DNA from: an uncultured Acidobacteriota bacterium
GTDB lineage: Bacteria > Acidobacteriota > Thermoanaerobaculia > UBA5066 > Gp7-AA6
Assembly: GCA_963733955.1 (NCBI GenBank)
Contig: CAVTEW010000002.1
Span: 5,863 to 69,862 of the forward strand
Length of the DNA: 64,000 nt
Direction: 5' to 3'
Shown here piece by piece: positions 1 to 64,000 of this stretch; the first letter of the stretch is position 1; the number at the start of each line of letters is the position of its first letter. The translations under genes and the position numbers were made by a program. Below the pieces are notes generated by a model, which had not been told where the DNA came from, searched no databases, and saw only the letters and a program-made list of their open reading frames with translations.

Positions 1-335
1 CGGATTACGCCAAGTTCGTGCTCTCGAATCCGGAGATCCATCTGGCTTTGCAGCCGGGCCGGATCGACGGCTCGGGCGCGCTGTCGCACCTGGGCATCCG
101 CGTCGAGTCGCCGGCGGCGGTGGCGCAATGGAAGAGCAGCCTGGAGGCGCGCGGTCTCGCCGCCGGCGAGGAGCGGCGGGAGGCCTGCTGCTACGCCCTT
201 CAGGAGAAGTTCTGGGTCGCCGATCCCGACGGCAACCGCTGGGAGGTCTACACCGTTCTCGAGGACCTCGAGAACAAGGACGAAGCCGCGATGGCCTGCT
301 GCGCGCCGGCGGCCGCGGAAGGCTCGTGCTGCTGA
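1..335 (+). CDS. ArsI/CadI-type glyoxalase-fold protein (5' end cut by window edge)
   Basis: The reading frame is open back to position 1. The sequence is VOC/glyoxalase-like, with a vicinal Cys pair (EACCYALQEKFWV) and a Cys-rich tail (MACCAP..GSCC). It lies directly upstream of acr3-arsC. Confidence 0.7.
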   Translation, partial: DYAKFVLSNPEIHLALQPGRIDGSGALSHLGIRVESPAAVAQWKSSLEARGLAAGEERREACCYALQEKFWVADPDGNRWEVYTVLEDLENKDEAAMACCAPAAAEGSCC

Positions 336-363
336 CCAACGGCGCTCGGCGCAAAAGGGGAAG

Positions 364-1470
<1,107 letters not shown>

Positions 1471-1500
1471 GGCGCGGTTTGAGTCCAGGAAGGAGTTTCG

Positions 1501-1995
1501 ATGGCCGGAGAACAAGAGCACAAGAGATTCAAGATCCTTTTCCTCTGCACCGGCAATTCCGCTCGCAGCATCCTGGCGGAGTTCTTCCTGAAGCGGCTCG
1601 ACCCCGACCGCTTCGAGGTGTCCAGCGCGGGGGCCAGCCCGCGAGGCCGGGTCAATCCCTATGTTCTCGAGCTTCTGCGCGAGGGGTACCACATCGACGC
1701 GAGCTCGGCGCGCAGCAAGTCGTGGGAAGAGTTCCGGGACGTAGAGTTCGACTTCGTCATCACCGTCTGCGACAGGGCCCGGGAGTCCTGTCCGATCTGG
1801 CCGGGACAGCCGATCGTCGCCCACTGGGGCTCCGAGGATCCCGACGCCGCGGCGAGCGAGCAGGAGCAGCGCCAGATCGTCAAGAAGGCCGCCGTCGAGA
1901 TCTACCGCCGCCTGGGGCTCTTCACCGCCCTTCCGCTGGCGAGCCTCGACCGCCTGCGCCTGGAGGAGATGACCCGCGGAATCGGGAAGGCATGA
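1501..1995 (+). CDS. arsC: Arsenate reductase, LMW-PTPase (thioredoxin-coupled) type
   Basis: KILFLCTGNSARS CX5R P-loop. SD GGAAGGAG lies upstream. The gene follows acr3. Confidence 0.9.
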   Translation: MAGEQEHKRFKILFLCTGNSARSILAEFFLKRLDPDRFEVSSAGASPRGRVNPYVLELLREGYHIDASSARSKSWEEFRDVEFDFVITVCDRARESCPIWPGQPIVAHWGSEDPDAAASEQEQRQIVKKAAVEIYRRLGLFTALPLASLDRLRLEEMTRGIGKA

Positions 1996-2056
1996 TCCGA
2001 AGGCCCTGGCGCCGGCCACGGGGAGGCGGTCCTTCTGCTAGGCTCGCGCGCCAACG

Positions 2057-2341
2057 ATGACAACGACGACCGGAGGCGACGCCCCTTCGACCTGCCTGCT
2101 CTGCGGCGGGACGGCCGCGATCGCGGTGGAGTGCGCGGCGGGGAAGATGAAAGGCTTCTCCCGCGTCGAGTGCCTGCGGTGCGGCTCGAACGAGGGCTCG
2201 CCCTTGACCTACTGGGTTGATCCCGCGGTCGCGTTCGACGCCCTGCGCGCGCTGCCGGAGAGGGCGAGGCGGCACCTGGCCCGGAACGCGCGGGTGATCA
2301 CAAGCGCCGCGATCACCGTTGCCCGCATTCGGACGGCCTGA
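2057..2341 (+). CDS. Hypothetical small protein with CxxC..CxxC zinc-ribbon-like motif
   Basis: 94-codon ORF with high third-position GC. Cys pairs CLLCGG and CLRCGS. I recognise no family. Confidence 0.45.
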   Translation: MTTTTGGDAPSTCLLCGGTAAIAVECAAGKMKGFSRVECLRCGSNEGSPLTYWVDPAVAFDALRALPERARRHLARNARVITSAAITVARIRTA

Positions 2342-2403
2342 GCGAATCACACATCGCGTCCGCGGCTCAGCCCTCAGGACGGCGGCGGCATGAGGCGAGA
2401 GCA

Positions 2404-2501
2404 TGGCGGAAGCGTGTGGGAGTCGAACCCACCTGTCCCGGCGAAGCCGCGACACCGACGGATTTGAAGTCCGCGAGGGCCACCGGGCCCCGTGCGCTTC
2501 C
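2404..2501 (-). tRNA. selC: tRNA-Sec (anticodon TCA)
   Basis: The reverse complement reads GGAAGCGC..GGGGCC-CGGT-GGCCCT (6-bp D stem, 4-nt loop)..GCGGA-CTTCAAA-TCCGT (anticodon loop), a long variable arm, GTGGG-TTCGACT-CCCAC, then CGCTTCC-G-CCA. It is 98 nt, and the CGGT D-loop and TCA anticodon match E. coli selC. A CATAAT -10-like hexamer (plus-strand attatg, 2510-2515) sits 8 nt upstream. Confidence 0.85.
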
Positions 2502-2754
2502 GGGCGGGGATTATGACGGATCGCCTGCCAGCGCCGGGAACGCACGGGATCGCGAACCGAAGCGGAGGCGACGTTCGATGGTCCATGAATTGCTTTGCGA
2601 GAACGTTCAGAATGCCTGGGAGTCGATTGGGCGAGGGGAAGAGGGTGAGATCCGGAGAGCCCCTCCGTGCGGCAGGAGGCCCGCTTTCGACCCCGGAAGA
2701 CGTCGAAGGCATGGAGGGCCCGCGACTCAATCTGCCCTCGGGAAAGGCAGCCCG

Positions 2755-3648
2755 ATGACATCGAAACAGAGCATCGCTGCTCCCCGCAGAGGTCACGCGG
2801 CGCTGGTCGGCCTAGCCCTGCTCCTGGCCGCGATCCCATGCTCGGCGCAAGGCCAGCGGGTTGGCGCGACCGACGTGGACGAGACCGGCCCCCTCACGAC
2901 GCCCTCCCTGCCGGGCGCGCTGAAGGCGGAGGCGAGGCGCTATGTCGAGGACGGCGGCGGCATTCTCTTCGCGCCGCTGCACTGGGACGGGAAGAGCTGG
3001 GCGGAGGCGGCCGGCGCGGTCGCGACCGTCTTCCTGCTGTCCCAGGAGGACTCCTCGATCGACAGCGTCTTTCAACGGAACCGCAACGCCCACACGAATT
3101 CTTTTTCGACGGCGATCCGCCCTCTGGGGACCTACGGAGCGATCGGCCTGTCCGTCGCGTCCCTGGGAGCGGGCCTCGTTTTCAAGAACGCACAGCTGCG
3201 CGATACGGGCCGCGACGCGATCGAGGCCGAGCTCTTCGCGGCCGGAATCGCCTCACCCGCTCTCAAGCAGATCGCCGGCCGCCTGCGTCCCAGTCAGGGG
3301 AGCGACGCCGACGAGTTCCGGCCGCTCTCCGGAAAGCAGTCCTTTCCCTCGGGCGAGTCGACCGAAGCCTTCGCCCTGGCGTCGGTCATCGCCGCCCGAT
3401 CGCGGGGCTGGGTCGTCCCGACGGTCGCGTACACGCTGGCCAGCGGGGTCGCCCTGGCGCGGATGAATTCCCACGCTCATTTCGCGTCCGACGTCGTCGC
3501 CGGCGCGTTCCTCGGCACGGCGATCGGCCACAGCATCGTCCGCCGGCACCGGGCCGATCAGGAAGCCTCGGTCGACTGGACTCTCGTGCCCGTCGCGGCG
3601 CAGCGGGGCGGGGTGGGCCTGGGCGTGAGCCTCGAGGTCGGCAGGTAG
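2755..3648 (+). CDS. PAP2-superfamily (acid phosphatase / phospholipid phosphatase) protein, secreted
   Basis: Signal peptide ALVGLALLLAAIPCSAQ. PAP2 motifs RLRPSQG, PSGES and ARMNSHAHFASD. The upstream part of ORF 2416.. overlaps the tRNA and was discarded. Confidence 0.8.
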   Translation: MTSKQSIAAPRRGHAALVGLALLLAAIPCSAQGQRVGATDVDETGPLTTPSLPGALKAEARRYVEDGGGILFAPLHWDGKSWAEAAGAVATVFLLSQEDSSIDSVFQRNRNAHTNSFSTAIRPLGTYGAIGLSVASLGAGLVFKNAQLRDTGRDAIEAELFAAGIASPALKQIAGRLRPSQGSDADEFRPLSGKQSFPSGESTEAFALASVIAARSRGWVVPTVAYTLASGVALARMNSHAHFASDVVAGAFLGTAIGHSIVRRHRADQEASVDWTLVPVAAQRGGVGLGVSLEVGR

Positions 3649-3656
3649 CTTCGGCT

Positions 3657-3678
3657 CCAACAATATATAAGTTGTTGG
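3657..3678. terminator. AT-rich hairpin between convergent genes (CCAACAA-N8-TTGTTGG)
   Basis: 7-bp inverted repeat around TATATAAG in otherwise GC-rich DNA. It lies between the stop of the PAP2 gene (3648) and the stop of the minus-strand small ORF (3693). Confidence 0.4.
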
Positions 3679-3692
3679 ATGCCGCTCGGCCG

Positions 3693-3905
3693 TCAGAGGC
3701 CCGCGGCGCGGCAGATGTCGAGGAAGTCGTCGGTCCGCCGGGCCTGCCGCTGGGCCCGCTCGAGGCTTCGGCGGATCCGTTCCTCGCCGCTCTCGCCCCA
3801 GAGCCGCTCCACCAGGCCGGATCGCCAGGCCAGGACCGCTGCCGCGACCGAGATCAGGAGGGCGCCGGTACCGAGCCCGCCGGCGAAGTTGTCGATTCGT
3901 GTCAT
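3693..3905 (-). CDS. Hypothetical small membrane protein (70 aa)
   Basis: MTRIDNFAGGLGTGALLISVAAAVLAW.. has one TM helix followed by a charged tail. It is the C-terminal part of a longer artefactual ORF. Confidence 0.4.
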   Translation of the reverse strand: MTRIDNFAGGLGTGALLISVAAAVLAWRSGLVERLWGESGEERIRRSLERAQRQARRTDDFLDICRAAGL

Positions 3906-4117
3906 GTCGGGCTCCCTTCGACCGACGCCGTCCGGCACTTCCGGCGGCCTTTCGGCTTCTGGCAGCCCAAATTGCAAGGGTTGTACCCGAAAGCGAGGAT
4001 CGAGGTGCGAACCGGTTTCGGCGCGCGTTTCTTCGGCGCGCTCGATCGGACAGCCCGGCGGCCGATGCAGTCGAACCGGTCTCTCGGGTTCGCTTCGCCG
4101 CACGGTAAGATGGCGGG

Positions 4118-4789
4118 ATGCGCCTCCGCTCTGTCCGGCTGCTGGCCGTGGTTTTTCTGGCTGCGGCCGGAGCGAAGGGAGTCTCGGCCGGTCAGATTCC
4201 GGCCATGGCCGCGCCCGTGTCCGGCCCGGCTCTCCGGGCCGGATCGACCGCCGGCTTCTCCTGGAATGCCGAGGCGCTTTCGGGCTTCGACGAGATGGAG
4301 CTCGTTCTCTCCCTCGACGGAGGCCGGACGTTCCCGCTGCGCGTGACCGGGCGGCTGGCTCCGGAGTCCGGGAACATCGCCTGGCGCGTTCCGGCCCTCC
4401 CCACGGAGCACGCCCGGCTGGCCTTGCGCGCGGGCGACGGAGAGGACGAGGCGCAGGAGGCGATCGTCTTTCTCGGCGAAGAGTTCTCGATCCGCGCGGA
4501 GCCCAACGGTTCCCTGGAAGAGCTGTTCCGCGTCGGCGGCGAGTGGCGCACGCGGGAGGCCCTGGCCTCGCCGCCGGATCCGATGACTCAGGCCGGACTG
4601 GCCGGCGCGCCGTCGGAGCGGCTGCGCGCGATCCCATTCTGGGCGCCGGCCACCGAGCCGTCCCGGTCCGCGCTCTCGACGGTCGCCTCCGGCCCGAGCT
4701 TTCTTCCGCGCCGTCGCGGCGTCCCGCCCCGCGTTGCGCGCTCCGATTCGGACGCGACCCGGCCTCTTTCGATCCCTCTGCGGACGTAG
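4118..4789 (+). CDS. Hypothetical secreted protein
   Basis: Signal peptide MRLRSVRLLAVVFLAAAGAKG. Coding-like GC3. Lies upstream of the TonB-dependent receptor. Confidence 0.6.
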   Translation: MRLRSVRLLAVVFLAAAGAKGVSAGQIPAMAAPVSGPALRAGSTAGFSWNAEALSGFDEMELVLSLDGGRTFPLRVTGRLAPESGNIAWRVPALPTEHARLALRAGDGEDEAQEAIVFLGEEFSIRAEPNGSLEELFRVGGEWRTREALASPPDPMTQAGLAGAPSERLRAIPFWAPATEPSRSALSTVASGPSFLPRRRGVPPRVARSDSDATRPLSIPLRT

Positions 4790-4840
4790 TCCTCCTCCTT
4801 CCTTCTCTCGTCTCGTCTCCAAAATCAGGAAGGAGGAATC

Positions 4841-7027
4841 ATGGTCTCGAGGGCCGTTGGTTTTTGGGCGTCCGCCGGTGTCATTGGAATGGCGGCCGCC
4901 GGTTTGCTTCTCCCGGCGGGAGCCGCGGCGCAGGACGCCGGCGCGGCCAAGACGCCGGATGCGTCGACCCAATCGCAGCAGCAGCAGCCCCAGGTCAAGG
5001 AAGACGTCGTCGTCTCGGCCGCGCGCGGTCCGGAGATCGAGACGGAGATCCCCGGCCAGGCCACGGTCGTCACCGGCGAGGAGCTGCGCAAACGCAACGT
5101 CCATACCCTCGCGCAAGCGCTGCAGGACGTCGTGGGTCTGGATACCGGGGAGGGAAGCGACAACGGGGCGCGCCTCCCCAACATCGGCATGTGGGGCTTG
5201 AAGGAGTTCGACGCCCTTCTGGTGATGGTGGACGGGGTCCCCGTCGGCGGGCCCTTCAACCCGTCGCTCTCGCAAATCGACGTCGCCGACATCGACCGCA
5301 TCGAGATCGTCAAGGGTCCCCAGGGCACGCTCTACGGCGTCGCCGCCTTCGCCGGAATGATCCAGATCTTCACCCGACCGGCTTCGGAGGGAACCGAGGT
5401 CCGGTTCTCGGGCGGATCGTTCTCCGAGGGCCGCCTCTCGGCCTCCCACAACTTCGCCTTCGGCGACACCAGGCTTCGTGTCTTCGGAAGCTTCGACCGC
5501 TCCAAGGGATGGCAGGACCGCACCGACTACAAGGATGACCGCGGCGGCCTGCGCCTGGACCTGCCGGTGGGCAAGGGCGGCACGTTCACCTTCACGTTCG
5601 ACACGTTTCGCAACACGCAGTTCTTCGGGTCGCCGCTTCCGGTCGATCCGCCGTCGGGCGAGACGATTCCCGGCTTCCGCATCGACCGCAACTACGAGGT
5701 CGACGGCGCGCGCCTCGACCACCGCGTCTACAACGCCAACACGCGGCTCACGCTGCCCCTGACCTCGAGCCTGGTGCTGGAAAACGTCCTCGCCTATACC
5801 CGCGACGAACAGATTTCGATCCGCTCCTTCATCGACGGCGTGGAGGACAACACCGCCACCGCCGCCGGCGTGGCCTTGAAGCCCCGCGAAACCGACGTCT
5901 ACGAGGATCTCCATCTCGTCGCCAACTTCGAGGGCGCGGGCAAGCACCGCCTGGTGGGCGGCGCGGCCCTGACCTGGGGCCGCACCACGGCCGTCGGCAC
6001 CGGGTTCGACATCGAGCTCCAGATCGATCCGGTCGAAGTGCCCCGTTTCTCCGAAACGCCCACCGGCGACAACCGTTCGTTCCGCGACCGGCGAACGTTC
6101 TTCGGCGTCTATGTCAACGACGAGTGGACCCCGTTGGATCGTCTGACCATCACCGGGGGCGCGCGGTACGACCGCGTTTCCGAGACCCTCTTCGCGCAAG
6201 GGCAGGAGGTCGGCGCGCCGGAGCCCGATGTGACCAACGACTCGAAATCCGACGGGCAATGGTCCGGAGGGCTCTCCGCGCTCGGCCGCCTGGTGCAGAA
6301 CGGCTCGGGCCCGATGACCGATTTCAATCTTTACGTCGCCGCCAAGTCCGCGTTCAAGCCGGCGGCCCCCAACCTGACCGAGGCCGAGAGCGCCCGGATC
6401 CTCGATCCGGAGCGGACGCGGAGCCTGGAGACGGGGATCAAGACGCGCTGGCTCGACGGCCAGATCTCCTTCGACCTGTCGCTCTTCCACATGATCTTCG
6501 AGAATCTCGTCGTCTCGATCGTCGACCAGAACGGGGAGCCCGAGCTCGTCAACGCCGGAAGCGAGCGCTTTCAGGGCATGGAGATCGAGACCGGGTACCG
6601 GCCCAAGGCGCTGCCCAACCTGCGCATCGGCGCGGGCTACGCCCATCACGACGCGCGGTACGTCCGATTCAGCTTCATCGATCCGGACGAGGGGCTGACC
6701 GTGGCCGACGGACAGAGGCTGGAGCTGACGCCCCGGGACATCTGGAATGTGAACGCGTCCTACCTTCCCAACGCGGGCCTGGGCGCCTGGACCGCGCTGC
6801 GGCACCAGGGCCGGCGTCCCTTCGACAAGATCAACGAGGCCTACATGGATCCGTACTACGAGTGGGACGCCGGCGTCTCCTGGGCCTTCGCCAACGCCCG
6901 GCTCTCGGTCACCGGCCGCAACCTCTCCAACAACCGCCACTTCGTGGCCGAGAGCGAGATCGGCGACGCGCAGCTCTACGTCGCGCCGCCCCGAAGGTTC
7001 ACCGCGGAGGTCTCCCTCAAGTTCTAA
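4841..7027 (+). CDS. TonB-dependent outer-membrane receptor
   Basis: Signal peptide. Plug domain (VVVSAARGPE..TVVTGEEL..TLAQALQDVVGLD). C-terminal beta-barrel ending in ..EVSLKF. SD GGAAGGAGG. Confidence 0.9.
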   Translation: MVSRAVGFWASAGVIGMAAAGLLLPAGAAAQDAGAAKTPDASTQSQQQQPQVKEDVVVSAARGPEIETEIPGQATVVTGEELRKRNVHTLAQALQDVVGLDTGEGSDNGARLPNIGMWGLKEFDALLVMVDGVPVGGPFNPSLSQIDVADIDRIEIVKGPQGTLYGVAAFAGMIQIFTRPASEGTEVRFSGGSFSEGRLSASHNFAFGDTRLRVFGSFDRSKGWQDRTDYKDDRGGLRLDLPVGKGGTFTFTFDTFRNTQFFGSPLPVDPPSGETIPGFRIDRNYEVDGARLDHRVYNANTRLTLPLTSSLVLENVLAYTRDEQISIRSFIDGVEDNTATAAGVALKPRETDVYEDLHLVANFEGAGKHRLVGGAALTWGRTTAVGTGFDIELQIDPVEVPRFSETPTGDNRSFRDRRTFFGVYVNDEWTPLDRLTITGGARYDRVSETLFAQGQEVGAPEPDVTNDSKSDGQWSGGLSALGRLVQNGSGPMTDFNLYVAAKSAFKPAAPNLTEAESARILDPERTRSLETGIKTRWLDGQISFDLSLFHMIFENLVVSIVDQNGEPELVNAGSERFQGMEIETGYRPKALPNLRIGAGYAHHDARYVRFSFIDPDEGLTVADGQRLELTPRDIWNVNASYLPNAGLGAWTALRHQGRRPFDKINEAYMDPYYEWDAGVSWAFANARLSVTGRNLSNNRHFVAESEIGDAQLYVAPPRRFTAEVSLKF

Positions 7028-7099
7028 ACTTTGGCCGGGCGTGCCGGTCCGCGGCAAGGAACACGTCCTGATGGAGCTCATCCTGACGCGCAAGGGAGC

Positions 7100-9679
7100 T
7101 TAGGCCGGGAGCCGGGCTCCGTCGCGTCGCCGGCGGACGGCCGCGGACGCCAACTTCCAAAGCTCGAACCAGAGAACGCTCGCCGCGCCGGCGCCCAGAC
7201 ACAGAAGCGCATCGCCGGCGCGGAGGCGCTCGAACTGGAACAGGTCGCGCAGGGCCGGGACCTCCAGGACCAGGACCAGGGCCGCCGCGGCCCCGCCGAC
7301 GACCCACCATAGCGTCGGGTTTCGCCTCCCCAGCGAAGACAGGATGGTCCGCGAGCGGGATCGCTCCACCAGGATGAGCCCGAGGTTGGCGACGAGGAGC
7401 GTGGAGAAGGCCAGGGCACGCGCGGCGCGCTCGCCGTCGCCGCGCGACAGCGCGAGACCGTACACGACACCGACGGCGGCGAGGATGACCGCTCCCTGCA
7501 GAAGCGCGAGGGCCACCGTCCAGAAGGAAAAGAGCCGCTCGCCGGGGGGCCGCGGGCGGCGCCGCATGACGTCGTCGTCCTCGGGCTCCGCCTCGTAGAC
7601 GATCGAGCACGCCGGGTCGATGATGAGCTCGAGAAAGACGATGTGGACGGGCAGGAGCAGCAGCGGCCATCGAAACAAGAACGGCAGGAGCGACATGCCG
7701 GCGATCGGGACATGCACCGCGAGCAGATAGGCCATGGCCTTCTTGAGGTTGTTGAAGATGCGGCGGCCGAGCCGGATGGCGCCGACGATGGACGAAAACG
7801 CGTCGTCGAGGAGGACGAGCGAGGCCGCCTCGCGCGCCACGTCGGTGCCGCGCTCGCCCATGGCGATCCCGATCTGCGCGGCCGCGAGGGCGGGAGCGTC
7901 ATTGACTCCGTCGCCGGTCATGGCGACGATCTCTCCCTGGGCCTGGAACGCCCGGACGATGCGCAGTTTCTGCTCGGGGACGACGCGCGCGAACACTTGC
8001 GCGTCCCGGGAGCGCCGGGCCAGCTCGGCGTCGGCCATCGCCTCCAGCTCCGGCCCGGTGATCAGCGCCCCGTTCGCGTCGAGGCCGATTTCGCCGGCGA
8101 TGGCCAGCGCCGTGGCCGGCGAGTCGCCGGTGATCATCACGACGCGAATACCGGCGCGGCGGCACTCGGCGATCGCCTCGGGCACGCCTGCCCGCACGGG
8201 ATCGACCAGCCCCACCAGTCCGACCAGCTTGAATTCGAAGTCGTGCTGCTCGCGGGGAAGCGACGGGGGAGCGAACAGCGCGCGCGCGACGCCCAGGACG
8301 CGCAGTCCTCGGGCTGCCATCGCCTCGACCCGGGCGGAAACCTCGCGCGCCCGCTCCGGCCCGAGGTGGCACAGGTCCACGATCGCTTCCGGCGCCCCCT
8401 TGGCCGCGACGACGAACGCGCTCCCTTCGGGCGAGCGCCACACGTGCGACACGGCCAGAAGCGTCGGCGAGAGCGGGTATTCGCGGACGATGGTCCAGTC
8501 GCGGTGGAGGTGGTCGCGCGCGAACACCGCGTCCCGCGCCATGCGCAGGATGGCCCGCTCCATCGGGTCGGCGGGATCGCGCTGGCTGGCCAGGATCGCG
8601 TACTCGAGGACTTCGTGGACGGGCTCGTCCAAGGGAACCGCTCCTTGCGCGGGGATCTCCTGCTCGTGGTTCCCCTCGGACAGGACGCGCAGGGTCATTC
8701 GGTTCTCGGTCAGAGTGCCGGTCTTGTCGACGCAGAGAACCGTCGCCGATCCCAGGCTCTCGATGGCGGCGACGCGGCGGGTCAGGACGCGGCTCTTGGA
8801 AATCCTCCACGCGCCCAACGCGAGGAAGACCGTCAGGACGATCGGAAATTCCTCCGGAAGGATCGCCATCGCCAGCGTGAGGCCGGCCAGGAGACCGTGC
8901 AGCCAGTCGTGGCGGGTGACCGCGTAGAGGACGAAGATCGCGAGGCACAGGGTGATGCCGATCGCCGCGAGGACACGGACGACTCGGCGCGTCTCGCCTT
9001 CCAGGCGGGTCGGCTGCTGCGCGATCGCGTGGAGCGTCTTGCCGATCCGGCCCACCTCGGTGCGCGGACCCGTGGCCGTGGCGCGTGCGATCCCCTGGCC
9101 GCGGACGACGAGCGTGCTCGCGTAGAGATGAGGCTCGTCGTCCCCGCCCGGCCGCGCGGCGGAAACCGCTCCCGACGCGGGGACCTTCCGCACGGGTACG
9201 GACTCCCCGGTCAGCAGCGATTCGTCCACCAGAAGGCTCATGCCTCCGATGAGCAGGGCGTCGGCCGGAACACGGTCGCCTTCCGAGAGGAGGATCAGGT
9301 CTTCGCGGACGACCTCGCGGCCCGGAATGCGCACAGGGGCGCCGTCCCGGATCACCAGGGCCCGCGGGCTGGCGAGATCGCGCAGCGCCTCGAGGGCGCG
9401 TTCGGTTTTGCGGCCCTGGGAGAGCGAGATCGCGATGACCACGCCGATCGAGCCGAGCAGGACGGACGCCTCGCGCGGGTCGCCCAGAAAGAAGTAGAGC
9501 GTCGAGGCCGCGAGCAGCAGGAGAATCATCGGCTCCCGCAGGATCTCCAGGGCGAGGCGGCCGATCCCCCGGCGGCGCGGCGCGGGAAGCTCGTTCCATC
9601 CCTCTTGCGCCAGGCGCCGGGCGGCTTCGACCTGCGTCAAACCGGTGAAGGCCGAGAGGTCGATCGCGGCGCCGCTCAT
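7100..9679 (-). CDS. Cation-translocating P-type ATPase (type II, SERCA/CtpF-like)
   Basis: CVDKTGTLTENRM phosphorylation motif, MTGDGVNDAPAL hinge, and an N-terminal Cation_ATPase_N-like LTQVEAARRLAQEGWNELP. Confidence 0.92.
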   Translation of the reverse strand: MSGAAIDLSAFTGLTQVEAARRLAQEGWNELPAPRRRGIGRLALEILREPMILLLLAASTLYFFLGDPREASVLLGSIGVVIAISLSQGRKTERALEALRDLASPRALVIRDGAPVRIPGREVVREDLILLSEGDRVPADALLIGGMSLLVDESLLTGESVPVRKVPASGAVSAARPGGDDEPHLYASTLVVRGQGIARATATGPRTEVGRIGKTLHAIAQQPTRLEGETRRVVRVLAAIGITLCLAIFVLYAVTRHDWLHGLLAGLTLAMAILPEEFPIVLTVFLALGAWRISKSRVLTRRVAAIESLGSATVLCVDKTGTLTENRMTLRVLSEGNHEQEIPAQGAVPLDEPVHEVLEYAILASQRDPADPMERAILRMARDAVFARDHLHRDWTIVREYPLSPTLLAVSHVWRSPEGSAFVVAAKGAPEAIVDLCHLGPERAREVSARVEAMAARGLRVLGVARALFAPPSLPREQHDFEFKLVGLVGLVDPVRAGVPEAIAECRRAGIRVVMITGDSPATALAIAGEIGLDANGALITGPELEAMADAELARRSRDAQVFARVVPEQKLRIVRAFQAQGEIVAMTGDGVNDAPALAAAQIGIAMGERGTDVAREAASLVLLDDAFSSIVGAIRLGRRIFNNLKKAMAYLLAVHVPIAGMSLLPFLFRWPLLLLPVHIVFLELIIDPACSIVYEAEPEDDDVMRRRPRPPGERLFSFWTVALALLQGAVILAAVGVVYGLALSRGDGERAARALAFSTLLVANLGLILVERSRSRTILSSLGRRNPTLWWVVGGAAAALVLVLEVPALRDLFQFERLRAGDALLCLGAGAASVLWFELWKLASAAVRRRRDGARLPA

Positions 9680-9815
9680 CCCGCGGCCGGGACGCGCGTG
9701 GCCCGCCTCCGGAAGGCCGCGGTGCGGTCGATGGGCGCGCGGAGCGCAAGCGTCTTTCTCATGGCTCGTCTCGGGCGCCGCCCGCGACCGCGCACGCGCG
9801 CGGCGCGGCGGCCGG

Positions 9816-10295
9816 CTACGCGGACTTCTTGTTGGGGCCCTTGCCGGGCTCGCAGATCGCCAGAAGCGCTTCCACGACGACGCGATGGATCTCGTCGGCG
9901 CCCCGCGCAGTCACGCGGCCCTCGGCCGCTCCCGCCGCGACGTCGTTGACCGACACGACCCCGACCAGGCGCCCGCCGCCGTCCACGACGGGAAGCCGGC
10001 GGACCCGGCGGCGTGCCATGGTCAGGAGCGCCTCCTCGATCTCGTCCGACGGCTTGCAGACGAAGGGATGCGGGCTCATGACTTCGCGCACCCGGATGTC
10101 CCCGGGAAACCGGTTCTTTCGGGCCAGCGCCATACAGATGTCGCGATCGGTGATCATGCCCGCCGGCCGGCCTTCGGCGTCGAGCACCGGCAACGTGCCG
10201 CAATCGTGATCCCAGAGCGTCTGGGCTGCGGCGACCAGCGTCGCGTCGGGCGTGCAGGAACGGGCGGGAGACGTCATCACATCCTGGACTTTCAT
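9816..10295 (-). CDS. CBS-pair domain protein
   Basis: MKVQDVMTSP..GMITDRDI..RRLPVVD..GVVSVNDV shows two CBS motifs and no other domain. Confidence 0.9.
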   Translation of the reverse strand: MKVQDVMTSPARSCTPDATLVAAAQTLWDHDCGTLPVLDAEGRPAGMITDRDICMALARKNRFPGDIRVREVMSPHPFVCKPSDEIEEALLTMARRRVRRLPVVDGGGRLVGVVSVNDVAAGAAEGRVTARGADEIHRVVVEALLAICEPGKGPNKKSA

Positions 10296-10342
10296 GTGTC
10301 ACCTCGACGCCTCCATGGTCCTCCCGCGCCGGCAACGGCGCC

Positions 10343-10358
10343 TGATGAGAACTCATCA
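10343..10358. promoter_or_regulatory. Palindromic box TGATGAGAACTCATCA (extended CCTGATGAG-AA-CTCATCAGG)
   Basis: Perfect inverted repeat 48-63 nt upstream of the CBS start at 10295. Member of the recurrent 16-bp motif family. Confidence 0.6.
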
Positions 10359-10359
10359 G

Positions 10360-10397
10360 GGATGAGCGTGAGGCGTGAGGCGTAAGGCGTAAGGCGC
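10360..10397. repeat. Tandem heptanucleotide repeat (GGATGAG GCGTGAG GCGTGAG GCGTAAG GCGTAAG GCG)
   Basis: Period-7 repeats read directly from the sequence. They start about 20 nt downstream of the stop of the minus-strand acyl-CoA synthetase gene. Confidence 0.7.
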
Positions 10398-10416
10398 AGC
10401 CCGGAATTCGACCGCC

Positions 10417-13197
10417 TCAATACGCGATCCGGCGCGACGGCGGAAGAATCGGCCGCCGTCCCACGCGGATGCGGGCATCGACCACGCGAGCGCCGCTCGT
10501 CAGCACCTTGACCGGGTTCAGGTCCATCTCCCGAACCTCCGGGCAGTGCTCGACCAGGGCGGAGACGCGCAGGAGCAGATCCTTCAGAGCCGCTTCGTCC
10601 GCCGGCGCGGCGCCCCGGTAACCGCGCAGGAGCGCCGTTCCCTTGACCTCCTCGAGCATGGCCGTGACGTCGGCGTCGGTCAGGGGGTGCAGCCGGAAAG
10701 CCACGTCGGCGACGAGCTCGACCAAGATTCCGCCGCTGCCGTACAGGACCAGCGGGCCGAAGGTCGAGTCCTGCGTGACGCCGACGATCACCTCGACGCC
10801 CCCGGGCACCATGGCCTGGACCAGGAAATCGGTCAGACCGGGCCCCAGGCGCTCGCTCAGATCGCGGCAGGCGGCCAGGACCGCGGCGTCGTCGGCGAGG
10901 CCGAGACGCACGCCCCCGACCTCGGTCTTGTGGAGAATGGCCGGGCCCACCGCCTTGATGGCCACGGGAAATCCGATCTTCCGGGCCGCCGCCAGCGCGG
11001 CGGTCTCGTCGCGGGCGACCGCCATCTCGGCGACCGGAATTCGAAACGACGTCAGGAGTCCCTGGACGTCGGCCGGCCCCAGCCAGCCGCCGCCCGTTGC
11101 GAGAGCGCGATCGACGATGGCGCGCCCCCCGGCGACGTCGAGGTCGTCGTAGGGAGGGATCTCGCCCGGCGCCTCGGAGCGCCACTCGCCGTAGGCCGCG
11201 GCGCGGGCGAGCGCGAGCGCGGCGGACTCGGGAAAGGGATAGCAGGGGATGGTGGAGAGCGCCGAAGGCGTTCCCTTCGCGCTCATGAACGTGCCCAGGA
11301 CCGGCTTGCGCGCGCCCTTGGCGCCTTCCACGATGGCCGTGGCCACGGCGTCCGGATTGGTCGCGATGGGCGGGATGAAGATGACCAGGACGCTGTCGAG
11401 CTTTTCCTCCGCCAGGAGGATCTTGAGGGACTTGCGGTAGTGCTCGGGCGGGGCCGAGGCCAGCATGTCGACGGGATTGCCGACGCTCGCCGCGGCGGGC
11501 AGGAAGGCCCGGAGCTTCGCGGCGGTCGCCGGCGAGAGCGGCGGCAGGTTCAGGCCCTGCGCCTCGCAGACGTCGGCCGCCAGGATGCCCGGGCCGCCGG
11601 CGTTGGTCAGGATTCCGACGCGCCGCCCGCGGGGCACCGGCTGGTGCGCCAGGAGCGTCGCGACGTCGAAGAGCTCCTCCAGCGTCTGCGTCCGGATCAC
11701 GCCGGCCTGCCGGAAGAGAGCGTCGACCACCGGATCCGCTTCGGCCAGCGCTCCGGTGTGCGAGGTGGCGGCGCGGGACCCGGCCCGGGAGCGCCCGGAC
11801 TTGACCGCGATGATCGGCTTCTTGCGCGCCACGCGCCGGGCGATCCGGGAGAAGCGCACCGGATTGCCGAAGCTCTCCAGGTACAGGAGGATCACGTCCG
11901 TGCGCGGGTCTTCGGCCCAGTACTGGATCAGGTCGTTGCCCGACACGTCGGCCTTGTTGCCGACCGACACGAACGTCGAGATCCCCAGGTTGAGCTTGGA
12001 CGCGTAGTCGAGCAGCGCCAGCCCGAGGGCGCCGCTCTGCGAGGAGAGCGCCACGCGGCCGGCGGGAGGGTAGACCGGAGCGAAGGTGGCGTCGAGGCAG
12101 ACGTCCGGGTCGGTGTTGACCAGGCCCATGCAGTTGGGCCCGACCATGCGGATCCCGGCGGCGCGGATCTTCTCGACCAGGGCGGCCTCGCGGCGCCGCC
12201 CCTCGTCGCCGGTCTCGGAGAAGCCGGCGGTGATGACGATGATGGCCTTCACGCCCTTGGCCACGCAGTCGTCGACCGCGCCGCTGACGAGCTCGGCCGG
12301 GACGGAGAGGACCGCGAGATCGACCGGCCCGGGGACGTCGGTCAGACGGGCGAAGCTCGGGATGCCCAGGATCTCCTTGGCTTTCGGGTTGATCGGCACG
12401 ACCTTTCCCCGGAACCCGTTGGAGACGAGGTTATAGAAGATCTCGGCGCCGATCTTGCCGCGCTCGCGGCTGGCCCCGATGACCGCGACGACCTCGGGCT
12501 CGAAGAGCAGTTTCATCGAAGCCGTGGCGGCCCGCTCGGACCGCTCGGCGGACTGTTCCTCGTAGTGGGCGGTCGGCGTGAGGTCGAGGACGATCCGCTC
12601 GACGCCTTCCTCGATCCGCCGCCGGGTCGTGTCGAATCCGCAGTTGTGGAAGACGTCGATCATGCGCCGGTTGTGGCCCAGGACCTCGGCTTCGAACGTG
12701 GTGATTCCGTGCTGGCGGGCGATGTCGGCCAGGCGCTCGAGCAGCCGCGTCCCGACGCCTTGTCCCTGCAGCGCGTCTTCGACCGTGAAGGCGACCTCGG
12801 CGCGCTCGGGCCGTTTCGGATCGCGGAAGTAATGGGCCACGGCGACGATGCGTCCGGCCGCCTCGCCGACTAAGGCGAAGAGACTGTCGTAGTCGACCCG
12901 GCAGAAGCCCTCGGCCCGCTCGGCGTCGATCCTGGGGACCGAGAAGAAGCGAAAGTACAGGCTGTCCGGCGAGAGCCGCTTGTAGAAGGCCAGGAGGGCC
13001 GGCGCGTCCGACGGCCGGATCGGCCGCAGCCGCAGGGTCGATCCCGAGCGCAGGACGACGTCGCGCTCCTCGTGGGCCGGATACGCGGCCTCGGCAACGA
13101 CGGGGGTCGGGAAATCGGCGATCTTGATCGACAGGGCGGTACCTCCGACGCCACCTTCTCGCGGCCCGACGCGGGGTCCCTGATACGGATGCATCAT
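10417..13197 (-). CDS. Pat-like fusion: N-terminal GNAT acetyltransferase + ADP-forming acyl-CoA synthetase (CoA-binding, ligase, ATP-grasp)
   Basis: GNAT region (LRLRPIRPSD..QGQGVGTRLLE). CoA-binding/succinyl-CoA-synthetase-like region (VAVIGASRERGKIG, GPNCMG). ATP-grasp-type C-terminus. Confidence 0.88.
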   Translation of the reverse strand: MMHPYQGPRVGPREGGVGGTALSIKIADFPTPVVAEAAYPAHEERDVVLRSGSTLRLRPIRPSDAPALLAFYKRLSPDSLYFRFFSVPRIDAERAEGFCRVDYDSLFALVGEAAGRIVAVAHYFRDPKRPERAEVAFTVEDALQGQGVGTRLLERLADIARQHGITTFEAEVLGHNRRMIDVFHNCGFDTTRRRIEEGVERIVLDLTPTAHYEEQSAERSERAATASMKLLFEPEVVAVIGASRERGKIGAEIFYNLVSNGFRGKVVPINPKAKEILGIPSFARLTDVPGPVDLAVLSVPAELVSGAVDDCVAKGVKAIIVITAGFSETGDEGRRREAALVEKIRAAGIRMVGPNCMGLVNTDPDVCLDATFAPVYPPAGRVALSSQSGALGLALLDYASKLNLGISTFVSVGNKADVSGNDLIQYWAEDPRTDVILLYLESFGNPVRFSRIARRVARKKPIIAVKSGRSRAGSRAATSHTGALAEADPVVDALFRQAGVIRTQTLEELFDVATLLAHQPVPRGRRVGILTNAGGPGILAADVCEAQGLNLPPLSPATAAKLRAFLPAAASVGNPVDMLASAPPEHYRKSLKILLAEEKLDSVLVIFIPPIATNPDAVATAIVEGAKGARKPVLGTFMSAKGTPSALSTIPCYPFPESAALALARAAAYGEWRSEAPGEIPPYDDLDVAGGRAIVDRALATGGGWLGPADVQGLLTSFRIPVAEMAVARDETAALAAARKIGFPVAIKAVGPAILHKTEVGGVRLGLADDAAVLAACRDLSERLGPGLTDFLVQAMVPGGVEVIVGVTQDSTFGPLVLYGSGGILVELVADVAFRLHPLTDADVTAMLEEVKGTALLRGYRGAAPADEAALKDLLLRVSALVEHCPEVREMDLNPVKVLTSGARVVDARIRVGRRPILPPSRRIAY

Positions 13198-13270
13198 ACC
13201 CGCGGGCGGACCCGCGGGCGGGTTCTTCCCTGTGGCGAACGCGTCGCCGCCAGTCGAGGCCTTCGGCGGC

Positions 13271-13768
13271 CTACAGCGCGCGGATCAGCTCGGTCACGTC
13301 CGGGAGAGCCGGCGCGCTCGCGGGATAGCGCCGCTCGCCGATCTTCTGGAGCGTATGGACGACGTCGGAATGGGACACGCCGGTCGCTTCCCCGCCGGCG
13401 TCTGCCTGGCGGATCGCGTCGTTCAACGAGAGGATCCCCGAGAGGTTCCCCTCCGCGTCGACCACCGGAAGCCGCCGGACTCGCTTTTCCCGCATCATGG
13501 CCAGGGCGCGCCGGACGTGCGCCTCCGGCCGGCATGCCGCGACCGAGCGGCTCATCGCCTCGCCCACCGTCATCTCCGAGGGGCGGCGGTCGTTCTCGGT
13601 CAGGGCGATGCAGATGTCGCGGTCGGTGATGACGCCGACGACCCTGCCTTCGGAAACCACCGGCAGGACGCCCGAGTCGATCGACCGCAGGGTCCGGCCG
13701 GCCTCGGCCAGAGTGCGCTCGGGAGCGCAGCTGGTAACGCCGCGGGTCATCAGGCTTTCGATTCTCAT
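13271..13768 (-). CDS. CBS-pair domain protein
   Basis: MRIESLMTRGV..GVITDRDI..RRLPVVDAEGNLSGILSLND. Confidence 0.9.
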   Translation of the reverse strand: MRIESLMTRGVTSCAPERTLAEAGRTLRSIDSGVLPVVSEGRVVGVITDRDICIALTENDRRPSEMTVGEAMSRSVAACRPEAHVRRALAMMREKRVRRLPVVDAEGNLSGILSLNDAIRQADAGGEATGVSHSDVVHTLQKIGERRYPASAPALPDVTELIRAL

Positions 13769-13771
13769 GGC

Positions 13772-14227
13772 TCACCCCCCGGTGTTTTCCCCGTCTGTCC
13801 GCCCGCAGATCGTCCGGTAGGCCTCGACGATCTCGCGGTCGGGCAGGGCTTCCATCGCGCCGGCCCGTCCCAGGACGTCATCGATGGACAGGATCCCGAC
13901 GAGCGCTCCGGAATCGTCCAGGACCGGCAGGCGGCGGACGCGTTCGCGCTGCATGGTCGTCAGCGCGGCGCCCAGGTTGTCGTTCTCGCGGCAGACGTGG
14001 ATCGGCCGGCTCATGACGTCCGCGACGGGCAGCTCGTTGGGGAGGCACTGGGCCGCTCCCAGGCCCATGCAGATGTCCCGATCGGTGATCATGCCGACGG
14101 TCTGTCCGCGCGAGACCACCGGGAGCGTGCCGCAGGCGCTCTCGGCCATGAGGACGGCCGCCGCGCCGAGCGTGGTCTGGGGCGTGCAGCAGACGGGATG
14201 ACGCGTCATCACCTGGCGCACTCGCAT
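13772..14227 (-). CDS. CBS-pair domain protein
   Basis: MRVRQVMTRHP..GMITDRDI..RRLPVLDDSGALVGILSIDD. Only 3 nt separate it from the next CBS gene. Confidence 0.9.
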   Translation of the reverse strand: MRVRQVMTRHPVCCTPQTTLGAAAVLMAESACGTLPVVSRGQTVGMITDRDICMGLGAAQCLPNELPVADVMSRPIHVCRENDNLGAALTTMQRERVRRLPVLDDSGALVGILSIDDVLGRAGAMEALPDREIVEAYRTICGRTDGENTGG

Positions 14228-14262
14228 ACCCGAATCTTGGCCGCCGCGGACGGAATCCGCCC

Positions 14263-14278
14263 TGATGCCGACGCATCA
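14263..14278. promoter_or_regulatory. Palindromic box TGATGCCGACGCATCA
   Basis: Perfect 6+6 inverted repeat in the divergent intergenic region, 36-51 nt from the CBS start at 14227. Confidence 0.6.
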
Positions 14279-14298
14279 AATCGAGATTCCCGTCCAAC

Positions 14299-14314
14299 TG
14301 ATGCATTCGCCTCA
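14299..14314. promoter_or_regulatory. Palindromic box TGATGCATTCGCCTCA (one core mismatch)
   Basis: Second box in the same divergent region. Its centre is 36 bp from the first, and it lies 66-81 nt upstream of the USP start at 14380. Confidence 0.5.
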
Positions 14315-14379
14315 TTTCCGGCGGGGCGGTGTTCGGAGAGCATCGAAATCGGAGGCGGGCAACAACGCCTGAAACGACG

Positions 14380-15360
14380 ATGGTCAACGCAAACCAACCC
14401 CGGTTGAGAGTTCTCCTTCCGCTCAAGCCGAAGGACGACGTGGCGGACCTGGCGCGGCTGCTTCCCGCGCTGCTGCCCCCGGAGGCGACGCAACTGCGGC
14501 GCCTTTACGTCCATCGCCCGGTGGAAGCCGACGTCTTCATTCCGGAGACCTACGCCCGCCTGCCGGAAATCGCCCAGATCGAATTCGACGCGGAGAACGC
14601 CACCCGCGTGGAGACCGAGCGCGAGATGGCGCCGCTGGGGTCGGAGGGGTACGGCGTGACCTCGGAGGTCGTGCGCGGCAATCCCACCGAGGAGGTCCTG
14701 CGGGAGGCGAGCTTCTGGCGCGCCGACCTGGTCGCCGCGCGCACCCGCAGCGCGTCGGCCCAGGACCGCAAGATCGGCGGAATGGCCGCCGCGCTCCTCC
14801 ACCACGCGACCTGCGCCGTGCTGCTTCACCGGGAGATCCCGGAGGGGTACCGCATTCGGCGGGTCCTGATCCCGACGGACTTCTCCCGGGCGGCCCGTCA
14901 GAGCGCGGACTGGGGCCTGGCCCTGGCCGATTTGACCGGCGCCCAGCCGCACCTGCTACACGTGATCGCGCGCTGGAACAACCGCCACGGCATTCACCAG
15001 GACGAGCTGCTGCGCCTGGCCACCGACGAGCTCGAGCGCTGGCGCGCCCGCGGACATGCGCTCCTGCGCCGCCCCGTCGAGCAGGGCCAGGTCATCGAAG
15101 CGGCCACGCCGGCGGAGGGGATCCTTTCCTACGCGCAGCAGAAGCAGGTCGATCTGATCGTGGTCGCGGCCACCGGAATGTCGGCCGTCCGCGCGGCCCT
15201 GCTGGGATCCAACACGCGAAAGGTCGTGCGCGCCGCCGGCTGCCCGGTCGTCGTGATCCCCACGGCCAACCGGGTCAGCGCGCGGACGCTTCTGGATCGC
15301 GCGCGTGCCTTCGCGGCGAGGCCGGTCGAAGCCGGGACAGCCGTCGAGAGCGCGCGATGA
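14380..15360 (+). CDS. Tandem-domain universal stress protein
   Basis: Two USP domains (..LRVLLPL.., RRVLIPTDFSRAARQS..VVAATGMSAVRAALLGSNTRKVVRAAGCPVVVIP). ATG 14380 is preferred over GTG 14329, which would sit on the operator. Confidence 0.85.
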   Translation: MVNANQPRLRVLLPLKPKDDVADLARLLPALLPPEATQLRRLYVHRPVEADVFIPETYARLPEIAQIEFDAENATRVETEREMAPLGSEGYGVTSEVVRGNPTEEVLREASFWRADLVAARTRSASAQDRKIGGMAAALLHHATCAVLLHREIPEGYRIRRVLIPTDFSRAARQSADWGLALADLTGAQPHLLHVIARWNNRHGIHQDELLRLATDELERWRARGHALLRRPVEQGQVIEAATPAEGILSYAQQKQVDLIVVAATGMSAVRAALLGSNTRKVVRAAGCPVVVIPTANRVSARTLLDRARAFAARPVEAGTAVESAR

Positions 15361-15391
15361 GTGAACGAACCAACCGAGGAGGAGATTGACC

Positions 15392-15901
15392 ATGGCGACT
15401 TCGGAGACAGTGACCGGCAACTCCCCAAAGAAGCCCGCGGGCCCGCCCTCCGGGACTCCCAGGACCGTCCCCGCCGCCGGGAAAGTCCGGGTGCGGCTGG
15501 TGCGCGACCTGATGACCGAAACCGTCTTCACCCTGAGGGCGAAAGACGATCTGGCCACGCTCTACGACCTCATGGACTCCCGCCACGTCCGACACGTTCC
15601 GATCGTGGACGCGGAGGGCGAGATCGTCGGCCTGGTCACCCACCGCGACCTGTCGCGCTCGGCGCTCGGGGCGCTGGACGACCTGCCTCTGTCGGCCGAG
15701 CGCGACGAGCTGCGGCGCCGGAAGGTGCGCGACATCATGGCCACCGAGCCGGACACGATCGAGCCGGACGCGAGGCTCCAGGAAGCGGCGCAGATGCTCC
15801 TGGAGAACAAGATCGGCTGCGTCCCGGTCGTGGAGGGCCTGCACCTGGTGGGCATCCTGACCGAAGCCGACTTCGTCCGCGACTTCCTGGAGCGGGGCTG
15901 A
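15392..15901 (+). CDS. CBS-pair domain protein
   Basis: VRDLMTETV..HVPIVDAEGEIVGLVTHRDL..GCVPVVEGLHLVGILTEADF. SD GAGGAGGAG lies 7 nt before ATG 15392 (the track starts at TTG 15386). Confidence 0.88.
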   Translation: MATSETVTGNSPKKPAGPPSGTPRTVPAAGKVRVRLVRDLMTETVFTLRAKDDLATLYDLMDSRHVRHVPIVDAEGEIVGLVTHRDLSRSALGALDDLPLSAERDELRRRKVRDIMATEPDTIEPDARLQEAAQMLLENKIGCVPVVEGLHLVGILTEADFVRDFLERG

Positions 15902-15903
15902 CC

Positions 15904-16428
15904 GTGCGCGCGCGCCGGCTGGGCGTCGCGCTGATCAGCCTCCTCGCGCCGGTCCTGGCCGCGGTGACCTTCGCCGCGGTCGAGATCGAGAAGTTTCATC
16001 GCGTCGACGACCGCGTCTCCACCGGCGCGCAGCCGACCATCCCGCAGATCGCCTCCCTGGCTCAGGAAGGGTTCCGTACGGTGATCAACCTGCGGGAACC
16101 CATCGAGCACGAGGGCGCCGCGGAAGAAGCCGCGGTGAGGGACCTGGGAATGGACTACATCAACATCCCTGTCCGGACCACCGATCCCAGGGACGCGCAG
16201 GCCGACGCCTTTTTGAGGATCACGGCGGACGCCCGGATCTATCCCGTCTTCATTCACTGCGGAACCGCCAACCGCGTCGCGGCCTTCTGGATGATCCGGC
16301 GAATCGTCGTGGACGGCTGGGGCGCCGACGACGCCGAGAAGGAAGCTCGGGAGATCGGTCTGAAGAGCGCGGTGATGAGGGACTTCGCCCTCGACTACGC
16401 GCGTCGGCACGCCCGGAAAGAAGGCTGA
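15904..16428 (+). CDS. Cys-based phosphatase-like protein (CX5R: HCGTANR) with N-terminal signal/anchor
   Basis: VFIHCGTANRVAAFW P-loop typical of PTP/DSP-like (DUF442-type) domains. GTG start 2 nt after the CBS stop (junction GCTGACCGTG). Confidence 0.7.
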   Translation: MRARRLGVALISLLAPVLAAVTFAAVEIEKFHRVDDRVSTGAQPTIPQIASLAQEGFRTVINLREPIEHEGAAEEAAVRDLGMDYINIPVRTTDPRDAQADAFLRITADARIYPVFIHCGTANRVAAFWMIRRIVVDGWGADDAEKEAREIGLKSAVMRDFALDYARRHARKEG

Positions 16429-16430
16429 CC

Positions 16431-16847
16431 GTGTTCGCGCGGATCCTGGTGCCCGTCGATTTCTCGCCCCGCAGCCTCCGGGCGGCGCGCTCCGCGGCCC
16501 GCGTGGCCGCGAACGGAAAAGCGCAGGTCACGCTCCTGCACGTGATCGAGAAGATCGAGGACGCCGACATGCGCTCGCTCAAGACGTTCTATCGGAAGCT
16601 CGAACGGGCCGCCCGCGACCGGATGCGGCGATTCCTCGAGATCTTCCAGCGTCGGGGAGTCTCCGTGCGGGCGATGACGCTGTACGGCAAGCCGGTCAAC
16701 GACATCCTCCGCTTCGCCGAGGAAAACCGCTCCGACCTGATCGTCCTCTCCTCGCACAAGCTTCCCCTTCGGCACGGACAGAGCTGGGGCACGGTGAGCT
16801 ACAAGGTCGGAATCCTGGCCCGCTGCCCGGTCCTTCTGGTCAAGTAG
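16431..16847 (+). CDS. Universal stress protein
   Basis: FARILVPVDFSPRS..DLIVLSSHK..SVSYKVGILARCPVLLVK. GTG start with the same GCTGACCGTG stop-start junction as the previous gene pair. Confidence 0.88.
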   Translation: MFARILVPVDFSPRSLRAARSAARVAANGKAQVTLLHVIEKIEDADMRSLKTFYRKLERAARDRMRRFLEIFQRRGVSVRAMTLYGKPVNDILRFAEENRSDLIVLSSHKLPLRHGQSWGTVSYKVGILARCPVLLVK

Positions 16848-16880
16848 GCAGCCCGCGCGGCCGCGCCCCGGGCTATCGTA

Positions 16881-16901
16881 GGATCGGCTTTTCGCCGATC
16901 C
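16881..16901. terminator. Hairpin GGATCGGC-N5-GCCGATCC
   Basis: 8-bp perfect stem 34 nt after the USP stop. It abuts the next start codon and has no T-tract, so its function is uncertain. Confidence 0.35.
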
Positions 16902-16902
16902 C

Positions 16903-18771
16903 ATGAAGTCCTTTTTGGCGCATCGAAGGCTCGGCCTGGCCTGGCTCGTGGCGGCGTCGCTCACCGCGCGCCCCGGAGCGGGCGCCGCCCTTCCCGACCG
17001 GAAGGACGCCTGGAACCGCGTCGACACAGCGCATTTCACGCTCTTCGCCGACGCCGCCACCGCGCGGGCCCGCGAGATCGGCCTCGAGCTGGAGAAGCTG
17101 CGGGCGGTCCTCGCCACGTTTCTGCCCTCGGCCTCTCAGAACGCGCCGGTCCCGACGCAGGTCTTCGTCTTCAAGAGCGACGCCGCCCTGGATCCCTACA
17201 AGCCGCTCTACAAGGGCAAGCCCACCGGGGCGACCGGATTCTTCCAGGGCACGCCGGAGGGGAACTTCATCGCTCTGACGGCCTCCTGGAACGCCGATCC
17301 GCGTCCGGTCGTTTTCCACGAGTTCCTCCACTATTTTCTCCACAGCAACTTTCCGCCGCAGCCGCTCTGGTACGACGAGGGCCTGGCCGACTTCTACAGC
17401 ACCTTCCGGGCGACGTCCAGGCAGGCCAAGATCGGCCTCCCGGTGGAACACCACATCTGGCGGCTGCGGGGCGAGGCCATGCTCCCGCTGGCGACCCTCT
17501 TCGCGGTGAGCCGCGAATCGCCCGAGTACAACGAGCAATCCCGCCAGGGCATCTTCTACGCCGAGTCGTGGGCGCTGGTGCACTACCTGATGCGGGGATC
17601 CCCCCGCCGCGCGACGCAGCTCCCCCGCTTTCTGACGCTCCTGCAGGAAGGAAAGCCGCAGGACGAGGCCTTCCGGGAGGCGTTCGGCGTGGACTACGCC
17701 GGCCTGCAGGGCGAGCTGTCCCGATACGTCCAGCAGGCGAGCTTCCCCTACCGGCGCGTCGCCTACGAGGAGCTCAAGCTGCCCTCGGAGACGAAGACCG
17801 CACCGATCTCCTACGGGGAGGCGCTCTGCCATCTGGGCGACCTCCTCGTGCACGGCTCGCCGGATCACCTCGCGGACGCGCGGGCGCATTTCGAGGCCGC
17901 CCTGGCGCTGGAGCCGGGCAATCCCGACGCCCTGGGCGGCCTGGGACTCATCCGGCTGCGCGAGGACCGGACCGCGGAGGCGCGGGATCTTCTCGGCCGC
18001 GCGCTCGCCGCGGGCTCGACGGACTTCCGCGTCCCCTTTCATCTCGGGCAGCTCGCCATGCGGTCGCTCTCCGGCAAGCCCTTCAGCCCCGGCCACCTGG
18101 AACCGGCCCTGCGCGCGCAGGTCGATCTCGCCCGCGGCGCGTTCCGCAAGGCCGTCGAAGAGAACCCGGACTTCGCGCAGGGGCGCGCGGAGCTCGGACG
18201 GACCTTTCTCTTCGAGACCGGCCCGGACGTTTCCGAGGGCATCTCCGAGCTCGAGGCCGCCGTCGCCCGGCTCCCGGGCCGCCGGGACCTGTTGCTCGAT
18301 CTGGCCAGTCTCTACGACCAGGGAGGCAATCGGGCCAGGCACGAGGAGCTGTTGCGCAAGGCGCTCGGACCCGAGGCGGAGGCGCTTCTGGAGCGGCGGA
18401 GGAAACAGGAGGATCTCGAGGCGTCCCTCGCCCGCGTGCACGCGCTGCTCGCCGACAGCCAGGACGACGCCGCGATCGACCTGATCGAGCGGATGGCCGC
18501 CGCGATCGATCCGGATTCCCCCGCGAGGCTCCCCGAGGAGCTCCAGACGCTGCGGCGGCAGTCCGCGCGCAACCGCGCGATCCACCGGTACAACGACGCG
18601 GTGGCGCGGTACGGCCGCCGCGAGCTCGCCGCGGCGCTCTCCGGTTTCGAGGCCGTCGCCGCGACCGCGGAGGACCCCGAGCTGGCCGGGACGGCGCGGG
18701 AGCAGGCCCGGTGGGTCCGGCACCTGATCGCGCAGGCGAGAACCAAGAAGAGCGCGCCGGCGCGAAAGTGA
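16903..18771 (+). CDS. Secreted HExxH (peptidase-MA-like) + TPR repeat protein
   Basis: Signal peptide. HEFLHYFLH metalloprotease-like motif. The C-terminal half has TPR-like repeats (ALALEPGNPDALGGLG..). Confidence 0.7.
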   Translation: MKSFLAHRRLGLAWLVAASLTARPGAGAALPDRKDAWNRVDTAHFTLFADAATARAREIGLELEKLRAVLATFLPSASQNAPVPTQVFVFKSDAALDPYKPLYKGKPTGATGFFQGTPEGNFIALTASWNADPRPVVFHEFLHYFLHSNFPPQPLWYDEGLADFYSTFRATSRQAKIGLPVEHHIWRLRGEAMLPLATLFAVSRESPEYNEQSRQGIFYAESWALVHYLMRGSPRRATQLPRFLTLLQEGKPQDEAFREAFGVDYAGLQGELSRYVQQASFPYRRVAYEELKLPSETKTAPISYGEALCHLGDLLVHGSPDHLADARAHFEAALALEPGNPDALGGLGLIRLREDRTAEARDLLGRALAAGSTDFRVPFHLGQLAMRSLSGKPFSPGHLEPALRAQVDLARGAFRKAVEENPDFAQGRAELGRTFLFETGPDVSEGISELEAAVARLPGRRDLLLDLASLYDQGGNRARHEELLRKALGPEAEALLERRRKQEDLEASLARVHALLADSQDDAAIDLIERMAAAIDPDSPARLPEELQTLRRQSARNRAIHRYNDAVARYGRRELAAALSGFEAVAATAEDPELAGTAREQARWVRHLIAQARTKKSAPARK

Positions 18772-18792
18772 GCCCCGCCGAAAAGAAGCCGG

Positions 18793-18823
18793 CGAGGAAA
18801 CTGGAGGAGAAGACGTTTCCTCG
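18793..18823. terminator. Hairpin CGAGGAAAC-N13-GTTTCCTCG
   Basis: 9-bp perfect stem 22 nt downstream of the stop at 18771. Confidence 0.4.
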
Positions 18824-19057
18824 CTGATCCGCTCCCGGCGGGGAAGCCAGCCTACTACCCCGGCGCCGCGGCCGGCCGGGCGGCTCCGCCTGGCGCGGGG
18901 TGCGCGATGCCGCGCACACCAAGGGTCCTTTCCGCGAAAAGGAGCCGCGATGCCGGCCGGCCGCGCCGGGTCCGGCGAAGGGCTCTCCTGGACCGGGAGG
19001 ACCCTCTGGCCCCGAGTTTGCTTCGAGCTGCGCCAGGGGAAGCTGGGAAGGGGAGGC

Positions 19058-20560
19058 ATGACCGGCCGGAACGGGGCCACCGCGCGAACGGGGATTGCCG
19101 GGCTCGACGACGTCCTGGGGGGAGGCTTCCCCCGCAACCACGTCTATGTCGTCCAGGGCAGTCCCGGAGCCGGCAAGACGACGGTCGGCCTGCAGTTCCT
19201 CCTGTCCGGCAGGGCCGACGGAGAAACAGGGCTCTATGTCTCCCTGTCCGAGACCGAGCGGGAGCTCTCCGACGTCGCCGCCTCCCATGGGTGGTCGCTG
19301 GACGGGATCGCCGTGCAGGAAATCCTGTCCCCCGGCGACTCCGAGGGAGAGCGGGACAACACCCTGTTCCATCCCGCGGAGGTCGAGCTGGGGGAGACGA
19401 CGCGATCGATCTTCCAGCAGGTCGAGCGCCTGCGGCCGTCCCGCGTCGTCATCGACTCCCTCTCCGAGGTGCGCCTGCTCTCGGAGAATCCGCTGCGCTA
19501 CCGCCGGCAGATCGTGGCCCTCAAACAGTTCTTCGCCGGCCTGCGGTGCACCGCGCTCCTCCTGGACGACGCGGGCTCGAGCGGCGCGGACATCCACCTG
19601 CAGACGGTCTCGCACGGGGTCCTGCAGCTCGATCAGATCACCCCGCTCTACGGCGCGGAGCGCCGCCGCCTCTGGATCATCAAGCTGCGCGGCGTGAAGT
19701 TCCGCGGCGGCTATCACGATTTCAAGATCCAGACCGGCGGTCTCACCGTCTATCCCCGGCTGGTGGCCGCGGAGCACGGCGCGGAGGCGGCCGGCGAAGC
19801 CACGTCGAGCGGCCTGGCGGGCCTCGACATGCTCCTGGGCGGCGGCATCCAGCGGGGGACGACCGTTCTCATCATGGGGCCGGCCGGCACCGGGAAGTCC
19901 GCGATCGCGGCGCAATACGCGGCGGCCGCCGCGGGCCGCGGCGAGAACGTCGCGCTGTTTACGTTCGACGAGGGCCTGGGAACGCTCTTCGCGCGCACCG
20001 ACGCCCTGGGAATCTCCCTGCGTCGACACGTGGAGGGCGGGGCCGTCCGCGTGCAGCAGATCAATCCCGCGGAGCTCTCGCCCGGCGAGTTCGCCCATCT
20101 GGTCCGGACGAGCGTGGACGAGGCCGGCGCGCGCATGGTCATCATCGACAGCCTGAGCGGCTATTACAGCTCCATGCCCGAGGAGCATCTGCTCTCGGTC
20201 CAGCTCCACGAGCTCTTCACGTTTCTGCGCAAGCAGGGGGTGATCGTCATCCTGACGCTGCCCCAGCACGGGTTCGTGGGGGCGCACGTCGACGCGTCGT
20301 TCGACGTCAGCTATCTCGCCGACACGGTCATCCTGATGCGGTACTTCGAGACGTTGGGGGAGATCCGCAAGGCGATCTCGGTCGTCAAGAAGCGCAGCGG
20401 CCGCCACGAATCGACCATCCGCGAGCTGGCCATGGACGACAAGGGCCTGCGGATCGGGCAGCCCCTCAGGGACTTCCAGGGCGTTCTCACGGGTATCCCG
20501 GCCTTCGCCGGGGCCTCCGGATCCTTGCTCCAGGACAGGGATGGCCGCTCCGATCGCTGA
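19058..20560 (+). CDS. kaiC: KaiC-family double RecA-like ATPase
   Basis: Two KaiC/RecA domains with Walker A motifs GSPGAGKT and GPAGTGKS. TGIAGLDDVLGGGFP and SGLAGLDMLLGGGI. SD GGAAGGGGAGG before ATG 19058. Confidence 0.85.
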   Translation: MTGRNGATARTGIAGLDDVLGGGFPRNHVYVVQGSPGAGKTTVGLQFLLSGRADGETGLYVSLSETERELSDVAASHGWSLDGIAVQEILSPGDSEGERDNTLFHPAEVELGETTRSIFQQVERLRPSRVVIDSLSEVRLLSENPLRYRRQIVALKQFFAGLRCTALLLDDAGSSGADIHLQTVSHGVLQLDQITPLYGAERRRLWIIKLRGVKFRGGYHDFKIQTGGLTVYPRLVAAEHGAEAAGEATSSGLAGLDMLLGGGIQRGTTVLIMGPAGTGKSAIAAQYAAAAAGRGENVALFTFDEGLGTLFARTDALGISLRRHVEGGAVRVQQINPAELSPGEFAHLVRTSVDEAGARMVIIDSLSGYYSSMPEEHLLSVQLHELFTFLRKQGVIVILTLPQHGFVGAHVDASFDVSYLADTVILMRYFETLGEIRKAISVVKKRSGRHESTIRELAMDDKGLRIGQPLRDFQGVLTGIPAFAGASGSLLQDRDGRSDR

Positions 20561-22151
20561 CGGCGCCGAGTCGCGCGTTCTCGTCTTCGCTCCGACCGGG
20601 CGGGACGCGGCCCTGGCCGCCAGAGTGCTCCGCACCGCCGGCATCCGCTCGCAGCCCTGCGAAGATCTCGAGGACCTGCGGATCGAGATGAGGCAGGGAG
20701 CGGGGGCCGTGCTCCTCACCGAAGAGGCCTTGACCGCCGGCACGATGGATCAGCTCGTGGAGATCTTCTCCAGTCAGCTGCCGTGGTCGGACCTTCCGGT
20801 CCTCGTCTTCTCCAGCCGCGGCTCGCAGGGAGAAACGCTTCCGCTGGCCACGCGCCGGCTGGGCGCCGCCGCCAACGTCATTCTCCTCGACCGTCCCACG
20901 CGGAAAGTGACCCTGGTCAGCGCGGTGCGTTCGGCCCTGCGCGCGCGCGGCCGCCAATACGAAGTCCGGGACCTTCTGCTCCAGCTCGAGCGGGGCGTGC
21001 GGGACCGCGACCGGTTTCTGGCCATGCTCGGACACGAGCTGCGCAACCCGCTCGGAGCGATCCTGTCGTCGGTCCAGCTCATCGAGCGCCAGGGCGCCCG
21101 GGCGCTGGCCCGCGAGTCGGCCGTGATCCACCGGCAGACGTGCCTGCTTTCGCGGCTGGTCGACGACCTGCTGGACGTCTCGCGCGTGACCTCGGGGAAG
21201 ATCGCGCTGGAGCGCGTCGCGGTCGACTTGAGGACGCTGGTGGCGCGCTGCGTTCAGGCCCAGGCCGTGACGGCGTCCGCGCGGCGGATCGAGCTCGCCG
21301 TCGAGCCCGGGGACGATCCGGTCGCCCGGGGAGATCCCGTCCGGCTAGAGCAGGTCCTCAACAATCTCCTGACCAACGCGATCAAGTACACGCCGGCGGG
21401 GGGGCGCGTGCGGGTGAGCCTGGCGCGCAAGGATTCCCAGGCGGAGATTCGCGTGCAGGACACCGGCGTGGGGATCGCCCCGGAGGTGCTGCCCCGCGTT
21501 TTCGACATGTTCACGCAGGCGGACGACACGCTGGACCGCGCTCAGGGCGGGCTGGGAATCGGCTTGACCCTGGTACGCAGCCTGGTCGAGCTTCACGGCG
21601 GGAGCGTGCACGCGGAAAGCGCCGGGCGTGGCGAGGGAAGCACGTTCGTGGTGCGTCTTCCCGGCGGCGGCGGCGGGTCCGGCCGCTCGCCGCGCCCCCA
21701 ACGGCCGGCGCAGCCGGCGCCGCGGGCGATCCTCCTCGTCGAGGACAACGCCGATGTCCGCGACGGCCTGCGGCTTTTGCTCGAGGAGGTGGGACACCGG
21801 GTCGAGACCGCGGGGGACGGGGTCGAGGGTGTGCAGATCGCCCTGGCGCGCCGGCCGGCGGCGGCGCTGGTGGACATCGGTCTTCCCGGGCTCGACGGCT
21901 ACGCGGTGGCCCGGCGCATCCGGGAGGCTCTGGGCGGCTCGATATTCCTGGTCGCCCTGACCGGTTACGGGCTGCCGGACGACCGGCGCCGCGCCCTGGA
22001 GGCGGGTTTCGACGCGCACCTGACCAAGCCGATCACGCTCGACGCCATCCTGGAGGCCCTGGCCCGGCTGCCCGACAGGCCGGAGTCCGCGCCGCCCGCG
22101 CAATCGGAGGAGCCGGCCCGGCTTCGCCGCTCGGCGAGCAACAATTTCTAG
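20541..22151 (+). CDS. Hybrid sensor histidine kinase (pseudo-receiver - HisKA - HATPase - receiver)
   Basis: H-box HELRNPL, N/G boxes (NLLTNAIKYT, DTGVGI, GGLGIGL), and a C-terminal receiver ILLVEDNADVRD..DIGLPGLDG. The start overlaps the kaiC end by 20 nt. Confidence 0.88.
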   Translation: MAAPIADGAESRVLVFAPTGRDAALAARVLRTAGIRSQPCEDLEDLRIEMRQGAGAVLLTEEALTAGTMDQLVEIFSSQLPWSDLPVLVFSSRGSQGETLPLATRRLGAAANVILLDRPTRKVTLVSAVRSALRARGRQYEVRDLLLQLERGVRDRDRFLAMLGHELRNPLGAILSSVQLIERQGARALARESAVIHRQTCLLSRLVDDLLDVSRVTSGKIALERVAVDLRTLVARCVQAQAVTASARRIELAVEPGDDPVARGDPVRLEQVLNNLLTNAIKYTPAGGRVRVSLARKDSQAEIRVQDTGVGIAPEVLPRVFDMFTQADDTLDRAQGGLGIGLTLVRSLVELHGGSVHAESAGRGEGSTFVVRLPGGGGGSGRSPRPQRPAQPAPRAILLVEDNADVRDGLRLLLEEVGHRVETAGDGVEGVQIALARRPAAALVDIGLPGLDGYAVARRIREALGGSIFLVALTGYGLPDDRRRALEAGFDAHLTKPITLDAILEALARLPDRPESAPPAQSEEPARLRRSASNNF

Positions 22152-22171
22152 ATTGTCTCTGCCTCGAGCCG

Positions 22172-22840
22172 CTACGCGCGCTTGACGTAGATCTCCGCGG
22201 CAATGGCCGGATCCACCGCCAGCGTCGTCTCGGCGATCCGCAGGACCGCGGCGGGACTCTTCTGCTGCAGATGGATCATCGCGCCCGGAACGATCCCCAG
22301 GTTGGAAAGCTTGACCAGGCGCTGGGGCTCCCGCGGGACGATGTAGACGATGCGGCCTCGGAAGCCGACCGGCAGGCGATCGAGGGGCTGGACCAGCGGT
22401 TCGACCGTGCGGGTCAAAGCGCGGCAGCAGGGCCCGGCCGGGATCGCCTTTCCGTGCGGACAGAACTTCGGGTGCCCCAGGAAGGCGCAGATCGAGTCGG
22501 TCATTCCGTCGCCCAGCACATGCTCCATGACGCAGGCGGTCTGCTCGACGGCGCCTTCGTCGGCGACCTCGAGCACCGTGGTGAAGAGGGTCTCCCCCAG
22601 GCGGTGGCGGCGGACCTGCAGCTCGGCGAGCTCGCGGCCGGGCGGCGTCAGGACGACGCGGTCTCCGTAGATCTGGGCCAGGTTGCGCGCGGTCAGCTGC
22701 GCCAGGGCCGCGTCGACGGCGTCGATCTTCGTGGCTTCCTTGAGGTCGGCGATCCGGTCGCTGCCCTCTTCGGCCAGGTTCCACAGCTCCTCGGCGATCT
22801 CTTCGACGTCCTGGTCGGCCAAATCCCGGTCGTGGCTCAT
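22172..22840 (-). CDS. DtxR/MntR-family metal-dependent regulator with C-terminal FeoA/SH3-like domain
   Basis: RRHRLGETLF..HVLG.. metal-binding/dimerisation region, then a FeoA-like LVKLSNLGIVPGAMIHLQQ. ATGA overlap with the upstream gene. Confidence 0.8.
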   Translation of the reverse strand: MSHDRDLADQDVEEIAEELWNLAEEGSDRIADLKEATKIDAVDAALAQLTARNLAQIYGDRVVLTPPGRELAELQVRRHRLGETLFTTVLEVADEGAVEQTACVMEHVLGDGMTDSICAFLGHPKFCPHGKAIPAGPCCRALTRTVEPLVQPLDRLPVGFRGRIVYIVPREPQRLVKLSNLGIVPGAMIHLQQKSPAAVLRIAETTLAVDPAIAAEIYVKRA

Positions 22841-23088
22841 GCCGTCCTCCTGATCCGCTTCCACAGCCGCCCAAGGCTCTCGGCCAGCCGCGACGAGCGG
22901 GGAAACTGAAATCCGCAGCGCGGGCAGGCCACCACGTCGCAGCCCGAGGACATCGGGCAGGCCCGGCAGGCCTGCGCGCCATGCGTGAAGCGGAACCCGC
23001 AGAGAGAGCACTGAAGAAGACCGCAGCGTGATCGCGGCGCGGTCGCGGCGGGATCGGGTGATCGGGAGACGCCGACCGACAGGCTCAT
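22837..23088 (-). CDS. Small Cys-rich (8 Cys) zinc-ribbon-like protein, feo operon
   Basis: CGLLQCSLCGF..CRACP..CDVVACPRCGF. ATGA overlaps with the feoB stop and with the regulator start. Confidence 0.6.
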   Translation of the reverse strand: MSLSVGVSRSPDPAATAPRSRCGLLQCSLCGFRFTHGAQACRACPMSSGCDVVACPRCGFQFPRSSRLAESLGRLWKRIRRTA

Positions 23089-25109
23089 TGGAGTTTCACC
23101 GGGAAGGTGGTCAGCGCCCAGCGGACCGCGGCCCCGGCGGCGAGCGCAAGGGGCGTGATGAACGCGGCGATGGCCAGGGCGATCTTCCAGCCGCGCTCCT
23201 TGACGATCATGAAGAAGTTCGCGATGCAGGGGATGAAGAGGGTGATCGTCACCATCGACACGACGATCTGGACCGGGTTGAGCCGGCCCTGCCGGGCCAG
23301 CTCGAAGAGGCCGGCGGCGCCGAAATCGCGCCGCAGGAATCCGATCACGAACACTTCCGCGGTCTGGGGCGGGAGGCCGAGCCAGCCGGTGACCACCGGA
23401 CGGGCCAGCCGCTCCAGGGCCCCCAGCAGGCGCAGGCGGTCCGCCGTGAAGAGGATGAGCGTTCCCAGGACGAACAGCGGGACGGCCTCCTTGAGGTACC
23501 ACTCGATGCGCGCGAGCGTCTTGAGGGCGATGTTGCCCGGGCGGGGGAGGCGCAGCGGCGGAAGCTCCAGGACGAAGTCGCTTCCGCGCCCCGGCAGGAT
23601 CGTGGCCGCGAGCCGACCGACCAGGACGATGATCCCGAGGACGACGGCGGCCCAGATCAGCACGGCCCAGATCGAGAGGCCCGAGAGCATGGCCATGACG
23701 ACGCTGAGCTGCGCCGAGCAGGGCACGCCGAGCGCCAGGAGCAGGATCACGATCAGCCTCTCCTTGGGCGTCTCCAGGATCCGGGTCGTGAGAGTGGCCA
23801 TGGTGTCGCAGCCCAGGCCCAGGACCATCGGGAGGACGGCCTTGCCGTTCAGTCCCATCTTCTTGAAGACGCGATTGACCATGACCGCCAGGCGCGGCAG
23901 GTAACCGGAGTCTTCCAGGGCGCCGAAGGCCAGGAAGAACGTCCCCACGATCGGAAGGACCAGCGCGAGGGAATAGGCCAGCGCCATCGTGATGATTCCG
24001 TAGGGACCGACGAAGAGATCGCGGACGATGGCCCACGGAATCCAGCGCTGCGCCGCGGCGGTCGCGGCCGGCGAGAGGATCTTGCCGAAGAGGCCGTTCT
24101 CCAGCAGATCGACCAGGATCTTGGCACCGAAGACGCCGACGAAGAGGTAGCACGCGGCGAGCACGCCCGCGAGCACCGGCAGGCCCCAGAACCAGTGCGT
24201 CGCGGCCCGATCGAGCCACCGTGCCGTCCGCGATGGCTCGATCCGGTCCGACTCCGGCGCCCGGGACGCCTCCCGGACGATGCGCCTGGCTTCGGCCAGC
24301 CGCGCGCGCGCCACCACGCAGGCCAGGTGATCGGGAAAGAGCCGGCGCAGGCGCTGGCGTTCCTCGTCGAGGAAGCGCAGATCGTCGTCGTCGAGGCGCC
24401 GGGAGAGCCAGGGCGAGAGCGTCTCGTCCCCGCACAACGTCAGGATCGCCAGGGCCCGCGCGGAGAGGTGCGAGGCGGGCATCCTCGGAGCGACGCGGGC
24501 GATGGCGTCCTCGACCGGCGCGGGATAGCGGACGTGCACGGCCCCGGTCCGCGGGTCGCCGAGCGCGTCGGTCAGCCTGCCCATCCCTTCGCGCCGCACC
24601 GCCACCGTCGGCACCGCGGCCACGCCCAGGCGGCGGCCCAGAACGTCCTCGTCGAAGTCGAGCCCGCGCGCCCGCGCCTCGTCCATCATGTTGAGGCAGA
24701 GCACGAACGAGAGCTCCATCTCGGCGACCTGGATGGCCAGCAGGAGGGTCCGTTCCAGGTTCTTGGCGTCTCCCACGACGATCACGGCGCGCGGCGGAGA
24801 GTCCAGGAGGATGTCCCGCGTGACCCGCTCGTCCTCGGAGGAGGGAATGAACGAGGCCGCGCCCGGCGTGTCGACGACGAGCACGCGCCGCCCCAGGATG
24901 TGCGCGTGGCCCCTGGAGACCTCCACGGTCGTGCCCGGATAATTCGACACGGTGACGTACTTGCCGGTGAGCGCTCCGAAGAGGACGCTCTTGCCGACGT
25001 TGGGGTTTCCGACCAGAACGATCGCGTCGGCGACCGCGGGAGCGGGAGCGGCGGTCTCCGCCTCCGGGGCCGGGGCGTCGGGATCTCGGCGATTGAGACT
25101 CGATCTCAC
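23085..25109 (-). CDS. feoB: Ferrous iron transporter FeoB
   Basis: N-terminal G domain VLVGNPNVGKSVLFGALTG..NYPGTTVE, followed by a polytopic membrane domain. Confidence 0.93.
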   Translation of the reverse strand: MRSSLNRRDPDAPAPEAETAAPAPAVADAIVLVGNPNVGKSVLFGALTGKYVTVSNYPGTTVEVSRGHAHILGRRVLVVDTPGAASFIPSSEDERVTRDILLDSPPRAVIVVGDAKNLERTLLLAIQVAEMELSFVLCLNMMDEARARGLDFDEDVLGRRLGVAAVPTVAVRREGMGRLTDALGDPRTGAVHVRYPAPVEDAIARVAPRMPASHLSARALAILTLCGDETLSPWLSRRLDDDDLRFLDEERQRLRRLFPDHLACVVARARLAEARRIVREASRAPESDRIEPSRTARWLDRAATHWFWGLPVLAGVLAACYLFVGVFGAKILVDLLENGLFGKILSPAATAAAQRWIPWAIVRDLFVGPYGIITMALAYSLALVLPIVGTFFLAFGALEDSGYLPRLAVMVNRVFKKMGLNGKAVLPMVLGLGCDTMATLTTRILETPKERLIVILLLALGVPCSAQLSVVMAMLSGLSIWAVLIWAAVVLGIIVLVGRLAATILPGRGSDFVLELPPLRLPRPGNIALKTLARIEWYLKEAVPLFVLGTLILFTADRLRLLGALERLARPVVTGWLGLPPQTAEVFVIGFLRRDFGAAGLFELARQGRLNPVQIVVSMVTITLFIPCIANFFMIVKERGWKIALAIAAFITPLALAAGAAVRWALTTFPVKLQ

Positions 25110-25143
25110 ACGGACAGCCTAGAGACTCCGGACCGCCGGGGCC

Positions 25144-25159
25144 TGATGTAAACGCATTA
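25144..25159. promoter_or_regulatory. Palindromic box TGATGTAAACGCATTA (one core mismatch)
   Basis: Lies in the divergent feoB / hypothetical-gene intergenic region. Confidence 0.4.
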
Positions 25160-25209
25160 CGCGCGGTCGCCGGGGGCGGATAATGCTCCGAGACCGAGAG
25201 GGAGGCACG

Positions 25210-25584
25210 ATGCGCAGCCGGCAGGTTCCCCGGGCGGAGTGGTACCGGTTCTTTCGCGACTTCAGCCGGCGGCACCAGGGAAAGCCCTTGTCCGTCCGGG
25301 TGATCCACCCCCGCATGGGCTCGCAGCTGGAGGCCCGCGATCTGGCCCTGGAGGGCGTCGTCGCCGATTCGGAGGGGCTGGGTCCGATCTCGATCCACCT
25401 CGGCCAGGAGGCGACCGACCACGTCGAGCACGACATCCGGAATCCAACTCAGGTCTGGGTCGAGATGAACGACGACGGGGCCGAGGAGGCGCTCAGCATC
25501 GAGGCGTCCGACGGCACCAAGACGATCCTCGAGCTCGCTTCCCCTCGGCCGACGGCCGGCGCCGGCGGGGCGCGCGGACGCTAG
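25210..25584 (+). CDS. Conserved hypothetical protein
   Basis: MRSRQVPRAEWYRFFRDFSRRH.. with SD GAGGGAGG 5 nt before ATG 25210 (the track starts at 25183). I cannot assign a function. Confidence 0.6.
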   Translation: MRSRQVPRAEWYRFFRDFSRRHQGKPLSVRVIHPRMGSQLEARDLALEGVVADSEGLGPISIHLGQEATDHVEHDIRNPTQVWVEMNDDGAEEALSIEASDGTKTILELASPRPTAGAGGARGR

Positions 25585-25610
25585 CGAGGCCCGGCCGCGC
25601 GGACAGGCGC

Positions 25611-26267
25611 ATGACCGTACGCGCCGATCGGCCCTACGCCGACCGCGCCGAGGCGGGCCGGATCCTGGCCCGCGCGCTGGAACGCTTTGCCGGGCGTTCC
25701 GACGTCCAGGTGCTCGCTCTCCCTCGCGGAGGCGTGCCGGTGGCGTTCGAGATCGCCCGCGCGCTGCCCGCGCCGCTGGACGTTTTCCTGGTGCGCAAGC
25801 TCGGCGCGCCGGAGGACGAGGAATTGGCGATCGGCGCCGTTGCCAGCGCAGGCGTCCGGGTGTTGAACGCGGACATCGTCCGGCATCTGGGTGTTTCGGA
25901 CGAGTGGATCGAACGGGTCACTCGCAGAGAGACCGAGGAGCTGGATCGCCGGGAGCGCCTCTACCGGCGGGGCCGCGGGCCGCTCGACCTCGGAGGCCGA
26001 GTCGTCATACTCGTCGACGACGGTCTGGCCACCGGAGCGACGATGAAGGCGGCGATCGCTTCGCTGCGGCAGCTCCATCCCGCGGCGGTCGTCGTCGCCG
26101 TGCCGGTCGCGGCGCCTTCCACCGCGCGGGAGATCGCCGCGCTCGCCGACGACTTCATTTGTCCTCTTCAGCCGGAGACGTTCCGCGCGGTCGGGGAGTG
26201 GTACGACGAGTTTTCGCAGACGAGCGACGACGAGGTGCGGGAGCTGTTCGCCCGGGGGCAGCGATGA
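25611..26267 (+). CDS. Phosphoribosyltransferase-family protein
   Basis: VLALPRGGVPVA and VVILVDDGLATGATMKAA PRPP-binding motif. Confidence 0.85.
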   Translation: MTVRADRPYADRAEAGRILARALERFAGRSDVQVLALPRGGVPVAFEIARALPAPLDVFLVRKLGAPEDEELAIGAVASAGVRVLNADIVRHLGVSDEWIERVTRRETEELDRRERLYRRGRGPLDLGGRVVILVDDGLATGATMKAAIASLRQLHPAAVVVAVPVAAPSTAREIAALADDFICPLQPETFRAVGEWYDEFSQTSDDEVRELFARGQR

Positions 26268-26274
26268 CCTCGAG

Positions 26275-27366
26275 TCAGGTTCCCAGCCGCCGCTCGGTCC
26301 GAGGATCGAAGAGGTGCAGGCGGTCGAGGTCCACGGAAAGGTCCACCTTCTCCCCGGCCCGCGGCATCCTGCGCGGCTCCACCTTGAAGACGATCCGATC
26401 CTCCCCGGAGCGGGCGTGCACGATGGCCTCGTCGCCGAGCAGCTCGACGACGTCCACCTCGACGGCGATCGTCGCGCCGGAGGCTCTCGACCCCGGGGAA
26501 GGCGCCAGGCTCTCCGGCCGGACTCCCACGACGACGTCCTGACCGTCTCGACCCACGGTCAGCGGCCGCAGGCCGGGCGGCGTCGGGAGCGTGAAGCGCG
26601 TCCCGACGAGCTCGGCCCCCGCGCCCCGGACCGTGGCGGGGAGGACGTTCATCGGCGGCGTCCCGATGAAGTTGGCCACGAAGAGGTTCTCCGGCCGGTC
26701 GTAGATTTCCAGCGGCGTCCCGACCTGCTGGATCCTCCCGTCTTTCATGACCGCGATCCGGCTGCCCATGGTCATGGCCTCGGTCTGGTCGTGCGTCACG
26801 TACACCGTGGTCGTCCCCAGGCGCTGCTGCAGCCGCTTGATCTCCGCCCGCATCTGCACGCGCAGCTTGGCGTCGAGGTTGGAGAGGGGCTCGTCGAACA
26901 GGAACACCGCCGGCTTGCGGACGATCGCACGGCCGAGGGCGACGCGCTGCCTCTGGCCTCCGGAAAGCTGCTTGGGCCGCCGATCGAGAAACGCGGAGAG
27001 CTCCAGGACCGCGGCGGCCTCGTCGACCAGTTTCTCGATCTCCGCGGCCGGCAGCTTGCGGATGCGGAGGCCGAACTCGAGGTTTTCCCGGACGGTCATG
27101 TGGGGATAGAGCGCGTAGCTTTGAAAGACCATCGCGATGTCGCGGCTCTTGGGCGGCAGATCGTTCACCACGCGCCCGGCGATCTCGATCGAGCCCGCGG
27201 AGACCTCCTCCAGGCCGGCGATCATCCGCAGCGCGGTCGATTTTCCGCACCCCGACGGACCGACCAGGACCATGAACTCCTGGTCGGCAACGTCGAGATT
27301 CAGGTCCTCGATGACCGAGACCGTGTCGAATCTCTTGGAGACGTGTTCGAAACGGACGCGCGCCAT
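26275..27366 (-). CDS. ABC transporter ATP-binding protein (MalK/UgpC type), no permease adjacent
   Basis: Walker A GPSGCGKST, signature LSGGQRQR, Walker B VFLFDEPLS, and a C-terminal regulatory domain. Confidence 0.9.
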   Translation of the reverse strand: MARVRFEHVSKRFDTVSVIEDLNLDVADQEFMVLVGPSGCGKSTALRMIAGLEEVSAGSIEIAGRVVNDLPPKSRDIAMVFQSYALYPHMTVRENLEFGLRIRKLPAAEIEKLVDEAAAVLELSAFLDRRPKQLSGGQRQRVALGRAIVRKPAVFLFDEPLSNLDAKLRVQMRAEIKRLQQRLGTTTVYVTHDQTEAMTMGSRIAVMKDGRIQQVGTPLEIYDRPENLFVANFIGTPPMNVLPATVRGAGAELVGTRFTLPTPPGLRPLTVGRDGQDVVVGVRPESLAPSPGSRASGATIAVEVDVVELLGDEAIVHARSGEDRIVFKVEPRRMPRAGEKVDLSVDLDRLHLFDPRTERRLGT

Positions 27367-27476
27367 GGTCCTCCCGGACGGGCCTCCAACGGGGATCGCC
27401 GGGAGGGATCGTACTCCGACCGCGCCTCCTCCTCTCCGGGCCCGGCCGCCGCGGGCCGCCGCGCCCGCTCCCGATT

Positions 27477-27492
27477 TGATGCGTCCACATCA
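27477..27492. promoter_or_regulatory. Palindromic box TGATGCGTCCACATCA
   Basis: Exact TGAT-N8-ATCA core, 70-85 nt upstream of the nitroreductase start. The ABC ATPase gene is divergent from it. Confidence 0.55.
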
Positions 27493-27561
27493 AGCCGCCG
27501 GAGGCCTCTCGGATTTACTTTGGCGATCGATTCCCGGGCCGGTCCCCGGAAGGAGTCGGAC

Positions 27562-28191
27562 ATGGGCCAGACGTCGATCGCGGCGGCGCCACACGATCCG
27601 CCGGAACAACTCGCCCCGGCCGTTCCGGGACGTTCGCCGATGGACGTCCGGACGGCCATCGCGCAGCGCCGGGCCGTGCGGTCCTATGCGGACCGGCCGG
27701 TCGGCCGCAAGACGATCGAGGGCCTCCTGGACGCCGCGGTGGAGGCCCCGAGCGCGATGGGGCTGGAGCCGTGGGCCTTCGTCGTCCTGGAAGGCCGGGA
27801 GCGGCTGCGTCAGCTCTCCGACGACGTCAAGCGCGAGCTGGCCCGGGGGGCCGGCGAGGTCTCGCCGCATCTGCGCGCGCTCTTGGAAGACCCGGCCGCC
27901 AGCGTCTTCCATGGAGCGCCGGCGCTGGTGGTCGTCTGCGCGACGTCGCCGCAGACCCAGGCCGCCGAGGACTGCTGCCTGGCCGCGCAGAATTTCATGC
28001 TCGCCGCGCACGCCGGCGGCCTGGCGACCTGCCCGATCGGCCTGGCCCGAGCCTGGCTCAACCTGCCCTCGACCAAGTACCGGCTCGGAATTCCGCGCGA
28101 GTACGTTCCGGTGTTCCCGGTGGTCCTCGGCCATCCCGCCGAGCGGCCGGCGTCCCACGGCCGCCTCGCGCCGGCGATCCTCTGGCGCTAG
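27562..28191 (+). CDS. Nitroreductase-family protein
   Basis: AIAQRRAVRSY..LLDAAVEAPSAMGLEPWAFVV..AAQNFMLAAHAGGLATCP. SD GGAAGGAG. Confidence 0.85.
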   Translation: MGQTSIAAAPHDPPEQLAPAVPGRSPMDVRTAIAQRRAVRSYADRPVGRKTIEGLLDAAVEAPSAMGLEPWAFVVLEGRERLRQLSDDVKRELARGAGEVSPHLRALLEDPAASVFHGAPALVVVCATSPQTQAAEDCCLAAQNFMLAAHAGGLATCPIGLARAWLNLPSTKYRLGIPREYVPVFPVVLGHPAERPASHGRLAPAILWR

Positions 28192-28333
28192 CCCGAATCG
28201 TCCCGGCCTGGTTCGACTGAATCTGGCGCCCCGCCCCTTCCGCCGTCACACTGTCCGGGACGTCATGATCCGGCAGCGGATCGGCTCAGGCAACGGGCGC
28301 GGGACGAGCGGATCGGCGCGAGGAGGAGAAAAC

Positions 28334-28834
28334 ATGGTCAGCAAATCGACGACCTTGGCCGTCTTGGGTGGAGCAGGCCTGGGTGCCGCTCTCATGTATC
28401 TGTTCGATCCGGAGAAGGGACGGCGCCGCCGCGCGCTCTTGCGCGACAAGGCGGTGCACGCAGCCCGCAAGGGAAGCGGCGCGGTGGAGTTCGCGGCCCG
28501 CGGCCTTTCGCAGCGCGTCCAGGGACTGACGGCCCGCATGACCTCGTGGTGTACAGCGGAGCTCGTTTCGGACGACGTGCTCACCGAGCGCGTGCGGTCT
28601 CGCGTCGGCCACGTTGTTTCTCATCCGGGATCGATTCACGTTTCGACCTGCGACGGCCGGGTCACCCTGACCGGCCCGATTCTGTCCCGCGAAGTCGAAG
28701 CGCTCCTGGAGCGGGTCGGTCGGGTCCGCGGCATCGGAGAGGTGGTGAACCAGCTCGAGGTCCACGAGGGGTCCGGTCACGTTCCGGGACTGCAGGGCGG
28801 GGCCGATGTGCCCGGCCCAGGCGCTGTTCAGTAG
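28334..28834 (+). CDS. BON-domain protein with N-terminal membrane anchor
   Basis: TM segment LAVLGGAGLGAALMYLF, then BON-like DDVLTERVRSRVG..VSTCDGRVTLTGPILSREVEALLERVGRVRGIGEVVNQL. SD AGGAGGAG. Confidence 0.8.
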   Translation: MVSKSTTLAVLGGAGLGAALMYLFDPEKGRRRRALLRDKAVHAARKGSGAVEFAARGLSQRVQGLTARMTSWCTAELVSDDVLTERVRSRVGHVVSHPGSIHVSTCDGRVTLTGPILSREVEALLERVGRVRGIGEVVNQLEVHEGSGHVPGLQGGADVPGPGAVQ

Positions 28835-28853
28835 CCGCGCCACGGCGTGTCGG

Positions 28854-29309
28854 TTACACCGAATTACGGGGGCCGGGCCGGACCTGACCGCGATGATGGA
28901 CGATGGCGGAAAGCGTCGCCACCGCCTCCTGGCGCAGGGGGCGCGAATCGAACGCCTCGGCCCACAGGATCAGGTCGCTGACGGAAACGATCCCCCGCAG
29001 GAGTCCTTCCTGATCAACGACGGGCAGATCTCGAACACGGCGCTCCCGCATCAATCGGAGAGCGGCCCGGGCATCCTCGTTCTCCCGGCAGGTGACCGGA
29101 CCGCCGCTCATGGCGTCACGGACCAGGATCTCGCGCAGGCCCCGCGCTTCGCGGAACCCGAGGGCGCGCAGGTCGGAGTCCGTGACGGCGCCGATGGGAT
29201 GGCCGATCCGGTCGACGACCGGAAGGTAATGGCACCCGGATTCGAACATGGACCGGGCCGCCGCCGCGAGGGTCTCGTCGGGGCGGCAGGTGCGAACGAG
29301 TCGGGTCAT
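28854..29309 (-). CDS. CBS-pair domain protein
   Basis: MTRLVRTC..YLPVVDRIGHPIGAVTDSDL..RDLPVVDQEGLLRGIVSVSDL. The start is uncertain because the ORF is open up to 29666. Confidence 0.8.
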   Translation of the reverse strand: MTRLVRTCRPDETLAAAARSMFESGCHYLPVVDRIGHPIGAVTDSDLRALGFREARGLREILVRDAMSGGPVTCRENEDARAALRLMRERRVRDLPVVDQEGLLRGIVSVSDLILWAEAFDSRPLRQEAVATLSAIVHHRGQVRPGPRNSV

Positions 29310-29511
29310 CAGCGCGCTGACCGGTGTCGACGGGCGTTGACCGGTCGCGGGCAGCGGGACGAGGGTCGGCCGGAAATGCTCCCCGGGATCGAAAGGAGCA
29401 GGATGAGAAACGGAAATCCACCCTTCGTCGCGTTGCCCTCGATCCCTGTCTGTGCTTCGATACTCCATGGGCCCCACCCCACGCCTCCATGCTCCTCCCG
29501 CGCGCCCTCGC

Positions 29512-30444
29512 ATGCATGATCTGAACGCACCATTTGCCCGGGCCCTCGCCCCTCGCCGGCGCATCTCCCGGGTTGCAGCGTCTTTCTGCCTGCTGCTCTT
29601 CGAGGGTTCCTCTGCCCTCCGCGCGTTTGGGCCGGGCGGCGATCGAATCGTGGGGAGCGAGCTCATCTATACCGTCCAGAAAAGTGACTCTCTGGCGCGC
29701 ATCGGCGCGCGCTTCGCCGTCGACCCAGCCCTCCTCGCCCGCTCCAACGGGCTCTCGGCGAGGGCGAGGCTTTCCGTCGGCCAGAGCCTTCGGATCGACA
29801 ACCAACACATCGTCCCGCCCGCGCTGGATGAAGGAATCCTGGTCAACGTTCCACAGCGGATTCTCTACTTGTTCCACGAAGGGGCTCTGGTCGCCTGGTA
29901 CCCCGTCGGCCTGGGACGCGCGGACTGGCAGACGGCGCTCGGCCGCTTCCGCGTCGTCCAAAAGGAACGGGAGCCGACCTGGCACGTCCCCGTCTCGATC
30001 CAGAAGGAAATGCTTCAACACCGCGAGCCCGTTCGTACGAGTGTTCCCCCCGGCCCGGAAAACCCTCTGGGACACTACTTCCTGCGGTTGTCCGAGTCCG
30101 CCTGCGGAATCCACGGAACGATCGCGTCGGCCAGCATCTACACCTTCCAGACCCACGGCTGCATCCGCCTGCATCCCGACGACGTCGCCGAGCTGTTTCC
30201 GCGGGTCGCGGTCGGCACGCCCGTCTGGATCGACTACGAGCCGATCCTCCTCGCGCAGGGGCCGGACGGATCGGTCTTCCTGGAAGCCAATCCTGACGTC
30301 TACCGCCGCTCAGGCGATCCTGCCGCCGCGGTCGCGGCGATGGTGTCCCAGGAAGGATTCACGGTGAGGCTGGATCCCGTTCGCGTCGACGCCGTGCTCG
30401 CCGCGCGGGACGGGATCGCGCGCCGCGTCGACGCCTCTCCCTGA
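29512..30444 (+). CDS. LysM + L,D-transpeptidase (YkuD) protein
   Basis: LysM (YTVQKSDSLARIGARFAVDPALLARSNGL) and the YkuD catalytic motif HGT..THGCIRLHPDDV. The start is ATG 29512 or 29452. Confidence 0.85.
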   Translation: MHDLNAPFARALAPRRRISRVAASFCLLLFEGSSALRAFGPGGDRIVGSELIYTVQKSDSLARIGARFAVDPALLARSNGLSARARLSVGQSLRIDNQHIVPPALDEGILVNVPQRILYLFHEGALVAWYPVGLGRADWQTALGRFRVVQKEREPTWHVPVSIQKEMLQHREPVRTSVPPGPENPLGHYFLRLSESACGIHGTIASASIYTFQTHGCIRLHPDDVAELFPRVAVGTPVWIDYEPILLAQGPDGSVFLEANPDVYRRSGDPAAAVAAMVSQEGFTVRLDPVRVDAVLAARDGIARRVDASP

Positions 30445-30516
30445 GGGCGCGGCGGAGGAGGCCCATGCGCGCCGGGTCGCGGATGATTCGAACGGATCAT
30501 GCGCCGGGCGGCCTCT

Positions 30517-31188
30517 TCACGTAGTCTCTTGCTCGACCGTTCCAGGCGACACGCCCGACGAGGCGAACGCCGCCGGACGGCAGGAGGCGCCTACAGCGCC
30601 TCCTTTCTTTGGCGGGCGGACCCAGCGCACCGGAACGTCCGGGGGCTGCGAGGTCGGAAGCGGGGCAAGAAGAGCACGGATCTCGTCGTCGGCGGCGCCG
30701 AGCTCCCGGTCGTAGGCTCTGCGCCGGGAGGCCAGATCGGCGGCGCGGTCCGGAAAGAGAAGCGCGAGGCGCGCCGCGACCGTCGCCGCGATCTGCTTCG
30801 CGTTGGCGCAGGAGAGCCAGTAGTGGGGATCGGCGGAGGAGGCGCCGCCTGGCCCGCCCCCGAGTCGGCGAAGGGCGATGCCGCCGTCGACCACCGTGAC
30901 CGGCCCGGCGCCGGCCGCGCCGCCCATGGACGCCGCCCAATCGTCCAGGCCGTGGCCGATCGCAAAGATCGTCTTCACGCCGGCCAGCCTGCGCACCACG
31001 CTCGCGGTGGGCTCGAACGTGTGCGGGCTCGCGCCCGGAGGGAGGATCAGAACCACGTCGACGCCTTCGCCGGCGACCTGCCGAACGATGTCGGCCAGCG
31101 GGGGGATGGTCGCCCCGACCCGCGGAGACGGACGGACCTGCGGCGAAGCCGCGACCGCCGTGGCCAGGGCGCAGGTCAGCAGGATCAT
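30517..31188 (-). pseudogene. ZnuA/TroA-family metal-binding protein remnant (N-lobe + linker helix only)
   Basis: The signal peptide, IPPLADIVRQVAGEGVDVVLILPPGASPHTFEP and DPHYWLS match cluster-9 solute-binding proteins. After ..IRALLAPL the sequence stops resembling the family, and the roughly 120-aa C-lobe is absent. Confidence 0.45.
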
Positions 31189-31222
31189 CGAGGGAGTGTA
31201 AGTCGGGGCGCGGCGTTCCAAA

Positions 31223-31238
31223 TGATCCACTTGGATCA
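31223..31238. promoter_or_regulatory. Palindromic box TGATCCACTTGGATCA
   Basis: Perfect 6+6 inverted repeat 68-83 nt upstream of the archease start. Confidence 0.55.
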
Positions 31239-31305
31239 GGGGGCCTTCGGCGCGATCGGAGATAGGTTGTTCCGGAGGCCGGGGAACCCGGAAAGGACGC
31301 GAGCG

Positions 31306-31731
31306 ATGAGCGCGGAGCAGTTCGAGCATGGGGCCGACGTTGGCGTGCGCGGCCGCGGCCGCACGGTCGAGGAAGCCTTCGAAGGCGCGGCGCAGGCCCT
31401 GTTCTTGCTCCTTTGCGAGGACCTCTCCGGCCTCGGTTCCGAAGCCGAGCAGCCGGTCACCTGCCAGGCGGCGACGCTCGAAGAGCTGCTGGTGGCCTAC
31501 CTCAACGAGCTCATCTTCTACTCCGAGAGCCGCAGCCTGGTGTTCGGGCGTTTCGGCGTGAAGATCGATCGGGCTGGAGAGGTCTTTCGACTGTCGGGCC
31601 GCGCCTGGGGAGAGGCCTTCGATCCCGCGCGCCACGCGTTCACGGTGCAGCCGAAGGGGGCGACGTTCACGGCGCTGGAAGTCGCCCGGCGCGGCGAGGA
31701 GTGGGTGGCGCAATGCGTGGTCGACGTGTAG
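31306..31731 (+). CDS. Archease (RtcB activator)
   Basis: FEHGADVGVRGRGRTVEEAFEGAA..LLVAYLNELIF..VKGATFTALEV is typical of archease. It lies directly upstream of rtcB. Confidence 0.85.
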   Translation: MSAEQFEHGADVGVRGRGRTVEEAFEGAAQALFLLLCEDLSGLGSEAEQPVTCQAATLEELLVAYLNELIFYSESRSLVFGRFGVKIDRAGEVFRLSGRAWGEAFDPARHAFTVQPKGATFTALEVARRGEEWVAQCVVDV

Positions 31732-31736
31732 AGAGA

Positions 31737-31763
31737 GCGACGAGTGGCAAGTGACGCGTGAGA
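31737..31763. repeat. Period-7 GTGA repeat (GCGACGA GTGGCAA GTGACGC GTGAGAG) after the archease stop
   Basis: GTGG/GTGA recur at 31744, 31751 and 31758, exactly 7 nt apart. The repeat starts 6 nt after the TAG stop. Confidence 0.45.
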
Positions 31764-31784
31764 GAGGGCTGCGACGGTGACAAT

Positions 31785-33212
31785 ATGAACATTGTGTGGC
31801 GGGAAGTCGAGCCGAACGTCTGGGAGCTTCCGGCGACGGGGGCGATGCGGGTCACCGGCCGCCTCTACGCCAGCGCGGAGCTCGTCGACGCCCTGGACGA
31901 CAAGGTCCGCGAGCAGGTGTCCAACGTCGCGGCGCTGCCCGGCATCGTCGGCGCGTCCTTCGCCATGCCCGACACCCACTGGGGATACGGCTTCCCGATC
32001 GGCGGCGTGGCCGCCTTCGATCCCGATCGGGGCGGCGTCGTTTCCGCCGGCGGCGTGGGCTTCGACATCTCCTGCGGCGTGCGGACCTTCACCACCGGGA
32101 TCCAGGCCGCCGACCTCGGAGAGCGGCTGGAGACGGTCGCGCATGATCTCTACCGCACGGTGCCGGCCGGCGTCGGGTCGGGCGGCGCGGTCAAGCTGAC
32201 CATTTCGCAGCTCGACGAGGTGCTTTCCGGCGGCGCGGTCTGGGCGGTGGAGCGGGGATGGGGAGAGCCCGAGGATCTCGCGCGCATCGAGGAGCACGGC
32301 CGCGCGGAAGGCGCGGACCCCTCGAAGGTGAGCCGGCGGGCCAAGGAGCGGCAGCTGGACGCGGTGGGAAGCCTGGGCTCGGGGAACCACTATCTGGAGC
32401 TGCAGGCGGTGGAGAGGATCTTCGACGCCGAGGCCGCCGCGGCCTTCCGCCTCGCGCAGGGAGATCTCCTGGTCAGCATCCATTGCGGATCGCGGGGCCT
32501 GGGGCATCAGATCGGAACGGAATTCCTGCAGCGCTTCGTGCCGGTCGCGCCGCGGTACGGGATCGCCCTGCCCGACCGGGAGCTGGCATGCGCGCCGATC
32601 CGCTCGCCCGAGGGCGAGGACTACCTGGGCGCGATGCGCGCGGCCATCAACTGCGCGCTGGCGAACCGGCAGGTCATTGGCGCCCTGGTCCGAAGGGTCT
32701 TCGCCCGGCACGTTCCTCGGGCAGAGCTGCGGCTCCTCTACGACGTCTCCCACAACACCTGCAAGGCCGAACGGCACGAGGTGGACGGGCGCGAACGCCT
32801 CCTCTTCGTCCACCGCAAGGGAGCCACCCGCGCCTTCGGGCCCGGCCATCCCGAGCTGCCGCAGGACTATCGCGCGATCGGCCAGCCGGTCCTGGTCGGC
32901 GGCACGATGGGGACCGCCTCCTACATCCTGGCCGGCACGCGCGAGTCCGCTTCGCGCGCGTTCGCGTCGTCCTGCCACGGGGCCGGTCGAACCATGAGCC
33001 GCACGAAGGCCAAGGCTCGCTGGCAGGGACCGGCGCTTCTGCGCGAGCTCGCGCAGCAGGGGATCCTCATCAAGGCGCACACCGCCAAGGGCGCCGCCGA
33101 AGAGGCCCCCGGCGCCTACAAGGACGTGGACGAGGTGGCGCGCGTGGCGGAATCGACCGGTTTGTCGCGGCGCGTGGCCCGGGTCCGGCCCGTCGCCTGC
33201 GTCAAGGGCTGA
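31785..33212 (+). CDS. rtcB: RNA 3'-phosphate ligase RtcB
   Basis: MPDTHWGYGFPIGGV, GGVGFDISCGV, GSGNHYLE, HCGSRGLGH and CHGAGR motifs. Confidence 0.93.
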   Translation: MNIVWREVEPNVWELPATGAMRVTGRLYASAELVDALDDKVREQVSNVAALPGIVGASFAMPDTHWGYGFPIGGVAAFDPDRGGVVSAGGVGFDISCGVRTFTTGIQAADLGERLETVAHDLYRTVPAGVGSGGAVKLTISQLDEVLSGGAVWAVERGWGEPEDLARIEEHGRAEGADPSKVSRRAKERQLDAVGSLGSGNHYLELQAVERIFDAEAAAAFRLAQGDLLVSIHCGSRGLGHQIGTEFLQRFVPVAPRYGIALPDRELACAPIRSPEGEDYLGAMRAAINCALANRQVIGALVRRVFARHVPRAELRLLYDVSHNTCKAERHEVDGRERLLFVHRKGATRAFGPGHPELPQDYRAIGQPVLVGGTMGTASYILAGTRESASRAFASSCHGAGRTMSRTKAKARWQGPALLRELAQQGILIKAHTAKGAAEEAPGAYKDVDEVARVAESTGLSRRVARVRPVACVKG

Positions 33213-33225
33213 GGCATTTGCATCA
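33210..33225. promoter_or_regulatory. Palindromic box TGAGGCATTTGCATCA (one core mismatch)
   Basis: Overlaps the rtcB stop codon and lies 87-102 nt upstream of the pfkB start. Confidence 0.4.
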
Positions 33226-33311
33226 GGCATCCGGGCGCGCCCCCGGGTTTCATGGAGCTGCGGACGGCCGGAAAACCGACGCCGACCGCGGAGAGGCCCC
33301 GAAGAAGCCCG

Positions 33312-34250
33312 ATGTCCTACGTTGTGACGCTCACGATGAATCCGGCGATCGACGAGAGCTCCGAGGTGGATCACGTCGTTGCCGAGCGCAAGCTCCGCTG
33401 CATCCAACCGCGATATGAGCCCGGAGGAGGCGGAATCAACGTCTCGCGCGCGCTTGCGCGGCTGGGCGAGGAGTCCCTGGCCATCTATCCCGCAGGGGGC
33501 CTGGCCGCGGATCTGCTCCGCGGGCTGTTGACGCGGGAGGGACTCTCCCTCCTTCCCCTCCCGATTGCCGGGCAGACTCGGATCAATCTCAACGTGTTCG
33601 AGAGGACCTCGGGCCATCAATACCGTTTTGTCTTTCCCGGTCCGACCCTGTCCGAGTCCGAATGGAGCCCGTGTCTGCAAACGCTCCGGGACATGGATCC
33701 GCCTCCGCGGTACGTGGTCGGGAGCGGCAGTCTGCCGCCCGGAGTCCCGGAAGACTTCTGGGCTCGCGTAGCCGCCTACTGCCGGAGGTCCGGAGCGCGG
33801 CTGGTTCTGGACGCGTCCGGCGAGCCGCTGCGGGCCGCTCTGGCCGAGGGCATCTATCTCCTCAAGCCGAGTCTCAGGGAATTCAGCGAGCTGGTCGGGA
33901 CTGCGCTCTCCGACGAGCTGCGGCTGCGAGAGCAAGCCAGAGATTTCGTGCGTCGAACCGACTGCCAGTCTCTGGTGGTCTCGCTGGGCGCGGCCGGAGC
34001 GCTCTGGGCGACCTCTTCGGACGAAGGCAAGGTGTCTTCTCCCGCCGTGCTGGCGGCGGGCAGCGTGGGCGCCGGCGACAGCCTGCTGGCCGGCGTTCTG
34101 TTCTTTCTCGTCCGCGGCCATCCCCTGGGAGAGGCCGTGCGTTTCGGAGTCGCGGTCGCTTCGGCGGCGGTCCTGAACCCGGGGACGGAGCTCTTCCGGG
34201 CCGAAGACGCCTGGAGGCTCTACGAGCAGCTGAGCGAGGTCTACGCGTAG
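33312..34250 (+). CDS. pfkB: PfkB-family sugar/phosphosugar kinase (1-phosphofructokinase / PFK-2 type)
   Basis: VVTLTMNPAIDES N-terminus, LKPSLREFSEL, and C-terminal GAGDSLLAGV. Confidence 0.85.
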   Translation: MSYVVTLTMNPAIDESSEVDHVVAERKLRCIQPRYEPGGGGINVSRALARLGEESLAIYPAGGLAADLLRGLLTREGLSLLPLPIAGQTRINLNVFERTSGHQYRFVFPGPTLSESEWSPCLQTLRDMDPPPRYVVGSGSLPPGVPEDFWARVAAYCRRSGARLVLDASGEPLRAALAEGIYLLKPSLREFSELVGTALSDELRLREQARDFVRRTDCQSLVVSLGAAGALWATSSDEGKVSSPAVLAAGSVGAGDSLLAGVLFFLVRGHPLGEAVRFGVAVASAAVLNPGTELFRAEDAWRLYEQLSEVYA

Positions 34251-34305
34251 CCACATCGCGCACGTGGATCGAAGCCGACGAGGATCTGTCCCAAAGGAGG
34301 CGCGC

Positions 34306-34710
34306 ATGAACATCCCGCTCGACATCGCCATCCGGGGAATCCGTCCGTCCGAGGCCGTCGAGGCGAAGGTGCGGCGCAGGGCGTCGGGTCTGGAGAGGTA
34401 CTCGAAACGAATCTCGCGATGTGAGGTCTGGATCGAGGCGGATCGGGCCCATCACCGCAAGGGTCCGGTCTACGGCGCGCGCATCCGGCTGACCGTTCCG
34501 GAAGAGGAGATCGTCGTGGATCTGCAGCCCGAGGAGGAGGACGTCTTCGCGGCGATCCGGCTGGCCTTCGACGCCGCCCGGCGGCGGCTCCAGGACTACG
34601 AGCGGCGCTGGCCCGGGCGCCTCCGGGGACGCCCGCAATCGCGCCGCCGCCCGAGGCCCGCGGCGAATTCGGCCGGGTCGGCCTCCGGGGCGGGGGACGC
34701 CGGCGCGTAA
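34306..34710 (+). CDS. hpf: Ribosome hibernation factor (HPF/RaiA family) with basic C-terminal tail
   Basis: MNIPLDIAIRGIRPSEAVEAKVRRRASGLERYSKRISRCEVWIE.. shows the sigma54-modulation/HPF fold pattern. SD AAAGGAGG. Confidence 0.75.
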   Translation: MNIPLDIAIRGIRPSEAVEAKVRRRASGLERYSKRISRCEVWIEADRAHHRKGPVYGARIRLTVPEEEIVVDLQPEEEDVFAAIRLAFDAARRRLQDYERRWPGRLRGRPQSRRRPRPAANSAGSASGAGDAGA

Positions 34711-34741
34711 GCGCCCTGCCCCTTTTCCGCCGCCGCCGCGG

Positions 34742-35224
34742 TCAGGACGCGGCGAGCGCCCGTTTCCGCGCGCTCGAGCGCTTGAAGATCGCCTGGAGAA
34801 TCGGAATCAGCTTGTCCGGCGGCAGCTCCGGCGCCTGCCGCGTTCCCGCCGACCGGACGCGCAGGACGACGTCGTCGATGCTCAGGATTCCGCGGAGCTT
34901 GCCGTCGGCGTCGACGACGGGAAGACGCCGCACCCGCTCCGATTGCATCGTCTGCAGCGCCGCCATCAAGTCGTCGGCGGGGCCGCACAGGCGGGGCGTC
35001 TTGCTCATGACGTGATCGACGGGGATCTCCGCAGGCAGGCGCCGCGCGTTGGCCATGGCCAGGCAGACGTCGCGGTCGGTCACGATGCCGACCACGCGCC
35101 GGTCGTCGTCGACGATCGGAACGGCCCCGCAGTCGTTGTCGGCCATGATTCGAGCCACGTCGGCCACGGTCGCGTCGAGGCCGGTGAATCTCACGCTGCG
35201 CGTCATCACCGCTTGAACGTCCAT
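34742..35224 (-). CDS. CBS-pair domain protein
   Basis: MDVQAVMTRSV..GAVPIVDDDRRVVGIVTDRDV..RRLPVVDADGKLRGILSIDD. Confidence 0.9.
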   Translation of the reverse strand: MDVQAVMTRSVRFTGLDATVADVARIMADNDCGAVPIVDDDRRVVGIVTDRDVCLAMANARRLPAEIPVDHVMSKTPRLCGPADDLMAALQTMQSERVRRLPVVDADGKLRGILSIDDVVLRVRSAGTRQAPELPPDKLIPILQAIFKRSSARKRALAAS

Positions 35225-35278
35225 GACTGCCTCCCCACGGTGCCGACTCGAGCTTGGGCCTCCGCCGGACCGGAGGCC

Positions 35279-35294
35279 AGATCCAGCTGCATCA
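35279..35294. promoter_or_regulatory. Palindromic box AGATCCAGCTGCATCA (one core mismatch)
   Basis: Lies 55-70 nt upstream of the CBS start at 35224, adjacent to the GGCCTCCG-N6-CGGAGGCC hairpin (35257-35278). Confidence 0.45.
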
Positions 35295-35314
35295 AAGGGT
35301 CGCGCTCTCGCGGT

Positions 35315-35330
35315 TGATGCAATCGGACCA
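35315..35330. promoter_or_regulatory. Palindromic box TGATGCAATCGGACCA (one core mismatch)
   Basis: Lies 48-63 nt upstream of the radical SAM start. Its centre is 36 bp from the neighbouring box. Confidence 0.45.
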
Positions 35331-35377
35331 TGCGCGAATCCGGCGAGTGCGAGACCCTGACATTCGGACGAAGCACC

Positions 35378-36466
35378 ATGAACACAACGTCTTCGACGGT
35401 CCCGACCAGATACTGGCGCCGGCTCGAGGACGGCCGCGTGCAGTGTGACGTCTGCCCGCATCTCTGCACCCTGCGCGAGGGGCAGCGTGGGCTCTGCTTC
35501 GTGCGGGCCCGCCAGGAGGACCAGATCGTCCTGACGACCTACGGGCGCTCCAGCGGCTTCTGCGTCGATCCGATCGAAAAGAAGCCGCTCCACCATTTCC
35601 TTCCTGGAACGGCGGTCCTCTCCTTCGGAACGGCCGGCTGCAACCTCTCCTGCAAGTACTGCCAGAACTGGGACATCAGCAAGTCGCGCGAAACGCGGAC
35701 GCTCTCCGAGGAGGCCTCTCCGCAAGCCATCGCGCGCGCCGCCCGGGAGCTCGGGTGCCGCAGCGTCGCGTTCACGTACAACGATCCGACGATTTTTCTC
35801 GAGTACGCGGCGGACGTGGCCGCGGCTTGCCGCGAAACCGGCATCGCCACGGTCGCCGTCACCGCCGGCTACATCCGCGAGGAGCCGCGCAAGGAGTTCT
35901 ATCGGTCGATCGACGCCGCCAACGTGGACCTCAAGGCGTTCACCGACAAGTTCTACCGGGAGATCACCGGAGCGCGCCTGCAGCCGGTTCTCGACACGCT
36001 CGTCTATCTCAAGAAGGAAACGGACGTCTGGCTGGAGATCACCAATCTCGTAATCCCCGGCCACAACGACGCGAGCGACGAGATCGCGCGCATGTGCGGC
36101 TGGATCGTGGAGAACCTCGGTCCGGACGTGCCCTTGCATTTCTCGGCCTTCCATCCCGACTGGAAGATGCGGGACGCGCCGCCGACCCCGCCGGAAACGC
36201 TGCGGCGGGCGCGGCGGATCGCGCTCTCTCAGGGCGTCCGCTACGCCTACGTCGGGAACGTCCGCGAGCCGGAGGCGGGGAGCACGCACTGCTACGCCTG
36301 CTCCGCGCTTCTGATCGGGCGCGACGGCTACGAGATCACCGACTGGAACCTGGAGAACGGCCGCTGCCCCGGCTGCGGCGAAGCTTGCCCCGGCGTGTTC
36401 GAGCGGCGCCCCGGCCAATGGGGCGCTCGCCGCCTGCCGGTCGAGCTGTCGCGCTTCGCCGCCTGA
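35378..36466 (+). CDS. AmmeMemoRadiSam-system radical SAM enzyme (PFL-activase-like)
   Basis: RYWRRLEDGRVQCDVCPHLCTLREGQRGLCFVR and the CNLSCKYCQNW radical SAM cluster motif. C-terminal CYACSALL..CPGCGEACPG. Confidence 0.85.
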   Translation: MNTTSSTVPTRYWRRLEDGRVQCDVCPHLCTLREGQRGLCFVRARQEDQIVLTTYGRSSGFCVDPIEKKPLHHFLPGTAVLSFGTAGCNLSCKYCQNWDISKSRETRTLSEEASPQAIARAARELGCRSVAFTYNDPTIFLEYAADVAAACRETGIATVAVTAGYIREEPRKEFYRSIDAANVDLKAFTDKFYREITGARLQPVLDTLVYLKKETDVWLEITNLVIPGHNDASDEIARMCGWIVENLGPDVPLHFSAFHPDWKMRDAPPTPPETLRRARRIALSQGVRYAYVGNVREPEAGSTHCYACSALLIGRDGYEITDWNLENGRCPGCGEACPGVFERRPGQWGARRLPVELSRFAA

Positions 36467-36496
36467 CCGCTTCACGTCCCCGAGAGGAGAAGGCAA

Positions 36497-36907
36497 ATGG
36501 AAACCGAGACCGCCACCGAGACATTCGGCATTCGAAAGGTCCTTCGTGAGGGATACCAGGAAGCCCTGGCCAGTCTTCCCGAGGCCTTGAAGAGCGAGGG
36601 ATTCGGCGTCCTGACGCAGATCGACGTCCGCGAAACCCTCAACGAGAAGCTCGGAGTGGACTTCCGCCGCTACAAGATCCTGGGCGCCTGCAACCCTCCG
36701 CTGGCGCACCGCGCTCTGGAAGCCGAGCTCGAGATCGGCCTCCTTCTGCCCTGCAACGTCATCGTCTACGAGGGGGACGACGGCCACGCCGTCGTGGTCG
36801 CGGTGGACCCGATGCAGACGATCGCGGCGCAAAGCCGGCCGGAGCTTCGCGAAATCGCCGGGATCGTCCGCGAGAAGCTCCAGCGGGTCCTGGAGCTGCT
36901 CGAGTAG
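36497..36907 (+). CDS. DUF302-family protein
   Basis: GFGVLTQIDVRETLNEKLGVDFRRYKILGACNPPLAHRAL..LPCNVIVYE. SD GAGAGGAGAAGG. Confidence 0.8.
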   Translation: METETATETFGIRKVLREGYQEALASLPEALKSEGFGVLTQIDVRETLNEKLGVDFRRYKILGACNPPLAHRALEAELEIGLLLPCNVIVYEGDDGHAVVVAVDPMQTIAAQSRPELREIAGIVREKLQRVLELLE

Positions 36908-36948
36908 CCGACCAGCCTCGCCTCTTCTTCCGTTCCTTCGCGGTTCCA

Positions 36949-37566
36949 ATGATGAGTTCGGATCATGCGCCGCGCGGCGAAAAGGAAGAGGATTTGATTG
37001 CGGGGGTGGAAGTGAAGAATCCCGCGGGAATTCTCTTCGCGACCGATTTTTCCGGGGCATCGTCTCCCGCGTTTCGGGAGGCGATCCGTCTGGCGGCCGG
37101 CCGGGGCGCGCCGCTCTTCATCGCTCACGTGCTGCGGATTGCCGCTCCCCTGTCGCCGGACGGCTTCCCATTCCCGCGGACCGCGGATGAGCTCGCGGCG
37201 GCGGCGCGGCGCGAAGCCGGCCGCGCGATCGCGTCCCTCCTGAAGACCGCGGGCCGGGCCCGGGTGCGGGCGACCGGCCTGCTGCTGACGGGAAATCCGG
37301 AGCGGGCCATCGCCCGCGCCGCGAAGAAACACGGCGTGGATCTCGTGGTCGTCGGGACCCACGGGCGCAGCGGCCTGCCGCGCCTGATCCTGGGCAGCGT
37401 CGCCGCGAGAGTCATCGCCGCCGCGCCGTGCCCGGTTCTGGCCGTTCCGCAGCGTCGCGGGGCGCGAGGGTCTCGGTGGACGGAGAGGATCACGCATCGA
37501 TTCGCCGCGGGAAGAGAGGCCGATGTCGGCCGAGCCCGCGACCAGGTGAGGAGGAGCGCACCATGA
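36949..37566 (+). CDS. Universal stress protein
   Basis: ILFATDFSGAS..DLVVVGTHGRSGLPRLILGSVAARVIAAAPCPVLAV. The first ATG overlaps the palindromic box, so the true start is probably TTG 36994, GTG 37006 or GTG 37012. Confidence 0.85.
   Translation: MMSSDHAPRGEKEEDLIAGVEVKNPAGILFATDFSGASSPAFREAIRLAAGRGAPLFIAHVLRIAAPLSPDGFPFPRTADELAAAARREAGRAIASLLKTAGRARVRATGLLLTGNPERAIARAAKKHGVDLVVVGTHGRSGLPRLILGSVAARVIAAAPCPVLAVPQRRGARGSRWTERITHRFAAGREADVGRARDQVRRSAP
36950..36965. promoter_or_regulatory. Palindromic box TGATGAGTTCGGATCA
   Basis: Exact TGAT-N8-ATCA core just upstream of the conserved part of the USP gene. Confidence 0.5.
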
Positions 37567-38006
37567 ATCCCTTTCGTCGCATTCTGGTGGCCACGGATTT
37601 CGGCGAGGCGTCCGAGCCGGCGCTGCACGAAGCCATCGATCTGGCCAAGGAGAGCGCCGCGGAGCTGCTGATCGCCCATGCCTACCAGCACCCCAGCGTG
37701 ATCGAGGCGCAATCGGTGGCCGCCGGCGTGTACGAGGAGTGGGACCGGGTTCTCCGCAATCAGGTCGAAGAAAGGCTGCGTCCGATCGTGGCCCAGGCCC
37801 AGAAGGAAGGAGTCCGGGCCGGAGCGTTGATCCTGGCCGGCGCGCCGGATCAGGCCATCACCGCGGCCGCGAAGGAAAACAATGCGGATCTTGTGGTGAT
37901 GGGCACCCATGCGCGCAAGGGCGTCTCCCGATTCCTCCTGGGAAGCGTCGCCGCGCGGGTCGTCGCGACGGCGCCTTGCCCGGTCCTGACGGTGCGGGCG
38001 GCCTAG
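37563..38006 (+). CDS. Universal stress protein
   Basis: MNPFRRILVATDFGEAS..DLVVMGTHARKGVSRFLLGSVAARVVATAPCPVLTV. ATGA overlap with the previous USP. Confidence 0.9.
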   Translation: MNPFRRILVATDFGEASEPALHEAIDLAKESAAELLIAHAYQHPSVIEAQSVAAGVYEEWDRVLRNQVEERLRPIVAQAQKEGVRAGALILAGAPDQAITAAAKENNADLVVMGTHARKGVSRFLLGSVAARVVATAPCPVLTVRAA

Positions 38007-38070
38007 CAGCCCGTGGAAAAATCGATGCGGGTGTCGCGTCAGGGCTTTTGCATTTCTCAGCAAGCAAACA

Positions 38071-38104
38071 TCCGTGCCGGTTCAACGGAGTTCGTCCCGG
38101 CACG
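38071..38104. terminator. Hairpin CCGTGCCGG-N16-CCGGCACGG
   Basis: 9-bp perfect stem 65 nt after the USP stop. Confidence 0.35.
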
Positions 38105-38132
38105 GATCCGCGGTGCACGGCAGGCAAAAGCC

Positions 38133-38158
38133 CCGCCGCCGCAAGCGGTTGCGGCGGC
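38133..38158. terminator. Hairpin CGCCGCCGCAA-GCGG-TTGCGGCGGCG
   Basis: 11-bp perfect GC-rich stem with a 4-nt loop and no T-tract. Confidence 0.4.
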
Positions 38159-38314
38159 GCGAAGCCGTCTGCGTCGTTGCCGCTCCTCCCCGATGCGTTC
38201 CACATCGCCTTCGTCGCGTCGCCTCGCATCCGGCTCCGCGGCGCTCGCAACGCCACCGCACACCCTTCTTCCACGAGCCGCTAGGAGGCGAGGTTCCGGT
38301 GTCCCGGAAAGGCG

Positions 38315-38758
38315 GTGATGGCGATGCGCGTTGAGGACCTCATGACTTCGCGGGTCTTGACCGTCTCCGCGGGGGAGTCCGCGGAGCACGCCTTCGCTCT
38401 CATGCGCGAGCGGCGGATCCATCACCTGGTCGTGCTTCGGAACCAGGAAGTGGTGGGCATCGCCTCGGCTCGGGATCTGGAGGCCGCCGGCACCTTCCGG
38501 CAGGTCCAGGTCGTCGAGGACGTGATGACTTCCCCCGCCGTCACCGCCGTTCCGGAGATGACGTTGCGCCAGGCGGCGAACCTGCTGCGCGGCCGCAGCA
38601 TCGGATGCCTGCCTGTGATGGACGGCGGCGACCTGGTCGGCATCGTGACGACGACCGATCTCCTGGAGGCGCTGGGACGGGGCGTGGCCCGGCCGCTCTC
38701 CCAGACCAAAGGGTGGGTCGTCAAGAGCCGCGGGCCGCGGCGCAAGGCCGCCGGTTAG
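38315..38758 (+). CDS. CBS-pair domain protein
   Basis: MRVEDLMTSRV..HHLVVLRNQEVVGIASARDL..GCLPVMDGGDLVGIVTTTDL. Confidence 0.9.
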   Translation: MMAMRVEDLMTSRVLTVSAGESAEHAFALMRERRIHHLVVLRNQEVVGIASARDLEAAGTFRQVQVVEDVMTSPAVTAVPEMTLRQAANLLRGRSIGCLPVMDGGDLVGIVTTTDLLEALGRGVARPLSQTKGWVVKSRGPRRKAAG

Positions 38759-38807
38759 GACCGAAACAGCCGGATGGGCGAGAGGTCGGCTCCCGACGCC
38801 CGCTCAC

Positions 38808-38823
38808 TGATTCGAACGCATCA
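38808..38823. promoter_or_regulatory. Palindromic box TGATTCGAACGCATCA
   Basis: Exact core, 79-94 nt upstream of the USP start at 38902. Confidence 0.5.
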
Positions 38824-38901
38824 TGGCTGCCGCTGAGGGCGGCGAGATGCTGCAGGGGGCTCGCGGCCATCGGTTGGTCGCCCTCCCCTGGAGGAGACGG
38901 C

Positions 38902-39345
38902 ATGGCCTCTTTCCGACGCATCTTTTACGCCACGGATTTTTCCGAAGCCTCGGCCGGGGCCTTCCAGAAGGCGCTCGAGATCGCCGGAAAGGAAGGCGCC
39001 GAGCTGGTGATCGCGCACGCCTACCTGCCGCCGAGCCTGTGGGCCGACGGATTCGTGGCCCCGGCGGTGTACCAACAGGTGGATACCGGCATGCGGGAAG
39101 AATCGGAGAAGAGGCTCGCGGCGCTCCAGGAGCAAGCCCGCAAGGCCGGTGTGAACGCCCGGACGCTGGTGCTCCTGGGCGCCGCCAACGAGGCCATCAC
39201 CGCCGCCGCCGCCGAGAACAATGCGGATCTTGTGATCCTGGGGACCCACGGGCGCACCGGCGCCGCGCGTTTCTTTCTGGGAAGCGTGGCCGCGCGCGTG
39301 ATCTCCACGGCATCCTGCCCGGTGCTGACCGTTCGGGCAAGTTAG
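38902..39345 (+). CDS. Universal stress protein
   Basis: MASFRRIFYATDFSEAS..DLVILGTHGRTGAARFFLGSVAARVISTASCPVLTV. SD GGAGGAG. Confidence 0.9.
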   Translation: MASFRRIFYATDFSEASAGAFQKALEIAGKEGAELVIAHAYLPPSLWADGFVAPAVYQQVDTGMREESEKRLAALQEQARKAGVNARTLVLLGAANEAITAAAAENNADLVILGTHGRTGAARFFLGSVAARVISTASCPVLTVRAS

Positions 39346-39508
39346 AGGGCCTGCCGGTGTTCTCGACGGACGAGCCGAGCCGCCCGGCCGCGCCGGTGCG
39401 CCGAAGGCGCAGACTCCAAGCGCAGCGTAGGCGACGGTCATGCCAACGCCTCACGAGCAAACCAGCACCGCGCGATCCTGATTTTGCGGACGGAGAAAGG
39501 AGCAGGCC

Positions 39509-39955
39509 ATGGAATCCTTCCGGCGCATTCTCTTCGCGACGGATTTCTCTCCCGCGTCGGGCAAGGCCTTCAACGAGGCGATCGAGCTGGCCAGGACCGC
39601 CGGGGCGCAGCTGCTGATCGTCCACGCGTACCAGCCGCCCTCGCTGCTCCCGACCGACGTGTCCCTGAGTCCGGCGGTCTACGACGAGCTGGACGCCAAG
39701 CTCCGCGAGGGCGCGGAAATCGGACTCCGGAAGCTCGTCGAGGACGCCGGCCGCCGGGGACTTCGGGCGGAATCCTTCCTCCTGGCGGGCCTCGCGGACG
39801 AGGCCATCGCCGAGGCGGCGCGCGAGAAGCGGGCCGACCTCGTGGTCGTGGGGACGCACGGGAGGACCGGCGTGGCCCGGTTTCTCATGGGAAGCGTGGC
39901 CTCCCGCGTCATCACGTCGGCTCCCTGCCCGGTGATGACGGTCCCGGCGAACTGA
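39509..39955 (+). CDS. Universal stress protein
   Basis: MESFRRILFATDFSPAS..DLVVVGTHGRTGVARFLMGSVASRVITSAPCPVMTV. SD AAAGGAG. Confidence 0.9.
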   Translation: MESFRRILFATDFSPASGKAFNEAIELARTAGAQLLIVHAYQPPSLLPTDVSLSPAVYDELDAKLREGAEIGLRKLVEDAGRRGLRAESFLLAGLADEAIAEAAREKRADLVVVGTHGRTGVARFLMGSVASRVITSAPCPVMTVPAN

Positions 39956-40118
39956 GCGCCGGAGGACTGTTGGAGCGGGGCGGCCGCCCGCCCGGATCGG
40001 CGATGCCTTGGGCGCTGTCTTCTTGATACGCTCGGGGAGACCCGTTCCTCGCGGCGCAACCGTTTGAGAAGAGCCATGCCATCCGCCCTCGACGCATCGT
40101 CCGCCGCGCGCGCCGCGC

Positions 40119-41834
40119 ATGGATAGCCGCGCGAAGCGGCGGATCCGGCCCGCCGGAGTAAGTCCGACGATCGGAAGCATCCTGGAGCGAGCCTGGGCCC
40201 TGTGGGCCGCCGCCTGGCGGCACCTGATCGTTCCCTGGCTTCTCCGGCGCGATCCCGCGGGGCGCGCCGAGCGGATGCAGGAGGCCCTCGAGGACCTCGG
40301 CGGCACCTGGGTCAAGCTCGGCCAGGCTCTGGCCCTGCGTTTCGACATCCTCCCCGAGGACTATTGCCTGCAGTTCTTTCAACTCTTGAATCAGGTGCGG
40401 CCGTTCCCGGCGGACCAGGTGCGGCCGATCGTCGAGAGCGAGCTCGGGCGCCCGGTCGAAGAGCTCTTCCGGTCGTTTAGCTGGGAGCCGCTGGCCGCGG
40501 CGTCGATCGGGCAGGTGCACCGGGCCGAGCTTCCGGACGGCACCCCCGTCGCGGTCAAGGTCCAGCGTCCGGGGATCCGGCGGCGCGTGCTGGCCGACCT
40601 GCGCCTGATGGGCTGGCTGGCCGCCTGGATCGACGCGATCCCGCTCTTCGGTCCCACCCGGGCGCGCGACCTGGTCGACGAGTTCGCGCGCTGGACCGTG
40701 GAAGAGCTCGACTACCGCATCGAGGCCCGGCACGCCTCGGTCCTGCGCAACAACGCCCAGGGCGACCCCTTCGAGCGCAATCCCCGCGTCTACCCCGAGC
40801 ACACCACGGCGCGGGTCCTGACCCTGGACTATCTGGAAGGAATCCCGGTTCTCGACGTCGTGGCGGCCATCCGCAATCAGGACGCCGCGCTGCTGCAGGT
40901 TCTGGCCGCGCAGGGGCACGACCCGCGCCGCATCGCCAGCCACATCGTCTGGAACGCCCTGAACCAGATCTATCGGTTCGGCTACTTCCACGCCGATCCT
41001 CATCCGGCGAACCTGATCGTGCTGCCCGGCGACGCGATCGGCTACGTCGATTTCGGGATCGTGGGGAAGCTCGACGACAAGACGACCCAGTCGCTGCGGT
41101 ACTTCGCGCAGAGCCTGTTTGCCGGACACACCGGGAAGGCCGTGGACGAGTTCTTCCGGTTCCTCACGCCCTCGCACGGGACCGACGCGGCCGCGGCCCG
41201 CCGGGACCTGATCGAGTCCATGAAGAACTACGTCGAGAGCGCCCGCGTGGGCCCGGAGGGATTCGCGCTCTCCGAGGACATCTTCGAGATCGAGATGCTC
41301 GCGGTCGTGCGCAAGCACGCCATGGCCCTCTCGCCCGACGCGGTCCGATACCTCAAGGCGGTGCTGACCGCGGAGGCCATGGTCAAGGAGCTCGATCCGG
41401 AGTTCGACCTGCGGACGCACGAGAACCGGTTCTTCGGCCGCCTGATGCGCCTGGAGGCGGGCGAGGGCCTGCGCCTGCGCAACGTCGGGCAGTGGATGCT
41501 CGACGCGCGGTTCCGCCTGGACCGCGTCCTGGAATCGGTGGAGAGCATGCGCGAGGCGCCGGGCCGCCTGGCCGCCATCGCCCACAACGTGCGGCGCCGC
41601 GTGCAGGTCCTGTCCGTGCTGACCCTGTTCGGATGGGCCGCCGTGCTGGCGGCGATGTGGATGACCCGCGCCAGCGGCTCGGCGCTGCTGTTCGGACTCC
41701 CGTTCCGGACCATCGCGCTGCTCGGCGGCGCGGTCAGCGTGCTGCTCGTGCTCGTCTCGATCCTGCAGGTGCGCCGGCTTCCCTCCGACGCGGAGGCCGG
41801 CCACCTGGCGCGATATCCGAGACGATTGCGATAG
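40119..41834 (+). CDS. ABC1/UbiB-family atypical kinase with C-terminal TM helices
   Basis: LGGTWVKLGQALALRFDILP, AAASIGQVHRAELPDGTPVAVKVQRPG and HADPHPANL. Confidence 0.88.
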   Translation: MDSRAKRRIRPAGVSPTIGSILERAWALWAAAWRHLIVPWLLRRDPAGRAERMQEALEDLGGTWVKLGQALALRFDILPEDYCLQFFQLLNQVRPFPADQVRPIVESELGRPVEELFRSFSWEPLAAASIGQVHRAELPDGTPVAVKVQRPGIRRRVLADLRLMGWLAAWIDAIPLFGPTRARDLVDEFARWTVEELDYRIEARHASVLRNNAQGDPFERNPRVYPEHTTARVLTLDYLEGIPVLDVVAAIRNQDAALLQVLAAQGHDPRRIASHIVWNALNQIYRFGYFHADPHPANLIVLPGDAIGYVDFGIVGKLDDKTTQSLRYFAQSLFAGHTGKAVDEFFRFLTPSHGTDAAAARRDLIESMKNYVESARVGPEGFALSEDIFEIEMLAVVRKHAMALSPDAVRYLKAVLTAEAMVKELDPEFDLRTHENRFFGRLMRLEAGEGLRLRNVGQWMLDARFRLDRVLESVESMREAPGRLAAIAHNVRRRVQVLSVLTLFGWAAVLAAMWMTRASGSALLFGLPFRTIALLGGAVSVLLVLVSILQVRRLPSDAEAGHLARYPRRLR

Positions 41835-41838
41835 GAAG

Positions 41839-41859
41839 TGGCGAGTGACGAGTGACGAG
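41839..41859. repeat. Tandem heptamers GTGGCGA GTGACGA GTGACGA after the stop codon
   Basis: Three period-7 units starting 5 nt after the TAG stop at 41834. Confidence 0.5.
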
Positions 41860-41899
41860 AAAGGCCCGCGGTGCCAGCCCCGGTCCGCGGCGCGACGAA

Positions 41900-41924
41900 G
41901 TTTCGCGAACTGGATTCGCGAAAC
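41900..41924. terminator. Hairpin GTTTCGCGAA-CTGGA-TTCGCGAAAC between convergent genes
   Basis: 10-bp perfect stem with a 5-nt loop. Confidence 0.5.
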
Positions 41925-42047
41925 GACTCGCGCTGCGGGAGCCGGAGCGGATGCAAGGAGGCCAGGCGAGCGGTCGAGGCCGCATCCGGCCGAGCCGATC
42001 GCCGGTGAGCCGAAGGCGCAGGCCTCCTTCCGCAGCTCCGGCGACGG

Positions 42048-42722
42048 TTAAAACGGGACGCGGCCGCGGCGCGGCTGCTGGTACAGCTCCTGTTCGAAGG
42101 CGCGGCCGGCGCGGACGAAGTACGACCACATGATCGCGGGGGCGTGGGACAGGGCGTAGAACGAGCCTTTGCCGGCGAGCTCCATCTCGCGCAGGAAGCG
42201 CTGCGCGACCTCGGGGAGCACGAGCTCGGCGGCGCCCTCTTCCATCCACTGGCCCCAGGGGCCGGCCGATTCGCGGCGGGCCCACCGTTGCTTTTCCTCG
42301 GACGAAGGTCCCTCGGCCCACTGGCGGCGGCGGCTGTTCTCCGCCTTGGCCCAGGCTTCGACCTCGTCCGCCGCGGGAGCCGAGGGCGGCGCCCCGAGCT
42401 CGGGTCCGGATCGGCCAAGGTTTCGGCGGGCCCAGTCCCGTTTCTCGTCCTCCGTCGGTCCCTCCAGCCAGGCCTTGCGGCGCGCCCGCTCCTGCTCGAC
42501 CCACCGTTTCACGTCCTGCGGAGACGCCGGCAGGCGCGATTCCGCGAGGCCGACACGGGCCTTGAGCCGCCAGCGCAGTGCCCATTCCCTCTGCTCGTCC
42601 TCCGTCGGTCCCTCCAGCCAGGCCTTGCGGCGCGCGCTCTCACGCTGCGCCCAGTCCTCCACTTCCTGCGCCGTCGGACCGGGGACCTGGAATCGCGGGT
42701 CGAGGGGGGATTCGGAAAACAT
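42048..42722 (-). CDS. Hypothetical protein with three ~50-aa internal repeats (W-x-E..RR(K/R)(A/Q)W(L/A)EGP(T/S)..E(K/Q)R.WA)
   Basis: The repeats are visible in translation, and a 42-nt perfect DNA repeat occurs at 42444-42485 and 42594-42635. SD GGAAGGAG lies 6 nt before ATG 42722. Confidence 0.7.
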   Translation of the reverse strand: MFSESPLDPRFQVPGPTAQEVEDWAQRESARRKAWLEGPTEDEQREWALRWRLKARVGLAESRLPASPQDVKRWVEQERARRKAWLEGPTEDEKRDWARRNLGRSGPELGAPPSAPAADEVEAWAKAENSRRRQWAEGPSSEEKQRWARRESAGPWGQWMEEGAAELVLPEVAQRFLREMELAGKGSFYALSHAPAIMWSYFVRAGRAFEQELYQQPRRGRVPF

Positions 42723-42856
42723 CGTGCGCTCCTTCCGGTTGCGCGGGCCAGACCGGATTGTAGTCACGAATGGTGCGGGCGGACAAGGCGGCGCCCGATC
42801 GGTAAGATGGGCCGATCGCGCGGGACCCCGCTCCTCTCGCGCAGAAGGGAATCGCG

Positions 42857-43294
42857 ATGACCTACATCAAGGCGTTCCTGGCGGGATTCCTTTCCACCCT
42901 GATCTTCCATCAGGGCCTTCTGGCGCTCCTTCACGCCGCCGGCAAGACCGACCGGGCCGCCTACGCCCTGACGCCGACCAGGCCGCTGCAGGTCCCCGCG
43001 GTAATCTCCCTGGCGTTCTGGGGCGGCGTGTGGGGGATCCTGCTGTGGCTGGCGATTCGAGGCTTCGGGGGCGCGGCGCACTGGGCTTTGGCGGCGGTGA
43101 TCGGCGCGATCGCTCCGAGCCTCGTCGCCTTCTTCGTGGTGTTTCCGCTCAAGGGACAGCCGGTGGCCGGGGGGTGGCGCTCGGAGATGCTGATCGGCGC
43201 CCTGATCTTGAACGGCGCGTGGGGCCTGGGGGTCGCGCTCCTGATGCGGCTGTTCGGCGCGGCCGGCGCCGCCGGAGCCGCGCGCGCGAGCTGA
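42857..43294 (+). CDS. Hypothetical integral membrane protein (4 TM)
   Basis: Hydrophobic segments FLAGFLSTLIF, VISLAFWGGVWGILLWLAI, ALAAVIGAIAPSLVAFFVVF and LIGALILNGAWGLGVALLM. Confidence 0.65.
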   Translation: MTYIKAFLAGFLSTLIFHQGLLALLHAAGKTDRAAYALTPTRPLQVPAVISLAFWGGVWGILLWLAIRGFGGAAHWALAAVIGAIAPSLVAFFVVFPLKGQPVAGGWRSEMLIGALILNGAWGLGVALLMRLFGAAGAAGAARAS

Positions 43295-43313
43295 CGTCCC
43301 CGCGGCCGGTTCG

Positions 43314-43532
43314 CTAGAGTTTTCGAAGGAGGGTCCAGCCGAGCCAGACCCATGGTGCCCCGTGCAGGAGCAGGTCGAAGACGTCCACCGGAGCGAACCG
43401 CCGGCCGGACAGGAGCCATCGCAACTTCTCGAGCAGGTGCGGCTGAGGAACGAAGGGGGCCAGGCCGAGCGTCAGAGAGGCGATCGCGGGGACGATCCAG
43501 TCGATTCGGACGATCCCGTCGATGCGCTCCAT
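43314..43532 (-). CDS. Hypothetical small membrane protein (72 aa)
   Basis: IVPAIASLTLGLAPFVP..HGAPWVWLGWTLL. Coding-like GC3. Confidence 0.5.
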   Translation of the reverse strand: MERIDGIVRIDWIVPAIASLTLGLAPFVPQPHLLEKLRWLLSGRRFAPVDVFDLLLHGAPWVWLGWTLLRKL

Positions 43533-43557
43533 GACCGGCAGGCGCGATCGGCGCGCG

Positions 43558-43770
43558 TCAGTTCTGGAGAAGGGCGCAGCGGTCGAGCGGCTCGACGAGC
43601 ATCCCGTCCCCGCGCACGTCGATGGCCTGGCGGTGGAGGAAGAACGGGCCTCCGCACGCCGGATGCTCCTCGACCCCGTTGCGGCCGCAGCGCGGGCAGA
43701 CGTCCACGCGGCCTTCCTGCGGGACGACGAATCCGTTCGGCAGTGACGTGAAGTCTTCGACGCTCAGCAT
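43558..43770 (-). CDS. Hypothetical small Cys protein (CPRCG..HPACGG)
   Basis: SD AAGGAGG lies 5 nt before ATG 43770 (MLSVEDF..). The track ORF starts 8 codons earlier. Confidence 0.55.
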   Translation of the reverse strand: MLSVEDFTSLPNGFVVPQEGRVDVCPRCGRNGVEEHPACGGPFFLHRQAIDVRGDGMLVEPLDRCALLQN

Positions 43771-43870
43771 GGAGTCCTCCTTGGCCTGCTTCAAACTACC
43801 GGGACTCCGGCCGGCGCGCCTGATGCGAACGAACCAGAAGCGGTTTCCCCCCGTCCCCCCGTCGGATCCC

Positions 43871-44863
43871 TTATGGCATCCTCCAGCTCTGCAGCACGCG
43901 CATGTAGTTGGCGCGCTCGAGCGCGGCGGGGTTGCCGCTCTTGACCATGCTCATGCTTCCCTGCATCTGGCGCAGCGACTCGTAGCCGTGCTCCTCCATC
44001 CACGCTTCCATCTCTTCGCGCACCGTGCGCAGGTGCTGGGGCCCGCGCTTCAAGAGGGCGCAGACCATCTGCACCGCGTGGGCGCCGGCCATGACCGCCT
44101 TGATCGCGTCGGTCGCGGTGTGGACGCCCCCGGTGACCGCGAGCGAGGCGTCGATGCGGCCGGAGAGGATGGCCAGCCAGCGCAGGCGCAGGAGCAGCTC
44201 GGCCGAAGTCGAGAAGCGCATGGTGGGCAGGACGTCCAGGGCCTCGACGTCGATGTCGGGCTGGTAGAAGCGGTTGAAGATCACCAGGCCGTCCGCGCCG
44301 GCCTCGTCCAGGCGCCGGGCGAAGTTGGCGAAGGAGGAGAAGAAGGGGGAGAGCTTGACCGCGACGGGAATCGAGACCGATCCCTTGACCGCCTCGACGG
44401 TTTCCAGGGTCCGCCGCTCCACGTCCTCGCCGGTCTCCAGGATGTCGGAGGCCAGGTAGTACACGTTCAACTCCAGCGCGTGAGCGCCGGCCTGTTCGAT
44501 CAGCCGCGCGTACTCGATCCAGGAATGGGGCGTCGTCCCGTTCAGCGACGCGATCACCGGCACGGCGACGGCGGCCCGGATGCGCTGGACCTGCTCGAGG
44601 TACTCGTCGGGACCGAGCGCGAAGAGGCCGGGCTCGGGCAAGTACGAGACGGCCTCGGCGTGCGACTCCGCGTTGGTCTCGAAGAGCAAGGCCTCGCGCT
44701 GCTCCACGAGGATCTGCTCCTCGAAGAGGGAGTGCATGACGATGGCCGCGGCCCCGGCGTCCTCCAGGCGGCGGACCATTCCCAGATCGTCGACCAGCGG
44801 CGAGGCCCCGGGCATGAAGGGGTGCGGCAGCTCGAGGCCGAGGTAGCTCGTGGTCAGGTCCAT
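43871..44863 (-). CDS. Dihydroorotate-dehydrogenase-like (class 1 DHOD/DHPD fold) flavoprotein
   Basis: MDLTTSYLGLELPHPFMPGASPL.., LNGTTP, LELNVY and VAVKLSP are TIM-barrel FMN motifs. Its start lies 4 nt after the PFOR stop. Confidence 0.8.
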   Translation of the reverse strand: MDLTTSYLGLELPHPFMPGASPLVDDLGMVRRLEDAGAAAIVMHSLFEEQILVEQREALLFETNAESHAEAVSYLPEPGLFALGPDEYLEQVQRIRAAVAVPVIASLNGTTPHSWIEYARLIEQAGAHALELNVYYLASDILETGEDVERRTLETVEAVKGSVSIPVAVKLSPFFSSFANFARRLDEAGADGLVIFNRFYQPDIDVEALDVLPTMRFSTSAELLLRLRWLAILSGRIDASLAVTGGVHTATDAIKAVMAGAHAVQMVCALLKRGPQHLRTVREEMEAWMEEHGYESLRQMQGSMSMVKSGNPAALERANYMRVLQSWRMP

Positions 44864-44867
44864 GGCG

Positions 44868-48467
<3,600 letters not shown>

Positions 48468-48494
48468 GTTAGGTCGCGCCCGGGAAGGCCGTAA

Positions 48495-48510
48495 TGATGT
48501 ATCTGCATCA
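48495..48510. promoter_or_regulatory. Palindromic box TGATGTATCTGCATCA
   Basis: Exact core only 28-43 nt upstream of the PFOR ATG. Confidence 0.55.
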
Positions 48511-48595
48511 ATCGGCCGGGCGGCCGCCGGCGGGGCGGCGGGGAGGCCCCGGCCGTGCCGGAAAGACTACCGGAGAAGGACGCGCCCGGACGGGT

Positions 48596-49396
48596 TCAGA
48601 CCGGCCCGGGATCGCCCAAGCGGCTCGAAGCCGCCGCGCGCCCGTCGAGACGGCCGAGAAGCCGCAGGAGGCCGTCGAGAATCGTCAACGGGTGGGGAGG
48701 GCAGCCCGGTATGGACAGATCGACAGGGATGTCCGCGGGGACGCCGTCGCGCGAGGACTGCGCCCCGGCGAACGGGCCGCCGGTCAAAGCGCACGCGCCC
48801 ACCGCGATCACGATCTTCGGCGCGGGAACCGCCGCGTAGGTCTCGCGCAGCGCGAGCTCCATGTTGGTGGTCACCGGGCCGGTCACGACGATCCCGTCGG
48901 CGTGCCGTGGAGAGGCCACGAACTGGATTCCAAAACGCCCGAGATCGAAGACCACGTTGCCCGTCGCGGTGAGCTCGGCTTCGCAGCCGCTGCAGCCGCC
49001 GGCGGAGACTTGACGCAACTTGAGCGAACGGCCGAAGAGCGCGCGCATGCCCCGGTCGAGCGCCGCCATCCGCGGCGCCTCGGCGCCCGAGACGATGAGG
49101 CCCGCTCGCGACCGCGCGGCCAGGCGATGGTCCTGCGTGTAGACGATTGCGCCCTCGGGGCACGACTCCTCGCAAATCGGGCAGAACAGGCATGCCCCCA
49201 GATCGACGCGCAAGGGCTCGGTCCCGATCGCCTGGGTCGGGCAAGCCTCGGCGCAGGCGCGGCACCCGTCCCGGCACTTGGAGGCGTCGACGATCGGGCG
49301 GCCTCGAAATCGCGACGGGAGCCGGACGCCCTCCGGAGGAAAGGCCATCGTCCGATGCCCCTGGCGCAGCCGGGCCCTCCACAGCTCGAAGATCAC
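48596..49396 (-). CDS. Ehr/Hyc-type small subunit: N-terminal 2x[4Fe-4S] ferredoxin (HycF-like) fused to a NuoB/HycG-like domain
   Basis: CRDGCRACAEACP and CLFCPICEESCP, then NuoB-like Cys (GGCSGCEAEL, VGACALTGGPF, IPGCPPHP). GTGA overlap with the large-subunit stop. Confidence 0.85.
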   Translation of the reverse strand: MIFELWRARLRQGHRTMAFPPEGVRLPSRFRGRPIVDASKCRDGCRACAEACPTQAIGTEPLRVDLGACLFCPICEESCPEGAIVYTQDHRLAARSRAGLIVSGAEAPRMAALDRGMRALFGRSLKLRQVSAGGCSGCEAELTATGNVVFDLGRFGIQFVASPRHADGIVVTGPVTTNMELALRETYAAVPAPKIVIAVGACALTGGPFAGAQSSRDGVPADIPVDLSIPGCPPHPLTILDGLLRLLGRLDGRAAASSRLGDPGPV

Positions 49397-50979
49397 AGAT
49401 CGTGTCCCGCGTAGGAGAGATTGAAGCTCTTGTTGCAGAGCGGAAAGTCGGAGATCTGGCCGCCCCGCAGGGCCATCGCCAGGCCGAACCAGTTGTGAAA
49501 GGACGGGTCGACGACTTGATAGCCCACGAGCCGTCCATCCGAGGATGTGGCGGCCACGTGCGCGATCTCGCCGCGCCAGCCCTCGACGATCGCGACGGCG
49601 AGACTGTCGGGGGAGAGACGGTCAACGGAGCGATCGGGCCCGACAGAGAGCGTTTCCGGCGGCAGCTCGTGGATCTGCTCTCGGAGGAAGGTCAGCGACC
49701 GCTGCGTCTCGAGCCAGCGGACGAGGGCACGCGCCATGACGTCTCCGGACTCGACGCGGGCGACCGGAATATGGGCGAACCGGTAGATGCCGAACGGGTG
49801 ATCGCGGCGCGCGTCCCGATCGCAGCCGCTGGCCCGCGAGACCGGACCGACCAGGCCGAGCGCTTGCGCGGTCTCCTGAGTGACGACGCCAGTGTGCTCG
49901 AAGCGCGAGCCGACCGACGGGGAGTCGAAGGTCGCCTGCGCCGTGTCCTTCAAATCCCTCTCGGCCGCGGCCAGACGGGGGAGAAAATCTCTTCGCTGCT
50001 CGGCAGACAGTCCGAACCGCACGCCTCCCGGCCTGAGGAGGCCTCTGCCGAAGCGGTTTCCGGAAAGGTCCAGAAGGAGGTTCAGGAACTCGCCCCGGAG
50101 GCGCCCGAACCAGGACGCGCCCGGCAGAAAGCCGATGTCGTTGCAGAGCGAACCCAGGTCTCCGGCGTGGTTGGAGAGGCGTTCGAGCTCCAGCGCGATC
50201 CCGCGCACGGCGTGGGCGTAGAGCGGTGGCTCGAGGCCGGCCAGCGATTCCACCGCCATGCAGTAGGCGAGGGCGTGGCCCACGGCGGTGTCTCCGGCGA
50301 TCGATTCCGCGACCGCCAGTCGCCGCGCGGGAGAAGATCGGAGAAGGAGCTCCTGCGCGCCGCGATGCTGGTAACCGAGCTGGATCTCGAGGTGGTGGAC
50401 GATCTCGCCCTGGCACTGAAACCGGAAGTGGCCGGGCTCGATGATGCCCGCGTGCACGGGCCCGACCGCGACCTCGTGGATCCCCGATCCTTCCACGCGA
50501 AAGAATGGATGGGGCTCGGCGCTCTTTGCGCCGTCGGTCCGGGTCTCAAGGTCCGCATGACGGCGCAAGGGCTTCAACCAGGGATGCCCGTCGGGGTGGA
50601 TCCCGTGATCCTCGGCGATCTCGCGCTCGAATGCCTGCGCCTGGGGGATCTCGGTCGAGAGGGCCGGATAGCTCCGGCTCTTGGGGACGGGCGTCTTCAG
50701 CAGGCCGAGGGTTCCTCGGGCGTCGTCCGCCAGCACCGCGAGGATTTCGTGCCTTTGCTCCGAATCTCGCTTCTCCGCCGGAAGGATGCACAGGGCAACG
50801 AGTCGACCACCCCGCGAGCAGATGTCGACGCAAGATCTCCGAAAGGAGCCAAGGGGAAACTCCGGAACGTCCACTCGCCGAATGGCCGAGCCGCTCCTGG
50901 TCCAGAGCGGCGAAACAATCGTGGGCGCCATCGCTCCCGGCGAGGCTCCTTTCTCGTTGGGCGTCTCTGCCACGGTCAT
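49393..50979 (-). CDS. NuoC+NuoD / HycE-like large subunit lacking NiFe-binding cysteines (Ehr-type)
   Basis: Clear homology (GPVHAGIIEPGHFRF, HLEIQLGYQHRG). AESIAGDTAVGHALAY replaces RxCGxCxxxH, and the C-terminus ISDFPLCNKSFNLSYAGHDL replaces DPCxxCxxR. SD GGGAGG and an ATGA overlap upstream. Confidence 0.85.
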   Translation of the reverse strand: MTVAETPNEKGASPGAMAPTIVSPLWTRSGSAIRRVDVPEFPLGSFRRSCVDICSRGGRLVALCILPAEKRDSEQRHEILAVLADDARGTLGLLKTPVPKSRSYPALSTEIPQAQAFEREIAEDHGIHPDGHPWLKPLRRHADLETRTDGAKSAEPHPFFRVEGSGIHEVAVGPVHAGIIEPGHFRFQCQGEIVHHLEIQLGYQHRGAQELLLRSSPARRLAVAESIAGDTAVGHALAYCMAVESLAGLEPPLYAHAVRGIALELERLSNHAGDLGSLCNDIGFLPGASWFGRLRGEFLNLLLDLSGNRFGRGLLRPGGVRFGLSAEQRRDFLPRLAAAERDLKDTAQATFDSPSVGSRFEHTGVVTQETAQALGLVGPVSRASGCDRDARRDHPFGIYRFAHIPVARVESGDVMARALVRWLETQRSLTFLREQIHELPPETLSVGPDRSVDRLSPDSLAVAIVEGWRGEIAHVAATSSDGRLVGYQVVDPSFHNWFGLAMALRGGQISDFPLCNKSFNLSYAGHDL

Positions 50980-52418
50980 CCTCCCAGCATGCCGGCGGCC
51001 CGGCGCAAGGCGTCCGCCAGGATTGGAGGAAGATAGATTCCCACCGCGAGCGCTCCGGCCGCGAGAGCGAGCGGCGGCAAGATCGAAAGCCGCGGCTCGC
51101 GAGACCGCGGCGCGCCTTCGTCGGGCGCTCCCTGGAGCATCGGGAGAAGAGTCCCGGCCATGCCCAGAAAGGCCACCGTCAAGAAAGCGACGAAGAGAAC
51201 GCCGATCCAGGCGTGGGGCCCTCTCAACGCCTCCTGAAAGATCAGGAACTCGCTCCAGAATGGTCCGAACGGCGGCAGGCCACCGATCGCGAGGAAGAGC
51301 GCCGCCATCAGGGCGCCGGTCGTTGGAATCCTTGCGAGCACTCCACGCGCCTCGCGAGCGGTCGTCGTCCGGAAGACTCGAAGGACGTTGCCCGCCAGGA
51401 GGAAGAGACCCGCCTTGCAAAGCGAGTGGTTCACCGAATGAAAGATCGCGCCGTACGCCGCGGTGCCCCCGAGCCCGACGCCGGCGGCCATGATTCCCAT
51501 GTTCTCGATGCTGGAATAGGCGAAGAGACGCTTGTAGTCGCTCTGGCCCACCAGGAAAGCGCACGCGACACCCATCGACACGAAGCCGAGGACAACGAGC
51601 AACGTTCGCGCGAACGCCGCGTCACCGGAAGCCAGGCAAACCTGGAAGAAACGCAGGATCGCCAGGAAGGCGCAGTTCAAGAGTGCTCCCGAGAGAAGCG
51701 CCGAGACGGGCGACGGAGCCTGACTGTGCGTGTCCGGGAGCCAGGTGTGGAGAGGCGCGAGGCCCATCTTGGTTCCGTATCCCACCAACGCGAGAATAAA
51801 GGCCGCCTTGAGCCATGGCCGCGCCATCCCGGGGGCTGCGGCTTCAAGCGTCCTGAGCATGAGACCGGCTTTCCCGCCGGAGACCGCCGACGCCGCGACC
51901 CCAAGGCAAAAAGTTCCGAGTAGCGCCAGGGCAATTCCCACCGAGCAGAGAAGCAGGTACTTCCAGGCCGCCTCGAGAGCTCCCCGCCGGCGATAGAAAT
52001 AGACGAGCGGCGCGCTGGCGAGCGTCGTTCCTTCGACGGCCGCCCACATCAGGGCAAGGTTCTGGGTGACCGACACCAGGCTCATGGCCGCCAGAAACGC
52101 AAGCAGGCAAGGCACGAATCGGTGCGGCGCCGCCTGCGTGTCGTGAGTGCCCTGAAGAATGTAGGGGACCGTGTAGACCGCGACGAGCAGGAAGAGAGCG
52201 CTGGTGATCGACAGGAAAATCAAGCCGATCACATCGAGCTGCAGGAGCGTTCCGAAGGTCTTCGACGGAGCGCCGGCCCAAAGAACCGCTGTCGCCGCGA
52301 AATGAAGCAGCGCTCCTCCCAGGAGGATGCCGAGGCCGACGCGAAGATCTTTGACCGCGAGCGCCAGGAGCCCCAGAGCGGCCGGCGCAAGAACGAGGAA
52401 AGCCAGGAGCCACGTCAT
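50976..52418 (-). CDS. Antiporter-like membrane subunit (NuoN/HyfF/MrpD family)
   Basis: GYGTKMGLAPLHTWLPDTHSQAPSPVSALLSG and LFAYSSIENMG are typical of proton-conducting subunits. Confidence 0.88.
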   Translation of the reverse strand: MTWLLAFLVLAPAALGLLALAVKDLRVGLGILLGGALLHFAATAVLWAGAPSKTFGTLLQLDVIGLIFLSITSALFLLVAVYTVPYILQGTHDTQAAPHRFVPCLLAFLAAMSLVSVTQNLALMWAAVEGTTLASAPLVYFYRRRGALEAAWKYLLLCSVGIALALLGTFCLGVAASAVSGGKAGLMLRTLEAAAPGMARPWLKAAFILALVGYGTKMGLAPLHTWLPDTHSQAPSPVSALLSGALLNCAFLAILRFFQVCLASGDAAFARTLLVVLGFVSMGVACAFLVGQSDYKRLFAYSSIENMGIMAAGVGLGGTAAYGAIFHSVNHSLCKAGLFLLAGNVLRVFRTTTAREARGVLARIPTTGALMAALFLAIGGLPPFGPFWSEFLIFQEALRGPHAWIGVLFVAFLTVAFLGMAGTLLPMLQGAPDEGAPRSREPRLSILPPLALAAGALAVGIYLPPILADALRRAAGMLGG

Positions 52419-52423
52419 CCCCG

Positions 52424-53077
52424 TCAGCCCCTGAGAGTCGAGAGCAGTTCGGTGTCGATATGCTCGAACTCGCGGCTGATGTGATTGATCGCGATCCCCA
52501 TCACGAAGACGCCCACGAGCAAGTCCAGAAGGATCCCCAGCTCGACCGCAAACGGGACCTGCTCGACCAGTGTCTGGCCGAATATGAAGATGCCGTTTTC
52601 CAGCATCAGGTAACCCACGACCTGAGTGACCGCCTTCCGACGGCTGACGAGGACCAGGAATCCCACGAGCACCGTCGCGAAGGCCATGGGAACGAGCAGG
52701 GGCGTCGGCGCAGGCCTGGGCAGAACGAGAACCGTGCCGAGCCAGAACGAGAACCCCACCAGCGCTGCCGCGATGAGGAGGGAGAAGTGCAGGCTGATGA
52801 AAGGCTCGGCCTCGCGGCGCACATTGGCCTCGCGAATCGCACGGGAAAGCAAGAGCGGAATGACGATGGCCTTGACGGCCAGCGCTCCCAGGCTCATCAA
52901 CGCGACGGGTACCAGATGCCGGTCGAGCGACGGGCCCCAGAGCGCGAGAGGCAAGAGCGAGAGCGCCACGCCCTGCAGCGCCGAGGCCCGCACACAGCTC
53001 GTCAGGCGGCTGGTGGCGACGATGGAGACGGAAAGCGTGGTCACGACCAGGAGCAGAAGATCCGCGTAACCGCTCAT
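52424..53077 (-). CDS. HyfE-like small membrane subunit
   Basis: 217-aa polytopic protein with GYLMLENGIFIFG, characteristic of HyfE/EhrC-type subunits. ATGA overlap with the upstream gene. Confidence 0.75.
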   Translation of the reverse strand: MSGYADLLLLVVTTLSVSIVATSRLTSCVRASALQGVALSLLPLALWGPSLDRHLVPVALMSLGALAVKAIVIPLLLSRAIREANVRREAEPFISLHFSLLIAAALVGFSFWLGTVLVLPRPAPTPLLVPMAFATVLVGFLVLVSRRKAVTQVVGYLMLENGIFIFGQTLVEQVPFAVELGILLDLLVGVFVMGIAINHISREFEHIDTELLSTLRG

Positions 53078-53997
53078 GGCGCGCCCCGGTAGAAGAGAGC
53101 GGCCAGGCCGATGGCGGCGAGCACGGCCGCCCCGACCAGGAACTGGGGCACTCGAGGAAGCCGCAGCCGAGCCACCACCGACTCGACCACGCCCACGAGC
53201 ACCGCCAGTGCGATCTCGCCGACGCAGAGCAAGGCGGCGCCCTGCCATCCGCCCCCAGCAGGGATCGGCAAGAGAATATGGGTGAGCAGCGCTCCGATCA
53301 CGAAGAGCTTGACGGCGCTGCCGTAAGACACGAACGCGAGATCCGGGCCCCCGTGATCGAGCACCATGACCTCGTGGACCATCGTCAGCTCGAGGTGGGT
53401 GTTGGGGTCGTCCACGGGGATGCGGGAATTTTCCGCAAGGAGGACGGCGAACAGCGAGAGCGCCGCGGCCAGATAGGTCGGATGCTCGAATCCCCATGTC
53501 GCCCACGGCAGCTGCCGGAACGCATCCCCGAAGGTCGCGCTCCGGGCGGGGACGCAGAGGATCGCGACCGAGAGAAAGAGAGCCGGCTCCGCCAGGGCCG
53601 CAAAAGCGGCTTCGCGACTGGCTCCCATTCCTTCGAAGCTCGAACCGGTGTCGAGGGCGGCGGCCATGGTGAAGAACCGACCGAGGCCGAGCAGATAGGC
53701 AAAGAGGACGACGTCTCCGGGAAAGCCGAGAGGCGAAGCGTTGGCCGCTAGAGGCAGCACGAGACCGGCGCACAGCACGGCGGCGAGTGAGACGATCGGT
53801 CCGGCACGAAAAATCCAGGTCGCGGTGCGGCTGTAGACGGCGCCTTTCCGAAGCAATTTCCAGAGATCGCGATAGGGCTGGAGAAGGGGCGGGCCAAGCC
53901 TTCCCGCGAACCAGGCCTTCGTCTTGTTGATCATGCCCGGGAGCAGCGGCGGCACGAGCAGAAGAAGTGCCAGGTGAATCCCGAGGTCCAACATCAT
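53074..53997 (-). CDS. NuoH/HycD-like membrane subunit
   Basis: INKTKAWFAGRLGPPLLQPYRDLWKLLRK.. and ENSRIPVDDPNTHLELTMVHE, typical of HycD/HyfC. Confidence 0.85.
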   Translation of the reverse strand: MMLDLGIHLALLLLVPPLLPGMINKTKAWFAGRLGPPLLQPYRDLWKLLRKGAVYSRTATWIFRAGPIVSLAAVLCAGLVLPLAANASPLGFPGDVVLFAYLLGLGRFFTMAAALDTGSSFEGMGASREAAFAALAEPALFLSVAILCVPARSATFGDAFRQLPWATWGFEHPTYLAAALSLFAVLLAENSRIPVDDPNTHLELTMVHEVMVLDHGGPDLAFVSYGSAVKLFVIGALLTHILLPIPAGGGWQGAALLCVGEIALAVLVGVVESVVARLRLPRVPQFLVGAAVLAAIGLAALFYRGAP

Positions 53998-53998
53998 G

Positions 53999-55987
53999 TC
54001 ACTGTCCCATTCCCGTGAGCTGCCAGACCAGGAGCGCGACGAGGGTCACCGCGATGTAGACGAGATAGAGCTGGAGGCGGCCCTGCTGGATCGCATGGAG
54101 CCGGGAAAGCGCCCGAACCACGCGCCGGACCGCGGGCAAGAGAATCCGCTCGCCGGCCATGTCGCCCAGGTGTTCTTCATAGTGGGCCGCGCCTGGAAAA
54201 TATCCATCGGGGCCCTGTTGGTCGACGCGCGTGGAAATCACCGGCGTGAACAGCGCGAGAATCGGCTGTGCGAAGGAGGCTGCAGTGTACTGCATTCGAG
54301 AGGTTCCCGCCGCGTAGCCGCAGCCCCAGGTCGCCCCCCGCGACACCGAACGGCCGCGAAGGAGGGCCAGGCGGACCAGTCCGAGCAGCAGAACGAGAAC
54401 GAGGAGCACGACGCTCACTCGCGTGATTGCGGAAAGCGCTGCGGCGTTGGGAAACGCGTCCGCCTTCTTTCCGAGAAACGCAGCCGTCGGCGCCACGACC
54501 CGCATCGCTCCCGCCGGCCAGAGTCCAATCGCGAAGCACAGGAGCGCCCCCAAAAGCATCGGCGCTCGCATCAGGGGCCCGGCTTCGTGGGCCTTCGAAG
54601 CGGCCTCCGTGCGGGGCTGACCCAGGAAAACGACGCCGAACGCCTTCACGAAGCACGTCGCGGCCAACCCCCCGACGAGCGCCAGCGCCGGAACCACGGC
54701 GAGCGCCCAAACAGCCCATGTGGTTGGGAAGAAGGCGCCGCCCCGGAACGCGCCGATGTAGATCAGCCACTCACTGACGAAGCCATTGAGAGGCGGCAGA
54801 CCGCAGATGGCGACGGAACCGACGAGAAACGTCGCGGCTGTCGTTGGCATGCGGCGGGAGAGGCCTCCGAGTTTGTCGATGTCCCGCGTACCGGTGCCGT
54901 GAGCGACGCTGCCGGCTCCCTGAAAAAGAAGACCCTTGAAGAGCCCGTGATTGAGAACATGGAGCAGAGCTCCCGCGAAGCCCAGGAAGGCGACGGAAGG
55001 GTTTCCCTGGCTCTGCCCCAGAAGACCAAGGCCAATTCCCAGCGCAATGATTCCGATGTTCTCGACGCTGTGGTAGGCCAGGAGACGCTTGAGGTCGTGC
55101 TGAGCCAGGGCATGGAGCACGCCGGCCACCCCGGAAACGGCTCCGATGGCGATCAGGAGAGCGCCCCACCACACCGGCGGCGGCCCGAGGAACGAAAGAA
55201 TTCGGAGCAGCCCGTAGATCCCCATCTTGATCATCACGCCCGACATCACGGCGGAGACGTGACTCGGCGCGGCCGGGTGCGCGTCGGGGAGCCAGATGTG
55301 CATCGGCCAGAAGCCGGCCTTGGTCCCGAAACCGACGACGGCGAGCAGGAACGCAACACCCGCGAGCGCCGGAGTCGTGGCGCCGGCCGCCGCCAGAGCG
55401 TCGAAATCGTAGGTGCCCGACTCCTTGCCCAGAACGGCGATCAGGACGAACAGGAAGACGACGCCGAGCTGGGAGGCGATCAGGTACGTCATCCCGGCCC
55501 GGCGAACCTCCTCGCGCTCGCTCTCGAAAGTCACAAGGAAGAACGAAGCCAGCGTCATGATCTCCCAGGCCAGGAGAAAGAGAATGCCGTCCCGAGCGAT
55601 CGCCACCACGGCCATGGCGGCGACGAGCAGGTTGAAGAAGAAAACGGCCGGCGCCAGGCGCCGCTTCCCGAGGTCGGCACGCAGGTATCCTCCCCCGTAA
55701 ATCGCCGAGAGGCCCGACACCAGGAAGACGCAGACCAGGAAGAACGAGGAGAGCGGGTCGAGCGCGACGTGGAGCTCTCCCACCGGCAGCGGCCAGGCCG
55801 CGCGCAGCCCGCTCCGCGAGCCTGAGATCAGCGCGGAAAAGGCCGCCGAAAGACCCGTGGCGCAAGCGAGCCCGGCTCCGACCGTGCCGATCCACAGCGC
55901 GGCTCGGTTGGAACGGCCCGACAGGGCCGCGGCGAGGGCGCTGGCGCACAGGAGAGCGATCGAAAGCAGGACGATCTCGAGCTGCAC
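53999..55987 (-). CDS. NuoL/HycC/HyfB-like antiporter-type membrane subunit
   Basis: GFGTKAGFWPMHIWLPDAHPAAPSHVSAVMSGVMIKMG and LLAYHSVENIG. GTG 55987 is chosen as the start because the longer ORF overlaps the upstream regulator. Confidence 0.85.
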   Translation of the reverse strand: MQLEIVLLSIALLCASALAAALSGRSNRAALWIGTVGAGLACATGLSAAFSALISGSRSGLRAAWPLPVGELHVALDPLSSFFLVCVFLVSGLSAIYGGGYLRADLGKRRLAPAVFFFNLLVAAMAVVAIARDGILFLLAWEIMTLASFFLVTFESEREEVRRAGMTYLIASQLGVVFLFVLIAVLGKESGTYDFDALAAAGATTPALAGVAFLLAVVGFGTKAGFWPMHIWLPDAHPAAPSHVSAVMSGVMIKMGIYGLLRILSFLGPPPVWWGALLIAIGAVSGVAGVLHALAQHDLKRLLAYHSVENIGIIALGIGLGLLGQSQGNPSVAFLGFAGALLHVLNHGLFKGLLFQGAGSVAHGTGTRDIDKLGGLSRRMPTTAATFLVGSVAICGLPPLNGFVSEWLIYIGAFRGGAFFPTTWAVWALAVVPALALVGGLAATCFVKAFGVVFLGQPRTEAASKAHEAGPLMRAPMLLGALLCFAIGLWPAGAMRVVAPTAAFLGKKADAFPNAAALSAITRVSVVLLVLVLLLGLVRLALLRGRSVSRGATWGCGYAAGTSRMQYTAASFAQPILALFTPVISTRVDQQGPDGYFPGAAHYEEHLGDMAGERILLPAVRRVVRALSRLHAIQQGRLQLYLVYIAVTLVALLVWQLTGMGQ

Positions 55988-55992
55988 CGGAC

Positions 55993-56685
55993 TTACTCGG
56001 AGCGCGCCGCGGCGGCGCGGGCCTCTTCTTCGATGGCGCGGAGACGGTCCAGGATCTCTTCCCGCGGCGCGGTTCTCTCCAGGAGGCTCTGGAGCGCGTC
56101 GTCGTGCAAGGCGAAGGCGAGGCGGGCGAACATCTGGAGGTGGACCCGCACCGACGGCGACAGCAGCACGAACAGGACGCGCACGGGCCGGCCGTCCAGG
56201 GCATGAAAATCGATCGGCCGGCGGAGGAAACAAACCAGGACCACAGGCTCATCGGTGTGAACCACGACGGGATCGCGCGGGTGCGGAATCGCGATGCCGT
56301 TGCCGATGCCGGTCGACGCGAGCGCCTCCCGCGCGGCCAGGAGCTGGTGGAGGAGCTGCCGGTCGACGCGCGGCGGGATCCCCGGCAACCGGGAAACCGC
56401 CTGCAGAACGTCCTCGCGCCGCTCGCCCGGGATGTCGTAGAAGATGCCGCCCCGGCCGATCGCCGCGGAAAGGCTCGAGACCTCTTCGGACGCGCCGTTG
56501 CCGGCGAGCAGCTCGGGCGAGACCCGATGCTCGTGCAGCGCGGCCCACTCCTGCAGCTCGACGCGGTGGAACATGTACTGGTCATGAATCCGGTGAGCCG
56601 GCAGGGAGCCGCTGCGGATCCAGCGGTAGATGGTCTGCTCCGAAACGTTGAGCAGGCGAGCGACGTCTCGAACTCTCAGTTCCAT
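55993..56685 (-). CDS. HTH (excisionase/MerR-like) + PTS EIIA(Ntr/Fru)-type domain regulator
   Basis: MELRVRDVARLLNVSEQTIYRWIRSGSLPAHRI, and an EIIA-2 core with the TGIGNGIAIPH histidine loop. Confidence 0.8.
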   Translation of the reverse strand: MELRVRDVARLLNVSEQTIYRWIRSGSLPAHRIHDQYMFHRVELQEWAALHEHRVSPELLAGNGASEEVSSLSAAIGRGGIFYDIPGERREDVLQAVSRLPGIPPRVDRQLLHQLLAAREALASTGIGNGIAIPHPRDPVVVHTDEPVVLVCFLRRPIDFHALDGRPVRVLFVLLSPSVRVHLQMFARLAFALHDDALQSLLERTAPREEILDRLRAIEEEARAAAARSE

Positions 56686-56734
56686 CGGCGCAAGCTCCTC
56701 GCGAGTCTCGAAAGTGGGACGGCCATGACCCTGG

Positions 56735-57475
56735 CTAGCGCTTGGCCGGCTTGGTCCCGGCGGCTGTCCGGGGCCCATCGTCCAAGGCGACCTTGCGCTC
56801 CGTCGCGGCAACGGCCCGAAAGATCGACTGGGCGTCGGACGCGTCGAGGACGGCCCGGACGGCCTCCGCGCGCGCGAACATGTGCGCGAGCTTGTTGAGC
56901 CACGGAAGGTAGAGCTCCTCGAACTTGAGGCCGAGCGCGAAGAAGAGATGGGTCGGCCCGCCGTCCAGAGCGTCGAAGTCCACTCCCGGCCGCGAGCGGC
57001 CGAGGAGCATGAACGGACGGGAGACCTGCTCGGGATTTCGGCGCAGGGTGTGGAGAAAGGCGACGCCGTTGCCCATGGCGCTGGGCATCACATTCTCGCG
57101 CTCGATCAACGCCCCGACGAACCAGGTCTTGTCCCGCACGAGGCCTAATCGGGCGGCCAGACCCGCGAGCTCCTCGATGACCGTGTTCTTCGTCGCGGCT
57201 TCCAGATCGGGCACGATGTGGTCCGGCTGAAAGCAGGTGGCCAGCGCGAGCATGCGCCGTGGGGAGCCTTCCAGGCGCGGCGCGTCCACGTACCGCGGCA
57301 TCACGCCGAGCATCTGGTCGTCGAGCCACGTGTCGATCATGGCCTTCCGAAAGCGCCACTGGTTCCCCACCTTGACTCCGGGGAGGGCGCCGTCCGAGAC
57401 GAGCTTGGCCACGGTCCGGTCGTTCACGCTCAGGTACTCCGCCAGCTGCTTGATCGTCATCAAACGATCTTCCAT
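56735..57475 (-). CDS. HTH (excisionase/MerR-like) + PTS EIIA-type domain regulator (paralogue)
   Basis: LMTIKQLAEYLSVNDRTVAKLVSDGALPGVKVGNQWRF, and EIIA-like SAMGNGVAFLH. SD GGAGAA lies 9 nt before the ATG. Confidence 0.8.
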   Translation of the reverse strand: MEDRLMTIKQLAEYLSVNDRTVAKLVSDGALPGVKVGNQWRFRKAMIDTWLDDQMLGVMPRYVDAPRLEGSPRRMLALATCFQPDHIVPDLEAATKNTVIEELAGLAARLGLVRDKTWFVGALIERENVMPSAMGNGVAFLHTLRRNPEQVSRPFMLLGRSRPGVDFDALDGGPTHLFFALGLKFEELYLPWLNKLAHMFARAEAVRAVLDASDAQSIFRAVAATERKVALDDGPRTAAGTKPAKR

Positions 57476-57528
57476 CGCGCTTTTCTCCGGTGTTTTGGGG
57501 ATCAGCCAGTCAGTTTTCCGGGCGCGCC

Positions 57529-57558
57529 ACTGTAGGGTAGAAATACGTCTGTTGTCAA
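57529..57558 (-). promoter_or_regulatory. Sigma70-like promoter TTGACA-N18-TACAGT
   Basis: Read on the minus strand in an AT-richer patch. The -10 lies about 55 nt upstream of the HTH-EIIA start codon. Confidence 0.4.
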
Positions 57559-57627
57559 CGAAAGGCGTTATTTGACTCAAAACAACCTCAAAATGCGCCG
57601 GACGCGGATCTTTCCAGCCCTGTTCTT

Positions 57628-58740
57628 CTAGGACTGGAGAATCATTCTTGCGTCACGAGCGACGGCGAGCTCCTCGCGCGTCCGGATGACCAGAATCCTC
57701 GCGCGGGCGGATGGCGCGGCCACGTCGGCGTCGGGGACGCACGCGGCGTTGGCGGCGGAGTCCAGGGACGCGCCCAGGAACCCGAGGGTCTCGCAGACCG
57801 CTTCGCGCAGCGAGGCGGAATGCTCGCCGACTCCGGCCGTGAAAACGAGTGCGTCGAGTCCGCCCAGGCCGGCCGCGAGCGCGCCGATCGCGCTCCGCAC
57901 GCGGTCGGCGTAGATCGCCAGGGCCAGCCGGGCCCGTTCATGACCTCCGGCGGCCGCCTTCTCGACGTCCCGATAATCCCAAGAGAGTCCCGAAACGCCC
58001 AGGAGCCCCGACCGGTGGTTGAGCAGGTCGTCCAGCGTCTCCGGGGAGAGCCCGCGCCGGCGCGCGGCCCACAGCAGAATTCCCGGATCGAGCGATCCCG
58101 ACCGCCGCCCCATCATCAGGCCCTCCATGGGCGTGAAGCCCATCGTGGTCGCGACGGGAGATCCGTCCAGGACGGCCGCCGCCGAGCAGCCGTTGCCGAG
58201 GTGGCAGACCACCAGGCGCCGGGGCCGCGCCGGCAGGATCTGCGCGGCGCGCCCGGCGCAATAGGAGTGGCTCAACCCGTGGAAGCCGAACCGGCGGATT
58301 CCCCAGTCGGCCGTCCATTCCCAGGGCACCGGGTAGACGCGCGCGCGGGCGGGAAGGGCGGCGAAGAAGGCGGTGTCGAAGGCGGCGAACTGCGGAATTT
58401 CCGGCAGCGCCTCCCCGACCGCCTCGATGACCGCCAGCGCCGGCGGATTGTGGAGCGGGGCGAGCTCGGAAAGGGCCCGGAGGGACGCCAGGACGGTTTC
58501 GCCGATCCGCACGGTCTGCCCGAACGCGTCCCCCCCATGGACGACGCGGTGGCCGACGGCACGGATCGAGTTTGACCCGGCTGCTGGAGCGACGGAGCGG
58601 AGAACCCGCTGCGCCGCCGCCCGGTGGCCGTCCGGCTCGGGAGACACGTCTTCGGCGCCCGAAGAGATCTCGTCGCGCGCCTCGTCGTCGAAGAGGGCGT
58701 GCTTCAGCGTGCTCGAGCCGGCGTTGAAGACGAGGATCAT
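57628..58740 (-). CDS. ackA: Acetate kinase
   Basis: MILVFNAGSSTLKHALF, HRVVHGG, GFHGLSH and FTAGVGEHS. Confidence 0.92.
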   Translation of the reverse strand: MILVFNAGSSTLKHALFDDEARDEISSGAEDVSPEPDGHRAAAQRVLRSVAPAAGSNSIRAVGHRVVHGGDAFGQTVRIGETVLASLRALSELAPLHNPPALAVIEAVGEALPEIPQFAAFDTAFFAALPARARVYPVPWEWTADWGIRRFGFHGLSHSYCAGRAAQILPARPRRLVVCHLGNGCSAAAVLDGSPVATTMGFTPMEGLMMGRRSGSLDPGILLWAARRRGLSPETLDDLLNHRSGLLGVSGLSWDYRDVEKAAAGGHERARLALAIYADRVRSAIGALAAGLGGLDALVFTAGVGEHSASLREAVCETLGFLGASLDSAANAACVPDADVAAPSARARILVIRTREELAVARDARMILQS

Positions 58741-58745
58741 GGCGG

Positions 58746-58808
58746 GGCGTGAGGCGTGAGGCGGGAGGCGTGAGGCGTGTGGCGAGAGGCGTGAGGCGTG
58801 AGGCGGAA
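58746..58808. repeat. Nine tandem heptamers GGCGTGA (variants GGCGGGA, GGCGTGT, GGCGAGA, GGCGGAA) abutting the ackA start codon
   Basis: Read directly from the sequence. On the coding (minus) strand they read TCACGCC x9 and end 5 nt before the ackA ATG. Confidence 0.8.
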
Positions 58809-58840
58809 CGCCAAAGGTTTCATGGACCGGGTCTCGGCTT

Positions 58841-58868
58841 CGCCTAACGCCTAACGCCTAACGCCTTA
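58841..58868. repeat. Four tandem heptamers CGCCTAA x3 + CGCCTTA (the last contains the xfp stop codon)
   Basis: Read directly from the sequence. They are the near reverse complement of the GGCGTGA array 33 nt away. Confidence 0.8.
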
Positions 58869-61274
58869 CGACTTGGAGGTCCCAGTCGGCCACTTCCAGT
58901 TTGCGACTTCCGGCGGGTCGACGCCGTGGTCGGAGACGTAGGGCCGATGCCTGCGCACCTTCTCTTCGTACGCGCGGACGATCTCCTCGGCCCGCGCCGC
59001 CGAGGACGGCGTCCGCGCGGCGATCTTCTCGGCCGCCTGGATCACGATGTGGTAGCGGCTGGTGCGGTTGCGCACGTGCATGTCGAACGGAGTGGTGGTC
59101 GAACCCTCCTCCCGGTAGCCGTTGACGTCGAATCGCTCGTTGCCGGGCCGCTCCCAGCACAGCTGCTTGATGGCGGCGGTGTAGCCGTGGAAGTTGAAGA
59201 CGACCGGAACGGCGAGGGGGAAGAGGCGCTGAAAGCGGTCTTCGGTCAGACCGTGCGCGTATTTCTGGGGAATGCCGAGCGCCACCAGGTCCGTGACGTT
59301 GACGACGCGCACGCGCCAGTCCGGCGCCTCCGAGCGCAGGAGGGAAGCGGCGGCAAGGACCTCGATGGTCATGTTGTCCCCGCAGGCGGCCAGGACGACC
59401 TGGGGATCCTCCCCGCCGTTGGTGGAGGCCCAGCGCCAGATCGACGCTCCCAGCCGGCAATGCTCGACGGCCTCCGGGAGCGAGAGCCACTGGGCCATGG
59501 GCTGCTTGCCCGCGATGACGAGGTTGATGTAGTTGACGGACCGGAGACAGTGGTCGATCGTGGAGAGGAGGCTGTTGGCGTCGGGGGGCAGGTAGATCCG
59601 ATAGGTGTGCCCCTTCTTGGTCAGGAGATTGTTGATGAAGCCCGGCCCCTGGTGGGAAAACCCGTTGTGGTCCTGCCTCCAGGCCTCCGACGTCAGCAGA
59701 TAGTTGAGCGACGAGACCGGCTTCCTCCAGGACACCTCGCCGGAAGCCTTCAGGAACTTGGCGTACTGATTCATCATCCCGTCGATGATCGGGATGAACG
59801 CCTCGTAGCACGGAAAGAGCCCGTGCCGCCCGGTCAGCAGATACCCCTCGAGCCAACCCTGGCAGAGATGCTCGGAGAGGACCTCGAGCACCCGGCCGTC
59901 CCGCGCGGTCTTCTCCGTCCCCTCGGGCAGCGGCCAGTCGTACTGCCGCCGCGTCACGTCGAGGAGGCCGCCCAAGCGGTTGGACTCGAGCTCGTCGGGG
60001 CAGACGATCCGGAAGTTGCGGGCGCGCTCGTTGTCCGTCAGGACGTCGGAGAGGTAGCCGGTCAGGGCCTGCATGTGGCTCACCACAGTGCCGCCCCGCG
60101 CGCCCGGATCGACGGCGACGGCGTGCTTGGCCAGGGGCGGAAGCTCCAGGGCCACGCGGCGGTCCCCGCCGAACGTCGCGGGGTTCATGGCGATGCGCTG
60201 CGCGCGGGGCGGGCACAGCTCGAGCAGATCGGGCGACGGATGGCCGTCCCCGTCGAAGAGCTCCTCGGGCCGATAGGATCGGAGCCAGCGCTCCAGGATG
60301 GCCAGGTGCTCCGGATTCGTCTTGGGATCCTTGACCGGGACCTGGTGCGCCCGGAAGCTCCCTTCGATCCGCTCGCCGTCGATCTCGCGCGGGGCGCCCA
60401 TGCCCTTGGGCGTTTCCAGGATCAGGAGCGGCCAGCGCGGCCGGGGGTCGGGGGCGCCGGCGCGCGCCCGCCGCTGGATCTCCAGGATCTGCGCGTGCGC
60501 CCAGGACAGCGCCTGGTCGAGATCCGCGTCGAGCCGGTCGAGCTGCGAGACGAAACGGACCGCGTAGCCGTGGCCGGTGTACAGCGCCTCGAGCTCCTCG
60601 CGGCTCATCGACGCGGAGATCGTGGGGTTGGAGATCTTGAAGCCGTTCAAGTGCAGGATGGGCAGGACCGCTCCGTCCGCGGCGGGGTTGACGAACTTGA
60701 TGCCGGTCCACGCCCCCGCGGTGGGGGCCGTCTCGGCTTCTCCGTCGCCCACGATGCAGACCACCAGCAGCTCGGGGTTGTCCAGGGCCGCGCCGAACGA
60801 GGTCGACAGCGCGTAACCCAGCTCGCCCCCCTCGTGGATGACGCCGGGCAGCGCCGGGGAGAGGTGGCTGGGAAAGCCGTAGGGCCAGGAGAAACGGGTC
60901 ATGAGGCGCTCGAGTCCGGCCGCGTCGCGGGTGATATCCGGGTAGAACTCGGTCATCGTGCCCTCGATCCACATGTTGGCCATGTTCGCGGCGGCCCCGT
61001 GGCCCGGCCCGGTGACCAGCATCACCGACGCGCCGGTTCGGAGGATCAATCGGTTCAGGTGGGCGTAGACGAGGTTGATGCCGGGCGCCGTGCCCCAGTG
61101 CCCCAGGAGGCGATCCTTGATGTGCGCGGCCTCGAGCGGGCGCGCGAGCAGCGGATTGGACTTGAGATAGATCTGTCCCGCCGCGATGTAGTCGACGGCG
61201 CGGCGATAGCGGGCCAGGCTGGAATCGGGGCCCGGTCGCTCGGACGACGCGGGGCGTTGGAGAGCGGTGGCCAT
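58866..61274 (-). CDS. xfp: Xylulose-5-P/fructose-6-P phosphoketolase
   Basis: 802 aa. YRRAVDYIAAGQIYLKSNPL, GHWGTAPG, EGGELGY and the GDGEAETAPTA TPP motif. Confidence 0.95.
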   Translation of the reverse strand: MATALQRPASSERPGPDSSLARYRRAVDYIAAGQIYLKSNPLLARPLEAAHIKDRLLGHWGTAPGINLVYAHLNRLILRTGASVMLVTGPGHGAAANMANMWIEGTMTEFYPDITRDAAGLERLMTRFSWPYGFPSHLSPALPGVIHEGGELGYALSTSFGAALDNPELLVVCIVGDGEAETAPTAGAWTGIKFVNPAADGAVLPILHLNGFKISNPTISASMSREELEALYTGHGYAVRFVSQLDRLDADLDQALSWAHAQILEIQRRARAGAPDPRPRWPLLILETPKGMGAPREIDGERIEGSFRAHQVPVKDPKTNPEHLAILERWLRSYRPEELFDGDGHPSPDLLELCPPRAQRIAMNPATFGGDRRVALELPPLAKHAVAVDPGARGGTVVSHMQALTGYLSDVLTDNERARNFRIVCPDELESNRLGGLLDVTRRQYDWPLPEGTEKTARDGRVLEVLSEHLCQGWLEGYLLTGRHGLFPCYEAFIPIIDGMMNQYAKFLKASGEVSWRKPVSSLNYLLTSEAWRQDHNGFSHQGPGFINNLLTKKGHTYRIYLPPDANSLLSTIDHCLRSVNYINLVIAGKQPMAQWLSLPEAVEHCRLGASIWRWASTNGGEDPQVVLAACGDNMTIEVLAAASLLRSEAPDWRVRVVNVTDLVALGIPQKYAHGLTEDRFQRLFPLAVPVVFNFHGYTAAIKQLCWERPGNERFDVNGYREEGSTTTPFDMHVRNRTSRYHIVIQAAEKIAARTPSSAARAEEIVRAYEEKVRRHRPYVSDHGVDPPEVANWKWPTGTSKS

Positions 61275-61321
61275 AAGAGCTCCTGGCGGCGCCCCGCCGG
61301 ATCCAGGCGCCGCGAAGAAGT

Positions 61322-61337
61322 TGATGTAATCACATCA
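61322..61337. promoter_or_regulatory. Palindromic box TGATGTAATCACATCA
   Basis: Perfect 6+6 inverted repeat in the divergent xfp / membrane-protein region, 48-63 nt from the xfp ATG. Confidence 0.6.
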
Positions 61338-61373
61338 CGCCGCGTTCGGCGCGAGGTGTTTTCCTCGTACCTT

Positions 61374-61910
61374 ATGGTGTCGAGAGAGCGGTGGACCCCG
61401 GTCTCCATGAGCCTCATGGCTCGCGCGCTGGCCGGCTTCGGGCTGGCCGCGGCCGCGGCGGCGTCCTCCCCCCGGGCGCTGCCCATGATCCTGGGCGCCT
61501 ACGCCTTTGCCGACGCGCTCGTCCTGTTGCAGCTCTCTTCCGGGCTCCCGAGCCGCGCGCTGTTCGTGTCCGGCTTCGCGGGCCTGGCTCTGGCCGCGTT
61601 GTTGCTCCTTGCCCCTCCGGCCTCCGCCTTCGGCCTGAACGCGCTCGTGGGCGTGTGGGCCATGGCCATGGGGCTGCTCGGGCTCCTGGGCGCCGGCGCC
61701 TTCGGGGCCGTCCCCGTCGAGCGGTCCCTCTTCGCGTCGGGGAGCGTGGGGGGCATCGTGGTCGGAAGCTGGCTCGGAGTTTCTCCCCATGCGGCTGCGG
61801 CGACGCTCTCCGTTCTGATCGCCGCGCTCGGGCTCGCCGTCGGCGGTTCGTCGCTCGCCGTGGCCGTCCGGCGTCGATCTGATGCAGTCGCATCATGCGG
61901 TGGGGTCTGA
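61374..61910 (+). CDS. Hypothetical integral membrane protein (Gly/Ala-rich TM repeats, HdeD/DUF308-like)
   Basis: Only the last 178 codons of track ORF 58926..61910 are taken. They contain five or six hydrophobic segments. Confidence 0.55.
   Translation: MVSRERWTPVSMSLMARALAGFGLAAAAAASSPRALPMILGAYAFADALVLLQLSSGLPSRALFVSGFAGLALAALLLLAPPASAFGLNALVGVWAMAMGLLGLLGAGAFGAVPVERSLFASGSVGGIVVGSWLGVSPHAAAATLSVLIAALGLAVGGSSLAVAVRRRSDAVASCGGV
61881..61896. promoter_or_regulatory. Palindromic box TGATGCAGTCGCATCA
   Basis: Perfect 6+6 inverted repeat 80-95 nt upstream of the USP start at 61976 (inside the 3' end of the preceding ORF). Confidence 0.6.
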
Positions 61911-61975
61911 GGATCTGTTAATTCTGCAGGCAGGCAAAGGGGCGCCGGCACGCGGGCCGGCTTCAAGGAGTTCCC

Positions 61976-62431
61976 ATGAAGATTCTCGTAGCCACAGACG
62001 GATCCAGAGGCAGCACGGCGGCCCTGAGCTTCGCTGCGAAACTCGCCGGCGGCGAGGGCGCGGAGCTGATCGTGCTGACCGTCGATCCGAGCAACGGGTC
62101 GCGGCCCGGACTCCGCGAGGTCGGCAAGGACGGTCCCGCGGCGGCCGTGCGGCCGGAAGCGCGCAAGACCCTGGACGCGGCGGCGCGCGAGATCAAGCGT
62201 CACCACGCCAAGGCCCAGTTTCAGACGATCTCGGCGAGGCGGCAGGACGAGATTCCCGACGTGATCTCCCGGGAAGCCGATCGGATCAAGGCCGATCTCG
62301 TGATCGTCGGAAGCGAAGGCCGGGACACCCTGAACGAATGGGTCGTCGGCGGCGTCGCCCTGCGCCTGATCTACGTGGCGCGCCGGCCGGTCACGGTCGT
62401 GCGTCCGCCCCGGCGCCGGCAGGCGAGCTAG
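61976..62431 (+). CDS. Universal stress protein
   Basis: MKILVATDGSRGS..DLVIVGSEGRDTLNEWVVGGVALRLIYVARRPVTVV. SD AAGGAG. Confidence 0.88.
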   Translation: MKILVATDGSRGSTAALSFAAKLAGGEGAELIVLTVDPSNGSRPGLREVGKDGPAAAVRPEARKTLDAAAREIKRHHAKAQFQTISARRQDEIPDVISREADRIKADLVIVGSEGRDTLNEWVVGGVALRLIYVARRPVTVVRPPRRRQAS

Positions 62432-62461
62432 ATTGATCCGGGCCGAAGCCTAGATGTCAGG

Positions 62462-63136
62462 TTGAAGCCGGAGCAGACCTTGTTCCAGAATTCCGAAGCC
62501 CTGGACCGCATCTCCCGCAGCGGCGAGGCCGTGTTCGCGATCGACTCCGCGGATCGCATCGTTCTCTGGAACAAGCGGTGCGAGGAGCTGCTCGGCCGTC
62601 CGGCCAAGAGCGTCCTCGGCAAGCGCTGCTACGAGGTGATGGGCGGGCGCGACCCCAACGGCAACGTCTACTGTTATCGCAACTGCCCGGTCGCCTTCCA
62701 GTCGCGCGAGCGGCCCAAGGAGCCGGTCAAGCGCTTCGAGCTGTCCGTGGAGGGGCCCCGGGGAGGGCGCCGCTGGATCGAGGTCTCCATGTTCGCGATT
62801 CCGTCCTACCACCCCGCGCTGGCCACGGTGGTGCACGTGCTGCGCGAAGGGAAGGACAAAGAGACGCCGCTCGAGCACGCCCTGAGCCGCGAGGCCGAGG
62901 CCCGCGAGCCGCTCTGGCCAATGATGACCAACGACGGCAAGCCGGTCGACCTGACCAACCGCGAGAAGGAGATCCTGCGGTCGATGGCCGGGGGGCTCTC
63001 CACCGCCGCGATTTCCAGGCGGCTCTTCATCTCGCCGGTGACGGTCCGAAACCACATCCAGAACATCCTGCACAAGTTGAACGTCCACACCAAGCTCGCC
63101 GCCGTGGTCTTCGCCTACCAGCACGAGTTGATTTAG
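62462..63136 (+). CDS. PAS (4-Cys) + LuxR/GerE-type HTH one-component regulator
   Basis: PAS-like RIVLWNKRCEELLG.. with Cys spacing C-X15-C-X14-C-X3-C. C-terminal LTNREKEILRSMAGGLSTAAISRRLFISPVTVRNHIQNILHKL. The start is TTG 62462 or, better aligned with the paralogue, TTG 62480. Confidence 0.85.
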   Translation: MKPEQTLFQNSEALDRISRSGEAVFAIDSADRIVLWNKRCEELLGRPAKSVLGKRCYEVMGGRDPNGNVYCYRNCPVAFQSRERPKEPVKRFELSVEGPRGGRRWIEVSMFAIPSYHPALATVVHVLREGKDKETPLEHALSREAEAREPLWPMMTNDGKPVDLTNREKEILRSMAGGLSTAAISRRLFISPVTVRNHIQNILHKLNVHTKLAAVVFAYQHELI

Positions 63137-63276
63137 GCGGGACTCGGGATCGACGGAAGACTGAGGACTTCATCGGGCCGCGCCCGAATCTGTCTTTCCC
63201 CGAATCTCCGCCTGCAGGGCCACACGGAACTCATTCATCGCGAGCCCTTTAGCCTGGTGAAAACGCCTCATCGGCC

Positions 63277-63292
63277 TGATGTGGATTCATCA
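63277..63292. promoter_or_regulatory. Palindromic box TGATGTGGATTCATCA
   Basis: Exact core. First of two boxes upstream of the second PAS-LuxR gene. Confidence 0.55.
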
Positions 63293-63297
63293 GGAAT

Positions 63298-63313
63298 TGA
63301 TGCATTCGCATCA
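63298..63313. promoter_or_regulatory. Palindromic box TGATGCATTCGCATCA
   Basis: Perfect 6+6 inverted repeat. Its centre is 21 bp from the previous box, and it lies 47-62 nt upstream of ATG 63360. Confidence 0.6.
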
Positions 63314-63359
63314 TCACGGCGTTTCCGGGGCTGGGCAACGATAGGCCTCGGAGGACGCC

Positions 63360-64000
63360 ATGAGAGTTTTCGACGAGACGCTGGAACGGATCTCCCGCAG
63401 CGGCGAGGCGGTCTTCGCGATCGACGGAGCGGACCGGATCATCCTGTGGAACAAGGCCTGCGAAACGCTGGTCGGAAAGTCCGCCAAGAGCGTTCTCGGC
63501 AAGCCCTGTTACGACGCCATGTGCGGAAGGGATCCCAACGGCAACCTGTACTGCCATCGCAGCTGTCCGGTGGCCTACCAGGCCCGCGAAAAGACGGAAG
63601 ACCCCGTACACCGGTTCGAGCTCACGGTGAAGGCCGGAGACGGGAAGCTCCGCCAGTTCTCCACCTCCCTCTTCGCGATCCCGTCCTATCACCCGGCCCT
63701 GACGACGGTGGTGCACGTGCTGCGCCCGGTGACGGACGCCTCTCCGGCCGCCGCGCCGGCGATCGTTTCCGAGCCGCTCACGCCCCTGACCAACGGGGAC
63801 GGAGAAACGATCGCCCTGACGCCGCGCGAAAAGGAAGTCCTGCGCTGCCTGGCCCAGGGCCTGGCCACTCCGGCCATCTCGAAGAAGCTCTTCATCTCGG
63901 CGGTGACCGTGCGCAATCACATCCAGAACGTCCTGCAGAAGCTCGGCGTGCACTCCAAGCTCGAAGCGGTCGTGCTCGCGCACAAGCACCAGCTGATCTA
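63360..64000 (+). CDS. PAS (4-Cys) + LuxR/GerE-type HTH regulator, paralogue (stop codon cut by window end)
   Basis: My own translation is MRVFDETLERISRSGEAVFAIDGADRIILWNKACETLVG..CYDAMCGRDPNGNLYCHRSCPV..LTPREKEVLRCLAQGLATPAISKKLFISAVTVRNHIQNVLQKL..HKHQLI, followed by 'ta' at the window edge. SD GGAGGA. This ORF is not in the supplied ORF track. Confidence 0.85.
   Translation, partial: MRVFDETLERISRSGEAVFAIDGADRIILWNKACETLVGKSAKSVLGKPCYDAMCGRDPNGNLYCHRSCPVAYQAREKTEDPVHRFELTVKAGDGKLRQFSTSLFAIPSYHPALTTVVHVLRPVTDASPAAAPAIVSEPLTPLTNGDGETIALTPREKEVLRCLAQGLATPAISKKLFISAVTVRNHIQNVLQKLGVHSKLEAVVLAHKHQLI

Follow-up and report, generated by a model that had tools for sequence, protein, structure and literature searches.

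PtsN (EIIA-Ntr) stands alone, with a length of about 150-165 aa and a gene that is usually located in the rpoN region, and it acts by binding to partner proteins. The PRD activators of the MtlR, LicR, ManR, and LevR type are tuned by phosphorylation of a His in an EIIA domain of the Mtl/Fru/Ntr superfamily. They are proteins of ~600-700 aa or more in which a DeoR/Mga-type HTH is combined with two PRDs and an EIIB-like domain, and the operons under their control are those of sugar PTS. BldC and the excisionases bind head-to-tail direct repeats. The HTH_17 binders Xis, AlpA, BldC, and MADS1 occur as single domains or with partner domains of other kinds; none of them has been described with an EIIA sensor. 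The MerR activators have a coiled-coil dimerisation helix and a dyad operator in a spacer of 19-20 bp. The subunits of the Ehr complex of Geobacter sulfurreducens (GSU0739-0745) shift in abundance with the electron donor (PMC7894505). The Ehr papers that were found describe the complex and mention no regulator, and a 2026 review of PTS-Ntr mentions no DNA-binding fusion of PtsN (PMC13104625). A targeted literature search found no paper that joins Ehr with EIIA or HTH proteins, and we found no published description of an EIIA-domain regulator that appears to be paired with Ehr.

The window in this work is a stretch of 64,000 nucleotides from an uncultured Acidobacteriota bacterium. Two predicted regulators, REG1 and REG2, are located ahead of an Ehr cluster in the window, and the name EhrR is proposed for REG2. 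REG2 is probably a one-component regulator that is encoded by the first cistron of REG2-ehrABCDLS, receives its input at a PtsN-type His, and is autoregulated. PtsN (E. coli 1A6J, Burkholderia 3URR/4GQX, and Neisseria 2A0J) and REG2 are alike in fold and active-site loop, and they share the phospho-His, the upstream Arg, and the second His. Unlike PtsN, REG1 and REG2 add a predicted N-terminal DNA-binding domain and are located in or beside the ehr operon. The PRD-type activators are the nearest functional analogy; however, REG1 and REG2 have only 230-246 aa, carry HTH_17 without PRD or EIIB, and accompany a respiratory-type complex. The direct-repeat binding of the HTH_17 proteins fits the TGTCCA boxes of REG2 that are phased by 10 bp. 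REG1 recalls the MerR activators by a candidate palindrome in the promoter spacer, but that spacer has 18 nt and REG1 appears to be without the MerR coiled coil.

Domain architecture and fold of the two regulators

The regulators and their domains are located as follows.

56735-57475, minus strand: REG1, 246 aa, predicted regulator with HTH_17 and a PtsN-like PTS_EIIA_2 domain
55993-56685, minus strand: REG2 (EhrR), 230 aa, predicted regulator with HTH_17 and a PtsN-like EIIA domain
56542-56679, minus strand: HTH_17 domain of REG2
56041-56445, minus strand: PtsN-like EIIA domain of REG2

REG1 starts with ATG that is preceded by GGAGAA. The Pfam matches of REG1 are HTH_17 (4.9e-14, residues 5-54) and PTS_EIIA_2 (2.4e-24, residues 82-222), and those of REG2 are HTH_17 (2.5e-15, residues 3-48) and PTS_EIIA_2 (2.8e-21, residues 81-215). 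Both proteins exceed the PF00359 (PTS_EIIA_2) cut-off of 27 bits. The two regulators score 56.9 and 52.8 bits with PF12728 (HTH_17; cut-off 27) and 45.5 and 54.5 bits with the excisionase family TIGR01764 (cut-off 28.8). A MerR match in Pfam was obtained for REG2 only and is under the cut-off, and a long coiled coil is absent from the REG2 structure model. The Pfam and NCBIfam scans of both proteins identified no PRD and no EIIB family. These matches bear out the preliminary description, which had assigned an HTH and an EIIA domain to both proteins. The HTH peptides it quoted, VARLLNVSEQTIYRWI and LAEYLSVNDRTVAKLV, and its His loops, GNGIAIPH and GNGVAFLH, were all found in place. It had also called the two genes paralogous. 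They are indeed homologous (E 2e-15), but with only 24% identity they are distant paralogues and not a recent duplication.

The scores with the NCBIfam PtsN equivalog TIGR01419 are 62.7 for REG2 and 44.3 for REG1, both far under the cut-off of 138.7. These low scores and the extra N-terminal HTH indicate that neither regulator is PtsN proper. The sequence matches of both regulators among solved structures are PtsN only. The AlphaFold (AF2) model of REG2 has a pLDDT of 87.7, and its best Foldseek matches are PtsN (3urr, 2a0j, and 1a6j; TM 0.76-0.80). The predicted EIIA(Mtl/Fru/Ntr) fold, for which a domain search had been suggested, is thus confirmed at the level of Pfam, sequence matches to PtsN structures, and the AlphaFold model with its Foldseek matches.

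The Ehr cluster

The genes downstream of REG2 are as follows.

53999-55987, minus strand: ehrA, NuoL/HyfB-like antiporter subunit with a GTG start (Proton_antipo_M, 1.3e-59)
53074-53997, minus strand: ehrB, NuoH/HyfC-like subunit (NADHdh, 2e-33)
52424-53077, minus strand: ehrC, HyfE-like membrane subunit with conserved synteny
50976-52418, minus strand: ehrD, NuoN/HyfF-like antiporter subunit (Proton_antipo_M, 7.2e-49)
49393-50979, minus strand: ehrL, NuoCD/HycE-like large subunit (Complex1_49kDa and Complex1_30kDa)
48596-49396, minus strand: ehrS, 2x[4Fe-4S] ferredoxin fused to a NuoB-like small subunit (Oxidored_q6, 1.3e-29, and Fer4 families)

The EhrC protein of the window has no Pfam match, and its orthologue in locus L023 has a weak Oxidored_q2 match. 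The alignment of EhrL to E. coli HycE (7z0s_E) places Ala, Thr, Ser, and Gly at the four NiFe cysteines. The cluster is assigned to Ehr because its large subunit is without all four of these cysteines, and the label "Ehr" that it had been given earlier agrees with this loss and with the six-gene subunit set. The TAA of REG2 ends at 55993 and the GTG of ehrA occupies 55987-55985, so the coordinates agree with the gap of 5 nt that had been described between the second regulator and the first membrane subunit.

The Ehr of G. sulfurreducens and that of the window have the same subunit types, and the NiFe ligands are missing in both. The Geobacteraceae loci L006, L008, and L009 have the same REG2-Ehr order as the window. 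The Ehr clusters of Geobacter and Kiritimatiellae have two NuoL-like genes, whereas that of the window has one. Genes for pyruvate:ferredoxin oxidoreductase, phosphoketolase, and acetate kinase are neighbours of the cluster in the window lineage.

Predicted phospho-acceptor residues and the search for PTS partners

The codons of the conserved His residues are located as follows.

56281-56283, minus strand: H135 of REG2, predicted phospho-acceptor
57050-57052, minus strand: H142 of REG1, conserved His

The active-site loop of REG2, STGIGNGIAIPH, corresponds to the PtsN loop, and R119, H135, and H182 of REG2 align with R57, H73, and the second His of PtsN; all three residues are unchanged from phylum to phylum. 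The His and Arg of the REG2 family are invariant in two alignments, one of 14 sequences from distant phyla and one of 50 close sequences. Among 120 relatives, at least 98% retain H142 of REG1, but the second His of PtsN has been lost in REG1. From the invariant His and Arg we infer a PTS-Ntr-type phosphorylation.

The preliminary description had reported no EI, HPr, or sugar permease in the window. This was upheld by the ORF annotation, where EI, HPr/NPr, and PTS permeases were all missing, and by the searches. Searches with E. coli HPr/NPr sequences gave no match in the window and, by tblastn, none in the flanks of the REG2/Ehr loci covered (all except L109-L112); the sole match among the loci was in L014, a classical ptsN locus. 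EI-Ntr is present in G. sulfurreducens, the species where Ehr was named (PMC2405797).

The missing phosphocarrier genes, in the window and in the searched flanks, speak for a second reading in which REG2 regulates ehr through DNA and its EIIA domain is not phosphorylated, sensing a small molecule or a partner protein instead. This reading is possible but doubtful. The EIIA-fold cytoplasmic domains of the SLC4/Band 3 exchangers provide a precedent, and the non-phosphorylated regulatory domains of Band 3/AE2 were also matched by the REG2 model in Foldseek. The family is also found in phyla that are not known for PTS (Kiritimatiellae, Verrucomicrobia, and Zixibacteria), and the loss of the second His in REG1 points the same way. 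However, binding-only domains of the EIIA fold normally lose the phospho-acceptor His, whereas the His of the G-x-G-[IV]-A-[IV]-P-H loop and the equivalent of PtsN R57 are invariant in all sampled lineages, and the closest sequence relatives of solved structure are genuine PtsN only.

Promoters and candidate operators

The predicted control elements in the window are as follows.

57529-57558, minus strand: predicted sigma-70-like promoter TTGACA-N18-TACAGT upstream of REG1
57535-57548, minus strand: candidate REG1 operator ACGTATTTCTACCC, a degenerate ACGT-N6-ACGT palindrome in the promoter spacer
56716-56730, minus strand: candidate remnant REG2-type half-sites GGTCA-N5-GTCCC in the 49-nt spacer between REG1 and REG2

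The promoter-like element had already been described upstream of the first regulator and is present as placed, with TTGACA at 57558-57553, a spacer of 18 nt, and TACAGT at 57534-57529. It is the only sigma-70-like site in the 3.1 kb of 55800-58900 (0.0 in shuffles). The closest relative, L003, has TTGACA-N18-TAGAGT in the equivalent place, and in L001 the spacer box and the -10 hexamer are conserved and the -35 hexamer is not. The ACGT-N6-ACGT palindrome was defined post hoc from nine REG1-type upstream regions and tested on those same sequences, where it occurs with at most 2 mismatches in 9/9, with summed mismatches of 8 versus 22.8 in shuffles (0/1000 as good). L110 has a perfect copy, and the copy in the window is the weakest with 2 mismatches. 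The predicted promoter belongs to REG1; it contains a REG1-type palindrome and not the operator that is typical of REG2 promoters.

A sigma-54 promoter upstream of REG1 was dismissed on visual inspection, as the GG and GC elements are wrongly spaced. Exact k-mer counting for the "16-bp box", which had been reported as absent from this promoter, gave only GC-rich words and one heptamer array. A CRP/FNR-like palindrome upstream of xfp had 7 matches versus 2.7 expected, a number reached in 6/100 shuffles and not significant. The search of sequencing runs returned only two soil DNA runs, with 6-9% of the words, and no RNA run.

The REG2 family exhibits a different candidate operator. TGTCCA occurs in 21 of the 61 REG2 upstream regions versus 1.9 expected, successive TGTCC are exactly 10 bp apart in 12/15 cases, and the layout of the boxes relative to TTGACA is fixed. 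The density of the boxes is 2.25/kb in the 150 nt upstream of REG2 and 0.030/kb elsewhere in 1.45 Mb, a 75-fold difference. Of the loci with Lys at position 17 of the recognition helix, 40/56 have boxes, as opposed to 2/33 of those where another residue stands there (Fisher p = 5.6e-10). This covariation of box and recognition helix, with the enrichment of the boxes, lends strong, if indirect, support to autoregulatory DNA binding across the REG2 family.

REG2 of the window has Gln and not Lys at helix position 17 and is without canonical boxes. TGTCC-N5-TGTCC with at most 2 mismatches matched the window 54 times versus 52 expected, which is the chance level, and with a matrix from 20 canonical sites no position in 55900-57700 exceeded background. 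The subgroup with Gln, Asp, or Glu at position 17 showed no common motif when 19 upstream regions were inspected. The GGTCA-N5-GTCCC in the spacer between REG1 and REG2 could, as a weak possibility, be leftover REG2-type half-sites. The corresponding spacers of L003 and L001 have GGACA-N5-ATCCA and GGACA-N5-GGTCA, respectively, and the canonical-site matrix gave no score in the REG1-REG2 spacer.

Linkage of REG2 to Ehr across genomes

About 370 relatives of REG2 were identified at E <= 1e-30 among the representatives of 50%-identity clusters. Of the metagenome loci that extend at least 600 nt downstream, 51/51 have a REG2 orthologue immediately ahead of the first Ehr gene, and so do 10/13 genome loci. 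Ehr adjoins REG2 in all three loci that were looked up from REG2, and REG2 is likewise immediately ahead of the first Ehr gene in 4/4 clusters that were picked through the large subunit. The neighbour of REG2 is always ehrA in the relatives with Ehr. The linked loci include Acidobacteriota, Myxococcota, Geobacteraceae, Kiritimatiellae, Verrucomicrobia, and Zixibacteria. Three REG2-like genes (L010-L012, Spirochaetes and one deltaproteobacterium) are located away from Ehr in other gene contexts; they have at most 42% identity and are the most distant full-length relatives of REG2. The synteny across at least six phyla, with flanking genes that vary between loci, shows that the linkage is not due to chance and is nearly universal for REG2 orthologues, and the conservation in other genomes that had been proposed as a check was thereby found for REG2.

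The REG1 family is a separate Acidobacteriota family that is found mostly in Thermoanaerobaculia, and close REG1 orthologues (78-80% identity) are often located away from Ehr. Of the two regulators that had been described as heading the Ehr operon, only REG2 is a dedicated partner of Ehr, and REG1 is not.

The divergence of REG2 does not exceed that of the structural subunits of Ehr (median identity to the window of 48% for REG2 and 46% for EhrA), and the REG2 stop overlaps the start of ehrA by 1-4 nt in 6/7 called loci (three found from REG2 and four from the large subunit). Together with the near-universal linkage, these features are also what would be expected if REG2 acts mainly post-translationally, binding and gating the Ehr complex as PtsN does with TrkA, KdpD, and PhoR. 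DNA binding would then be secondary or mere feedback, for example through release from or sequestration at the membrane. The known action of PtsN by partner binding (PMC13104625) speaks for such a role. However, every family member has an intact HTH that passes the Pfam threshold and the promoter boxes covary with the recognition helix, so we regard a mainly post-translational role as very unlikely; it is compatible with transcriptional control by REG2, and both could hold. That the adjacency is meaningless, with generic regulators or mis-annotated parts of PTS sugar transport as suggested by the database names "PTS sugar transporter subunit IIA" and "excisionase family DNA binding protein" and by the unrelated contexts of REG1 orthologues, is effectively refuted for REG2 by the synteny despite varying flanks and by the lack of a PTS permease nearby.

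Proposed control of the ehr operon

In the favoured model of autoregulation by REG2, REG2-ehrABCDLS would be a self-contained module of seven genes that are probably co-transcribed. The N-terminal excisionase/MerR-like winged helix of REG2 would bind short repeats that overlap its own core promoter. In most lineages, these would be the TGTCCA boxes that are 10 bp apart just past the -10, together with TGACA/GGACA at the -35. Such a layout over the core promoter suggests autoregulation, of which the most likely sign is repression. The C-terminal PtsN-type EIIA domain keeps the predicted phospho-acceptor His135 and its partner Arg119, and the likeliest input would be phosphorylation by a carrier of the HPr/NPr type. 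Expression of the Ehr pump would then track the cell's PEP:pyruvate and nitrogen state, and this would suit the neighbouring pyruvate:ferredoxin oxidoreductase, phosphoketolase, and acetate kinase. In the window lineage, REG1, a regulator of like architecture from a different family, would have been inserted ahead and would supply the promoter, with its palindromic ACGT-N6-ACGT operator in the 18-nt spacer. The position of REG1 in front, with its own promoter and operator, suggests two-tiered control in which the canonical REG2 boxes have decayed.

It is also conceivable, though unlikely, that REG2 combines two roles, as a transcription factor gated by phosphorylation and as a direct partner of Ehr, and switches between DNA and the membrane complex. 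Its PtsN-type domain would then report the PEP:pyruvate/nitrogen state or the load of the complex. If so, an ancient complex-I-like machine would, in at least six phyla, have a PTS-type signalling domain as an integral and co-inherited control, and the signal of the regulator would reveal the physiological role of Ehr.

A regulator such as REG2 would extend PtsN-type signalling from partner binding to direct, predicted DNA binding, and its linkage to Ehr provides a first regulatory handle on the complex. A co-inherited regulator may show when the cell wants the complex, and it offers boxes, one His, and a tractable Geobacter host for study. The domain assignment also corrects a common mis-annotation in at least 240 close 90%-identity clusters of both families; the names given there, if any, are "PTS sugar transporter subunit IIA", "nitrogen regulatory IIA", and "excisionase".

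Gene organisation and the Ehr cluster

The minus strand of the window (G+C 69%) encodes phosphoketolase (xfp), acetate kinase (ack), REG1, REG2, six Ehr genes and pyruvate:ferredoxin oxidoreductase (PFOR), in that order.

Genes of the locus
58866-61274, minus strand, phosphoketolase
57628-58740, minus strand, acetate kinase
56735-57475, minus strand, REG1 (HTH_17 + PTS_EIIA_2)
55993-56685, minus strand, REG2 (HTH_17 + PTS_EIIA_2)
48596-55987, minus strand, six-gene Ehr cluster (NuoL/HyfB-, NuoH-, HyfE-, NuoN-, NuoCD/HycE- and Fer4+NuoB-like)
44868-48467, minus strand, PFOR

Ehr, as the cluster was called in the preliminary description, is the right name because all four NiFe cysteines are replaced by Ala, Thr, Ser and Gly in the large subunit (alignment to E. 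coli HycE, 7z0s_E). The 5-nt gap between REG2 and Ehr and the HTH and histidine-loop peptides match that description exactly. As it also stated, no EI, HPr/NPr or PTS permease genes are encoded in the window. The sole HPr/NPr match by tblastn against the comparison loci (L109-L112 left out) lies in the classical ptsN locus L014.

Linkage of REG2 to Ehr

The pairing of an HTH-EIIA gene with an Ehr-type operon, pointed out in the preliminary description, recurs in other genomes. Thirteen loci encoding a full-length REG2 relative were examined in species-representative genomes. In ten of them (Thermoanaerobaculia, another Acidobacteriota MAG, Myxococcota, three Kiritimatiellae, a Verrucomicrobia MAG and three Geobacteraceae), REG2 is directly followed on the same strand by the NuoL-like gene that opens the Ehr cluster and then by the remaining Ehr genes. 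The other three loci carry the most divergent REG2 relatives (≤42% identity). The NuoL-like gene also comes next in 51/51 metagenome loci that extend 600 nt or more past the REG2 orthologue. Look-ups starting from REG2 gave the same order in 3/3 cases, one a Zixibacteria MAG, and those starting from the large subunit gave an HTH_17+EIIA_2 gene directly upstream in 4/4 clusters. In six of seven loci with called genes, the REG2 orthologue and the gene after it share 1-4 nt at the stop-start junction. Neighbours outside the seven-gene block vary by locus; PFOR, phosphoketolase and acetate kinase adjoin the module only in the lineage of the window (L003, partly L054). REG2 is conserved like the structural subunits (median identity 48%, and 46% for EhrA), and some 370 of the 50%-identity cluster representatives are related to it at E ≤ 1e-30.

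Many lineages have two tandem NuoL/HyfB-like genes after REG2, compared with one in the window (L005, L006, L007, L008, L009, L013, L033, L036, L064, L077, L081, L091 and L105); the arrangement is that of EhrA-1/A-2 in G. sulfurreducens. In L076, REG2 is flanked on its other side by a second, divergent NuoL/NuoH-like pair. In Kiritimatiellae/Verrucomicrobia-type loci, a tRNA-Ala(CGC) gene lies 5' of the REG2 orthologue (L004 9882-9957, L005 3638-3713, L007 6375-6450, L073 7103-7178, L088 564-639). A terminator-like hairpin in L004, L005 and L007 ends about 10 nt 5' of the REG2 start and leaves no room for a promoter. This layout points to expression by read-through or to a module inserted beside a tRNA gene. 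A distant REG2-like gene (41% identity) of an uncultured deltaproteobacterium is followed by a 577-aa membrane protein (L011 10700-12433) that by eye is ClC-type channel-like rather than Ehr; other ion-transport proteins may therefore also be partners of the wider HTH-EIIA family.

REG1 as a separate family

REG1 and REG2 share 24% identity. The preliminary description had tied both regulators to Ehr. This holds for REG2, which is Ehr-dedicated, but not for REG1, since three of its orthologues (78-80% identity) occur away from Ehr, where a Zn_ribbon_9 gene follows or another HTH-EIIA gene faces them. The 120 closest REG1 relatives listed are 74-87% identical, and those with a named organism are Thermoanaerobaculia. 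A REG1-type gene is in tandem with REG2 in the window, L001, L003 and L029 and divergent to it in L021, L028 and L110; L026, L081 and L105 have two REG2-type genes in tandem instead.

Zn_ribbon_9 (PF02591) genes lie directly 3' of REG1 orthologues in L106 (10727-11200) and L107 (10726-11181). Stand-alone 153-157 aa EIIA_2, Zn_ribbon_9 and ArsR-type HTH genes are divergent to REG2 in L023 (8528-9353) and L111 (1792-2629). The EIIA/zinc-ribbon pairing recurs among REG1- and REG2-type loci.

The PtsN-like sensor domain

The sensor domain of REG1 and REG2 is PtsN-like, a PtsN-type EIIA by fold and active site. The Pfam matches of both proteins to HTH_17 and PTS_EIIA_2 lie far over the cut-offs, and both exceed the NCBIfam cut-off of TIGR01764 (excisionase DNA-binding domain); their NCBIfam PtsN and fructose-IIA matches are under the equivalog cut-offs. 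The only solved structures matched by sequence are of PtsN (four for REG2, best 1.6e-12; two for REG1). The active-site loop reads STGIGNGIAIPH in REG2 and STGIGNGIAIPH in E. coli PtsN. R119, H135 and H182 of REG2 align with R57, the phospho-site H73 and the second His of PtsN, and none of these residues varies among 14 sequences of distant phyla or 50 closer ones. REG1 relatives keep the phospho-site His (at least 98% of 120) and have lost the second. These results bear out the EIIA domain with a histidine loop that had been proposed from sequence.

In the AlphaFold model of REG2 (pLDDT 87.7, pTM 0.84), a small winged helix is joined to the EIIA domain by a linker (residues 61-70) of poor prediction quality. 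Foldseek ranks PtsN structures first for this model (TM 0.76-0.80 on target), followed by non-phosphorylated EIIA-fold domains of Band 3-type exchangers.

Candidate operators of REG2

Among 61 non-redundant regions 5' of REG2 orthologues, TTGACA was found in 31 (3.3 expected) and TGTCCA in 21 (1.9 expected). In 12 of 15 cases, one TGTCC follows the last at exactly 10 bp. The layout anchored on TTGACA is TTGACA(T)-N5-GGACA, a -10 element and TGTCCA-N4-TGTCCA; in a second promoter type both boxes occupy the spacer. The density of TGTCC-N5-TGTCC (≤1 mismatch; 95 loci, 1.45 Mb, both strands) is 2.25 per kb in the 150 nt 5' of REG2 and 0.030 per kb elsewhere, where about half of the matches are the same promoters on the opposite strand. 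Boxes are present in 40/56 loci whose REG2 has Lys at the start of the recognition helix (..VSEKT[IV]YRW..), compared with 2/33 where this residue is Gln, Asp, Glu, Arg or others (Fisher p = 5.6e-10). This is evidence that REG2-type proteins are putative DNA-binding autoregulators. The candidate boxes argue for autorepression because they overlap the core promoter; activation would also be possible.

The predicted promoter in the window

The TTGACA-N18-TACAGT element is as first described and is the sole such site in 3.1 kb, with none in shuffles. This predicted promoter belongs to REG1. Its 18-nt spacer holds ACGTATTTCTACCC (57535-57548), and ACGT-N6-ACGT, perfect or with one mismatch, lies 5' of eight other REG1-type genes, such as ACGTAATATTACGT in L106; L110 has a further copy, ACGTCCAATTACGT. 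Mismatches sum to 8, compared with 22.8 in shuffles, a generous statistic because the pattern was defined from the same sequences. L003 keeps the -35/-10 pair, and L001 shares the spacer box GACGTATTTCTA without change.

The helix residue of REG2 in the window is Gln, and no canonical TGTCC-type boxes were found for REG2 in the window. The 49-nt REG1-REG2 spacer has only GGTCA-N5-GTCCC (56716-56730), and its counterparts are GGACA-N5-ATCCA in L003 and GGACA-N5-GGTCA in L001. In the lineage of the window, the old REG2 operator would have decayed and REG1-REG2-ehr would be driven from a REG1-controlled promoter. The 152-nt ack-REG1 spacer showed no terminator, so transcripts from ack may read through into REG1. 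Among the sequencing runs searched for the window, none of RNA contained its sequence.

Comparison with known systems

REG1 and REG2 share the EIIA fold and active site with PtsN but differ by the HTH fusion and by scores far under the equivalog cut-off. Their nearest functional analogy is the PRD-containing activators with an EIIA-like domain; compared with these, REG1 and REG2 are one third the size and have neither PRD nor EIIB. A PTS-Ntr review of 2026 (PMC13104625) is silent on DNA-binding fusions, and no regulator of Ehr is described in the Ehr literature examined. G. sulfurreducens has EI-Ntr (PMC2405797), and the abundance of its Ehr subunits changes with electron donor (PMC7894505). 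Proteins of the REG1/REG2 type are named 'PTS sugar transporter subunit IIA', 'nitrogen regulatory IIA component' or 'excisionase family DNA binding protein' in databases.

The observation in the preliminary description is thus confirmed and its interpretation is supported, with the refinement that only REG2 is Ehr-dedicated and that the promoter is that of REG1. REG2, for which we propose the name EhrR, is rated as a predicted EIIA-domain transcription regulator that is dedicated to a complex-I-like module and has a minimal HTH-EIIA(Ntr) form. Phosphorylation, the signal, the sign of regulation and co-transcription are hypotheses. REG2 makes Ehr function experimentally approachable.

Other features of the window

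Heptamer arrays face each other in the xfp-ack spacer (GGCGTGA x8.6, 58746-58805; CGCCTAA x4.3, 58841-58870) and as RNA could pair into a long hairpin. Their 13-mer CGCCTCACGCCTC recurs in another intergenic region (10370-10382) and may be a REP-like element. A CRP/FNR-like palindrome, TGTGATTACATCAA (61321-61334), lies about 50 nt 5' of the phosphoketolase start and may be related to the '16-bp box' described earlier; the window contains 7 such CRP/FNR-like sites, not significantly more than the 2.7 expected.

Stress/dormancy-type genes are unusually abundant in the window (9816-16847, 34264-39955, 61976-62431). They include five CBS-pair proteins, universal stress proteins (three Pfam-confirmed and three Usp-like ORFs by eye), a ribosome hibernation factor, a P-type ATPase and RtcB with archease. 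The window also encodes a GNAT fused to ADP-forming acetyl-CoA synthetase (10417-13197) and a KaiC-like ATPase adjoining a hybrid histidine kinase. The Ehr/PFOR/Xfp cluster may be part of a low-energy or anoxia response island.

Follow-up and report, generated by a model that had tools for sequence, protein, structure and literature searches.

Regulators in which a PAS domain is joined to a LuxR-type helix-turn-helix (HTH) without a receiver domain are a common and known architecture, exemplified by EL222, VqmA and PimM and represented by more than 6,000 entries in SMART. Members of this class (EL222, VqmA, PimM/PteF and BT 3CLO) have a PAS domain, a linker and a GerE HTH in that order, function without phosphorylation and act as dimers on palindromic operators, with the cofactor or ligand state of the PAS domain controlling HTH release and dimerisation. 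A thiol-based O2 response through a C48-C63 disulfide has been published for VqmA. FG214 of Fimbriimonas ginsengisoli is another one-component, redox-regulated protein with a LuxR-type HTH, in which a cofactor-bearing PAS domain gates the HTH by switching the protein from monomer to dimer. PAS-borne Fe-S clusters have been described in two other settings. In OrpR of Desulfovibrio vulgaris, a redox-sensitive [4Fe-4S] cluster in the PAS domain gates a sigma-54-activator transcription factor that senses redox potential and is active under anoxia; control of a transcription factor by a PAS-borne Fe-S cluster, therefore, has an existing precedent. In NreB, a cytoplasmic Fe-S PAS domain with three or four cysteines reports O2 or sulfide to a kinase of the HisKA_3 type, whose downstream partner, NreC, is a NarL/LuxR-type regulator. 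The published NreB motifs are CX2CX11CX2C in Staphylococcus carnosus ([4Fe-4S]) and CX2CX11C in Bacillus licheniformis ([2Fe-2S]), and these two types are unrelated to each other in PAS sequence.

Low-oxygen dormancy in Mycobacterium tuberculosis provides a further point of reference. The DosR regulon includes multiple universal stress proteins (USPs), the Hrp1 CBS-pair protein, an Acg-type nitroreductase, PfkB, the CtpF P-type ATPase and a hibernation-like factor; a USP gene opens the autoregulated operon of the regulator, and DosR sites lie near −43.

The window analysed here is a 64,000-nt stretch of a contig from an uncultured soil bacterium of the Thermoanaerobaculia (Acidobacteriota). 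Two regulator genes are located at its right-hand end together with a USP gene and a series of palindromic boxes (Table 1). The longest open reading frame for gene 1 (62462..63136) opens at TTG 62462, but the TTG at 62480 is the likelier start because a GGAG is present six nt upstream and the orthologues, which open with M-x-Q-x-SEALDRIS, are 218 aa long. The stop codon of gene 2 lies just past the window edge, identical 213-aa products are encoded on two other contigs, and the gene 2 protein is the same as P0001 (100% identity).

Table 1. Features of the regulator locus (positions are those of the window)
Feature	Position	Strand	Description
Box TGATGTAATCACATCA	61322..61337		Between divergent phosphoketolase gene (−) and 184-aa membrane-protein gene (+)
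Box TGATGCAGTCGCATCA	61880..61895		Perfect 16-bp palindrome (0 mismatches), 81 nt before USP start
USP gene	61976..62431	+	Universal stress protein, 151 aa; Pfam Usp, E = 1e-23
Gene 1	62480..63136	+	PAS-GerE/LuxR one-component regulator, 218 aa
Gene 1 Cys codons	62579, 62627, 62672, 62684		C34, C50, C65, C69
Gene 1 His codons	62810, 62834		H111, H119
Terminator-like hairpin TCGGGCCGCGCCCGA	63173..63197	+	With T-rich tail, 37 nt past gene 1 stop
Distal box TGATGTGGATTCATCA	63277..63292		2 mismatches, gene 2 promoter
Proximal box TGATGCATTCGCATCA	63298..63313		Perfect (0 mismatches), ends 46 nt before gene 2 ATG
ACGATA element	63337..63342	+	About 24 nt past proximal box
Ribosome-binding site GGAGGA	63350..63355		Gene 2
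Gene 2	63360..64000 (window end)	+	PAS-GerE/LuxR one-component regulator, 213 aa
Gene 2 Cys codons	63459, 63507, 63522, 63552, 63564		C34, C50, C55, C65, C69
Gene 2 His codons	63690, 63714		H111, H119

A first-pass annotation of this DNA had described two paralogues sharing long sequence strings, with a GerE/LuxR HTH fused directly to the PAS domain and no receiver. Both points were confirmed. BLASTP aligned the two proteins with 131/213 identities (62%; E = 2e-98), showing the shared strings, and a Pfam scan detected PAS (PF00989, above cut-off) and GerE (E = 4e-18 and 3e-20) domains in both and a Response_reg domain in neither. Both paralogues have an N-terminal PAS domain (approximately residues 13 to 125), a disordered linker of ∼25 residues and a C-terminal GerE/LuxR HTH, spanning residues 158 to 218 in gene 1 and 153 to 213 in gene 2. 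In the AF2 model of the gene 2 protein (pLDDT of 79 overall), the linker at residues 126 to 146 falls below 50. Nine distant family members in the Pfam scan likewise combined PAS and GerE without a receiver. The best Foldseek matches of the full-length model were VqmA, EL222 and 3CLO (E = 3.6e-10 to 3e-7), and hhalign aligned 190 columns of EL222 across both domains at 92% probability, while NarL and DosR matched the GerE part only, the REC domain being absent here. No specific NCBIfam family was assigned; the generic sensory-box (PAS) domain model alone exceeded its curated cut-off, and every match of the GerE region to a named regulator fell below its own. Judged by their sequences, genes 1 and 2 are paralogues and encode one-component transcription factors from a PAS-LuxR family that is as yet uncharacterised. 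A homologue of the PAS domain was absent from the plasmid collection.

The palindrome TGATGC-N4-GCATCA was matched 21 times in the window with two or fewer mismatches, compared with 1.86 matches expected, and this count was reached in 0 of 100 shuffles. Nearly all of the boxes are intergenic or at gene 5′ ends. Boxes were similarly enriched in two orthologous loci (7 versus 0.7 expected and 10 versus 0.6 expected). Two boxes had been reported before gene 2, and both were recovered at the same positions; the box reported ahead of the USP gene is present as a perfect match but starts at 61880 rather than 61881. Alignment of 10 orthologous gene-2-type promoters revealed three conserved islands, namely, the two boxes and a −10-like element: the columns of the proximal box were invariant, and the distal box was found 18 to 21 bp from it, start to start. 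The ACGATA element, which reads ACGATG or AAGATT in orthologues, is likely to be the −10 hexamer of this promoter, and the proximal box would therefore be centred near −42 to −45.

The box preceding the USP gene is presumed from its position to be the operator of an operon in which the USP gene is, again presumably, the first gene and gene 1 follows. A −10-like hexamer, GTTAAT, is present 23 to 28 nt past this box. The box-before-USP arrangement was also observed in the related loci L003 and L004, and the order USP then PAS-LuxR is kept in L001, L003 and L004. Of the 93 homologue loci that could be assessed, 40 have a USP gene directly upstream of the regulator, and in 26 of these 40 a box precedes the USP gene. 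Cotranscription of the USP gene and gene 1, as suggested on first inspection, is probable: the order of the two genes is conserved, a terminator-like site is lacking in the 48-nt gap between them, and a hairpin with a T-run is located past gene 1. This hairpin, which is a consensus match only and of a kind found twice in the region with 1.8 expected, is the probable end of the transcript. Directly upstream of the USP operon is the gene for the 184-aa membrane protein; the box at 61322 has a counterpart at 6450 in L003.

Among the homologues, 49 of 93 assessable loci were directly linked to a box, and the 32 without a nearby box were mostly more distant paralogues. The regulator's own box was double at 17 loci and single at 6. 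Positions relative to the homologues clustered at −50 to −100 or, behind a USP gene, at −540 to −750. Dozens of Thermoanaerobaculia genomes carry a double box before gene-2 orthologues and a single box before USP-gene-1 operons. Conservation of these arrangements supports the earlier suggestion of autoregulation, indicating that the pair probably controls its own synthesis through the boxes before gene 2 and before the USP-gene 1 operon.

The link between box and regulator is an observed one of position and conservation, and we infer from it that both proteins bind the box. The box could instead be read by some other regulator, either the product of the HTH_17-EIIA gene at 56735-57580 or one with its gene in another part of the genome, with the PAS-LuxR genes being mere members of the regulon and having their own DNA targets elsewhere. 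In favour of this alternative, the genome spans several Mb, of which the window takes up 64 kb, the island also encodes a DtxR-FeoA fusion and a hybrid kinase besides the HTH_17-EIIA protein, and many paralogues share the VTVRNH recognition helix without having a box nearby. We nevertheless consider this explanation improbable. The double box, which is the tightest and best-conserved arrangement, precedes gene-2 orthologues in at least 17 species, and the USP-gene 1 operon has a box of its own ahead of it. Throughout the clade, the residues VTVRNH-Q of the recognition helix do not vary. With 10 bp between the centres of its half-sites, the 16-bp inverted repeat suits a GerE-type dimer; the 7-2-7 sites of NarL and the 16-nt PimM operator are precedents for such sites. 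In the box scan of the window, the HTH_17-EIIA gene had no box upstream. An FNR/CRP box was also rejected, as the consensus TTGAT-N4-ATCAA is out of register by 2 bp in each half-site, and no Crp-type protein was present among the window proteins scanned against Pfam.

In the window, boxes precede genes for USP, CBS-pair, pyruvate:ferredoxin oxidoreductase (PFOR), phosphoketolase/acetate kinase, PfkB, nitroreductase, FeoB, a radical-SAM enzyme, RtcB/archease and hibernation factor, and hydrogenase-linked genes were counted in the regulon. At least 15 promoters in the window are predicted to carry the box roughly at −42. This gene set looks anaerobic- or dormancy-like and, hence, fits an O2 or redox signal. 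Its content is strikingly similar to that of the DosS/DosT-DosR regulon, and the two systems share a NarL/LuxR-type output and, as predicted here, sites at a similar promoter position and an autoregulated regulator operon opened by a USP gene. They differ in signal input: the response regulator DosR has a receiver domain and is phosphorylated under the control of heme-GAF kinases, whereas the regulators described here would need no kinase, their sensor being part of the same polypeptide as the HTH. The 20-bp DosR box, TTSGGGACTWWAGTCCCSAA, is unrelated to TGATGC-N4-GCATCA.

The spacing C34-X15-C50-X14-C65-X3-C69 within the PAS domain, as first described, is exact in both paralogues. The first-pass annotation had tied its proposal to conservation of these cysteines in orthologues, and all four were found to be kept in 120 to 121 of 121 cluster representatives. 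In a set of 97 homologues (80 GTDB species loci) that was collected independently of the Cys motif, C50, C65, C69, H119, D58 and N62 were present in every member and C34 was present in 94 of 96. Beyond the clade the picture changed: C34 is replaced by Ala in 75 of 110 more distant relatives, and the only invariant columns in a 37-sequence PAS alignment (31 to 66% identity) are W30, C50, C65, C69 and H119. As C34 is usually Ala in relatives at 31 to 66% identity, the family signature in these alignments is Cys3-His (C50, C65, C69 and H119) and not four cysteines; the four-cysteine signature proposed initially is confined to this clade. C34 and H111 are additions of the Thermoanaerobaculia clade to the invariant core. 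H66, next to C65, is present in 107 of 121 representatives of the clade but variable elsewhere, and the gene 2 protein has two extra cysteines, one in each domain (C55 in PAS, C163 in the HTH). The Cys3-His PAS module was also found fused to BTAD and to adenylate cyclase, and hence behaves as a portable sensor.

In terms of PAS topology, C50 is at the start of helix Eα, C65 and C69 occupy a hairpin and the first turn of helix Fα, and H119 is on strand Iβ. The hhalign comparison with EL222 aligned C50 with the photoactive, flavin-adduct Cys of the LOV motif GRNCRFL and placed H119 four positions before the pocket Gln of Iβ, and therefore on the same side of the strand. On the basis of these two correspondences, the Cys3-His site is probably located in the usual PAS cofactor pocket, at the position of flavin or heme. 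Flavin binding of the LOV type was rejected since, although C50 corresponds to the LOV Cys, the rest of GXNCRFLQ is absent (the R and Q of NCRFLQ are missing), this stretch reading GKPCYDAM or GKRCYEVM. Relative to solved PAS-LuxR proteins, the Eα to Fα segment is six residues longer and bears C65 and C69, and, among the PAS-LuxR proteins compared, this family alone has the Cys3-His site. The C48-C63 pair of VqmA (comparison sequence identical to PDB 6ugl_A) has the same X14 spacing as C50-C65, but this was judged to be a coincidence because hhalign aligned the HTH only and the offset of the Cys from the S-box Gly differs, VqmA C48 being two residues before this Gly and C50 three residues after it. 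The DPO-binding PAS domain of VqmA is not alignable to the PAS domain here.

The first-pass annotation had drawn a parallel with the [4Fe-4S] sensor NreB. This proved to be an analogy only: the NreB motif, CX2CX11C(X2C), and its two-component kinase output both differ from the C-X15-C-X14-C-X3-C spacing and directly fused GerE domain of these kinase-free regulators, and neither profile nor fold searches produced an NreB-like match. As analogues, EL222 and VqmA in architecture and OrpR as a PAS domain with a three-Cys [4Fe-4S] cluster come closer. Compared by published motif, the three conserved PAS cysteines of OrpR, C52-X8-C61-X3-C65, are placed much like C50-X14-C65-X3-C69 and end in the same C-X3-C, with a conserved acidic residue nearby; the first spacing differs by six residues. 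OrpR acts through an AAA+ sigma-54 activator module and a Fis-type HTH rather than GerE, a conserved His has not been reported for it, and no Sigma54_activat domain was detected by Pfam in the regulators or their distant members. A CxxC or other canonical Fe-S motif was absent from the regulator family, and the literature search yielded no description of an Fe-S or Cys-rich PAS-LuxR regulator. We propose that the PAS domain holds a metal or redox centre with C50, C65, C69 and H119 as its core, to which the clade adds C34 and H111, and that this sensor would be an oxidant-labile Fe-S cluster on Cys3-His ligands (Cys4 in this clade).

The same regulators and box would also be compatible with binding of Zn(II) by the Cys3-His site, either as a structural metal stabilising the hairpin inserted before Fα, with the PAS domain sensing something else or nothing, or as a zinc-thiolate redox switch of the RsrA/ZAS kind, where loss of the zinc to oxidants and formation of a disulfide alter the availability of the HTH. 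Three Cys and one His are the commonest ligand set for zinc and a classic one for structural or redox-active sites, as in the Cys3His zinc site of RsrA. The predicted secondary structure, with C65 and C69 at the end of a hairpin and the N terminus of a helix, suggests a knuckle-like geometry. Zinc-binding cytoplasmic PAS domains are known, WalK being a weak match in the PDB profile search, and the disulfide response of VqmA shows that thiol-based O2 sensing occurs among PAS-LuxR proteins, even though its cysteines are not positionally equivalent and its PAS domain cannot be aligned. We regard zinc as somewhat unlikely. A purely structural metal would leave the location in the sensory pocket and the re-use of the module with other outputs unexplained, and the fourth invariant Cys and second invariant His of the clade exceed what zinc requires. 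Furthermore, a regulon with PFOR, radical SAM, FeoB and hydrogenase-linked genes suggests induction by anoxia, for which the usual sensor is an O2-labile Fe-S cluster.

Heme b is a third possible cofactor, with Cys and/or His as axial ligands and O2, CO, NO or redox state sensed by ligand switching, as in proteins like RcoM, FG214, FixL and DosP. Among the nearest folds are the heme PAS domains of FixL (24% identity, the highest of any match), DosP and FG214 (TM scores of 0.58 to 0.72, identities of no more than 25%), axial ligands could come from H119 (invariant), H111 (invariant in the clade) and H66 (frequent), and FG214, whose PAS domain is a structural neighbour, is a precedent for a heme PAS domain gating a LuxR-type HTH. 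FG214 differs, however, in having the HTH before the PAS domain, bis-His heme b and no conserved cysteines. Three invariant Cys and a His are more than the one or two axial ligands that a heme requires, and H66, the residue closest to the proximal-His region of FixL, is not conserved. The PDB profile search with a PAS-only alignment matched the generic N-terminal S-box (positions 2 to 46), heme PAS domains included, and left the Cys-bearing half unmatched. These observations make heme very improbable.

Returning to the Fe-S reading, the signal would most likely be O2 or cellular redox potential. Under anoxia, the cluster-bearing form would free or dimerise the HTH, to which the PAS domain is coupled by the flexible linker, in a manner comparable to EL222, FG214 and VqmA; the HTH dimer would then read the 16-bp palindrome and activate the dormancy-like regulon. 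Through the boxes before the USP-gene 1 operon and gene 2, the regulators would amplify their own synthesis, such that the pair probably switches on a large low-oxygen "dormancy" gene set, its own genes included. Functionally, this would amount to DosS/T-DosR condensed into a single polypeptide. We assign a probability of about 0.5 to this reading as a whole, i.e., an O2- or redox-sensing Fe-S PAS-LuxR pair that reads the box, amplifies itself and activates a dormancy-like regulon. A broader proposal is made more tentatively: that proteins in which an Fe-S cluster on a PAS Cys3-His site directly gates a LuxR-type HTH are an unrecognised and widespread group of single-polypeptide O2/redox sensors, and that in Thermoanaerobaculia the tandem, autoregulated pair is the master switch of a DosR-like hypoxia/dormancy regulon.

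Soils and sediments hold abundant Thermoanaerobaculia and other Acidobacteriota, which are uncultured and exposed to fluctuating O2. The locus offers a concrete candidate circuit for low-oxygen persistence in these bacteria, with two small soluble regulators, a sharp predicted operator of 16 bp and a putative regulon, at least 15 operons in size, mirroring the mycobacterial dormancy regulon. A Cys3-His centre in the usual PAS cofactor pocket would be a new PAS-LuxR cofactor class beside flavin (EL222), DPO (VqmA) and heme (FG214), and under the broader proposal the pair would be an evolutionarily independent, one-component counterpart of mycobacterial DosS/T-DosR. A partner-free protein of ∼215 aa with a predicted operator might also be a compact O2/redox part for synthetic biology. 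If the site is merely structural zinc, the pair would be an uncharacterised but ordinary PAS-LuxR autoregulator. The neighbourhoods of distant family members in Myxococcales and Nitrospirota MAGs were without USP or dormancy genes, so that the connection with dormancy may be a feature of this Thermoanaerobaculia clade alone.

An activator role would agree with the promoter geometry: −10-like hexamers are present 20 to 28 nt past many boxes, a spacing that fits class II activation. Some boxes (13181, 30484, 35315 and 36950) overlap or abut candidate start codons, and this position would suit repression rather than activation.

The two regulator genes at the right end of the window (see the table) encode paralogous proteins with 62% identity (131/213; E = 2e-98), and the shared strings quoted in the first-pass annotation were present in both. 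The TTG start of gene 1 is preceded by GGAG and gives a 218-aa product whose length and N-terminus resemble those of its orthologues, which open M-x-Q-x-SEALDRIS. Gene 2 lacks only its stop codon, as an identical 213-aa protein (P0001) is encoded complete on two other contigs. Pfam detected a PAS domain (PF00989, above cut-off) and a GerE/LuxR HTH (E = 4e-18 and 3e-20) in both proteins and no receiver domain in either, as had been proposed; a response regulator was ruled out by the absence of a REC domain. The proposed spacing C-X15-C-X14-C-X3-C was exact in both proteins, being formed by C34, C50, C65 and C69, whose numbering coincides with the TTG start. H111 and H119 occupy the same PAS positions in both, and C55 and C163 are extra cysteines of the gene 2 protein only.

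Features of the window and predicted elements of the PAS domain
Feature	Position	Strand	Remarks
Gene 1	longest ORF 62462..63136	+	likelier start TTG 62480
Gene 2	63360 (ATG) to window end	+	GGAGGA site before start
Box	61880		perfect
Box	63277		2 mismatches
Box	63298		perfect
KaiC-like double-domain ATPase, then hybrid histidine kinase (HisKA, HATPase, REC)	18950-22151	+	20-nt overlap
DtxR-type iron repressor C-terminal domain fused to FeoA	22172-25109	-	directly downstream of FeoB
Apparent operon	30499-34710	+	410-aa protein with C-terminal archease, RtcB RNA ligase, PfkB kinase, S30AE hibernation factor
Hydrogenase-like cluster	48596-56233	-	NiFe-hydrogenase small-subunit-like (Oxidored_q6 + 4Fe-4S domain), NADHdh (NuoH-like), long ORFs adjoining
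HTH_17 (excisionase-type)-PTS EIIA-2 fusion	56735-57580	-	also L003 1835-2560; adjoins acetate kinase in both genomes
A-beta	residues 17-21		AlphaFold2
B-beta	residues 26-30		AlphaFold2
C-alpha	residues 32-38		AlphaFold2
D-alpha	residues 42-45		AlphaFold2
E-alpha	residues 50-54		AlphaFold2
Short hairpin	residues 57-64		AlphaFold2
F-alpha	residues 70-77		AlphaFold2
G-beta	residues 86-91		AlphaFold2
H-beta	residues 97-107		AlphaFold2
I-beta	residues 116-123		AlphaFold2

Of the 708 relatives detected among 5.8 billion proteins (E ≤ 1e-5), the top 120 cluster representatives were at least 59% identical; the few source-named ones among these 120 were labelled Thermoanaerobaculia. In the alignment of these best 120 of 708 relatives, C34, C65 and C69 were present in 121/121 sequences and C50 in 120/121, and H111, H119, D58, N62, Y64, Q74 and R76 were invariant. 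A second set, 97 homologues, came from 80 GTDB species loci queried with gene 2 by tblastn; as the loci had been retrieved through HTH patterns, this set was independent of the cysteines. C50, C65, C69, H119, D58 and N62 occurred in all 97, C34 in 94/96 and H111 in 88/97, indicating that the cysteines on which the earlier proposal depended are kept in orthologues. An exhaustive HMMER search of 1.84 billion representatives with the PAS domain alone yielded 360 clusters at E ≤ 1e-10. Among 110 full-domain relatives (~31-68% identity), position 34 was occupied by Ala in 75 and by Cys in just 26, while C50, C65, C69 and H119 were essentially invariant; the only invariant columns of a 37-sequence alignment (mean column identity, 45%) were W30, C50, C65, C69 and H119. 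The family signature is, therefore, Cys3-His (C50, C65, C69 and H119). The claimed four-cysteine signature holds within the window's clade but not beyond it, and C34 and H111 are additions within that clade.

In the AlphaFold2 models, a canonical PAS fold is joined by a disordered linker at residues 126-146 to a GerE domain of four helices; pLDDT was 79 for the full-length protein, and the PAS domain alone gave a pLDDT of 84 and a pTM of 0.79. The lowest confidence within the PAS domain was found for residues 61-70, which carry C65 and C69, as would be expected if the model misses a cofactor. The nearest solved folds were cytoplasmic cofactor-binding PAS domains, namely LOV/FMN, NifL/FAD, heme FixL, DosP and FG214 (TM-score, 0.58-0.72; identity, ≤25%). 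A profile alignment to EL222, whose sequence was that of PDB 3p7n residue for residue, covered both domains with 92% probability. C50 coincided with the photoactive Cys of LOV (motif GRNCRFL) and C34 with the Phe in its "NxxF" segment. H119 preceded the pocket Gln on I-beta by four residues, an offset which places it on the same side of the strand as this Gln. C65 and C69 lie at the hairpin end and in the first turn of F-alpha, in a segment ~6 residues longer than in LOV. From this alignment and the PAS topology, we infer a location for the conserved Cys and His residues along the walls of the usual PAS cofactor pocket. A LOV photosensor was ruled out, as the LOV motif is absent from both proteins. 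A profile search of PDB sequences gave matches to the generic S-box only (profile positions 2-46) and none to the Cys-bearing half of the PAS domain, and no curated NCBIfam family applied beyond the generic PAS domain model.

An Fe-S cluster is the favored centre of the Cys3-His site, with a probability of about 0.4 to 0.45. Among Fe-S sensor regulators, for instance IscR, NsrR, RsrR and B. subtilis Fnr, a fourth ligand other than Cys (His, Asp or Glu) is typical. The first-pass annotation had likened the proteins to NreB, which holds a [4Fe-4S] cluster in its PAS domain through CX2CX11CX2C in S. carnosus and, in B. licheniformis, a [2Fe-2S] cluster with CX2CX11C and an exogenous sulfur as ligands; neither these motifs nor the NreB output matched. 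OrpR is a transcription factor active under anoxia and gated by a redox-sensitive [4Fe-4S] cluster; its PAS domain holds this cluster through three conserved Cys (C52-X8-C61-X3-C65), with an acidic residue close by. Judged by its published Cys layout only, OrpR is far closer than NreB to C50-X14-C65-X3-C69 plus D58, since in both the first Cys lies near residue 50 and a C-X3-C pair follows; this is suggestive of an OrpR-like Cys triad in the family, although the OrpR output differs. Redox sensing is plausible and strengthened; its "four-Cys, NreB-like" framing should be replaced. Cys3-His is also a classic Zn ligand set, and a Zn centre, whether structural or a redox switch, is a possible occupant of somewhat lower standing, with precedents in the Zn-thiolate redox switch of RsrA and the Zn-binding PAS of WalK. 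VqmA is a PAS-LuxR protein able to report O2 by thiol chemistry alone, but its cysteines are not positionally equivalent to those described here. Heme is very improbable and ranks last among the cofactors considered, as it would not need three invariant Cys and H66 is not conserved. Another centre, or none, takes up the remainder.

The presumed operator, a 16-bp palindrome (TGATGC-N4-GCATCA) termed the box, had 21 matches (≤2 mismatches) in the window, where 1.86 were expected. This count was reached in 0/100 shuffles, and at least 18 of the 21 matches were intergenic or at gene 5′ ends. Both boxes claimed before gene 2 were found, as was that before the universal stress protein (USP) gene upstream of gene 1; this last box starts at 61880 rather than 61881. 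Several boxes have a common right-flank extension, CATCATGCG. Two homologue loci, L003 (87% orthologue; 2.9-Mb contig) and L004 (4.1-Mb contig), had 7 and 10 matches against 0.7 and 0.6 expected, respectively; both carry a double box 60-85 nt upstream of the gene-2 orthologue and a single box upstream of the USP gene preceding the gene-1 orthologue. Boxes with ≤1 mismatch in the GTDB loci clustered at -50 to -100 from regulator starts, or at -540 to -750 where a USP gene lay between. An own double box was present for 17/93 assessable homologues, an own single box for 6/93, and a USP gene directly upstream with a box before it for 26/93; 14/93 had a USP gene without a box (≤1 mismatch), two of these promoters being unreadable due to a nearby contig end, and 32/93, mostly more distant paralogues (~54% identity), had neither. 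The only conserved islands in ten aligned gene-2 promoters were the two boxes and an ACGAT(A/G)/AAGATT element ~24 nt downstream. The putative recognition helix, VTVRNH-Q, was invariant in the clade, and the 10-bp distance between half-site centres suits a GerE-type dimer. The 48-nt gap between the USP gene and gene 1 contains no terminator-like site, and downstream of gene 1 lies a hairpin plus T-run; this operon structure fits the proposed co-transcription. Given the box enrichment, its conservation at regulator genes and the helix and operon data, the most economical reading is that the two proteins, for which we infer box binding, would control both their own genes and the box regulon; the autoregulation suggested earlier is plausible and is strengthened by the conserved boxes before gene-2 orthologues and the USP-gene 1 pair.

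Many boxes, including those at 14263, 25144, 48495, 61880 and 63298, were followed after 19-28 nt by -10-like hexamers (AAGATT, GATAAT, TAGGCT, TAACGT, GTTAAT or ACGATA). If the element ~24 nt downstream is a -10 hexamer, the proximal box would be centred near -42 to -45, where class II activators bind, and this putative spacing suggests that the proteins probably activate rather than repress the regulon. As start codons often lie only 6-9 nt beyond these hexamers, several regulon mRNAs may be leaderless. The boxes at 13181, 30484, 35315 and 36950 overlap or abut candidate ATG starts; these fit activation less well, lying beyond a simple class II activator model. Repression from these sites, wrongly called starts or half-sites that overlap could account for them.

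The window has genes for six USPs and six CBS-pair proteins; a box precedes five of the USP genes and directly precedes three of the CBS-pair genes. Boxes also precede genes for a GNAT/ADP-forming acyl-CoA synthetase, FeoB, DUF5335, an Acg-like nitroreductase, a radical-SAM enzyme (with DUF302 in the island), PFOR, phosphoketolase (acetate kinase downstream) and a CBS plus P-type ATPase pair, and one operon encoding an archease fusion, RtcB, PfkB and a hibernation factor. The set as a whole is one of anaerobic metabolism and dormancy. It is strikingly similar to the DosR regulon of mycobacteria, where USPs, Hrp1 (CBS), Acg, PfkB, CtpF and a hibernation-like factor are likewise found; the likeness to DosS/T-DosR lies in regulon content and autoregulation. 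The boxes mark a ~52-kb island of hypoxia/dormancy-type genes (window 9816-61910). As the archease/RtcB operon carries boxes (30484 and 33210), RNA repair would join the dormancy regulon. The hydrogenase-like cluster beside PFOR looks like an Ech/Mbh-type energy-converting hydrogenase; in L003, an Mrp-type antiporter subunit gene (Proton_antipo_M) lies on the far side of the acetate-kinase gene. Box 25144 is located between feoB and the divergent DUF5335 gene. The KaiC-like ATPase and kinase may form a timing or stress module, and the island contains a second putative regulator, the HTH_17-EIIA-2 fusion.

The best full-length structural matches were the PAS-LuxR one-component regulators VqmA, EL222 and Bacteroides 3CLO, and the proteins belong by architecture and fold to this broad class; they would resemble EL222, FG214 and VqmA in the way a PAS domain gates a LuxR HTH. 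The PAS-then-LuxR order is common (the FG214 preprint counts >6000 such entries in SMART), so the receiver-less state is not unusual by itself, and "PAS-LuxR" in the literature denotes the Streptomyces PimM group. The PAS-LuxR switch, PAS-borne Fe-S or metal centres and a dormancy regulon whose LuxR-type regulator is autoregulated are principles known beforehand; no description of the Cys3-His PAS-LuxR family was found in the searchable literature, nor a curated family. The close clade was restricted to uncultured Thermoanaerobaculia and other Acidobacteriota, and distant members came from MAGs labelled Acidobacteriota, Myxococcales and Nitrospirota. At least three paralogues were present in individual Thermoanaerobaculia genomes (loci L051/L045, L083/L084/L078 and L049/L052); divergent paralogues (~50-56% identity), with box and USP absent nearby, kept Cys3-His and the VTVRNH helix. 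The Cys3-His PAS module was fused to GerE in most cases. It was also observed at the C-terminus of a BTAD (SARP-like) protein (P0167) and at the N-terminus of an adenylate/guanylate cyclase (P0232), fusions which suggest that the putative metal-PAS sensor is re-used with other outputs, as for a portable sensor.
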